Shown: one piece after another, positions 1-32,618 of the stretch
How positions within the stretch are numbered: the stretch's first letter is position 1
Layout: every line of letters starts with the position of its first letter
Assembly (NCBI GenBank): GCA_051599415.1
Contig: AP039692.1
Span: forward strand, 682,001 to 714,618
DNA length: 32,618 nucleotides
Direction of reading: 5' to 3'
From: Savitreella phatthalungensis
Taxonomy: Eukaryota
Notes under the pieces: model-generated
The model's database searches: none
Told to the model about the DNA's origin: nothing
The model's input: only the letters and a program-made list of their open reading frames with translations
Made by a program: the position numbers and the translations under genes

Positions 1-1806
1 AGCATTCAGGTTGTTGCGGTTAACACTCTTGGATTCCAGATCGCCAGCCAGGTCGTGTACGTCCGAACGCGCAGAGCTCAAGAAGCTCCCACCAGAGCGG
101 TTCTCGTCACGTCTGCTCAAGCTCCTCAGCAACAACAAGCGATCCAGAGACCTATACGCCGTCATTTAAGCTCGGAGAACGTAATATCGAAGGAGGATGC
201 GGCGACCATTGCAGCACTTACTATCAAAATGGACTGTCTCAGGACTGAGGCAGCTGAGGTCGATGCACAGATTGCTCAACTTGCTAAGAACCACGCACAG
301 GAAGAGGCAGACGTACTTGCAAGACTCGAGGACATCAGAAGTCGCAAGCGCGAAGAGGATGACGCACGCTCGGCAAAGGACCACACGCACAAGCAATTGG
401 ATCAGCAGAAGCGAGAGCTTGAGATGCGTCGTAACCAGTCCATGAAATCGCTGAAGGCTGAGCGAGACGACTACCAGCGTCAATGCACTGATCTTGCCTC
501 GTTCGCCTCATCCATCCGAAACTCGATAGAAACCGTCGAGCATCTTGAAGAGTCTCGGTCAGAACTGAGATCTGAGGCAGCAGTGGCTCTCCGGGATGCG
601 GAGCGCATGTCAGCCATGGCACTGGAAGAGCTGTCCGAAGTTGAGTCCGAAATCCGATATCTGCTCCAGCGCAAGGTCGAATCGGAAGCTGAGCTCACGC
701 GCTTGCAGAGCCAGTCACGCGTGCCGTCTCCGTCTCCGCAGGAGAAGTCTGAGAATCAGCAGGCCGATGCTGCATGGAGGGAACGAGAGGAGGCTTTAGT
801 CAGGCAATACGACGAAATTCACAAGCGGCTCATTGTCATTCAGACAGGAGCCCTGCCTGTGAGGCGATGGCGGGAACCTGAAAGGCCTCCAAGCTTCAAT
901 CCGGACGCAGTACCCTTCCAGCCCGATCCATATGCATTGCCGCGGCCGCCAAATGACAACTATAATGAAGCATTTGCCACGGGCTCCGGCCTCGGAAATG
1001 TTTATAGCGGGGCACCAGGTTTCTTCCCATCGGGACAGTACATGGCAAGGAAACCCTCACCTTTTGGAGCGATGCGCGATTCTCCCATGTCATCGCAGTC
1101 TGGCTCGAATCCGTCCTCGCCGGCGATCCACCACAACGCAATTGCAAGCATATTCTCCAACCCTGCGATTGGCGCAAATCCCGGTCCGGAGCATCAGCGG
1201 GTCTCATCATCGTCGCTTGTCTCCAGTTTGAATGGTATACCCCTGTCGCCTGAGCCCGCAACTGGCGATCGATCGTCAAGCTCGCGCTGGTTCTGGCCGG
1301 TCGGGAAGAAGAAGGATGCGAGCTCGCCAGCAATAGGTCACGACCCGCTAGCACTCGACAGGAAGTCAACGCGCAGCCTGCCCAAGGCTGATGTGGCTCC
1401 GATCGGGACCCGGCGCGTCCGCTCAGGCAGTGTGACTGCGTCGGCCCCAATGTCTGACCCGACGAAGCCTGCACACGACGGCTCTGTCGGGTGGGATCCG
1501 GTACGCGGTGGCAACAGTGTCTGGTCCGCAGGAGGTGCTACATCATTCGATCCATTCGCGACCGATGTATATCACGACGCGCCGGAGGAGCAGCCCCAAG
1601 GCGCCCTTTACAAATCTACGTCATCTTCTTCCTCCCTGCTCAAAATACCCGCGACGATCGGCTCTTTGCCGTCAAGCATTCACTCAAACACAAGTACTTC
1701 GACCACGGGCAAATCGTCACGCAAGGATGCAAAGCGCTTCACGTCATTCGTAGGCCGTGTATTTGGCAATCACGCCGGCAATGAGTCTCCAATCGGGAGT
1801 AACTGA
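1..1806 (+). CDS. 5'-truncated AcrB/Acr1-like ubiquitination-network protein (FN3-like end, coiled coil, disordered tail)
   Basis: Frame is open from base 1 (SIQVVAVNTLGFQIASQVVYVRT, like the last strands of an FN3 domain). A long heptad coiled coil and an S/P-rich tail follow, matching the architecture I recall for fungal AcrB. True start lies upstream of the window. Confidence 0.55.
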   Translation, partial: SIQVVAVNTLGFQIASQVVYVRTRRAQEAPTRAVLVTSAQAPQQQQAIQRPIRRHLSSENVISKEDAATIAALTIKMDCLRTEAAEVDAQIAQLAKNHAQEEADVLARLEDIRSRKREEDDARSAKDHTHKQLDQQKRELEMRRNQSMKSLKAERDDYQRQCTDLASFASSIRNSIETVEHLEESRSELRSEAAVALRDAERMSAMALEELSEVESEIRYLLQRKVESEAELTRLQSQSRVPSPSPQEKSENQQADAAWREREEALVRQYDEIHKRLIVIQTGALPVRRWREPERPPSFNPDAVPFQPDPYALPRPPNDNYNEAFATGSGLGNVYSGAPGFFPSGQYMARKPSPFGAMRDSPMSSQSGSNPSSPAIHHNAIASIFSNPAIGANPGPEHQRVSSSSLVSSLNGIPLSPEPATGDRSSSSRWFWPVGKKKDASSPAIGHDPLALDRKSTRSLPKADVAPIGTRRVRSGSVTASAPMSDPTKPAHDGSVGWDPVRGGNSVWSAGGATSFDPFATDVYHDAPEEQPQGALYKSTSSSSSLLKIPATIGSLPSSIHSNTSTSTTGKSSRKDAKRFTSFVGRVFGNHAGNESPIGSN

Positions 1807-1904
1807 GCCCGACCAGTCGAGTCACTACACACCTGCAGAGAGGATGATGACAGACCAACCAAAGAAGGTTGTCGGATTGAAGAAAGCATGCAGGTCCATC
1901 AGAT

Positions 1905-2900
1905 CTACATTGTATACCTAAACTTGAAGTATGAGTCGTCGAAAGCGTGAACCCGAACATAACCGTCCTCGCCGCCCGATGCATATCCTGTACCGCGCGG
2001 GTGAACAGCAATTGTGTTCAGCGGGCCGAAATGACCCCGGACTCGACCAACCTCTTCCTGCAGGATACGATGGTAGAACCGTGCCTCGAATTTGCCTTGT
2101 CGCTGAGAAGTTGTGGTGACATCCCGGGCTTCCTGCCCACCGCCAAGGATGACGAGTTCCTGCGGTCCTGGTGTAATGGCTGCCGAGTTCAGGGGTGTAT
2201 CTGTGACGTACTCCTTGAGTACTTCGAGTGTTTCCGAGTCGATCAGCTTGGCAGTCTTATCCTTTGAAGCGGTGAGAAAGTACGTGCCATCCTGGGCAAC
2301 CTGCAAATCTGTCACGGTCGCCTCATGAACCTGCCGCCGGTCAACACGTGTGCCTGATTTTGCGTCGTACAACGAGACGGCTCCATTCTCGTGCGCGGTG
2401 ATGATGTGTCGGTCAAGCGCGGACCAGCCGGCCACGGTCACTTTGGAATCTTCAGTAGTGATAGTGAGAATAGGTGCGTCTGCAGCAGCTGCTATGCCGT
2501 GCTCGAGTACGCGGATGTCGATCGGGAAAACGACGACGGAGCCGGGATAACCCATACGTTTCTCCGTCACGCCGAGCAGGAGAGAGTCATCTTCAGAGAA
2601 GGCAACACGCTTCACGGCTGTTGGAAACTCCCATGTCTTCAGACATACGCCAGTCTCGACGTTCCAAAGCTTGATTGTGTTGTCTGCGGATCCGGAAGCG
2701 AGCAAGGTTGAATCTTTGTTGCAAGACACTGTCCAGATAGCTCCCTGATGACCGTTATATGTCCCGAGACGCTCGCCATTGTGCGAGTACCATACATTGA
2801 TCACATGATCTTTGGAAGTAGAAAATAAGAGATCGCCCTCTGCGTTGTAGATGACCTGAGTGAGCGAGCGTTCGTGACCCTGAAGAAGGATGGGACGCAT
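1905..2900 (-). CDS. TIF34: Translation initiation factor eIF3 subunit i (WD40)
   Basis: Starts [15 protein letters not shown] (ATG at 2900); WD repeats; C-terminal [28 protein letters not shown] signature; no intron needed. Confidence 0.96.
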
Positions 2901-4487
2901 TTTTCGGAGGAATGAAAGAGAAGAGAAATAACTCTTCAGGAACAACAGATCTCGTGCGGAGAATAGACGCCTGGATCGTCAATCTTGAGCCTCGACCTCC
3001 GGCGCTCTGCTTGCTCTCCAAAGATTTACTGAGAATGTCGTCTCTTTTTTTTTCTTCTTTGATTGTGGTCTTTTCTTTGAACCTGGTAGGACACTTGCGC
3101 GTAACTATAGCTGAAGAATTCATAGTGTGCGCGTGCGCGCGCTTTGCGCAGTAGGAAATTGCACGTGCATCTGGTCAGGTTCACCTTGCCCATGCTACAA
3201 TATATGCATGGCCAGCTGGCACATTAGTGAGGTCTTTTCACCGAGCTATATTGATATCAATGAAATTAGATTTATGATGTATTGTAGATATCGTTATGGG
3301 CGCGGATACACGCAGTAGGAAAGTCAAACTGCTCCAGCCTTTGCCAAACTAGGCCACATACACATGTAGCGAAGTCAGGTGAAAGCTCGAACTGCTTTAC
3401 TAGCTTCGCTCCCGCTCCCAACATTGACGTCGACATTGATTATGATGAATGCCCACGCTATCCTGGCTATGGTGTTCTGAACTCTGGCTACAGCAATGAT
3501 GCTGAAGCGAAGCAAGAGGAACAGGATCTCGGCGTGCTTACTTCTGCCGCCAAAAATTGCTGCCGCTGATAGACTTTGTTGATCTAGCACGGCAGGTGGT
3601 GCATATACCGGGATTGTCAGTCATTGAATGCCACACTGGACATGCATGTTGTTAGGTGTATCAACTTATGTTAAGCGCTTGCTGCCTCACCAACTAGAGA
3701 GCAATCCTGTGCTGGGTCCATTGATTGGCACGTCTGAATGCATGCGGCTTATCGGACCCAAAGGCGGCTGTCGCAACGATATCAGTCAAGAGTAAATATT
3801 CTATTGCCGGCCAACCTGGATCGTGCATCCGATAAATCTCGAACCTGACCATGGTCGAAGCTTCTAACCAGGAGCATGGATAGTTTATTGTTAGCTCTAC
3901 ATAGATATGAGTCATGCTAGGCAATAGTTTCCAGCCAGCTTAAGCATGATAGAACTATAGCAATTTATACTCAAAATTCTACTTTGTTTAATCGACGCCG
4001 TAGCAACAGCGGCAGCGGCAGCGGCAGCGACAGTGTTGGCGGCTAAATCACAATTTATATCGTAATCGAAGAGTGCATTCACATGTGTACCGCCCTCGAT
4101 GGTCGGACTCAACTCGCGCGTAAATAACAACAAACGAAAGAGGGGTGGGGCAAGGAACCCCGAGCTCGGATTAAAATCAGAGTGCGCGCATACACTATAT
4201 CGCACAGACCAGCCAGCATAACCTTCATCGAGATCTTTCTGGCGCGCTTGAGCGGGCCGGTACAAGGCTCTGTGCATCGAGTCAGTAGCAGACAAAGGCA
4301 CTTTTCTTGAAGTCAAACATCCACCGACTAGCTGCGTGCGATCACGTCAATACATCTTCGGCCTATATCTGCCTGTATCTCCTAATAATCTCAAGCATGT
4401 ATCCTTAAGCCCAGGTCAACTTGCCTCTGGTCACGATACATTCTCTTGTGCAGGCTACAACAGCATATTCTCTACAGCAACCAGTCC

Positions 4488-7188
4488 ATGCAGCATGTCT
4501 ATACAGTCGTAAGAAGAAATGACTACTAATATAATCGGCCTTCGACAGACGGCACGGCTGGACGAATTCTTCCCGCCAGAGGTCGTCTATGTGGGTTTCA
4601 CACGCATCAGCGCAATATCGAAAGAGCACGAGGCCCGCCTAGTAGCCCAAGAAGCAACTTCCAAAGACGTTCTCATCGCTGTCTGTCTTCTACAAGACGA
4701 CCACTATAAGTTCACGACATCCATTGGTCGTCAGGACTCGATACAGGCACTCGCACGTACGCTCGAGGCTAATCTCGTTGGTCGCAACATCACAGTCGCT
4801 TGTCTCGTTGACCTCGGAAGCGATAACGTCCTTAGATGGAGTGACACAGTCGATGATGTGCTCGACCAGGATTCTGTGGTCGGTCTTATGCCGGTCAATC
4901 GAGCTGTCGCGGCAAGTCTTCACATGCCCACAATGGTCGGAGCCATGAGTTCTGCAAGATACAATAGCGCCCCGATTCCTCAGGAGGAATTTCCTGATCC
5001 AAAACCACGATCTGCTTCGGTCGATTACACAGGCATGCGCCGCCCTTCACAGACGCTGCGTGCGAGGCTGAAGAGGAAGGAGTCAGTGACATCGATTGCG
5101 AGTAGAGTGACACCCGCCATGCAGGTTTACAACATGGCGCCGATTATACCTTTGCCTGCTTCGACCAACGAGTCGAACGACCTCGTAAGACGCAGATCGC
5201 AGCTACAAGACGTTAAGAGCAACGCCTTCATGTTGCGTGACTTTTGCCGCTTCTGTGCACGGAAGCGTAGTTTGCTCGAGCTGCTCTTCTGGCTTGAAAC
5301 AGCGGTGGAAGACCACGATCCCGACTACATCGATCGGTTATTCATTCGCCCAGATGCACCGCTGCGTCTGAATCTGCCGACCGAGCTGACTGGTATTAGC
5401 GATGCGCGCGCTCTTGTGCAAGACGGGCAGCTGCTCTGGAGTTTCGGTCTCTTCGAGCAAGCATCGGAGGGGGCGCACACCGTCCTGCTACAAGTGGAGC
5501 ATCCGGATCTTTATCAGCAAGCAGCGATGCGACTTCGCGGCACAGCAGGTCGAGAAAATTTCATTAATCTCATGACCCAGGCTCTCAGCCCTGACGACAC
5601 GACCATCCTCTCTCATCGCGAGCGTAAGGAGACGCGCACGCGACAATCAATCCTGGAACGTCTTTGCGACCAGTTTTTCCCGAACTCCCAAATCGATTCC
5701 CGTGGCTATTTCGAGCTTCGCGAGGAGCACATGACATTGCCCGAGCGGACCCGGCTTGACAAGCGGCGAGCGGCCTTCGGCCAATTGGACGGCTCGGATG
5801 GCTTGTCATTGCAAGCTGTGCCACGAGTCTTTGTTCAAGGACGGGCAGCGCAGCCAGCCATTGCGGCAGAGTTTTACGATCGAACGAGCGACTTCCTCGA
5901 TGATGCTAGAGCTGTCGATCTGAACCCAGCCACCGTCGCCACGATATCACAACCGGCAAATGAGACAAATGTGCCACTAGAACAGACTCAGGACAACACC
6001 GAGTATGAGCTCGACAGCGATGCGACGTCGCTCATGACCGATGATAGCGATAAATCGCGTCTGCTCAATTTGCGATCTCAGAGACTGCTGAAAGCGCAAA
6101 AACTCTCGTCATTGCTTGGCCTTCAGGTCGATCAGAATGGACATGTCACATCGACGTCAGCACCACATGAGCGTAGAGGCCTTCCCAGAGCTATTTCCGG
6201 CGGTGTCGATGCAGACGAGCTGAGCGCCTCGCGTCGAGCCGAGATCGTCAAGCGACAGCACAAGCTACGAAGTGTGTTCGGAAGCCCGTCCAATATGATA
6301 CCCTCGCCAGCCACCGTCAAAGACACGGAAAACGCCGGCGTGAGACGATCGAGCGTGGTAGGATCGTCGATCAAGTCGAGAGCCAAGTCGCCCGCGGCCA
6401 GCACACGTAGTCGAAGATCGGACTTGTCTGACTTCTCTGCAGTATCGCGGCAGACACGCGACGCGGATGTGGAACGACGTGCGCAGGCTCGCAAGCTGGC
6501 CAAGCTATACGCTCAGTTTGGCGACCATACGTCACGTGATAACAACCACGGGGATGCTCACTTGGGCTACTCTACAAATCAACGTAGCCTTTTGCGTGGT
6601 CGAGCCAGCATAAACGACTTGCGTCGACCCGAGACATCCATGAGCAATTATGCGCATAGTATTGGTCGATCCTCGATAGGAGGTCGATCAACCAAGACTG
6701 GCATGGCCGGCCGATACTTGCCAGACCGTGGTGGACCTGCACACCAGCACTCGTTGCAGCAAAGTCGGCTGCTCAATTTTTTCAACCCCTCCAGTCAGCA
6801 GGCGACACGGCGCGGGTCTCGGTCTCAGCAGCCGCAGCAGGCTTCAGAACACTCAGAGCACCAGCCGCGATCACCACTCATGCACGACAACGCATCCTCC
6901 TCCACTTTGCCACTCGATCCTTATGCTGTGGGCGCCGTCGTTCACTCGACCGTTGTTGAGCCTCTTTTGGCGTCGCCTTCTATCAATTCCTTTGTGGAAG
7001 CTAATCAGCAACCAACACGCGCTTCTTTCGACAGTGAAGATGGGCAGGGAGAGGACTTTCACGACATTGAAGAGGAAGAAGAGGAGGAAGAAGAAGACGA
7101 GGATGACGAGGGCGAAGCTATCGTTCAGGATGTCAAGACGAGAATGAAGCTCAGGCAAATGCTTGGCCACGATGCGCCAGCGGTCTGA
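4488..7188 (+). CDS. Large uncharacterised protein with RGS-like domain; probable 40-nt intron 4509-4548
   Basis: 889-aa ORF. LRDFCRFCARKRSLLELLFWLE...YIDRLFIRPDAPLRLNLP resembles the RGS helical motif. The track ATG (4519) lies inside GTAAGA...CTAAT...ACAG; splicing joins MQHVYTV (ATG 4488) in frame to TARLDEFF. Confidence 0.65.
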
Positions 7189-7217
7189 ATGTATGATAAA
7201 CCGTATCATGAAATCGT

Positions 7218-8498
7218 CTATCTACAAGAATGAGAGTCGTTGCCAAAAGCATAAAAGTCTGCGATATCCATTGCCTGCACCTGTGATTCGCGCCATCGAT
7301 CGATGTCATCATCATCATCCTCATCATCGTCGTCGTCAGTAGTCCCAACATCGCGAGATGCGCTCCTGGGTCGAAGCTTGACGACCGGGATTTTGGAAGG
7401 AGTCTGTGCGAACTGTGCCCCGGCGCTCGCAAGACCGTCCCGCTTGACGATGTCATCCTCGCTGACGGCAAAACGATTGGCCGGAGACCTCCCAGGATAG
7501 GGGCTATGATCCAATCCGAGATTGTTGCCATGCTCCGGCTCTGCTGTGACGCCTCGGTGTCTGATGCTACCCAACCTGAATGCCTCGTGCCAAGCCGACC
7601 GGCCAAGAACGTGATGCTTAAGACCGTGACCGAAATTTGTGACACACACGATACCATTTGCGAGCGTCGCCACCAGGAGAGCGATCGTAACAATCGCAAA
7701 TGTTGCCAAAGGACGTCTGGCAGAATTGCCGTACGTGGGGGCCTTCGGACCGGCGTAAAGTCGAATCAGCTTGAATAGGAAGTAGGACAGCCCCGCGAGC
7801 ATAAATAAGCAACTGACAGCCATTCCCCAACGCTTTTCATGCCGTAGAGCCCAGGCGGTAAAGATCAGGCCCAGGACGGTTGTCGGGATGGCGGCTAAAG
7901 TCAGAGCAAACTCTGGATCCTTTACATCGAGAGCGATGACTGCGAACTGGATTGAGAAGCCGAGGAAGAAGATAAAGTCGAACTTGAGTAGGGAAACAAG
8001 GATCTGGTAAGCCATGAAACGCCTGCGCATGCGCAAATCTGCGCCAATGTGCTTGTAAATTGACCAACCAAACTCGCGGTACAGTCTCCAGGTCAGGTAG
8101 GCCAAGCATGTGGTGAAAACGGCAATGACACACGGTATAGCGACGAGAAAAGGCTGCAGGGATCCATACAGTGAGATCGCTCCAGCCACGGCGAGCGCAT
8201 CCTTGATCTGGTCTATCTGAATGACCGCGTAAACCAGTAATGCAAGATGATAGATAGCGAGCCCGATGAGCTGAATAGTGTTCTCCTGGGATACAGAATC
8301 CCATGCAACAATGATTCCGAAGAATTCAGCAAAGAGAACAAGCGCAAAATAAGTCGGGATACCCTTGACCTGTTTGGCAATCGTGCCATGCCTCAGCTCA
8401 TCGAACGTTGCTGTAAGGTATCGGCCTAGAACGTAAGACTCGAGCACCACCACTGCCAAGGTCTGCACACCTGTAATGCACATGTACAAGCGGCGCAT
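7218..8498 (-). CDS. UPF0658-family multi-pass (Golgi) membrane protein
   Basis: About 8 hydrophobic segments; motifs ENTIQLIGL, LYREFGWSIYKHIGAD, LLKFDFIFF and NFGHGLK typical of fungal UPF0658 proteins; acidic tail. Confidence 0.8.
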   Translation of the reverse strand: MRRLYMCITGVQTLAVVVLESYVLGRYLTATFDELRHGTIAKQVKGIPTYFALVLFAEFFGIIVAWDSVSQENTIQLIGLAIYHLALLVYAVIQIDQIKDALAVAGAISLYGSLQPFLVAIPCVIAVFTTCLAYLTWRLYREFGWSIYKHIGADLRMRRRFMAYQILVSLLKFDFIFFLGFSIQFAVIALDVKDPEFALTLAAIPTTVLGLIFTAWALRHEKRWGMAVSCLFMLAGLSYFLFKLIRLYAGPKAPTYGNSARRPLATFAIVTIALLVATLANGIVCVTNFGHGLKHHVLGRSAWHEAFRLGSIRHRGVTAEPEHGNNLGLDHSPYPGRSPANRFAVSEDDIVKRDGLASAGAQFAQTPSKIPVVKLRPRSASRDVGTTDDDDDEDDDDDIDRWRESQVQAMDIADFYAFGNDSHSCR

Positions 8499-8877
8499 CG
8501 TCTGGCCGCTGTGTCCAGCGATTAGTCGCGAAGGTCCGTGAGTCGATCGGGCGCGTGCAACGCAATGGCTTTCCTACTTGTCGCACTATGAACCAGACTG
8601 AACAGTACGAATACCAACGTTGAAAACAGCCGTCGTCTGTCTTCGTATTGCCGTCTGCTTCTTTAAGTCTTCTGCTTTAATGCCCGGGGTCCACGGCGCG
8701 TACGTGGGCCTGCGTGTTGTGTGCACACGCGCTACTCATAAACCAGGTAAAACAGTGGCGTATCTACAAATTGCATATCAAATCAAGGGGTCACGCGTTC
8801 CGATGCAGGCGACAATATTTTGATCCGCAAATGGAATGGTCATGCATTCGCTGGACTGCATGTATTCTGATCATACA

Positions 8878-10530
8878 TTAGCTTAAAACAACAGCAAAGG
8901 CGAGCGTCCATGCCGGCATTGCGATTGCCAGAATAGTTGGTGGTGTCCAGCAGTGGTAGAAAGACCAATCGAAGGCAGCCAAGTAGGTGAAATTTTCCCC
9001 AGATTTCGTCGCCAAGGCGTGCAATAGCGCTGGACAGGCTGACAACATGACCACAATGCCTGCAGGCCGCGGCAAGCGCGGCGCATAGGCGAATACAATA
9101 GTCCCCGCAGCTAAGACATAGCCGAGGGAGAAATTCAGAGCGGAAATCATACCCAGCAGGAGTCCCAGTGCAAGAGAACGATAGGCATCGACCTGGCTGC
9201 GCAAAGCCTGCTTGTTCAACAGTATCGAGAGTGCTGGTATTTGTAGGACGTAAGCCATCGCGATCGAGACATTGCTAGCTCGATTTGCCGATTGCCATAT
9301 TGCGGCTCCGAGCGCATGTGTTGCAAGCACGATCCCCACAGCAAGCATATCCGAGTCTTTCGTTGGCCTCCCCATCGCTAGCACACTTTGTCCGGTGGCC
9401 ATGAGCAGAGCAGCTGGAAGATATGACGCAATCGAGACAAATCGATGGGTGTTCGGCAATAGGTAGAAAAAGTAGGACGCGTGCATATGCTCCAGTAGAT
9501 TGTTTAGCGAGCGGACGATGCCCTCAACGACACGGCCAAATGAAGCGTCGTCGTGCATTCCATCGCTCTTGCCTTTGACGCGGAGAGAGATAGCGTCCAC
9601 CCGATATGGTATCAGTGGCGAATGTGACCCAGTTGGCACTCCGACGGCCGAACTTCGCAGAGCCTTCCACAAAGTTGAAACTTTGCCCTTCCAGGTTTCT
9701 TCCTCTCGACCATGCTGTACTGTCGCGCCAATCCCGACCTGGTGTTTTGTGATATGTATGGCGCTGTTGACCAGATCAAGGTTCGAAAGTTGCCCATTCG
9801 GACCGTCGTATGCAACGTCGATGTCGTCAAACCGATTGTCTTGCCCATAAAATTCAAGATCGACCGCGGCCTGGATAAGACCAGCGCGGCGAACGAGCGA
9901 ATCAGATCCACCTGGAGTCTCGCCATGGTACGCATCAGCCCAGACCTGCGAGCCATATTCCTGATGCTCTGGGACTATAAAAATGAGGTCTTTAGACCAC
10001 AGACCCCAGCGCTTGAAATAGCGCGCGAGGCCAAGTAGGATCGCCACACCGCCTTCGTTTACGACCCCATCTCGATCGCGAGTCCACGAGGCTAAGAGTG
10101 CTAAGCTCTCAGTTGTGTCGCCTCTCGGTGCATGGAGTATGCCATAAATGTTTGTTCCGTTGATGACAACATCGGGCCGAGGCCTGACGCTGTAGTGCTG
10201 GCGAGCGGTCGCAATGCCAGCGGCAGCCAGAATTCCCTCAATCGAATCGAGCCTGCTCTCGCGGTCTCCAGCCTGCCATAGTCGCACCTCATTTCTGAAG
10301 GCATTCAAAGCTTTGAAGTCACCACTGCCAAAGTATGTCTGGACCTGACCCGGCATGAGTGCATTCTCAGATATTCGTGTTGGCTCGTTGACGCGATCGT
10401 CGGCGAGTCCTAAAGGCCATAGCAGGCCTACAACAAAGAGAAACGTTGCTATGTGTAATCTGTGACGTTCGAGAATCTGAGCAATCTGCCGTCTACCTTC
10501 TGGTCGAAGGACGTAAGCGGCTAAGCCCAT
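8878..10530 (-). CDS. GAA1: GPI transamidase component Gaa1
   Basis: N-terminal TM, ISENALMPGQV, APRGDTTE, NGQLSNLDLVN, RSLNNLLEHMHASYFFY, C-terminal TM bundle. Confidence 0.95.
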   Translation of the reverse strand: MGLAAYVLRPEGRRQIAQILERHRLHIATFLFVVGLLWPLGLADDRVNEPTRISENALMPGQVQTYFGSGDFKALNAFRNEVRLWQAGDRESRLDSIEGILAAAGIATARQHYSVRPRPDVVINGTNIYGILHAPRGDTTESLALLASWTRDRDGVVNEGGVAILLGLARYFKRWGLWSKDLIFIVPEHQEYGSQVWADAYHGETPGGSDSLVRRAGLIQAAVDLEFYGQDNRFDDIDVAYDGPNGQLSNLDLVNSAIHITKHQVGIGATVQHGREEETWKGKVSTLWKALRSSAVGVPTGSHSPLIPYRVDAISLRVKGKSDGMHDDASFGRVVEGIVRSLNNLLEHMHASYFFYLLPNTHRFVSIASYLPAALLMATGQSVLAMGRPTKDSDMLAVGIVLATHALGAAIWQSANRASNVSIAMAYVLQIPALSILLNKQALRSQVDAYRSLALGLLLGMISALNFSLGYVLAAGTIVFAYAPRLPRPAGIVVMLSACPALLHALATKSGENFTYLAAFDWSFYHCWTPPTILAIAMPAWTLAFAVVLS

Positions 10531-10621
10531 CGAGCCAGCATATGAACGTGCACGAGGATCAGAGTGTTAACTGTCTGGGAGGCTCATTATAATGCATGTG
10601 TAATTTATGTGATGATTATCA

Positions 10622-12829
10622 TTAATCTCGGTGAAAGTCGTCGAAGCGCTTGTTCGATTTCTTCTGCTGCTCGTACTCTTTCAGAAGCTTTTTTGCCATG
10701 CTCTTACTGATTTCTGAGCCCTCAAGATGGGTTGGAATACCACGTTGATCAAAGGAAGTATAGCGCGTGTCACCCCTGAACATCTCTTCGGCGCGTATTC
10801 GCCCCTTTTCCAGCGCAGCTGCTTCTCGCTCTTTCTGCGCAGCCTTCTTGGCGGCCTTGTCGCGCGCCTGTTGCTCTTTCTCCGCCTTCTTGGCGAGCAA
10901 AATTTCTGGCGAGCTCGCTTTTAAGATAAATCCATCCTTGCGATCGTCGAGAGCTATGCCCAGCTCCGGAAGAACGTCATCTCTGAATCGGTCGAGCTCG
11001 ACTAAGATGGGTCGATCGCCACGCGCCAAACTTGCTCTAAACGTCCTGAGGCTTTCATTGTCGAGTGACAGCCGATCGAGACCAGCCATGATTCCTGCAA
11101 TGTCTCGTCCCGCAGCCACACGCTCACGGATCTCCTGTCTGCACTCCGCAATCTGCCGTACCTCGTTCATCAATGCAGCGTCGACGTCAACTGGCCAACC
11201 ATATTCTCCGGCATCGTTGACTTCGACACCGAACACTCCGAGCAAGTCAGTCACAAAATGAGCGACGTCGCGCAAGGTTGCTGACGGCGCCACGTGATCG
11301 TGCGACATGTGCTTGTTTGACTCAGTTACGAGATCGCGCAAGAGCGTCATCGCTAATGGAGTATCGAAGTCGTCTGCAAGGGCAGCGTCCACATCATCAC
11401 GCGTCTGCTGAAGTCTCGAGGCTAGTGCATCGTTCCTCGTGTCTCCTTCGAGCTCCCGTACCTGGACGAAGAGTTCTTGCACTTTGGCTTCGAAATTACG
11501 CGCTGACTTCAACAAGTCGTCGCTGTAATCAACGCGACCACGCCATCTGCCACTGAGGAAAATGAAGCGGAGCAGTCGCGGGGAAATCTCCTCGAGGACT
11601 TGCTTGATCGTGATGAAGTTCTTCAAGCTCTTGCTCATTTTGAGCCCACGAATGTGCAAGTGACCAGTGTGCAGAAAGTAGCGCACCCAGTCATGGCATC
11701 CATGGTAGGCTTCAGACTGGGCGAGCTCATTATCGTGGTGCGGGAATGTCAGATCCTCACCACCACTGTGTATATCCATTTGTGGGCCAAAGACATCAGA
11801 GGCCATGACGGAGCATTCTATATGCCATCCGGGACGACCCTGTCCCCAGGGACTTGGCCAAGAGGGCTCGCCGACCTTGCTGGCTTTCCATAGAGCGAAG
11901 TCACGCTTGGAACGTTTCGCCTGAGCTATTGCCGCTGACAAAGAGCCCTCGGCTTCGTCCAGAAGAGCGTCTGCTGAAGTCGCCATGCTGGATGGTTTGA
12001 GTTTTGCGTATTCATGCCCGGCCGCAATGAAACGAGCGACATCAAAATACACACTCCCGCCGGTCTCGTACGCGAGGCCACTCACGACCAGACGATCGAC
12101 AAAGTCGACGATTTGCGGCATGTAATCCGTGACACGCGTGATCTGGTCTGGTGGCAGCACGCCGAGGCTGGCCATGTCCGCGTTGAAGTCTGCTTCCCAG
12201 AAGGTGGTCAGGGCCTTTGTAGCGTGCACAATCTCGTCGTTAGTAAGTTGCTGGTCAGGCGTATCGATTCCGGACACGATAATATCGCGAGCCGATGCAA
12301 TGTCAAAATCCTCGCTCGTCAAGCTCTGCGCAGCGGCAGATAAAGCTTCAATGTGCATGTAGTCCTTGGGATGTTGCAAGGGATCTCTGGCGGCAAGCGG
12401 ATTTGAAAGCCAAGTCTCGGGCGTTGCACCGCTTTCACCGAAATGGCGATCGATGTACTTGGCAAAGAGCTCTCGTACCTCTTCTCGACTCCCCCGATAC
12501 CGGTCGAACAGTAGTTGCTGACGCGCCTTGACGATAATTTTGTCGTCGACATCGGTCACATTTTGGACGTATCGGACTTGCAAACCGAAGTAGCCTTCGA
12601 GCAGACGACGCAGTATATCTGTCGTGACATAGTTCCGAGCGTGTCCTAAGTGCGATGCATCATATACAGTAGGGCCGCAAGAATACCAGTCTAGACGATC
12701 TTTGCCGTCGCGCAGGGTCAAGGGTCGGATCGATTTAGTGAGAGTGTCGTATACGTTCAGTTGCGCTGGCACGGTCACCTGCTGCCGGAGAGAATGTCGA
12801 GTCATCAGGGTGAGTGACCTACAGACCAT
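10622..12829 (-). CDS. CRS1: Cysteinyl-tRNA synthetase
   Basis: WYSCGPTVYDASHLGHARNY, GRPGWHIECS, FPHHDNE, KMSKS. Start uncertain: ATG 12829 (possibly followed by a 45-nt in-frame intron) or 12805. Confidence 0.95.
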   Translation of the reverse strand: MVCRSLTLMTRHSLRQQVTVPAQLNVYDTLTKSIRPLTLRDGKDRLDWYSCGPTVYDASHLGHARNYVTTDILRRLLEGYFGLQVRYVQNVTDVDDKIIVKARQQLLFDRYRGSREEVRELFAKYIDRHFGESGATPETWLSNPLAARDPLQHPKDYMHIEALSAAAQSLTSEDFDIASARDIIVSGIDTPDQQLTNDEIVHATKALTTFWEADFNADMASLGVLPPDQITRVTDYMPQIVDFVDRLVVSGLAYETGGSVYFDVARFIAAGHEYAKLKPSSMATSADALLDEAEGSLSAAIAQAKRSKRDFALWKASKVGEPSWPSPWGQGRPGWHIECSVMASDVFGPQMDIHSGGEDLTFPHHDNELAQSEAYHGCHDWVRYFLHTGHLHIRGLKMSKSLKNFITIKQVLEEISPRLLRFIFLSGRWRGRVDYSDDLLKSARNFEAKVQELFVQVRELEGDTRNDALASRLQQTRDDVDAALADDFDTPLAMTLLRDLVTESNKHMSHDHVAPSATLRDVAHFVTDLLGVFGVEVNDAGEYGWPVDVDAALMNEVRQIAECRQEIRERVAAGRDIAGIMAGLDRLSLDNESLRTFRASLARGDRPILVELDRFRDDVLPELGIALDDRKDGFILKASSPEILLAKKAEKEQQARDKAAKKAAQKEREAAALEKGRIRAEEMFRGDTRYTSFDQRGIPTHLEGSEISKSMAKKLLKEYEQQKKSNKRFDDFHRD

Positions 12830-12902
12830 GCAGATGCGCCGCCTTGCTGTTGTGCTTGCGAGGCTGTGCCTACGTATGTGCAGACGTACGCAGCTACAAA
12901 GT

Positions 12903-13829
12903 TCAGCTTTTATCCGTAACCGATAATAATGCTTTTGTCCAGTCAAATTTGTCCCACTTCCGTTTGAAGACGCGAACTTGCTCGTCGTAGTCACGCCACG
13001 GCTTTCGTCTCTTCCGCCAAACGGTCAGATCAATACGCATGGCTGTAGCTAGCACTTGTCTGGTCCACAGATCGTCTCTGGGCCAGCACTGTATGTTCTC
13101 GACCGGATGGCCGAGTCCGCCGTCCAGGTCAAACCAGATATGAATGTAAGGGACTTGGCTCGACATACGCTGGAAGAATGTGGTATCTCTCAGCGTATCA
13201 ATGATTTGTGCGTCGTCGGACTCAGCGGACAGCGCTTCGCGAAAGTAACGCGGCAAATGATCGAAGATGTGACATGGTACAGGCATGCATTCCATCACGC
13301 AGTGCTGTGCCTTGACAGCAGACTCCCAGAATACTGCCGAGCACTTCAAGGTAGCGAACATTCGCGTCAAGCTCTTCATATAATTGCGAATCTCCGTGCG
13401 CTCATCTGCGTCACAATCGAGAATGCTCGCGTGATGGTCGCGCGGCATGATCAGACAGTGGTAGCGATGTAGAGGAGCGCTCGAAACTGTCAGCGTGACT
13501 CTCGAGCCCGCCGCAAGAACCGGCGCAACACCGTCGCATAGGCCGCATTGCTGAATTTGGGGAGCCCGAATACGTTTGCCAAGGTCACCCAGGCGCTCGG
13601 CATTTTCGTCGAGATATTCGAGGTCGCTCCTAAACGCAGTGTCGCGTGCAATTTGCTTGGCAGCTGTTATAGCCGAAGACTCTTCGCGACTTGACGGAAG
13701 CTTGGGCGACTGCAGCCCGGCTTGTCTCCGGCGTTGGGCATGAGGGCCGCTTTGAGTCTCGCGGCCGTAAGTACTGCCCAGCAAGCGACTCCAAGCAATC
13801 TCGTCGTCCGCCCTTTGCCTCTTTGTCAT
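12903..13829 (-). CDS. cwf19: Cwf19/CWF19L2-like spliceosome disassembly factor (CwfJ domains), short form
   Basis: DLEYLDENAERL, CxxC (CGLC), HCLIMP..H, EIRNYMKSLTRMF, HCVMECMP, WDKFDWTKAL. Confidence 0.88.
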   Translation of the reverse strand: MTKRQRADDEIAWSRLLGSTYGRETQSGPHAQRRRQAGLQSPKLPSSREESSAITAAKQIARDTAFRSDLEYLDENAERLGDLGKRIRAPQIQQCGLCDGVAPVLAAGSRVTLTVSSAPLHRYHCLIMPRDHHASILDCDADERTEIRNYMKSLTRMFATLKCSAVFWESAVKAQHCVMECMPVPCHIFDHLPRYFREALSAESDDAQIIDTLRDTTFFQRMSSQVPYIHIWFDLDGGLGHPVENIQCWPRDDLWTRQVLATAMRIDLTVWRKRRKPWRDYDEQVRVFKRKWDKFDWTKALLSVTDKS

Positions 13830-13971
13830 GCTGCATCTACATTCGAACCACGCCTCGATGTGTTTTTACTCCAGTAAAATCGACGTCATTCAACCGTGCT
13901 TACACGTAACCCTTGCGGCCAGTGTTTATTGAATATAGACAACCCATAGGCGGGGCAAGTCAGGCACAAAG

Positions 13972-15252
13972 ATGTCTGATCTTGACGAGCTGCTGGCAGA
14001 GCTCGATGACGAGAACGATGATGCTGCAGACTTCGAGGAGACGGTTGAACAGGGTTCACAGATCAGTGCGCGCCAGCCGGATACTTTCGCCCAGGGTAAC
14101 GCGCTTCTCGATACGCTGGAACAGCAGACGCGAACGATAGTTGCGGAAATTAGAACAATGTACGTCAGAAGACTGCCCGAGCTCGCGAACCTGGCAAGAG
14201 GCATTACGGAATACGTCAAGGCTATCAAAATCATCGGCCAAGCTTCAAATGATGCAATTGCTGCCCTCCCGCTGGCGGACGTCCTGGCCCCGGAGACAGC
14301 AATGGCGGTCGCCGTTAGCGCTGTCTCGACCACAGGGGCACCGCTGACTCCAGTCGACATGCTCAAAGTGCAGGCACTCTGCGATCAGGTACTCGAACTT
14401 GAAGCCAAACGACAAGAAATATCCCAACAGCTCGCAAGCTCCGTTGCTAGCACAGCTCCGAATCTCGCCGCCTTGATCGGTAGTCGCATCGCTTGCAACC
14501 TGATCAGCGCTTCTGGAGGCATCGAGGCTCTTGCGAGATCGCCAAGCTGCAACGTGGCGTCCCTCGGCAAGAAGCGCGTCATTGAGCAGCAGAGTCGCGC
14601 TCGTGCTTGCAGAGCTGAAGACGCGGCGATCATGGGCGATATCTGGTCCTCAGACCTAGTGCAGCGGTGTGGACCGAGAATACAGAGGCAAGCCGTCAGA
14701 CAGGTCTCCGCCAAAGTTGTACTGGCGGCGCGTCTTGACAGCGCGAACGACGCAGGGGATGGAAGTCGAGGGCTTGCAATGCGCGATGAGCTAAGTAGGA
14801 AGCTCGACAAGCTTGCTGAGGCGCCATCAATGCACAATGTCAAGGCTCTGCCGGCACCAGACGATCCTGCCAAGAAACGCCGAGGTGGACGCAAAGTTCG
14901 CAAGGCGAAGGAGCGCTTCGCGATCACGGACATGCAGCGTCTACGAAATCGCTTGGCCTTTGGGCAACAAGAGGAGGAAATAGATCTTGGTGATGAGACA
15001 GAAGGTCTGGGAATGCTTGGCAGCGCACCAGGCCGAAGCATTCGCGCGCCGCCGATCGATTCTCGCACTCGCGCAAAGCTACCAAAGGAGAAACGCAAAG
15101 GAGGCAGCCTCACGGGTTATTCAGCGCTTATGCATGAGCCTCAGGAGCATGCGGTGGCCGAGCTACAAGGTCGACGCCTCGTGCTCGATAGTGAAGGTCT
15201 ACAGCTTCCTGTGAAGCGACAAAAGCTGGAAGAGAGCTCTCGCTGGATCTAA
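13972..15252 (+). CDS. PRP31: U4/U6.U5 tri-snRNP protein Prp31
   Basis: Nop domain (APNLAALIG, AKVVLAARLD), KALPAPDDPAKKRRGGRKVRKAKERF, RNRLAFG..EEE. Confidence 0.93.
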   Translation: MSDLDELLAELDDENDDAADFEETVEQGSQISARQPDTFAQGNALLDTLEQQTRTIVAEIRTMYVRRLPELANLARGITEYVKAIKIIGQASNDAIAALPLADVLAPETAMAVAVSAVSTTGAPLTPVDMLKVQALCDQVLELEAKRQEISQQLASSVASTAPNLAALIGSRIACNLISASGGIEALARSPSCNVASLGKKRVIEQQSRARACRAEDAAIMGDIWSSDLVQRCGPRIQRQAVRQVSAKVVLAARLDSANDAGDGSRGLAMRDELSRKLDKLAEAPSMHNVKALPAPDDPAKKRRGGRKVRKAKERFAITDMQRLRNRLAFGQQEEEIDLGDETEGLGMLGSAPGRSIRAPPIDSRTRAKLPKEKRKGGSLTGYSALMHEPQEHAVAELQGRRLVLDSEGLQLPVKRQKLEESSRWI

Positions 15253-15285
15253 GTCAAATTGAGGTCATCGTGTTCGTCAGCATTG

Positions 15286-16737
15286 TCATTCAAATGCCTC
15301 TTTTGCACGACCCTGGGCGTTGTGCTGGTCGTCACGTGGAACTTCTGCATAGAATGCAGCAACTGCTCGCGACAAGATCTCGATAGCGCGATCGCAGGTC
15401 TCTTGGTCGAGCACGAGAGGCGGAACGAGGCGAATTGTGTCATTCCCCGCTGTGATCAGGAGCAAACCCCGCTCACGAGCGAGTTTGACGAGCGGAGAAG
15501 GATCGCGATCCAGCTGCATACCTAGAAGTAACCCACGGCCTCGGACATCGATCACGCGCTCGCCGAAACGCGCTTGTATGGCGCGCATGCCTGATAGAAG
15601 CTGATGCGATCGTCGCTGAACGTTCTGCAAAAGTTCTTTGCTCGAGAGCCGCGACAGGACATGATGTGCCGTACGGCATGCAAGGGGGTTGCCACCAAAA
15701 GTTGTACCATGATCACCAATCTTGATCGCATCGGCGACGGCTTGAGTGACCATGGTGGCGCCGATTGGAACTCCGTTTGCCAGCGGTTTTGCCATGGTGA
15801 GTACATCTGGATGTGCCTCGTCAGGCAGCCAACTATGCGCCCATAACTTACCCGAACGCCCTAGACCACACTGAATCTCGTCGAACATCAGCAGGGCGCC
15901 AACCTCGGTACACTTGCGGCGCAATGCAAGGAGGACGTCATCGGCGACAGGGAAGATGCCACCCTCACCCTGCACAGGCTCGACAAGAACGCCGCAAAAT
16001 GATTCATCCAACTGCTCTATGCAGCTCATGTCAGCATCTGCATAAACAAAACCAGGAACCATGGGCGCGAATGGCTCCTGGTACTTGGTGTTGGCGGTTG
16101 CGGATAAAGCGCCCATGGTCCGTCCATGGAAAGCATTTCGGAAAGTCAATATCTTGTGCTTGGAGTCCTCGGGCAGTCCTCTTTTTTTGGCCTCAACCCG
16201 ACCGTGCTTGCGTGCGAACTTGATAGCAGCTTCATTAGCCTCGGTGCCAGAGTTTGAAAAAAAGACCTTTGCAGCATCTCGCATGCCGCCATCGGCATGG
16301 GTCTGCTCGATGAGTAGCTTTGCAAGCTCCCACGTCCACTGTGAGTGGAAGAGATTCGAGGTGTGGATTATTTGGCGGGCTTGATCGAACATGGCATTTG
16401 CAACATCCAGATCACCATGGCCGAGACCAGAGACGGCAATGCCAGCGTTGAAATCGATGTATTCTCGGCCTTCCAGATCCCAAACCTTGCATCCTTCACC
16501 TCGAACCAGGACAATGGGATTGCGAGCATAAGTTGTTACCATATATGGTGCATTGCGTTCGATGAGGCGAGCCGTTTGAGAGTCTGGCCCTGGATCCGGG
16601 TGCGACAGACTCTGTTCGCGGACAATTTCTTGTAGGTCTCCAGCTGGTAGGTTAATTCGTGCGCTCTTAGCAGCAAATGCATGGCCTCGAGAGCGTATGA
16701 GCACACGAGCAGCCTTCATGGAGCGTGCCACAGACAT
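15286..16737 (-). CDS. ARG8: Acetylornithine aminotransferase, mitochondrial
   Basis: R/S-rich presequence from ATG 16737; NSGTEANEAAIKFARK, FHGRTMGALSAT, FDEIQCGLGRSG, PLP lysine in TMAKPLANG, HGTTFGGNPLAC. Confidence 0.95.
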   Translation of the reverse strand: MSVARSMKAARVLIRSRGHAFAAKSARINLPAGDLQEIVREQSLSHPDPGPDSQTARLIERNAPYMVTTYARNPIVLVRGEGCKVWDLEGREYIDFNAGIAVSGLGHGDLDVANAMFDQARQIIHTSNLFHSQWTWELAKLLIEQTHADGGMRDAAKVFFSNSGTEANEAAIKFARKHGRVEAKKRGLPEDSKHKILTFRNAFHGRTMGALSATANTKYQEPFAPMVPGFVYADADMSCIEQLDESFCGVLVEPVQGEGGIFPVADDVLLALRRKCTEVGALLMFDEIQCGLGRSGKLWAHSWLPDEAHPDVLTMAKPLANGVPIGATMVTQAVADAIKIGDHGTTFGGNPLACRTAHHVLSRLSSKELLQNVQRRSHQLLSGMRAIQARFGERVIDVRGRGLLLGMQLDRDPSPLVKLARERGLLLITAGNDTIRLVPPLVLDQETCDRAIEILSRAVAAFYAEVPRDDQHNAQGRAKEAFE

Positions 16738-16829
16738 TTTGGTATCGGAGAATCTCCAGGTCCACAGCACTCCGGATTTGTTTTAATATAGTTTTCATGA
16801 CGCATAGATTTTTAGAGTTCATCCACAAG

Positions 16830-17051
16830 ATGGACGCAACTGCAATTCTTGTCGGCCTGCTTGATGGTGTCAAGACCGGGCAAGACGTGAATACATCGAT
16901 CGCTCATATCAAAAGCGCTTTCGAGGACGCGCGGAAAGTAGCTAAGCAATTGGACGCAAGTGGCATCGCCCCTTTAGAAGAACTCAGGGTCAGACACGCA
17001 ACGCTTACAGCACAACTGGCCCAGCGGCGCGAGCTGCTCGCGTTGCTGTGA
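16830..17051 (+). CDS. 73-aa helical protein, Mediator Med9/Cse2-like
   Basis: MDATAILVGLLD..IAHIKSAFEDARKVAKQL..LEELRVRHATLTAQLAQRRELL resembles the Med9 helix plus coiled-coil pattern. Its stop overlaps the next ATG. Family call is tentative. Confidence 0.5.
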   Translation: MDATAILVGLLDGVKTGQDVNTSIAHIKSAFEDARKVAKQLDASGIAPLEELRVRHATLTAQLAQRRELLALL

Positions 17052-18013
17052 TGGATCGATTCGTCAAAAGGTCGCCAAAGCCCGTCGTCTCTGACTATGA
17101 GCACCATTCTTCATATCCGTTCCCGCTACCCTCTAGGCTTCCTAAAAAGCTGGAACCTCCACGAGAGCCAGTGACCGTGGACGCGCCAGATTTGCTCAAA
17201 TTCTCGCCCTTCCTCGACAGCAGCAGTGCCAGACTGCTGTTTGACTTTCTCTGTGATACGATGCCGTGGTATCGAGTCGAATACGTTGTTCGCGGCATTC
17301 ATATTAGGACACCGCGTTTTACGACGGTGTTTGGTCTAGACGAATCACACAGTTGGCGCGATGGGGCTCCTTATCCTTCTGGTAAGCTGAAATGTAAGCC
17401 GCGCCCAATACCTGGTTGCTTGCGAGAGCTACAAACGCACGTCGAGCGCTACACTGCAGCAAACTATAATTTCTGCCTCGTCAACTTATACATTGATGGT
17501 CAAGACTCGATTTCGTACCATTCCGACGATGAGCACTTCCTGGGACCTAATCCTACGATAGCATCGTTGTCGCTTGGTGCGTCAAGGGATTTCAGCATGC
17601 GCCTGAAAGACAATCACAATGAACAGTGGAAGACAACGCTGCGTTCGGGCGATATGGTGGTCATGCGCGGTGATACCCAGCACCTCTGGGAACACTCAAT
17701 CCCGAAACGCAGATCTGCTGCCCCGCGCATCAACATTACGTTTCGTCGCGGTGTTGTACCGTATGCCACGGATAACTATAATCGATATAACATAGGTGAC
17801 GGACCATTCTTCAGATGGCGTGCAGGGAAAATGGTCCAAGGCGACGCGAAGCTGTCCGCCGAACCGATTATCCCCCAAGTAACACACGAGCCGTCCTTTG
17901 ATTTGGCCGAGGAAGTTGCTGCAATCGAAAAAGCAGTGACGAAGCGCGAAGTGGAGGACGTGGAAGAGGCTGTCAGGAAGCGTCAGCACAGACTCACACG
18001 AACAAATGAGTAA
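17051..18013 (+). CDS. AlkB-family 2OG-Fe(II) dioxygenase (ALKBH2/3-like)
   Basis: TPRFTTVFG, NFCLVNLYIDGQDSISYHSDDE (HxD), WEHSIPK, RINITFR. Confidence 0.92.
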   Translation: MDRFVKRSPKPVVSDYEHHSSYPFPLPSRLPKKLEPPREPVTVDAPDLLKFSPFLDSSSARLLFDFLCDTMPWYRVEYVVRGIHIRTPRFTTVFGLDESHSWRDGAPYPSGKLKCKPRPIPGCLRELQTHVERYTAANYNFCLVNLYIDGQDSISYHSDDEHFLGPNPTIASLSLGASRDFSMRLKDNHNEQWKTTLRSGDMVVMRGDTQHLWEHSIPKRRSAAPRINITFRRGVVPYATDNYNRYNIGDGPFFRWRAGKMVQGDAKLSAEPIIPQVTHEPSFDLAEEVAAIEKAVTKREVEDVEEAVRKRQHRLTRTNE

Positions 18014-18866
18014 ATCCTCGGGGTCCTGGCTGAAGCCAATTGCGTTCGTCATAATGCTTAGCCAAGTCGACACAGTGGAAAGTGTAGATCATCCGGGATT
18101 TATCTGACATGTTGTGCTCGGATTTGTGCATGACTGCACCATGTATCAACACCAGTGATCCTGCCTTACATGTGGCAGGCTCATAAGCAGCGTCGCTGAC
18201 GGTCGTGTCATTGTCCCCGTCGCAGAGGCGTTCCATCGCTGTCGTGATCTTTTTTCCGTCGGCGCTGTGCTGACGGACAAATCGATGTGTGACAGGACAG
18301 GTTTTGTGGGAGCCCTTAGCGAACGATAGACAGCCATTGGTGAGAGTGCAGTCTTCCAGAGCGAACCAAAAGCCAATGGCAGACGGCGTATGTGTATACA
18401 GAAACGTGCTGTCCTGATGCGGAGGCACAGCGCCCCCGACGCGAGGCTGCTTGAGGATCGCCATGCTTTGCAGCACAACTGGATCGGTCATGTTGAGCTG
18501 CCGGACCATGGTTCGGACCCGATCCGTGACTGAAATCGTTGCGAAGACCGGCTCAAGCTCGTGAAGAGCGTGACCTATCTTGTTCACTGCACGGTCCTTC
18601 GGTACCAGAAGAGAGCCATCTGCATCTACAGCGGCAGCTTCAAGGAAGAAGCGCACCTTGTCACCCGATGTGAGAAAGTAATCATCCTGATCAGCATTAC
18701 CGGTTTTGAAGAGCGACAAAGGATGCGCAGCTGGATCAAAGGCTGCCAAAAGCTCGTCAATCCGTGTTCTGAGGCCTGCAACTTGCTCTGCGCTCAAGAA
18801 ATCAGGAATCACAAGGCATCCATCCGCCTCGAATTTCTCAAGCTGCTCATCCGATAGTGTCGACAT
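17994..18866 (-). CDS. Phytanoyl-CoA dioxygenase family protein (PHYHD1-like)
   Basis: YFLTSGDKVRFFLE, NKIGHALHE, QSMAILKQP, HQDSTFLYT, VMHKSEHN.SDKSR. Start at 18866 or 18884. Confidence 0.92.
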   Translation of the reverse strand: MSTLSDEQLEKFEADGCLVIPDFLSAEQVAGLRTRIDELLAAFDPAAHPLSLFKTGNADQDDYFLTSGDKVRFFLEAAAVDADGSLLVPKDRAVNKIGHALHELEPVFATISVTDRVRTMVRQLNMTDPVVLQSMAILKQPRVGGAVPPHQDSTFLYTHTPSAIGFWFALEDCTLTNGCLSFAKGSHKTCPVTHRFVRQHSADGKKITTAMERLCDGDNDTTVSDAAYEPATCKAGSLVLIHGAVMHKSEHNMSDKSRMIYTFHCVDLAKHYDERNWLQPGPRGFTHLFV

Positions 18867-18974
18867 GATCGATTGACCCCACATGTGTCTTCATTGCGCG
18901 GAGATAAGAAATGGGAAACGCATCCCACTTGATCGAGCTTATCAAAAAAGTATTTCGCCAACCCTTCATCGGAG

Positions 18975-19922
18975 ATGCCCGCAGCCGTACAAACGGCCTG
19001 GGAGGAGTCCTCCCAGCGACGCAGGTGGACATTCACTACTTCGGAGCTTCAACGGAAGAGAGAACATACTTACGCCAAGCTGAGTGAGGAGGTTCGGCAG
19101 CACCGCCGCCTGGAAAGTGATCTCGCAGGCGTCGAACTGGACGATGTTGAGCTTCCGTCCCTCAACGAGGAGCTCTGCTTGGTGAATCACTACGCCCGTA
19201 AGGTGGCAGACATAGCCAATGCATTCAACATGCCGTCACATGTTAAGTCGAGCGCAATGACATATCTCCGCCGGTTCTATCTAGACGCGACTGTCTTACA
19301 GCATCATCCACGCTCGATCGCTGTGACATGTTTGTGGCTAGCAACAAAGACTTGCGAATGGCATATCCCGCTTGACAAGTTTGTGGAGAAACTCCCAAAG
19401 ACCACGCGAGAAAGCGTGCTGGAGCACGAATATCTTGTCGCCAGCAGAATCGCATTCGATTTTGTGCACTGGTCACCGTTTCGAGCTCTATACGGACTAA
19501 CGCTCGAGCTCGGTGGCGCTAGAGAACAACGAGGACTCGCGCATGATCGGGCCAAGGCCATACTGGTCAACATACTTCCATCGGATCTGCTCTTTGTGCA
19601 CACACCGAGTGAACTCGCCCTCGCGGCGCTACACAAGGTCGAACCGTTACTCGTTGATTCCCTCATCAAGCGCCATAAACTCGACGCTGAGTCGATACTA
19701 GCGATCGACATGACAAATGTCAAGGATGTGGATGTTGAAGAGATCCGTGCGATTGACAAGAAGGTCTTCGAGGCACAAGACCCTCTCTATAGCCGCTCAG
19801 TCCTCACAAATATTCAGAAGCGCAAGTTGGACGAGGTTGAAGCTGCCGACATAGCACGTAGAAACGAGAAGCAGGCGCGTAGTGATGCCCATACCGCCCA
19901 GCTAGGTAAATTATTAGAATAG
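18975..19922 (+). CDS. CCL1: Cyclin H (TFIIH/CAK cyclin Ccl1/Mcs2)
   Basis: SSQRRRWTF, EELCLVNHY, SAMTYLRRFYL, HPRSIAVTCLWLATK, PFRALYG, PSELALAAL. Confidence 0.88.
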   Translation: MPAAVQTAWEESSQRRRWTFTTSELQRKREHTYAKLSEEVRQHRRLESDLAGVELDDVELPSLNEELCLVNHYARKVADIANAFNMPSHVKSSAMTYLRRFYLDATVLQHHPRSIAVTCLWLATKTCEWHIPLDKFVEKLPKTTRESVLEHEYLVASRIAFDFVHWSPFRALYGLTLELGGAREQRGLAHDRAKAILVNILPSDLLFVHTPSELALAALHKVEPLLVDSLIKRHKLDAESILAIDMTNVKDVDVEEIRAIDKKVFEAQDPLYSRSVLTNIQKRKLDEVEAADIARRNEKQARSDAHTAQLGKLLE

Positions 19923-19985
19923 CCGGAAACGATGCATGATAAATCTGATCCGAAACACAATTGAATCCGCATTGGTGTGACGACC

Positions 19986-20531
19986 ATGGATGCCGTTGTG
20001 CACGAGTACGCGGCGGTGGCAGCGGATCGCCTCGGCCAAGGAGACGACGATGGTCTTGATGAAATTCTGGACGAGCTTGACGAGCTTGACGACAGCGCCT
20101 ATCGCGCACAGCGTCTTCAGCAACTCAATGACGAGGTCAAGCACTTGAGGTCACTTTCTGAAGGGCACGGCACGGTCCAAACACTGGACGAGGAAGCTGT
20201 CATGGTGCTTTCGACAAAGTATCCGCGTGTCGTCGTACATTTTGCGCACCAAGACTTTGCGAAATGTCGTGTCATGGACAAGCATCTGGAAAAAATAGCC
20301 AAACGGTATCTCAAGGTGCGATTCGTCCGCATCGCTGCGGAGACTGCACCATTCCTCGTTGCAAGATTGAAGATCCAGGTGTTGCCATGTGTCATTCCTT
20401 TCGTTGATGGCCAAGCGCCCGGTAGAATTCTAGGCTTCGAAGGACTCGACTTGGTCGGAGAAGATGATTTCACTACAGCATCTCTAGAAGGGAGGCTATC
20501 GCAGTTTAACGTCATCCAGCAGAGGTTATGA
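19986..20531 (+). CDS. PLP1: Phosducin-like protein (Plp1/TXNDC9)
   Basis: Acidic N-terminus, YRAQRLQQL, VVVHFAHQDFAKCRVMDKHL, APFLVARLKIQVLPCV, GFEGL..DDFTT. ATG 19986 in ACCATGG context. Confidence 0.88.
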   Translation: MDAVVHEYAAVAADRLGQGDDDGLDEILDELDELDDSAYRAQRLQQLNDEVKHLRSLSEGHGTVQTLDEEAVMVLSTKYPRVVVHFAHQDFAKCRVMDKHLEKIAKRYLKVRFVRIAAETAPFLVARLKIQVLPCVIPFVDGQAPGRILGFEGLDLVGEDDFTTASLEGRLSQFNVIQQRL

Positions 20532-21095
20532 GTGGACTAGCACAGGTTGCATCGCCGAGCGATGTGCGTCCAGCCAGGCGAAATAGAAGAAATTGCTATT
20601 TCTTGGCGGACTCCCGTATCTCTGGGAGAGTCTCATTCGAGTGGCCCGCGGCAGCGTCGCGACCACTTCCGGCCATGCTCGTCTGAAAGTCTGCCAGGCA
20701 AGACACCACTCCCCCAAGGACGCCGTCCTGGGTTTCCATGACGTATGCCAGGTCCAGTCAATAAGACACATTGGCAATGGCTGTAGACGGACTGGTCTAC
20801 TTAAAGTGTCGTCATACCACAAAACATCTCGAAGGCTTGTGCAATGAATCCTTTGCATGCGTCCGATGGCCCGCTCGAGCAGTGTGCTGGGTGTCTCTGA
20901 CAATTGATCGTACCAGTGACGATCGAGCCACGCATCGTCGTCAATGGAGGCATTGTCCCGCAAGGCTAAGTGCTGTAGAAGTCGGGAGATATCGTTATCT
21001 CGATTGCGCGTTTTATGGCTTGGATCATCTGTCGACAGGTCCTGAAGGTCAGCGCAGACTTCCTCGTAGTCAGTGACGAACGTTCTTTTTCCCAT
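20526..21095 (-). CDS. Hypothetical Trp-rich protein (189 aa)
   Basis: ATG-initiated ORF that exactly fills the gap between TRM11 and PLP1; no recognisable motif. Confidence 0.55.
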   Translation of the reverse strand: MGKRTFVTDYEEVCADLQDLSTDDPSHKTRNRDNDISRLLQHLALRDNASIDDDAWLDRHWYDQLSETPSTLLERAIGRMQRIHCTSLRDVLWYDDTLSRPVRLQPLPMCLIDWTWHTSWKPRTASLGEWCLAWQTFRRAWPEVVATLPRATRMRLSQRYGSPPRNSNFFYFAWLDAHRSAMQPVLVHS

Positions 21096-21131
21096 GTCGT
21101 AGCGGGTGTCAATTTGGTCCTCTTCTCATGT

Positions 21132-22502
21132 TCATTTCCCGCGTAGGTCGCGCTCCGAGGCCCGTGCGAATCCTTTGAAGAACTTATCTCGAAAGTCGCG
21201 ATGTGCTGGCGTGTGATCAGAATCGGACACGACGGTCTGTGCGACGTCTAATGCATACTCCCTGCGGTACGTCAGAAGGCGCCGGCCCCAAGAGCCAAAG
21301 TGCTGCACGGAGTTGTACAGATTTCGCATGCCTGCAATCTGCGGGATGTCCACATCCTTGTACTCGTCCGTGACTGTGGGTAACCAGAAGGTCAGGCGGC
21401 CGCCATCGACCAGCATAGCTCGACTATCACGTAGTAAGTCCTCTACGAGCTCAGACAGCTCATAACCTTTCCGCGGAGGTACGTAGTCCGGCTGATCATG
21501 TACAAATCGACCATCTTTGAGCTGACCTGGTTTGTCGCGACCGAACAGAGGATCTGTCGTCTCCCTACCGAGCGTTCTTGCGCCAGCTCGGACACCGTAC
21601 GGCGGATCACTCACCACGCTGTCGACCTTGAAGCTGGGACGCAACGGAGAGTGTTTTACATCGAACACGATGCAATCCATAAGTAGCTGGAGCATATTAT
21701 ACTGTCGGAAACTGCCAGGCAAGTCCGGCAGGCTGCCCTCTTTATGCAGCGCTTTCTTGCGCGACGAGTAAGCAGTCCGGCCATTTGGAGAAGGCGTGCC
21801 ACGAATCATACGGCCATCAATATCGCTTCCTAGCGTGGTAGCCCCAAAAGCACTGCACGTCAATAGGAATGACCCTGTGCCGCAGAAAGGGTCGTAGCAG
21901 AGGGCTCCGGGACGAGCCAACGCCATATTGGCCGTCAACAAGGACACTCGCGACTCCATCGATGTGTTCCCAAGGTATTCGCGCTTCTTCAAAGAGAATC
22001 GATCGACCAGATGTCTGGCACTGTGCCCAACAAGTCTAGTGAACAAGATAGATGCGTTTTCCGAACGGCGATCGATCAAGGTCCAAGTCGTTTGTGGACA
22101 TTTGAGATCGACTGAGCCCTTGAAGTCCAGGTGTTGAAGATCTTCAATCACCTGGCGGACCTCGTCCCGGTCGCTGTGCTTGCCGACGCCTGTAGTTTCC
22201 ACTTGGAACTTGTAAGAGTCATGCGCGAACTCGGTGAAGGGATATTCGGGGCATTGCTTTACCTCAGCATCCAGCGCCTCCCAATCTCTGCCCTGCGCGT
22301 ATACTCGGAACACACCTTTGCAGATGATGCTACGCGACACCACCTGTCGTGCCTGATTGTCATCCTGGACTTGAAACAGTACTAGCTCGTCTTCTTCGGC
22401 AACGAAGCGAATCTCGCACGACGCAAGCTCCGCAAGGGATGAGAGCTCAGGTATGCGGAAGGATTGGAAAGAACGAGGATACCATGCAGCGTAGTCAAGC
22501 AT
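21132..22502 (-). CDS. TRM11: tRNA (guanine-10-N2) methyltransferase Trm11
   Basis: SFRIPEL, LKKREYLGNTSM, YDPFCGTGS, GSDIDGR, DPPYGVRAG. Confidence 0.95.
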   Translation of the reverse strand: MLDYAAWYPRSFQSFRIPELSSLAELASCEIRFVAEEDELVLFQVQDDNQARQVVSRSIICKGVFRVYAQGRDWEALDAEVKQCPEYPFTEFAHDSYKFQVETTGVGKHSDRDEVRQVIEDLQHLDFKGSVDLKCPQTTWTLIDRRSENASILFTRLVGHSARHLVDRFSLKKREYLGNTSMESRVSLLTANMALARPGALCYDPFCGTGSFLLTCSAFGATTLGSDIDGRMIRGTPSPNGRTAYSSRKKALHKEGSLPDLPGSFRQYNMLQLLMDCIVFDVKHSPLRPSFKVDSVVSDPPYGVRAGARTLGRETTDPLFGRDKPGQLKDGRFVHDQPDYVPPRKGYELSELVEDLLRDSRAMLVDGGRLTFWLPTVTDEYKDVDIPQIAGMRNLYNSVQHFGSWGRRLLTYRREYALDVAQTVVSDSDHTPAHRDFRDKFFKGFARASERDLRGK

Positions 22503-22537
22503 GACTGCACACCAATTTCAGAATGACCTATTTTTAG

Positions 22538-24358
22538 CTACTGAGTTTCCATTATCTTTCGTCGTTCGCCTTGAAGTGTGCGTTGGGTTTCGAGGAATTT
22601 ACCCAGAGGCGTATCTTCTCGAGCGAGCTCAAGCTGTCGCTGCTTCGGCCAGTCTATTTGCTTGCGCCGATGCTCTACGAGCTGCGCATTCGCCTGCAAG
22701 CGATCGAGCAGCGCAGAGATCCGCCGAGCTAGCTTCGCATCAGAGCACCTTCGTACATATCGCTTGAGTTGAATACTTACCGGAACGCAGAGTTCTGGAA
22801 AAGCAATCGAAGAGGCGTGAATAGCAAAGAACTCCGTCAGCAGATCACAAGTTGTCTCGCCAAGCTGTTCGTGATACGTCGAAGTGCGAAGAAGTTCCTG
22901 CTTTGCTCGGACACTGGTTTCCATTGACATCGGCTTTATGGTCGAAGGTTTCGGCTTCCTCCGCATTTCTGCGGAATCTAGGACGTCCCAAAGCAATCCG
23001 GCGAGCGGTACGAAGACATCGCATGCCTCGGACAATCGCAGCAGCGATCTGACCAAGGCAAATCGCATGGGGAAGTTCTGTGGCGACGTGACCGTGCGTG
23101 CAGCTCCGAGAGCCACCTGCACAAGCGGGTATATAAGTGAGTCTAAGTTGGTCGCAGGATGACGAGCAAGCACAGTACACCAGAAGTCGATGCTCTGACA
23201 GAACTGCTGTGAAGAAATTGTCCTTCTCGCTTCTTCTGTCTTGTCGTTGACGGCTTTGCGGAGGACAATGGCTAGTTGTCTGATGAAGTTGAAAGCGAGC
23301 GCGTACGAATCCTGCACGTCCACGCCGTAAAGCTCCGCGGCACTGTTTTTCATCAAGGTGATATTGCCTATCGTCAGAGTGGAGACTGCACGAGCCTCTC
23401 GGACGAAAGTGGTATAGAGCTCGCGCAGCACAAGCTGACGAAGGGCTGAATCCGTCATGGCAAACTGGCGCGCGACGAGAATAGCGCTGACCCTAGTCGA
23501 GCCCTCTGGAGACGAGGACCAAATCCGTACGGTCGACCGCACGAGGTCACGACACAGCCGACGATTGCTGAGCGTGTACGGTACCAAGTCTGTCAAGCTG
23601 TCGAGCACTTGTCTCTGCATGGCTGAGTCGCTCAGATCATCGAGCAGATGCAACAGACTGCTCAAAAAGGTTTTGATTGTCGGGGTCAATTTGCTAAGAC
23701 GCTTTGACTCTTGTGGCGGCCTGACGCGTTCAGCTCCTTCTCTGGCCGGGACGACGCGGCGAAGAAACTTGGGAACTCCATTAACTGCCAGCGTCACAAT
23801 CTTCTGCAACACCTCCGGGCTCTCGTCAACCTCTGCATTCGTCACAGCATTCTTGAAAGCCGTGACGAGTCGCTGGAAGCCCTTTGTAGTATCATTGGCT
23901 AGCGACTCGGCCATCTGGTCCACCTGCGCCAGAGAGATAATCGTTGCAGGTGACTCGTCAGGAATGTCTTCGTCAGCTGCGATTTCATCCTCGTCATCGT
24001 CTCCGAAGTTGAGCAGCTCTGCATCGTTTTCCTCCAGATACTTATAGAATTCAGGATCCTTGGCCTTCAGGCCTGCGAGATCTGCAGCATGTTCTTCAAT
24101 GGCATCGCCATCTGATTCGGAAGCTTCGCTGTCTTCATCCTTGTCGCCCTGTGCCAGGGAGCCGCCAGCAAGGAAGTCATCCATGGTCATGTTCTCGATC
24201 ACGTCTTCATTGTCGGGCTTTGTAGAGGCCGTCCTCTCCCCAATCACCGACCTGTGCTTCTTGCCTCGCTGTTCAGCTCTGTGCACCTTACGTCGCTTGA
24301 TAACGCCATCCAGATGTTTCTTCTGGAACTTCTTCGTGGTCTTTGACGGCTTCGCCAT
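22538..24358 (-). CDS. NOC2: Nucleolar complex protein Noc2
   Basis: MAKPSKTTKKFQKKHL, LKAKDPEFYKYLEEND..LLNF, LMKNSAAEL, AFNFIRQLAI.LR, LIYPLVQV, IAFPEL. Confidence 0.94.
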   Translation of the reverse strand: MAKPSKTTKKFQKKHLDGVIKRRKVHRAEQRGKKHRSVIGERTASTKPDNEDVIENMTMDDFLAGGSLAQGDKDEDSEASESDGDAIEEHAADLAGLKAKDPEFYKYLEENDAELLNFGDDDEDEIAADEDIPDESPATIISLAQVDQMAESLANDTTKGFQRLVTAFKNAVTNAEVDESPEVLQKIVTLAVNGVPKFLRRVVPAREGAERVRPPQESKRLSKLTPTIKTFLSSLLHLLDDLSDSAMQRQVLDSLTDLVPYTLSNRRLCRDLVRSTVRIWSSSPEGSTRVSAILVARQFAMTDSALRQLVLRELYTTFVREARAVSTLTIGNITLMKNSAAELYGVDVQDSYALAFNFIRQLAIVLRKAVNDKTEEARRTISSQQFCQSIDFWCTVLARHPATNLDSLIYPLVQVALGAARTVTSPQNFPMRFALVRSLLRLSEACDVFVPLAGLLWDVLDSAEMRRKPKPSTIKPMSMETSVRAKQELLRTSTYHEQLGETTCDLLTEFFAIHASSIAFPELCVPVSIQLKRYVRRCSDAKLARRISALLDRLQANAQLVEHRRKQIDWPKQRQLELAREDTPLGKFLETQRTLQGERRKIMETQ

Positions 24359-24498
24359 CGTGACACCCCTCCCAGGATCAGGTACGCGGTGCATTGTATA
24401 TATTCATTTTGTTCTTCATGAGATTGATCGCCGAGCGCTGCGGTAAATATTGGCGCGACACAGAAGAGATTCGAGCTCACGGTAGCAACGCCGGAGGC

Positions 24499-24886
24499 AT
24501 GTCGCTTGGGATCCCGCTCAAATTGCTCCAGGAGAGCATTGGACATGTAGTCACTGTCGAGCTCGATAGCGGTAAGTATTGACAGCCTGCAACATGAATG
24601 AGACTGACGTGCAGGGGCAATGTATCGCGGCACACTTGACACGGCAGAGGATAACATGAACATACAGATGCGCGACATCACTGTCACGGCCCGCGAGGGT
24701 AGAGTCAGCCATGTTGACAAGATTTATGTGCGCGGCTCTCACATCCGCTTCTTCGTCGTTCCAGATATGCTAAAACATGCCCCGATGTTCAAGAACTTCG
24801 AGATCGGCCAGCAGCGCAAAAGCGCAGCATCCAAGCCAGCGCGTAATCTCGTGGAAAAGGGCCGAGGCACGGCCTTGCGTCACTAG
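24499..24886 (+). CDS. SMD3: Small nuclear ribonucleoprotein Sm D3; exons 24499-24571 and 24615-24886
   Basis: [25 protein letters not shown] joins [34 protein letters not shown] through a 43-nt intron, GTAAGT...ACTGAC..GCAG (24572-24614); 114 aa. Confidence 0.95.
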
Positions 24887-25229
24887 CTGAACGTAATTGT
24901 ACCTGATACACTTGACTTCGCGGCTTGACCGATCTGCACCCTGCCGCCATTTCAATGGTCGAGCTTGTGCTCTCGCCCGTGCACATCGACAATGGTAGAC
25001 CGGACGGATACATATTTTTGGCACCCACCTCTGCGCGTGCATGCATGATAATTATAATTTAATTGTTTGCGACCTCTGCATCCATAATTCCCATTACTTC
25101 CATGCTGTCACACTGTACTCAGTATTTTTCAGATCACATTTACCGTGGCTCGAATAGACACGGAGTGCTGCGTATAAGCGCTACAGGCACAGAAACGCAC
25201 CTCACGCTTCGACAAGAGTTGCTTTTACG

Positions 25230-26219
25230 ATGTCGACGTCTGCCGACTATTATTTTGACAGCTATGCACATTTTGGCATCCATGAAGAGATGTTGAAGGA
25301 CTCTGTCCGGACCAATAGTTACATGAATGCTATCAAGCAGAACAAGCATGTCTTCAAGGACAAGATTGTGCTCGACGTCGGATGCGGCACCGGGATTCTT
25401 AGCATGTTCTGCGCTCAGGCTGGAGCAAAGCACGTCTACGGTGTCGACATGAGTAATATAATCCTCAAGGCTCGCGAAATTGTCAAGATCAATCACCTGG
25501 ATGACAAGGTCACGCTGTTGCAAGGGAAAATGGAGGAAATCGAGCTGCCAGTAGAGAAGGTCGACATCATTGTCAGCGAGTGGATGGGCTATTTCCTGCT
25601 ATACGAATCAATGCTTGACACGGTCCTCTACGCGCGCGATCGGTATCTCGTCCCGGGTGGCAAGATTTTCCCTGATGTTGCCATTATGTATGTGGCCGGT
25701 ATCGAAGACGGTGATTATTACGACGAAAAGATAAACTACTGGGACAATGTTTACGGCTTCGATTATTCCCCTATCAAGGAGGTGGCCGTCAGAGAGCCTT
25801 TGGTGGACATGGTCGAATTCAAAGCCGTCATGACTGATCCTTGCGAACTCTTCCGGATCGATATCACCACGGTCACAAAGGAGCAGCTATCGTTTAGCGC
25901 AGACTTTGCTATTCGTGCTCGGCGGCAAGACTACTGCCATGCTCTCATTTCCTGGTTCGACATCGAATTCAATGCCTGCCACAAGCCAGTGAAGTTCTCC
26001 ACCGGCCCACAGGCTCAGTACACTCACTGGAAGCAGACCGTGTTTTACATTGGTCAGGCGCTGACAATGAATGCTGGCGAACTAGTGAAGGGCCATTTGC
26101 GATGTGCGCCCAACGACAAGAACCCGCGCGACCTCGATATTCATGTCGATTATGCGTTTGAACCCCAGCAGCAGAAGCACCGAACGGTCCGGGTATCCAA
26201 GGACTACCGCATGTGCTAG
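25230..26219 (+). CDS. HMT1: Type I protein arginine methyltransferase PRMT1
   Basis: DYYFDSYAHFGIHEEMLKD, VLDVGCGTGIL, SEWMGYFLLYESM, THWKQ. Confidence 0.96.
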   Translation: MSTSADYYFDSYAHFGIHEEMLKDSVRTNSYMNAIKQNKHVFKDKIVLDVGCGTGILSMFCAQAGAKHVYGVDMSNIILKAREIVKINHLDDKVTLLQGKMEEIELPVEKVDIIVSEWMGYFLLYESMLDTVLYARDRYLVPGGKIFPDVAIMYVAGIEDGDYYDEKINYWDNVYGFDYSPIKEVAVREPLVDMVEFKAVMTDPCELFRIDITTVTKEQLSFSADFAIRARRQDYCHALISWFDIEFNACHKPVKFSTGPQAQYTHWKQTVFYIGQALTMNAGELVKGHLRCAPNDKNPRDLDIHVDYAFEPQQQKHRTVRVSKDYRMC

Positions 26220-26402
26220 TCGCAGCATTACTCGCCCAAGGGCGTGATATCAATTGTAGTCAATTGTACATTAAATTTTCATGTGGGGCCGCGATAAGGA
26301 TCTTCCCGTGCCAGGCTTTTAGGCTGCTTCCCTTCACGGCGTTCGGGCTTAGCGTGGCTTGTCCGCGCAGCATTTCGATACCGTCCAATCTGCCTGATAG
26401 CC

Positions 26403-26672
26403 ATGTCACTTAACGTCGTCCTTGCGCAGCAGGTTGGCCCGGAGATCGCCTCGCTCGACAGGCTCTACGATTCTCAGAGCGCATTGCGAGCCGAGATCGC
26501 TAGATTCCGAGAAACGCTCGAGAGGTACGCGACAGACAGTGAGCCGGCAGCCTTGTCGGCCACGGCGCAAAGGCTCAAGCAGACCTCAAGGGCGCTCCTC
26601 AAGATACGCGGTCAGCTCAAAGCTATTGAGGCTAGACTAGTGGTACTCTTACGCGATGAAGATCGATCGTGA
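26403..26672 (+). CDS. 89-aa coiled-coil protein, Snapin/Snn1 (BLOC-1 subunit)-like
   Basis: [24 protein letters not shown] and [23 protein letters not shown] fit the Snapin/Pallidin two-helix pattern; overlaps the urease ATG by 17 nt. Family call is tentative. Confidence 0.6.
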
Positions 26673-28386
26673 GGAGTATGCGGCGCTCTATGGGCCTACC
26701 GCGGGCGACCGCGTCAGGCTAGCCGACACGAATCTCATCATTGAAGTCGAGCACGACATGACGACCTATGGTGACGAGCTCTCCTTCGGCGGCGGTAAAG
26801 TGCTGCGAGATGGCATGGGCCAGGCCAGCTCGCGGCTTGACGGGGAGACGCTTGACCTCGTTCTGACAAACTGCCTCATCGTTGACTATACGGGAATTTA
26901 CAAGGCCGACATTGGTGTCAAAGAGGGCATTATCGTTGGCATCGGCAAGGCAGGAAATCCGGATATCATGGATAACATCACTCACGGTATGGTCGTCGGA
27001 AGTCAGACCGAGGTCATCGCCGGGGAGCACAGGATTGTGACGACCGGCGGACTCGACACTCACATCCACTTCATCTGCCCACAGCAAGCTCAGGAGGCAC
27101 TTGCATCGGGAATCACTACTCATCTAGGGGGTGGGACTGGGCCAGCTCAGGGTACAAACGCGACGACGTGCACGCCTGGCGAATTTTATATTCATCGAAT
27201 GCTGCAAGCGATCGACACTGTTCCCCTCAATTATGGCGTCACCGGTAAGGGAAATGACGCCGGACAGGAAGGCCTCCGAGAGCAGATCCGCGCGGGTGCG
27301 GTTGGTCTTAAGCTCCACGAAGACTGGGGATGCACGCCTGCGGCCATCGACAGCTGTTTGAAAGTATGCGACGAAATGGACGTTCAATGCCTGATCCATA
27401 CAGACACGCTGAACGAGAGCGGCTTCGTTCAGCAAACGGTCGGTGCCTTCAAGAATCGCACGATTCACGCATATCATTCCGAGGGAGCTGGCGGTGGTCA
27501 TGCACCGGACATCATGTGCATCTGCGGACAGCTTGCGGACAACAGTCTCAGGACGGAGAACGTGCTGCCGTCTTCGACAAATCCGACCCGCCCATACACA
27601 TCCAACACCCTCGACGAGCATCTTGACATGCTCATGGTGTGCCACCATTTGAACAAGAACATCCCAGAAGATGTGGCATTCGCAGAGTCACGCATCCGTG
27701 CGGAGACCATCGCAGCGGAGGACATTCTTCACGATACGGGCGCGATTTCGATGATGTCAAGCGATTCTCAGGCGATGGGTCGATGCGGCGAGGTCATTCT
27801 GCGAACGTGGAAGACGGCTCACAAGAACAAGCATCAGCGCGGCCCACTGCCAGAAGACGCAAATACTGGCAACGACAATTTCAGGGTCAAGCGATATATC
27901 TCGAAATATACAATCAATCCGGCGATCGCTCAGGGCATGTCACATCTTCTCGGTAGTCTCGAGGTCGGCAAGCTCGCTGACATCTGCCTCTGGCGTCCGG
28001 ACAGATTCGGAAGTAAGCCAAGCATTGTTGTTAAAGGCGGTCACATCGCCTTTGCTGAGATGGGCGACGCAAACGCTAGCATTCCGACAGTTGAGCCCGT
28101 CATTGGCCGGGCAATGTGGCAGCCTCTGAGACCAGGCCACAGCTCCATCACCTTCCTCTCGCAAGCAGCGATCGATGCGGGCGTACACAAGCAATTGGGC
28201 CTTCAGAAGCGCGTGTCGCCTGTGAAAAACTGTCGCAACATCGGTAAGAAGGATATGATCTTCAATGACGCACGTCCTGTGATTGAGATCGACCCGGAAT
28301 CTTACCGCGTCGAAGCTGACGGCGTGCATTTGACTTGCGAGCCAATGTCAAGTCTGCCGCTGACAGCTGGCCATTACATTTTCTAG
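26656..28386 (+). CDS. Urease, catalytic alpha (UreC-equivalent) chain only
   Basis: 576 aa starting [22 protein letters not shown]. All Ni-site motifs present: [31 protein letters not shown], flap [13 protein letters not shown]. Confidence 0.96.
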
Positions 28387-28617
28387 ATTTAGCCCACCCG
28401 CCGCTTCCGCAGAGACGGCTCCGTAGGTCGTTCCAGATTTGACGTAAAATCGTGGATGGAATTTGAGTTTTTGATCTACCGACAGGAAGTCGTCATCTAT
28501 AAGATGGCGTCCAATCAGCTTGCTTGTCTAAAATGTAAAACCGACCGGTACGCAAACCGATATAAGGCTAATGAAGTCGGTCGTGTGCAGAACTTTGTGC
28601 CGTACTTTCGCGACACC

Positions 28618-29949
28618 ATGGCCATGAACGACCCGCAGACATGGTCATTTCGGAAGAAATGGGGTCAGACGTTGTTGCTGACTCTCATGACTCTCAATGT
28701 CCAGATTGCCGGATCGATCTTCGCGCCTGCTATGCGGCCTATAGAAGCGGAATTTGGTGTTGCGCAGGAGGTTGTCGTGCTCGGCATCACGCTGACGTTA
28801 CTTGGCTTTGCGTTCGCACCCATGGTGCTCGCACCCCTGGCAGAGTCCGTCGGCAGACTCCCGATTTACTGGGGAGGTTATCTGCTGTTTCTCCTGTTCT
28901 CCATCGCAGTCGCAGATGCCCCCAATGTCGTCGTTCTTCTCGTTTTTCGCTTTCTTATTGGAGTCGCCGGAGCTCCATGTAACACCATGATCGCTGGCAG
29001 CATAACTGACATGTTCCCGACTGACAGCCTTGGCCCACCGATGTCGGTCTTCATCTTGGTCGGTCTACTCCTTCCTGTTCCTCTTGGTCCTCTCATCGGC
29101 GGTTTCATTCTTCAGCGCTTCAGCTGGCGTTACGTCTTCTGGTGGCCGCTCGTCCCGGCGGCAGCAATGTTCATCCTGCTGTTTTTGCCATTCATGTGCG
29201 AGACTCGCATGCATAAGCACTCCCCGAAACTCACGACTGTAACGCTGCCGTGGAAGATGCTCGCTGGAGACATCGTGGTCGCATCTTTCTCTTTGTGGCT
29301 CGCATTCAGTTGGGGTGTTACTTATGGGCTGCTCGAGTCCGTGGATGAGGTCTTCAGAACGCTGTATGGCTTCGATGTCGACGGCGTCGGTTGCGTCTAC
29401 ATTGGTCTCATCATTGCGGTATTCGTCGGTTGGCCGGCTGCCGTTTTCGGCGAGGCAATATGGCGTCGACCGCGCCCGCAACCATGTAAGGATGATCGGG
29501 CTGAATCTCCGTCGCGTAGCAGCTGCAGTCAATCGGACTGCCCGCCGCCCGAAAGACGCTTGATTCTCGCTTGCATTGGAGCGCCGATGGTACCAGCGGG
29601 CCTCTTCACTTATGGCTGGACGTCCTATAGATCAGTCAGCTTCTATGCACCAATCTTTGGTGTCGGCCTTACCTTCTTTGGCATCTTCACAATATACTAC
29701 AGCGTCTTCCTCTATCTCTCTACGGGATATTCTTCGAACGCGGCATCAGCGCTCTCAGCCGCAGGCTTTTGGCGAAATATTTTCGCAGCTGCGTTCCCAC
29801 TCTTCACTAGACAGATGTACCAGAGGTTGACTTACCACTGGGCATCGTCTCTGCTTGGCTTTGTGGCCCTCGCGCTTGGCATCATTCCAGTCGCCCTTCT
29901 TTCTTGGGGTCATTATTTACGAGCACGCAGCAAGTTCATCGAGGCATGA
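28618..29949 (+). CDS. MFS drug:H+ antiporter (DHA1 family)
   Basis: DPQTWSFRKKW, APLAESVGRLPIY, GPLIGGFI, WRYVFW, PPERRL, AASALSA, ~12 TMs. Likely start at 28618 (ACCATGG); ORF is open from 28456. Confidence 0.92.
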   Translation: MAMNDPQTWSFRKKWGQTLLLTLMTLNVQIAGSIFAPAMRPIEAEFGVAQEVVVLGITLTLLGFAFAPMVLAPLAESVGRLPIYWGGYLLFLLFSIAVADAPNVVVLLVFRFLIGVAGAPCNTMIAGSITDMFPTDSLGPPMSVFILVGLLLPVPLGPLIGGFILQRFSWRYVFWWPLVPAAAMFILLFLPFMCETRMHKHSPKLTTVTLPWKMLAGDIVVASFSLWLAFSWGVTYGLLESVDEVFRTLYGFDVDGVGCVYIGLIIAVFVGWPAAVFGEAIWRRPRPQPCKDDRAESPSRSSCSQSDCPPPERRLILACIGAPMVPAGLFTYGWTSYRSVSFYAPIFGVGLTFFGIFTIYYSVFLYLSTGYSSNAASALSAAGFWRNIFAAAFPLFTRQMYQRLTYHWASSLLGFVALALGIIPVALLSWGHYLRARSKFIEA

Positions 29950-30091
29950 TATTGATGAAGGAGGTTATTAGCATTCATGTCATTCAGACATCTGTAAATT
30001 TATGTCTGCCGGTTTTGCCGAGCGTCGCAAGTGGTGTAATTGTATTCCGTTCAACACTGCATGGCATCACTGTAAGTCAACAGTTAGGGAC

Positions 30092-30264
30092 AAACCAAAC
30101 TGTAAAACCAAATTGTGAGACCAAACTGTAAAACCAAACGGTGAAACTATATTGCGAGAACCAAACTGCAAAACCAGACTGCAAGAACCAAACTGCAAAA
30201 CCAAACTGCAAGACCAGACTGTGAAAACCAAACAGCAAAAACCAAACTGCAAAAACCAGACTGC
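30092..30264. repeat. Degenerate 11-13 nt tandem repeat (AAAACCAAACTG-like)
   Basis: Repeated aaaccaaactgt / aaccaaactgc / accagactg units. Confidence 0.85.
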
Positions 30265-30312
30265 ATCCAGAAATGCAGCGCTCCACAAATTTGAACCTAA
30301 CTGCATCATGAA

Positions 30313-30391
30313 CTCTGCATTCCCTGCATTCCCTGCATTCCCTGCATTCCCTGCATTCCCTGCATTCTCTGCATTCCCTGCATTCTCTGCA
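30313..30391. repeat. 9-mer minisatellite (CCCTGCATT)n, about 9 copies
   Basis: Directly visible ccctgcatt/ctctgcatt units. Confidence 0.92.
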
Positions 30392-30523
30392 AGGTATCTG
30401 AATGAGAAAGAATTTGGCAAAACCCCCTGTATCAGAGCCATATTCTGACTTTGTGTATGGAGGGAAAGCCCCTGAGAATGGTCTTGCTCCCTGATTGCCC
30501 AGAGCTTATTGGCAGTTAATTGT

Positions 30524-30607
30524 TGCTCCAAGCAGGATTTGAACCCAAGACCTCAAACCCAAAGTTCAAATTCTGCCAGACCAGCATCTACCCTCCATGC
30601 ACAAAGC
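30524..30607 (-). pseudogene. Decayed tRNA-like / Pol III B-box element
   Basis: Minus strand reads GCTTTGT GCATGGAGGGTAGATGC ... AGGTCTTGGGTTCAAATCCTGCTTGGAGCA: acceptor-like ends, D-like hairpin and a GGTTCRAATCC B-box. The anticodon arm is unresolved. Confidence 0.4.
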
Positions 30608-30970
30608 TTGTGACTCAGTAGCTTGGTGGGGGCCAGACCACCGTGCCAGGAGACCAAGGGCCTTGCGTTGTCAGCACGTGGCAAACACAGTATATAAACC
30701 CAATCTAACTCAGACAATGAAAAACCATTGTACATGTGAAATGTTTTTTATAGAGTTGATCAATGGCGTCATGATGAGACTAGTCTCGTGATCATCCGAC
30801 ATCTGGATCAGAAGATATGTCCAATTACAGTGGACAAAATGAGAGAATGATGTCATGTTGCGCACACATAGTGGGCAAGATAAGATGAGATATATAGTGT
30901 AGAAGCCTGTAGCCTCTAACACATCACACCAATCAACATAAGCGCCAGCCAGGCGCTACAATGCTGGCCT

Positions 30971-31231
30971 CCAGCAGCCGCAGCAGCAGCACAGCACAGC
31001 ACAGCAGCAGCAGCAGCAGCAGCAGCGGCAGCAGCAGTGGCAGCAGCAGTGGCAGCAGCAGTGGCAGCAGTAGGAACAGCAGTAGGAACAGCAGCAGTAA
31101 TGAATGCAGCAGTAATGAATGCAGCAGTAGTAACGGCAGCAGCAGTGAATGCAGCAGTTGCTGTAGTAGTGGCAGTATTAGAAGGAGTGAAGGGAATGTC
31201 AGATGTAGTCAGTGTGGTAGCAGCAGCAGCC
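30971..31231. repeat. CAG/GCA-rich low-complexity microsatellite
   Basis: Runs of cagcagcag with gcagcagtg and gcagtaatgaat variants. Confidence 0.88.
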
Positions 31232-32359
31232 ATCACAGTCTATAAAGCACAGACTAAATAATTGAATGAGGCATACAAGGAGCACAGACAGGCACAGACA
31301 CAACATAGTGGACAGATTACAGCGCATGACAGTGGCAAGTACATGCGACAGTGCACAAGACAGTCAAGAGGAGCAAGTGAGAGCGAGTAAGTTGTGGAGG
31401 AAAGGGCACAGCACAGCGCAAGCAATGGATTTGACAAGCAACAGTTGAGGGAACAGTGCATGCCATGTGACAATGGAGTCAATCACAGTCAATTGATGTT
31501 GCACAACAGGCGCCAGGGCCAATTGCAGTCAAAGGAATGAGAATGCAGGCAACAGAGTAGGGTCAGAGCCAAGTAAGTGGTGTTTATAACAAGCAGAGAC
31601 AGAGTCAGTGGCAGGGCCAGGTGACAAATGACAGTGACAAGTGACAGTGCAGTTTGAACAGATGACAGCAATCAGCCAATGGCAGTGCAGTAATGAAACA
31701 AGGTACAGTGCGGGCAACAAGTGTGTGATACACAACCAGGGTTGACAGGTCAACAGCAATTGGCCGATCCAGGGTTTGACAAATGCCAGGCCACAGAGCA
31801 GGGCAATGAGGCAAGTAGTAGCGCAGGTGATGGTATTTGAGAGATGATGACATGAGTGAGAGTGCAGATAACACCGGGTGACAGATGATGGTGCAGGCAA
31901 CAGCACATGGCAGACAATGGTGCAGATAACAGGATTTGAAGGAGACCAGGCAGGTAACAACATTTGACAGAGACAGGGACAGGGCAGGTGACAGCATGTG
32001 AGGGTTGCAGATGAAACAGATGGCAGGGTTTTTAAGGGTAGGAATGTGGGGAGCAAATGGCATGGGATGATTCAGGTAAACGGTAAATAGGAGGAAGAGT
32101 GTCAGATGGATCAGGGATTGAGAGCAGGAGTACGGCAGAGAGAGGAGCAGCAAAGAGGAGCAGCAAGGAGACAGCAAGATGATCATAATGTTGAAGACCA
32201 GCAGGCGCGTATGCGTGCGGACAGGTGTAGTGCAGCAAGGCAGCAAGTGGGAGCAAAGAAACAAGGTTAGCAAGCGAGTGAGCAAGCAAGCGAGCGAGCA
32301 AGCAAGCAAAGCGGAGCAACGGTTGGGGCATTGGTTAGTTTGACGGCGGTTAGTTTTTG

Positions 32360-32477
32360 TGGGTTTGTGTCAGGGTCAGGGTTTGTGTCAGGGTTAGGGT
32401 TAAGGGTTAGGGTTTGTGTCAGGGTTAGGGTTAAGGGTTAGGGTTAGGGTTAGGGTTAGGGTTAGGGTTAGGGTTAG

Positions 32478-32515
<38 letters not shown>

Positions 32516-32552
32516 GGTTAGGGTTAGGGTTAGGGTTAGGGTTAGGGTTAGG
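32360..32552 (+). repeat. Telomere (TTAGGG)n with proximal variant units
   Basis: Near-perfect ttaggg array; proximal gggtttgtgtca, tcaggg and ttaaggg variants; G-rich strand runs toward the end. Confidence 0.97.
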
Positions 32553-32618
32553 TGCTCGCAAAGGCAGAAAGGGTAGTCTTAACCTTAGCAATACGTAACT
32601 GAACGAAAGTAGTCTTAA
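32550..32618 (-). other. Oxford Nanopore native barcode (NB06-like) plus ligation adapter; sequencing artefact
   Basis: AGGTGC-TCGCAAAGGCAGAAAG(GG)TAGTC-TTAACCTT-AGCAATACGTAACTGAACGAA matches, from memory, the reverse complement of the native-barcode flanks, barcode GACTACTTTCTGCCTTTGCGAGAA and adapter TTCGTTCAGTTACGTATTGCT. Confidence 0.93.

Follow-up and report, generated by a model that had tools for sequence, protein, structure and literature searches.

A lineage-wide split urease in Taphrinales fungi, probably the product of a single gene fission

Urease is encoded in two unlinked pieces in Savitreella phatthalungensis and its relatives. The window, by which we mean the whole stretch of 32,618 nucleotides analysed here, carries an open reading frame (ORF) for a stand-alone alpha (catalytic) chain. 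This ORF is very probably the catalytic half of a two-gene fungal urease that arose by one fission before Taphrina, Protomyces and Savitreella (Taphrinales) diverged. The split itself is a genuine variant of a familiar enzyme; it extends across the lineage rather than being confined to the Savitreella genome. Under the mechanism that we propose, a fused gamma-beta-alpha gene in the Taphrinales ancestor would have broken in the linker of about 20 residues between its beta and alpha domains. One product would be a gamma-beta protein of ~260 aa, in Savitreella most likely P0137, encoded on another contig. The other would be an alpha protein of ~576 aa that gained its own start codon where bacterial UreC begins. 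The two chains would then assemble non-covalently, like the subunits of bacterial urease, into a nickel enzyme that presumably splits urea into ammonia and carbamate.

Table 1. Features of the window (positions counted from its first nucleotide) and stand-alone gamma-beta proteins found elsewhere.
Feature	Positions or contig	Strand	Organism	Basis or remark
PRMT1-type arginine methyltransferase gene, upstream neighbour	25230..26219	+	Savitreella phatthalungensis	Pfam PRMT_C (E 2e-62) and methyltransferase domains
Spacer, PRMT1 stop to snapin-like ATG	26220..26402	.	Savitreella phatthalungensis	Without urease-related coding potential; tblastn negative
Snapin/BLOC-1-like small gene, 89 codons	26403..26672	+	Savitreella phatthalungensis	Last 17 nt overlap the urease ATG in a different frame
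Urease alpha (catalytic) chain gene	26656..28386	+	Savitreella phatthalungensis	Intronless ORF, 576 aa; PF00449 and PF01979, alignment with a solved chain, fungal placement in trees
8-residue insertion after GGGHAPDI (residues 293-300), lineage-marking	27532..27555	+	Savitreella phatthalungensis	Gap against S. pasteurii UreC; scan for a longer stretch
MFS transporter gene, downstream neighbour	28456..29949	+	Savitreella phatthalungensis	Pfam MFS_1 (E 9.7e-29)
Telomere-type repeat (GGGTTA)x31, end of window	32361..32552	+	Savitreella phatthalungensis	Tandem Repeats Finder
P0125, stand-alone gamma-beta	95,036-bp contig		Taphrina deformans	
P0126, stand-alone gamma-beta	676,895-bp contig		Protomyces lactucae-debilis	
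P0137, stand-alone gamma-beta, 260 aa	401,449-bp contig		Savitreella phatthalungensis	PF00547 and PF00699
P0121, P0124, P0128, P0133, further stand-alone gamma-beta proteins				

The alpha chain and its partner

Pfam assigns residues 1-121 of the alpha ORF to Urease_alpha (E 1.7e-55) and residues 127-462 to Amidohydro_1 (E 3e-74). Over its full length, residues 1-576, the translation matches residues 1-570 of Sporosarcina pasteurii UreC (E 2.3e-238), and it can also be aligned with residues 274-840 of single-chain plant ureases. The ORF departs from the single-chain plan of gamma, beta and alpha domains in ~835 aa: nothing precedes its alpha domain, and its ATG has an in-frame stop five codons to the 5' side. 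The nickel-ligand set (H136, H138, K219, H248, H274 and D370) is complete, and H221, C329 and H330 are present as well, each residue being located by motif and by alignment. We take these residues to have the roles seen in bacterial structures, in which two histidines, a carbamylated lysine, two further histidines and an aspartate bind the nickel and the flap carries a Cys-His pair. An earlier, sequence-only reading of this DNA had proposed both the UreC-like start and the retention of every nickel ligand, and both proposals hold.

The ORF is off consensus in three of 217 near-invariant columns, which were defined on 50 other ureases; such departures, counted across all rows, have a median of 1 and reach 7 at most. 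Judged on its sequence, the chain is free of signs of decay. It also carries a mark of its lineage, an insertion after the motif GGGHAPDI (Table 1). The flanking motif pattern could be recognised in 117 of 120 scanned proteins, and the stretch past GGGHAPDI is longer in four of those 117: the window alpha chain, P0026, P0035 and P0099. All four lack gamma and beta domains. The number of extra residues is 8 in the window alpha chain and 11 in the other alpha-only ureases.

No gamma or beta sequence was found by tblastn in any frame of the whole 32.6-kb window when the first 275 aa, the gamma-beta part, were taken from six fused fungal ureases as queries (best E 0.16). Partners were sought elsewhere by comparing residues 1-265 of the Saitoella urease with shorter proteins. 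Seven rows proved to be stand-alone gamma-beta proteins of 257-268 aa, containing PF00547 and PF00699 only and including three named Taphrinales genera (Table 1). All of them stop a few residues past GF(K/Q)H, the motif that precedes the beta/alpha linker in fused ureases, and their contigs are long enough for the genes not to have been cut (up to 676,895 bp). The Savitreella protein, P0137, retains the conserved gamma/beta motifs and is most likely the partner chain of the window alpha chain. The two Savitreella halves are unlinked, P0137 being encoded on a 401,449-bp contig and the alpha chain on one of 714,618 bp.

The same arrangement recurs in Protomyces lactucae-debilis. Here P0249, an alpha-only 'urease' of 597 aa, lies on a 253,719-bp contig, and the gamma-beta protein P0126 is found on another scaffold. 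P0026 has a methionine right at the start of its alpha domain, and its 90% cluster includes P0249. The alpha chain of T. deformans was not among the alpha relatives listed. The best 120 longer proteins matching P0137 are fused ureases of other fungi (58-64% identity), and none of these 120 is a fused urease from Taphrina, Protomyces or Savitreella. Both halves are already in public databases, each under the plain name 'urease'. The proposal in the sequence-only reading that fission had left gamma-beta encoded elsewhere thus finds its counterpart in P0137 of Savitreella, in the two-gene state of Protomyces and in the stand-alone gamma-beta protein of Taphrina.

Modelling of the two Savitreella chains together gave a predicted complex with a score of 0.92, against 0.00 for the best of three controls. 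Contact agreement between runs was 100%, and the partner chain had a pLDDT of at least 93. The mark applied to such scores is one that 51 of 78 solved complexes attain, compared with 2 of 108 mismatched pairs; the corresponding figures for eukaryotes are 39 of 65 for solved pairs that lack a like older complex and 2 of 126 for unrelated pairs. The prediction shows an interface between the alpha chain and P0137 that would still be urease-like. It is not proof of binding, and the pass may reflect the predictor's memory of solved bacterial ureases.

Published phenotypes bear on whether the enzyme works. Taphrina species are scored urease-positive in the accessible parts of PMC13531029 and in Table 3 of PMC7912804, so the split urease is probably functional in at least that genus. 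According to the accessible text of PMC8877625, S. phatthalungensis is urease-negative, and Protomyces is scored as variable in the portion of PMC7912804 available; the activity of the Savitreella alpha copy is therefore doubtful or dependent on conditions.

The split could accordingly be real while the Savitreella urease is a silent or decaying relic that no longer yields active enzyme. The urease-negative description in the available part of PMC8877625 favours such a relic, as do the subtelomeric position of the alpha gene, ~4 kb from the telomere, and its end branch, the longest in the split clade. Nonetheless, we think this distinctly unlikely. The ORF is open over 576 codons with all catalytic residues kept, and its three changes in near-invariant columns fall within the range of working ureases. 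The gamma/beta motifs are conserved in P0137, and the modelled interface would be urease-like. Furthermore, a contig from sequencing run X2 covers the ORF, and a neighbouring gene is represented in X2 in spliced form. One agar test is a weak basis for calling an enzyme absent.

The sequence-only reading had also allowed for an alpha-only enzyme. If the alpha chain worked without gamma and beta, as a urease or as another amidohydrolase, the absence of gamma/beta sequence from the 32.6-kb window would be accommodated. This idea is unneeded, however, with a gamma-beta gene present in the same species, and it is extremely improbable given that an intact gene of this kind is kept in Savitreella and two sister genera. 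Additionally, the surface predicted to contact the beta part includes residues 1-24 of the alpha chain. We know of no active alpha-only urease.

Ancestry of the two halves

Among database proteins, the alpha ORF comes nearest to fused ureases of ascomycetes, which are ~836 aa long and share 68-71% identity with it (maximum 71%). More broadly, its identity is 68-75% to fungal ureases versus 58-67% to bacterial alpha chains (79 metagenome loci). The motifs that had been described as fungal from the sequence alone are present in the translation, where they match fungal rather than S. pasteurii residues.

Three trees were built, all of them quick IQ-TREE runs under LG+C20 with SH-aLRT support alone on hand-chosen rows, sampling 18-21 of more than 115 fused fungal ureases and 16-27 of the 79 bacterial loci. 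In the first alpha tree, which has 54 rows, the four alpha-only sequences group together (support 99) inside a fungal clade that also has a support of 99, and 27 bacterial rows lie apart from it. Three short proteins, P0003, P0048 and P0096, had been candidates for split ureases and were rejected; they are fragments that adjoin fused Pezizomycotina ureases in the tree.

For the second alpha tree (48 rows), three fragments and 11 bacterial rows were taken out, and sequences from Coprinopsis, Cerioporus, Mucor, Funneliformis, Gigaspora, Ascobolus and Xylona were added together with P0249. Support is 96 for Fungi, 98 for Ascomycota including five alpha-only rows, and 99 for the alpha-only clade. 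Fused ureases of Basidiomycota, Mucor and Glomeromycota fall outside the Ascomycota clade, and the 16 bacterial UreC rows stand apart. This tree does not fix the order among the alpha-only clade, Saitoella and Pezizomycotina. The end branch of the window alpha chain measures 0.52-0.53, other fungal rows spanning 0.05-0.57.

The gamma-beta tree (51 rows) gives a matching picture for the other half. Fungi receive a support of 100, and the seven stand-alone proteins come together as a single clade (92), with the fused Saitoella urease as its sister (85); Basidiomycota (Lentinula and Rhizoctonia) fall outside Ascomycota. On each tree the split state amounts to one change. Fused ureases flank the split clade at several depths, so the simplest reading is that fission happened once, in the ancestor of the Taphrinales. 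The question of fungal versus bacterial placement, which the sequence-only reading had named as a check, is thus answered in favour of Fungi by both halves.

A metagenome scan with P0026 returned 80 loci: one normal fused fungal urease (L001), one fully fused urease ORF of unclear origin (L029), and 78 of bacterial appearance. Among these 80, none belongs to the split clade.

These results bear directly on whether both genes could have been acquired from a bacterium with a two-chain urease, gamma-beta plus alpha, rather than by fission. Suitable donors exist, with such ureases occurring in Planctomycetes, Polyangiaceae and Pedosphaera and at loci L002 and L012, and the gamma-beta proteins of these bacteria are 55-60% identical to the fungal ones and end in the same C-terminal GF.H tail. 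The trees contradict this origin, since both halves nest with strong support within fused fungal ureases, and the identities of the alpha chain lean the same way. The genes are also unlinked and sit among ordinary eukaryotic genes, one of which has a spliced intron. We therefore give bacterial transfer almost no credence and continue with fission of a fungal gene as the preferred explanation.

The locus and its junction

The telomere-type repeat at the end of the window places the urease alpha gene ~4 kb from a chromosome end. Elsewhere in the window, Pfam recognises genes for eIF3i, Gaa1, cysteinyl-tRNA synthetase, CwfJ, Prp31, an aminotransferase, two oxygenases, a cyclin, Noc2 and an Sm-like protein. 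The window is an ordinary piece of fungal chromosome, and its Sm-like gene has a 43-nt intron. None of the urease helpers UreD, UreF and UreG was found among the 20 window ORFs scanned with Pfam.

The 436 nt that separate the PRMT1 stop from the urease ATG had been said to hold a different ORF without gamma or beta sequence, and this is the case: an ORF of 89 aa occupies positions 26403-26672, and tblastn was negative for urease domains. Against Pfam Snapin_Pallidin it scores 28.9 bits, just under the cut-off of 29.6. A homologue of 85 aa, P0244, is 35% identical over residues 6-81 and reaches 31.5 bits, above the cut-off. An exhaustive search with the 89-aa ORF gave five matches, of which two are credible relatives, one being the locus's own annotation (P0241). 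The other three, all TPR-repeat proteins, were discounted as matching in composition. The public annotation P0241 (66 aa) models a 26-nt 'intron' within the 89-codon ORF, across which the X2 contig runs colinear; its first 40 residues are identical to the translation of window positions 26403-26522, and its tail is read in another frame past the modelled intron. On these comparisons of sequence, we regard the 89-codon ORF as a real gene, probably snapin-like, that lies within the 436-nt interval. A frameshift or fusion joining it to the alpha chain was considered and dropped, there being just five sense codons in frame ahead of the urease ATG and no slippery site seen.

The overlap between the two ORFs raises the matter of how the alpha chain is expressed. 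No ATG occurs in any frame between the snapin-like ATG and that of urease, which is the very next one. Such a gap is not unusual. The interval was also free of ATG in 1740 of 5000 Markov resamples and in 601 of 5000 synonymous resamples; plain shuffles gave a low 180 of 5000, and the window contains seven ATG-free gaps of at least 250 nt. The ATG-free stretch would allow leaky scanning on a shared mRNA. One might go further and suppose that, besides the Taphrinales having the first recognised eukaryotic two-chain urease through a lineage-wide reversal of the fusion, the Savitreella alpha cistron has no promoter of its own and is translated from the snapin-like mRNA, across the 17-nt overlap, by leaky scanning or re-initiation. 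This fuller scenario is a tentative one, and we consider it unlikely. A scan of 26200-28700 for bacterial promoters and terminators was also run and set aside as not meaningful for a eukaryote.

The junction was checked with Logan contigs of four runs over positions 24000-30000. X1 spans this whole stretch but may be the source of the assembly, and X2 comes from the same sample, so that X2 is only partly independent. An X2 contig of 1752 nt is colinear, with 0 differences, over 26311-28062 and so covers the snapin-like gene, the stretch shared by the two ORFs and the start of urease; a contig that crosses two genes is not proof of a single transcript. Runs X3 and X4, filed under another organism code, gave short, low-depth pieces with 95-99% likeness. 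Within the 6-kb stretch a single joint is reported, a GT..AG skip of 43 nt (24571-24613) in the Sm-like gene; taking these nucleotides out puts two Sm-like ORFs in one frame. Since an X2 contig omits these 43 nt, part of X2, although not recorded as RNA, seems to derive from spliced RNA. The possibility of a misassembly at the junction, raised in the sequence-only reading, is thus countered by X2 from 26311 on; positions 26235-26310 are without X2 cover.

That the split is an artefact of assembly or annotation, a misjoin or a missed intron with distant exons, is hardly credible: fragments such as P0003, P0048 and P0096 do arise in this way, but the same break is seen in three genera with independent assemblies and with the halves on different large contigs, the X2 contig is colinear over the junction, a conserved gene occupies the space upstream, and the gamma-beta proteins all end cleanly at one point.

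Significance and comparison with known ureases

The split urease is a clean and datable case of gene fission in which both products have been kept. As a natural experiment, it bears on whether it matters that the parts of eukaryotic urease are covalently linked: a fused gene has come apart again, and activity has apparently been kept in Taphrina. A further question is how the cell co-expresses two genes that are not linked and of which one is subtelomeric and overlaps a neighbour. More practically, it is a warning for annotation pipelines and for surveys that score urease as present or absent, as both halves are named 'urease'. These points will be of interest mainly to specialists in urease and in gene architecture.

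In the accessible text of PMC6077230, fungal and plant ureases are single chains and two-chain ureases are known from Helicobacter only. We found no description of a split fungal urease in the open-access full-text literature, and such a result does not mean that none is in print. The available portions of PMC6077230, PMC13284116, PMC7912804 and PMC3073912 likewise do not describe one.

The Taphrinales enzyme shares ancestry and motifs with the fungal single-chain ureases of ~835 aa, such as those of Saitoella complicata (P0047) and Pezizomycotina, and the window alpha chain is 68-71% identical to theirs. Unlike in these enzymes, the Taphrinales polypeptide is broken in the beta/alpha linker and encoded by two unlinked genes, and its alpha chain has an extra loop of 8-11 residues after GGGHAPDI. 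We take Ure1 of S. pombe to be a further example of the fungal single-chain gamma-beta-alpha form.

In its division into a gamma-beta chain of ~250-260 aa and an alpha chain of ~570 aa, the Taphrinales urease resembles the bacterial two-chain ureases, namely Helicobacter UreA/UreB and those of Planctomycetes, Verrucomicrobia and Polyangiaceae. The bacterial genes, however, are adjacent in an operon (as at L002 and L012), whereas those of Taphrinales are unlinked. Furthermore, the Taphrinales state is secondary, being derived from a fused gene, and each gene must have its own eukaryotic expression signals. With the three-chain ureases of Klebsiella aerogenes and Sporosarcina pasteurii (UreABC) it has in common the ends of the alpha chain and the active site; in contrast to them, gamma and beta are still fused in Taphrinales, and the ancestry of the enzyme is fungal.

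Gene models beside the urease alpha chain

The small snapin-like ORF that overlaps the urease alpha-chain start is publicly annotated, at 26403-26672, as the 66-aa protein P0241, a model in which a 26-nt 'intron' is removed and the frame is shifted. Read without splicing, the same interval encodes 89 aa, the second half of which agrees with the homologue P0244 and, at a score just below the Pfam cut-off, with the Snapin profile, and a contig from sequencing run X2 is colinear with the DNA at this point. The deposited P0241 model is probably wrong. The Sm-like gene, which by eye is of the SmD type, is interrupted by an intron; one X2 contig lacks the intron stretch, and its removal brings both ORFs into a single frame. 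Three long ORFs, at 1-1806 (601 aa), 4519-7188 (889 aa) and 7218-8498 (426 aa), had no Pfam match at E 1e-5.

Features in the window and in the compared urease loci
Feature	Location	Details
Sm-like gene	window 24394-24886	two ORFs parted by an intron
Sm-like gene intron	window 24571-24613	43 nt, GT..AG
Subtelomeric tandem arrays	window 30092-30391 and 30972-31158	several arrays
Tandem units	window 30092-30265	13/27/40 nt
Tandem unit	within 30092-30391 and 30972-31158	9 nt, x8.6
CAG run	within 30092-30391 and 30972-31158	x43
Telomere-type repeat	within window 32361-32618, at window end	GGGTTA x31
Fused urease	metagenome contig L029, 8474-11700	gamma + beta + alpha; single open frame, 1075 codons stop to stop
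Bacterial two-chain ureases	loci L002, L012; proteins P0164-P0166, P0217, P0239	examples

The chromosome end

The telomere-type array is oriented as expected at a right chromosome end, and the subtelomeric stretch that precedes it carries strong base skews (GC skew 0.27, AT skew 0.38 at 31-32 kb). Some 66 nt unrelated to the repeat follow the array up to the window end (32618); these resemble, we presume, residual long-read barcode or adapter sequence.

Fused and two-chain ureases

The fused urease of metagenome contig L029 falls outside the fungal clade in both alpha trees, as a weak sister to fungi in the 54-row tree and with the bacterial loci L002/L012 in the 48-row tree that includes outgroups. 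It could belong to a bacterium or to a non-fungal eukaryote.

Among bacteria, a fused gamma-beta chain of ~252-261 aa adjoins alpha in Planctomycetes, Polyangiaceae and Pedosphaera-like bacteria. These examples contradict the statement, in the review PMC6077230, that two-chain ureases are confined to Helicobacter. Compared with eukaryotic ureases, the bacterial two-chain enzymes have the GF.H C-terminal tail in common.

Follow-up and report, generated by a model that had tools for sequence, protein, structure and literature searches.

A Snapin-like reading frame overlapping the start of an alpha-only urease gene in Savitreella phatthalungensis: overlapping transcripts or a candidate bicistronic mRNA

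The overlapping gene pair and its surroundings

The window, by which we mean the whole stretch of 32,618 nt that was analysed, comes from Savitreella phatthalungensis PYCC 9005, the type strain of this species of the Taphrinales. On its plus strand, a PRMT1-like type I protein arginine methyltransferase of 329 aa (25230-26219), recognized by its methyltransferase domains and a PRMT_C match with an E-value of 2e-62, is followed by a spacer of 183 nt between the PRMT stop and the next ATG (26220-26402). The spacer is the sole non-coding DNA upstream of the gene pair studied here. It contains an AT-richer patch (26230-26319, GC 0.42-0.45) and two HGATAR motifs, at 26292 and 26395, compared to about 0.39 expected from the window density of 2.15 per kb, which is weak evidence. 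The pair itself consists of a Snapin/Pallidin-like ORF of 89 aa (26403-26672), found in the ORF list as an unspliced frame with no internal ATG in any frame, and the ORF of the urease alpha (catalytic) subunit, which is 576 aa long (26656-28386). An MFS transporter (28456-29949, plus strand) follows, its first in-frame ATG lying 69 nt past the urease stop.

The two ORFs of the pair lie on one strand and in different frames. The earlier note on this DNA had claimed that the Snapin-like ORF ends 17 nt inside the urease CDS, and the same overlap (26656-26672) was recovered from the ORF coordinates. It comprises the first six urease codons on one side and the last five Snapin codons plus the stop on the other. 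Overlap of coding sequences on the same strand is rare in fungi. The junction is covered by one contig of run X1 (25000-29000) and one of run X2 (26311-28062) with no differences; both runs were made from one sample, perhaps the very source of the DNA analysed, and they are not independent support. As far as can be seen, the overlap junction is no assembly artefact. Two environmental runs, X3 and X7, contain low-depth pieces with about 97-99% identity to 25159-26226, 26954-27146 and 28414-29000, and X3 has a further 38-nt match of lower identity. None of the X3 or X7 pieces among the matches listed covers the Snapin ORF, and a look for RNA runs containing 25000-29000 listed none.

The description of the small ORF as Snapin-like, also made in the earlier note, is sustained by a Pfam Snapin_Pallidin match, by a relative that exceeds the family cut-off and by the nearest clusters of the ESM Atlas. 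The note had proposed a profile search as a check. When this was run, Snapin_Pallidin (PF14712) matched the 89-aa ORF with an E-value of 1.5e-6 and 28.9 bits, which is 0.7 bits below Pfam's own curated threshold of 29.6, and residues 16-80 of the ORF aligned with profile positions 20-86 of 89. A HMMER search of 1.84 billion representatives with the ORF returned five matches. One was NCBI's 66-aa model of this gene, three were long coiled-coil or TPR proteins, and the only small match besides the model was P0244 (85 aa, E 8.3e-4). P0244 is 34% identical to the ORF over 77 aa in an alignment that runs nearly end to end, and it passes the Snapin_Pallidin cut-off itself, with 31.5 bits on PF14712. 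The C-terminal tail of the Snapin ORF is about six residues longer than that of P0244, and the overlap with urease encodes exactly that tail. A word-indexed search with the ORF gave NCBI's 66-aa model as its sole match. The top three ESM Atlas clusters for the ORF (scores 0.92, 0.90 and 0.88; lengths 97, 98 and 94 aa) are Snapin/Pallidin clusters in which 88%, 45% and 79% of the members carry PF14712, and 212 of 256 features are held in common by the ORF and the first of them.

A Pfam score just under the curated cut-off and a single small relative among 1.84 billion representatives, with the other matches long coiled-coil or TPR proteins, would fit an 89-codon ORF that belongs to the urease mRNA, as a long upstream ORF or leader, and resembles Snapin by coiled-coil composition only; however, the match spans most of the profile, P0244 aligns end to end and is itself above the cut-off, and the top three Atlas clusters are Snapin/Pallidin families of 94-98 aa, which makes a spurious ORF very improbable. 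From these comparisons, the 89-codon ORF is credible as a Snapin/Pallidin-family gene.

NCBI's model of the small ORF, P0001 ('hypothetical protein PYCC9005_001757 [Savitreella phatthalungensis]', 66 aa), is different. Comparison of the model with the ORF shows that it implies an 'intron' of 26 nt (26525-26550, plus strand), so that it matches the ORF over residues 1-40/45 only and then continues in another frame. P0001 has no Snapin match in Pfam, whereas the match of the unspliced ORF to the profile extends to residue 80. No CTRAC branch site was read in the 26-nt segment. A clear intron of the window, the 43-nt intron of SmD3 (24572-24614), has GTAAGT, a CTGAC branch site and CAG. Finally, the spliced model stops before the urease ATG, as would be expected from a predictor that forbids CDS overlap. 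Because of the Pfam match of the unspliced ORF, the lack of a Snapin match in P0001, the form of the SmD3 intron and the spliced end before the urease ATG, the 26-nt intron is probably a predictor artefact that avoids the CDS overlap, and the 66-aa model is probably wrong. Predictors that forbid overlapping CDSs will mis-model such loci.

A urease encoded in two unlinked genes

The urease ORF was assigned through its Pfam Urease_alpha and Amidohydro_1 domains. Residues 1-121 cover 121 of 121 positions of the Urease_alpha profile (PF00449, E 1.7e-55), and the ORF begins exactly at the start of this N-terminal domain profile; Amidohydro_1 (PF01979) matches with an E-value of 3e-74. The translation contains SSDSQAMGR and other urease motifs, which we take to be active-site motifs. 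A sole Rfam match, 5_ureB_sRNA (antisense, 26803-27096, 98.4 bits), was rejected as an sRNA gene and read as conserved urease coding sequence. This bacterial Rfam family is built from urease coding sequence.

The usual description of a eukaryotic urease is that of a single chain. The window ORF shares about 70% identity with residues 271-838 of the fused fungal ureases (about 835 aa), and when the fused urease of Saitoella complicata, P0048 (838 aa), was used in a tblastn search, only residues 271-838 were found in the 32.6-kb window. A TAG stop in the urease frame, read from the sequence five codons before the ATG (26638-26640, plus strand), means that only splicing could extend the alpha ORF upstream, and the distance from the PRMT stop to the urease ATG is only 436 nt. 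The tblastn search, the in-frame TAG and the 436-nt space show that no gamma or beta domain precedes alpha in this gene. An in-frame splice fusion of Snapin to urease was also considered, joining the GT at 26525 to the AG at 26639-26640, the only AG after the in-frame TAG. It was rejected since the frames do not match; this check was made by eye for the one 5' site at 26525.

The gamma and beta domains are encoded elsewhere. Residues 1-268 of P0048 were used as the gamma-beta query against shorter proteins, and three gamma-beta-only proteins of the Taphrinales were among the matches listed. The one from this organism, P0138 ('Urease [Savitreella phatthalungensis]'), is 260 aa long and has PF00547 and PF00699, thus gamma-beta only. 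It lies on a contig of 401,449 bp, and the proteins of the window lie on one of 714,618 bp. The other two are P0126 (260 aa) from Taphrina deformans PYCC 5710 and P0128 (259 aa) from Protomyces lactucae-debilis. Their C-termini fall within a few residues of one another, at a place that corresponds to the beta-alpha linker of the fused enzyme. The earlier note had observed that gamma-beta is absent from the locus and had placed the Snapin-like ORF in the position where it would normally be encoded. The first part stands; the Snapin ORF as a stand-in does not, since the gamma-beta gene is on another contig. Gamma-beta is relocated and not replaced by the Snapin ORF.

The origin of the two genes was examined in two quick trees. 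The gamma-beta tree had 39 rows, made of 27 of the 120 listed gamma-beta matches and 12 of the 120 listed alpha matches. The three Taphrinales rows and four further gamma-beta-only rows formed one group (SH-aLRT 96), which nests in the fungal group (98) with the basidiomycetes and seven named bacterial rows outside. In the alpha tree (27 rows), the window alpha groups with P0027, P0036 and P0100 (99), inside the eukaryote-type group. These three proteins share with the window alpha an insertion after the GGGHAPD motif; in the window alpha it is about nine residues longer than in Saitoella P0048 by our own count, and P0027, P0036 and P0100 have still longer insertions at the same place. The placement in both trees argues for secondary fission in the Taphrinales rather than bacterial import. 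On this phylogenetic reading, the Taphrinales split the fused fungal urease by secondary gene fission into an unlinked gamma-beta chain of about 260 aa and an alpha chain of 576 aa. The alpha-only gene is seen directly in Savitreella only, and Taphrina and Protomyces are known from their gamma-beta halves. Whatever the transcript structure discussed below, the lineage of Savitreella, Taphrina and Protomyces encodes gamma-beta apart from alpha. No paper describing a split urease in the Taphrinales was found in a full-text literature search, and a review of Taphrina deformans mentions urease once, merely as a gene present in the genome.

Three further alpha-only proteins, P0004, P0049 and P0097, were considered as additional splits and rejected, because they nest beside the fused ureases of Pezizomycotina and are probably exon-sized ORF calls. 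Metagenome loci were also compared. No match to the Snapin ORF was found by tblastn in the 80 metagenome loci matched by P0027, a set that excludes P0027's own 16.7-kb contig. One of the loci, L001 (67% identity), has gamma-beta directly upstream and is a fused-type gene.

Plate tests do not agree with this gene content. The available part of the species description scores S. phatthalungensis as urease-negative (PMC8877625), and in the available part of a second paper the sister genus Srisukozyma is urease-negative and new Taphrina species are positive (PMC13531029). The gamma-beta gene P0138 also looks intact. The two-gene urease of the type strain, which looks intact from its sequence, is at odds with the negative plate test, and this mismatch is a puzzle.

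Transcript structure at the overlap

The earlier note had also claimed that no ATG lies between the Snapin and urease starts, and this was borne out. The next plus-strand ATG after that at 26403 is the one at 26656, and the 252 nt from 26404 to 26655 contain none in any frame, compared to 3.0 expected from the local base composition or 4.5 from the window-wide density. Gaps of at least 253 nt between ATGs are no rarity in the window, making up 7 of 596 on the plus strand and 7 of 629 on the minus strand. A codon-aware null was also calculated. The Met frequency of 2.25% in the 19 other ORFs of the window gives a probability of 0.148 for no internal Met in 84 residues. Synonymous resampling (20,000 draws with the protein fixed and the last eight codons held) gave a mean of 1.46 out-of-frame ATGs and a probability of 0.136 for none. 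Taken together, these values give a joint probability of about 0.02 for the ATG-free stretch. A comparison of 20 putative gene starts across the window places the urease start first, with 253 nt free of ATG upstream, ahead of four others with ATG-free leaders of 241, 223, 211 and 187 nt. The depletion of ATG is real yet modest: it is moderately unusual, and it was spotted in hindsight.

The window is compact throughout. Distances between tandem neighbours, measured from a stop codon to the next gene's first in-frame ATG and thus minimum values, are 35, 36, 63, 69, 73 and 91 nt; the shortest distance is that from Noc2 to a Trm11-like gene. Two convergent gene pairs overlap at their 3' ends. The upstream members of some tandem pairs are long and rich in ATG, such as Noc2 (618 aa) and CysRS (735 aa). 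Genes behind such ORFs are unreachable by leaky scanning and must begin their transcripts within or beside the upstream gene, which has to be routine in this genome. At the CysRS start, 211 nt are ATG-free and the spacer is just 73 nt, so its leader reaches into the upstream coding sequence. Poly(A)-signal hexamers are nearly absent after all 20 ORFs of the window, and their absence after the Snapin stop is uninformative.

By analogy with these compact tandem genes, a urease start inside the Snapin ORF would be the ordinary expectation. Our preferred reading, held tentatively, is that the principal mRNA of urease-alpha begins within the Snapin ORF and forms an overlapping but separate transcription unit. 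With its AUG inside the Snapin ORF, alpha lacks a spacer of its own, and its promoter and leader have to be located in or before the Snapin gene. The cap site of urease-alpha would be inside the Snapin ORF, as for the other tight tandem genes of the window, the AUG-free Snapin coding sequence would serve as the urease leader, and Snapin's own mRNA would continue into the urease gene. An internal urease start also requires an ATG-free leader, so the ATG-free run fits either this reading or a bicistronic one.

Several observations speak for separate transcription units. Other starts in the window have long ATG-free leaders, and a contrast of a weak AUG followed by a strong one is not seen. The Snapin and urease AUGs both have G at -3, with T and A, respectively, at +4; the -3 base at 18 other starts of the window, which are unverified, is A in nine cases, G in five, T in three and C in one. 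Against separate units, the ATG-free run has exactly the Snapin AUG at one end and the urease AUG at the other, and none of the other 20 starts examined has one as long. A start about 60-100 nt before the urease AUG would leave 150-190 nt needlessly ATG-free, for which we estimate a chance of about 0.05-0.1. A composition scan found no TATA-like or AT-rich patch within the Snapin ORF, where the GC content is mostly 0.53-0.63, with a drop to 0.45 confined to the final 60-nt segment (26620-26679); the AT-richer patch at 26230-26319 precedes the Snapin AUG. In addition, the urease-negative score would fit a poorly translated second cistron.

Another explanation, the one put forward in the earlier note, is that one capped mRNA from upstream of 26403 carries both ORFs and that the urease AUG is reached by leaky scanning over 253 nt, with most 40S subunits initiating at the Snapin AUG and a fraction scanning past. 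From the sequence features, this bicistronic reading is plausible, but it is not the front-runner. The absence of any ATG between the two starts, at about 0.02 under the codon-aware null, argues for it, although the locus was chosen in hindsight because this stretch has no ATG, four other genes of the window likewise follow ATG-free runs of 187-241 nt, and Snapin-family proteins are Met-poor anyway, P0244 having no internal Met either. Since the ORFs overlap, neither a terminator nor a promoter fits between them, and the only AT-richer non-coding DNA precedes the Snapin AUG. ORF1 is short, at 89 codons. Against the bicistron, AUG1 has the same G at -3 as AUG2, so that by the 18 unverified starts ORF1 is not marked as weaker than ORF2. 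RNA folding of 26340-26700 gave a z-score of -0.10 compared to shuffles, with no sign of an IRES-like fold, which also counts against the bicistron. The urease fission also bears on this reading, since a promoterless alpha fragment would need a borrowed promoter, and a low output of the second cistron would fit a urease-negative organism with intact genes. Separate transcripts and a leaky-scanning bicistron are not exclusive, and isoforms of both kinds may coexist.

In a stronger form of this explanation, the alpha fragment left without a promoter by the fission would have been captured behind the Met-free Snapin gene and would be made only by leaky scanning, its low yield accounting for the urease-negative score. 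We consider this unlikely, without dismissing it. If this promoter capture were true, it would be a natural case, in an ascomycete, of bicistronic translation rescuing a product of gene fission.

A further reading, an improbable one, takes the alpha ORF for a remnant with little or no expression, in a species that lost its urease function so recently that the ORF is still intact. The negative scores of Savitreella and Srisukozyma, set beside the positive ones of new Taphrina species in the available parts of the two papers (PMC8877625, PMC13531029), would fit such a loss, as would an alpha gene with no upstream DNA of its own. However, all 576 of its 576 codons are open, and the gamma-beta gene is intact too. 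In a 120-row alignment, alpha deviates at 16 columns that are at least 97% conserved among the 119 other ureases. The highest number in a fused urease is 8, and the related alpha-only proteins P0027, P0036 and P0100 have 12-19 such deviations; many of the 16 are common to this alpha-only group and conservative. The end branch of alpha in the 27-row tree (0.39) is close to that of P0027 (0.35). Going by its codons, conserved columns and branch length, the alpha gene gives no sign of decay. Low or repressed urease activity can also escape a plate test on Christensen agar. Termination followed by reinitiation, with back-scanning over 14 nt after the 89-codon ORF, would be unlikely.

Comparison with known systems

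The closest reference for the urease is the fused enzyme of Saitoella complicata, P0048, to whose alpha part the Savitreella protein is 70% identical over its whole length. Unlike P0048, the Savitreella gene is without residues 1-270, which hold gamma, beta and the linker. In the arrangement of its chains, the Taphrinales enzyme instead resembles the two-chain urease of Helicobacter, in which UreA is gamma-beta and UreB is alpha: gamma and beta are in one chain of about 240-260 aa and alpha is separate. Unlike the Helicobacter type, the Taphrinales genes are of fungal descent, through secondary fission of a fused eukaryotic gene, and unlike the genes of the Helicobacter operon, gamma-beta and alpha of Savitreella are on different contigs.

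For the overlapping pair, three systems are informative. According to the available part of a budding yeast study, bicistronic RNAs coexist with monocistronic ones and seem to be mainly translation modulators, the second gene being translated less (PMC8573964). The likeness lies in a compact genome with tandem genes sharing transcripts, which in Savitreella is a candidate case. The CDS overlap and AUG depletion are features of Savitreella and are not described for the budding yeast set in that part of the study (PMC8573964).

In the green algae Chlamydomonas and Auxenochlorella, as given in the available text of PMC11291117, fewer start codons than expected precede ORF2, the ORFs are very closely spaced, and at some bicistronic loci the stop and start codons overlap. 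The same text reports weak Kozak-like sequences at ORF1, short 5' UTRs and cross-species conservation for the algal sets (PMC11291117). Few start codons before ORF2, very short inter-ORF spacing and overlapping ORFs are shared with Savitreella. The contrast of a weak ORF1 and a strong ORF2 in the algal sets is not seen in this ascomycete yeast, as judged against a consensus from 18 unverified starts.

The dicistronic mRNAs of Drosophila Snapin and stoned are a further parallel. In the available parts of PMC2978622 and PMC11291117, their upstream ORFs are without in-frame internal AUGs and their downstream ORFs are translated by leaky scanning; experiments established that one transcript is made and that both of its ORFs are translated, and AUG1 is off consensus. 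Unlike these loci, the Savitreella pair is known from DNA, has the same -3 base at both AUGs and has a 17-nt ORF overlap. It is like them in its AUG-free ORF1, the unrelated second ORF on the same strand and the tight spacing. That one of the two Drosophila loci is also named Snapin is a curious coincidence. If the Savitreella pair were truly bicistronic, it would show how a promoterless fission product can stay expressed, and the AUG-depleted leaky-scanning bicistrons of flies and green algae would gain a counterpart in an ascomycete yeast.

Division of the urease into separate genes

Judged by the sequences compared here, the fused fungal urease is divided into separate genes in the Taphrinales. 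Genes for gamma-beta, the part of the urease that remains beside the catalytic alpha subunit, encode proteins of 259-260 aa in Savitreella (P0138), Taphrina deformans (P0126) and Protomyces lactucae-debilis (P0128). The Savitreella alpha gene (26656-28386, + strand) is separate from, and unlinked to, the gamma-beta gene, and both halves fall within the fungal clade in our trees. A literature search found no published description of a split urease in the Taphrinales.

The alpha protein carries an insertion immediately C-terminal of the GGGHAPD motif, at residues about 289-298 (window positions about 27520-27550). By a count from the sequences, this stretch is about nine residues longer than its counterpart in P0048, the fused Saitoella urease. 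Longer insertions were found at the same site in P0027, P0036 and P0100, three alpha-only proteins that group with the window alpha, and the insertion was absent from the fused ureases inspected by eye. The insertion may mark the split-urease lineage. The urease coding sequence also gave an antisense Rfam match, 5_ureB_sRNA (RF02514), at 26803-27096 on the - strand (98.4 bits, E 4.6e-26). This match is most likely due to the conserved coding sequence on which the bacterial antisense family is founded, rather than to an sRNA gene.

The Snapin gene model and its upstream spacer

The NCBI model of the Snapin gene (26403-26672, + strand), a spliced version of 66 aa (P0001), contains a 26-nt intron at 26525-26550 that abolishes the Snapin match. 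This intron is probably an artefact of prohibiting overlap between coding sequences. A useful local standard for genuine introns is the 43-nt intron at 24572-24614 in the SmD3-like gene, which carries GTAAGT, CAG and a CTGAC branch site. In the 183-nt spacer 5' of the Snapin ATG, two HGATAR (GATA-factor-type) motifs were found, at 26292 and 26395, compared to about 0.39 expected. This statistically weak excess might point to nitrogen control of anything that begins in the spacer.

Gene packing and environmental relatives

Gene packing in the window is extreme. Tandem genes lie 35-91 nt apart when the distance is taken between the stop of one gene and the earliest in-frame ATG of the next (spacers at 10530-10622, 12829-12903, 19922-19986, 21095-21132, 22502-22538 and 28386-28456). 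Overlaps of 20 nt (17994-18013) and 6 nt (20526-20531) occur in two pairs of convergent ORFs. In the Savitreella genome, transcription units that overlap must be common. The stretch at 30067-32343 is of low complexity, with overlapping ORFs on both strands and abundant Ala/Thr, Ser/Gly and GNA-type repeats.

Contigs from X3 and X7, environmental sequencing runs of other studies, include low-depth fragments matching 25159-26226, 26954-27146 and 28414-29000. Because these fragments differ at just 1-5 positions each, they suggest that the X3 and X7 samples contain close relatives of the Savitreella yeast. None of the X3 and X7 pieces listed covers the Snapin ORF.

Urease genes and the urease phenotype

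In Savitreella, the ORFs for alpha and gamma-beta both appear intact and conservatively evolving, despite the description of the type strain, PYCC 9005, as urease-negative in PMC8877625. In PMC13531029, the sister genus Srisukozyma is likewise described as urease-negative and new Taphrina species as positive. Candidate causes of the negative phenotype are expression, accessory genes and nickel supply.
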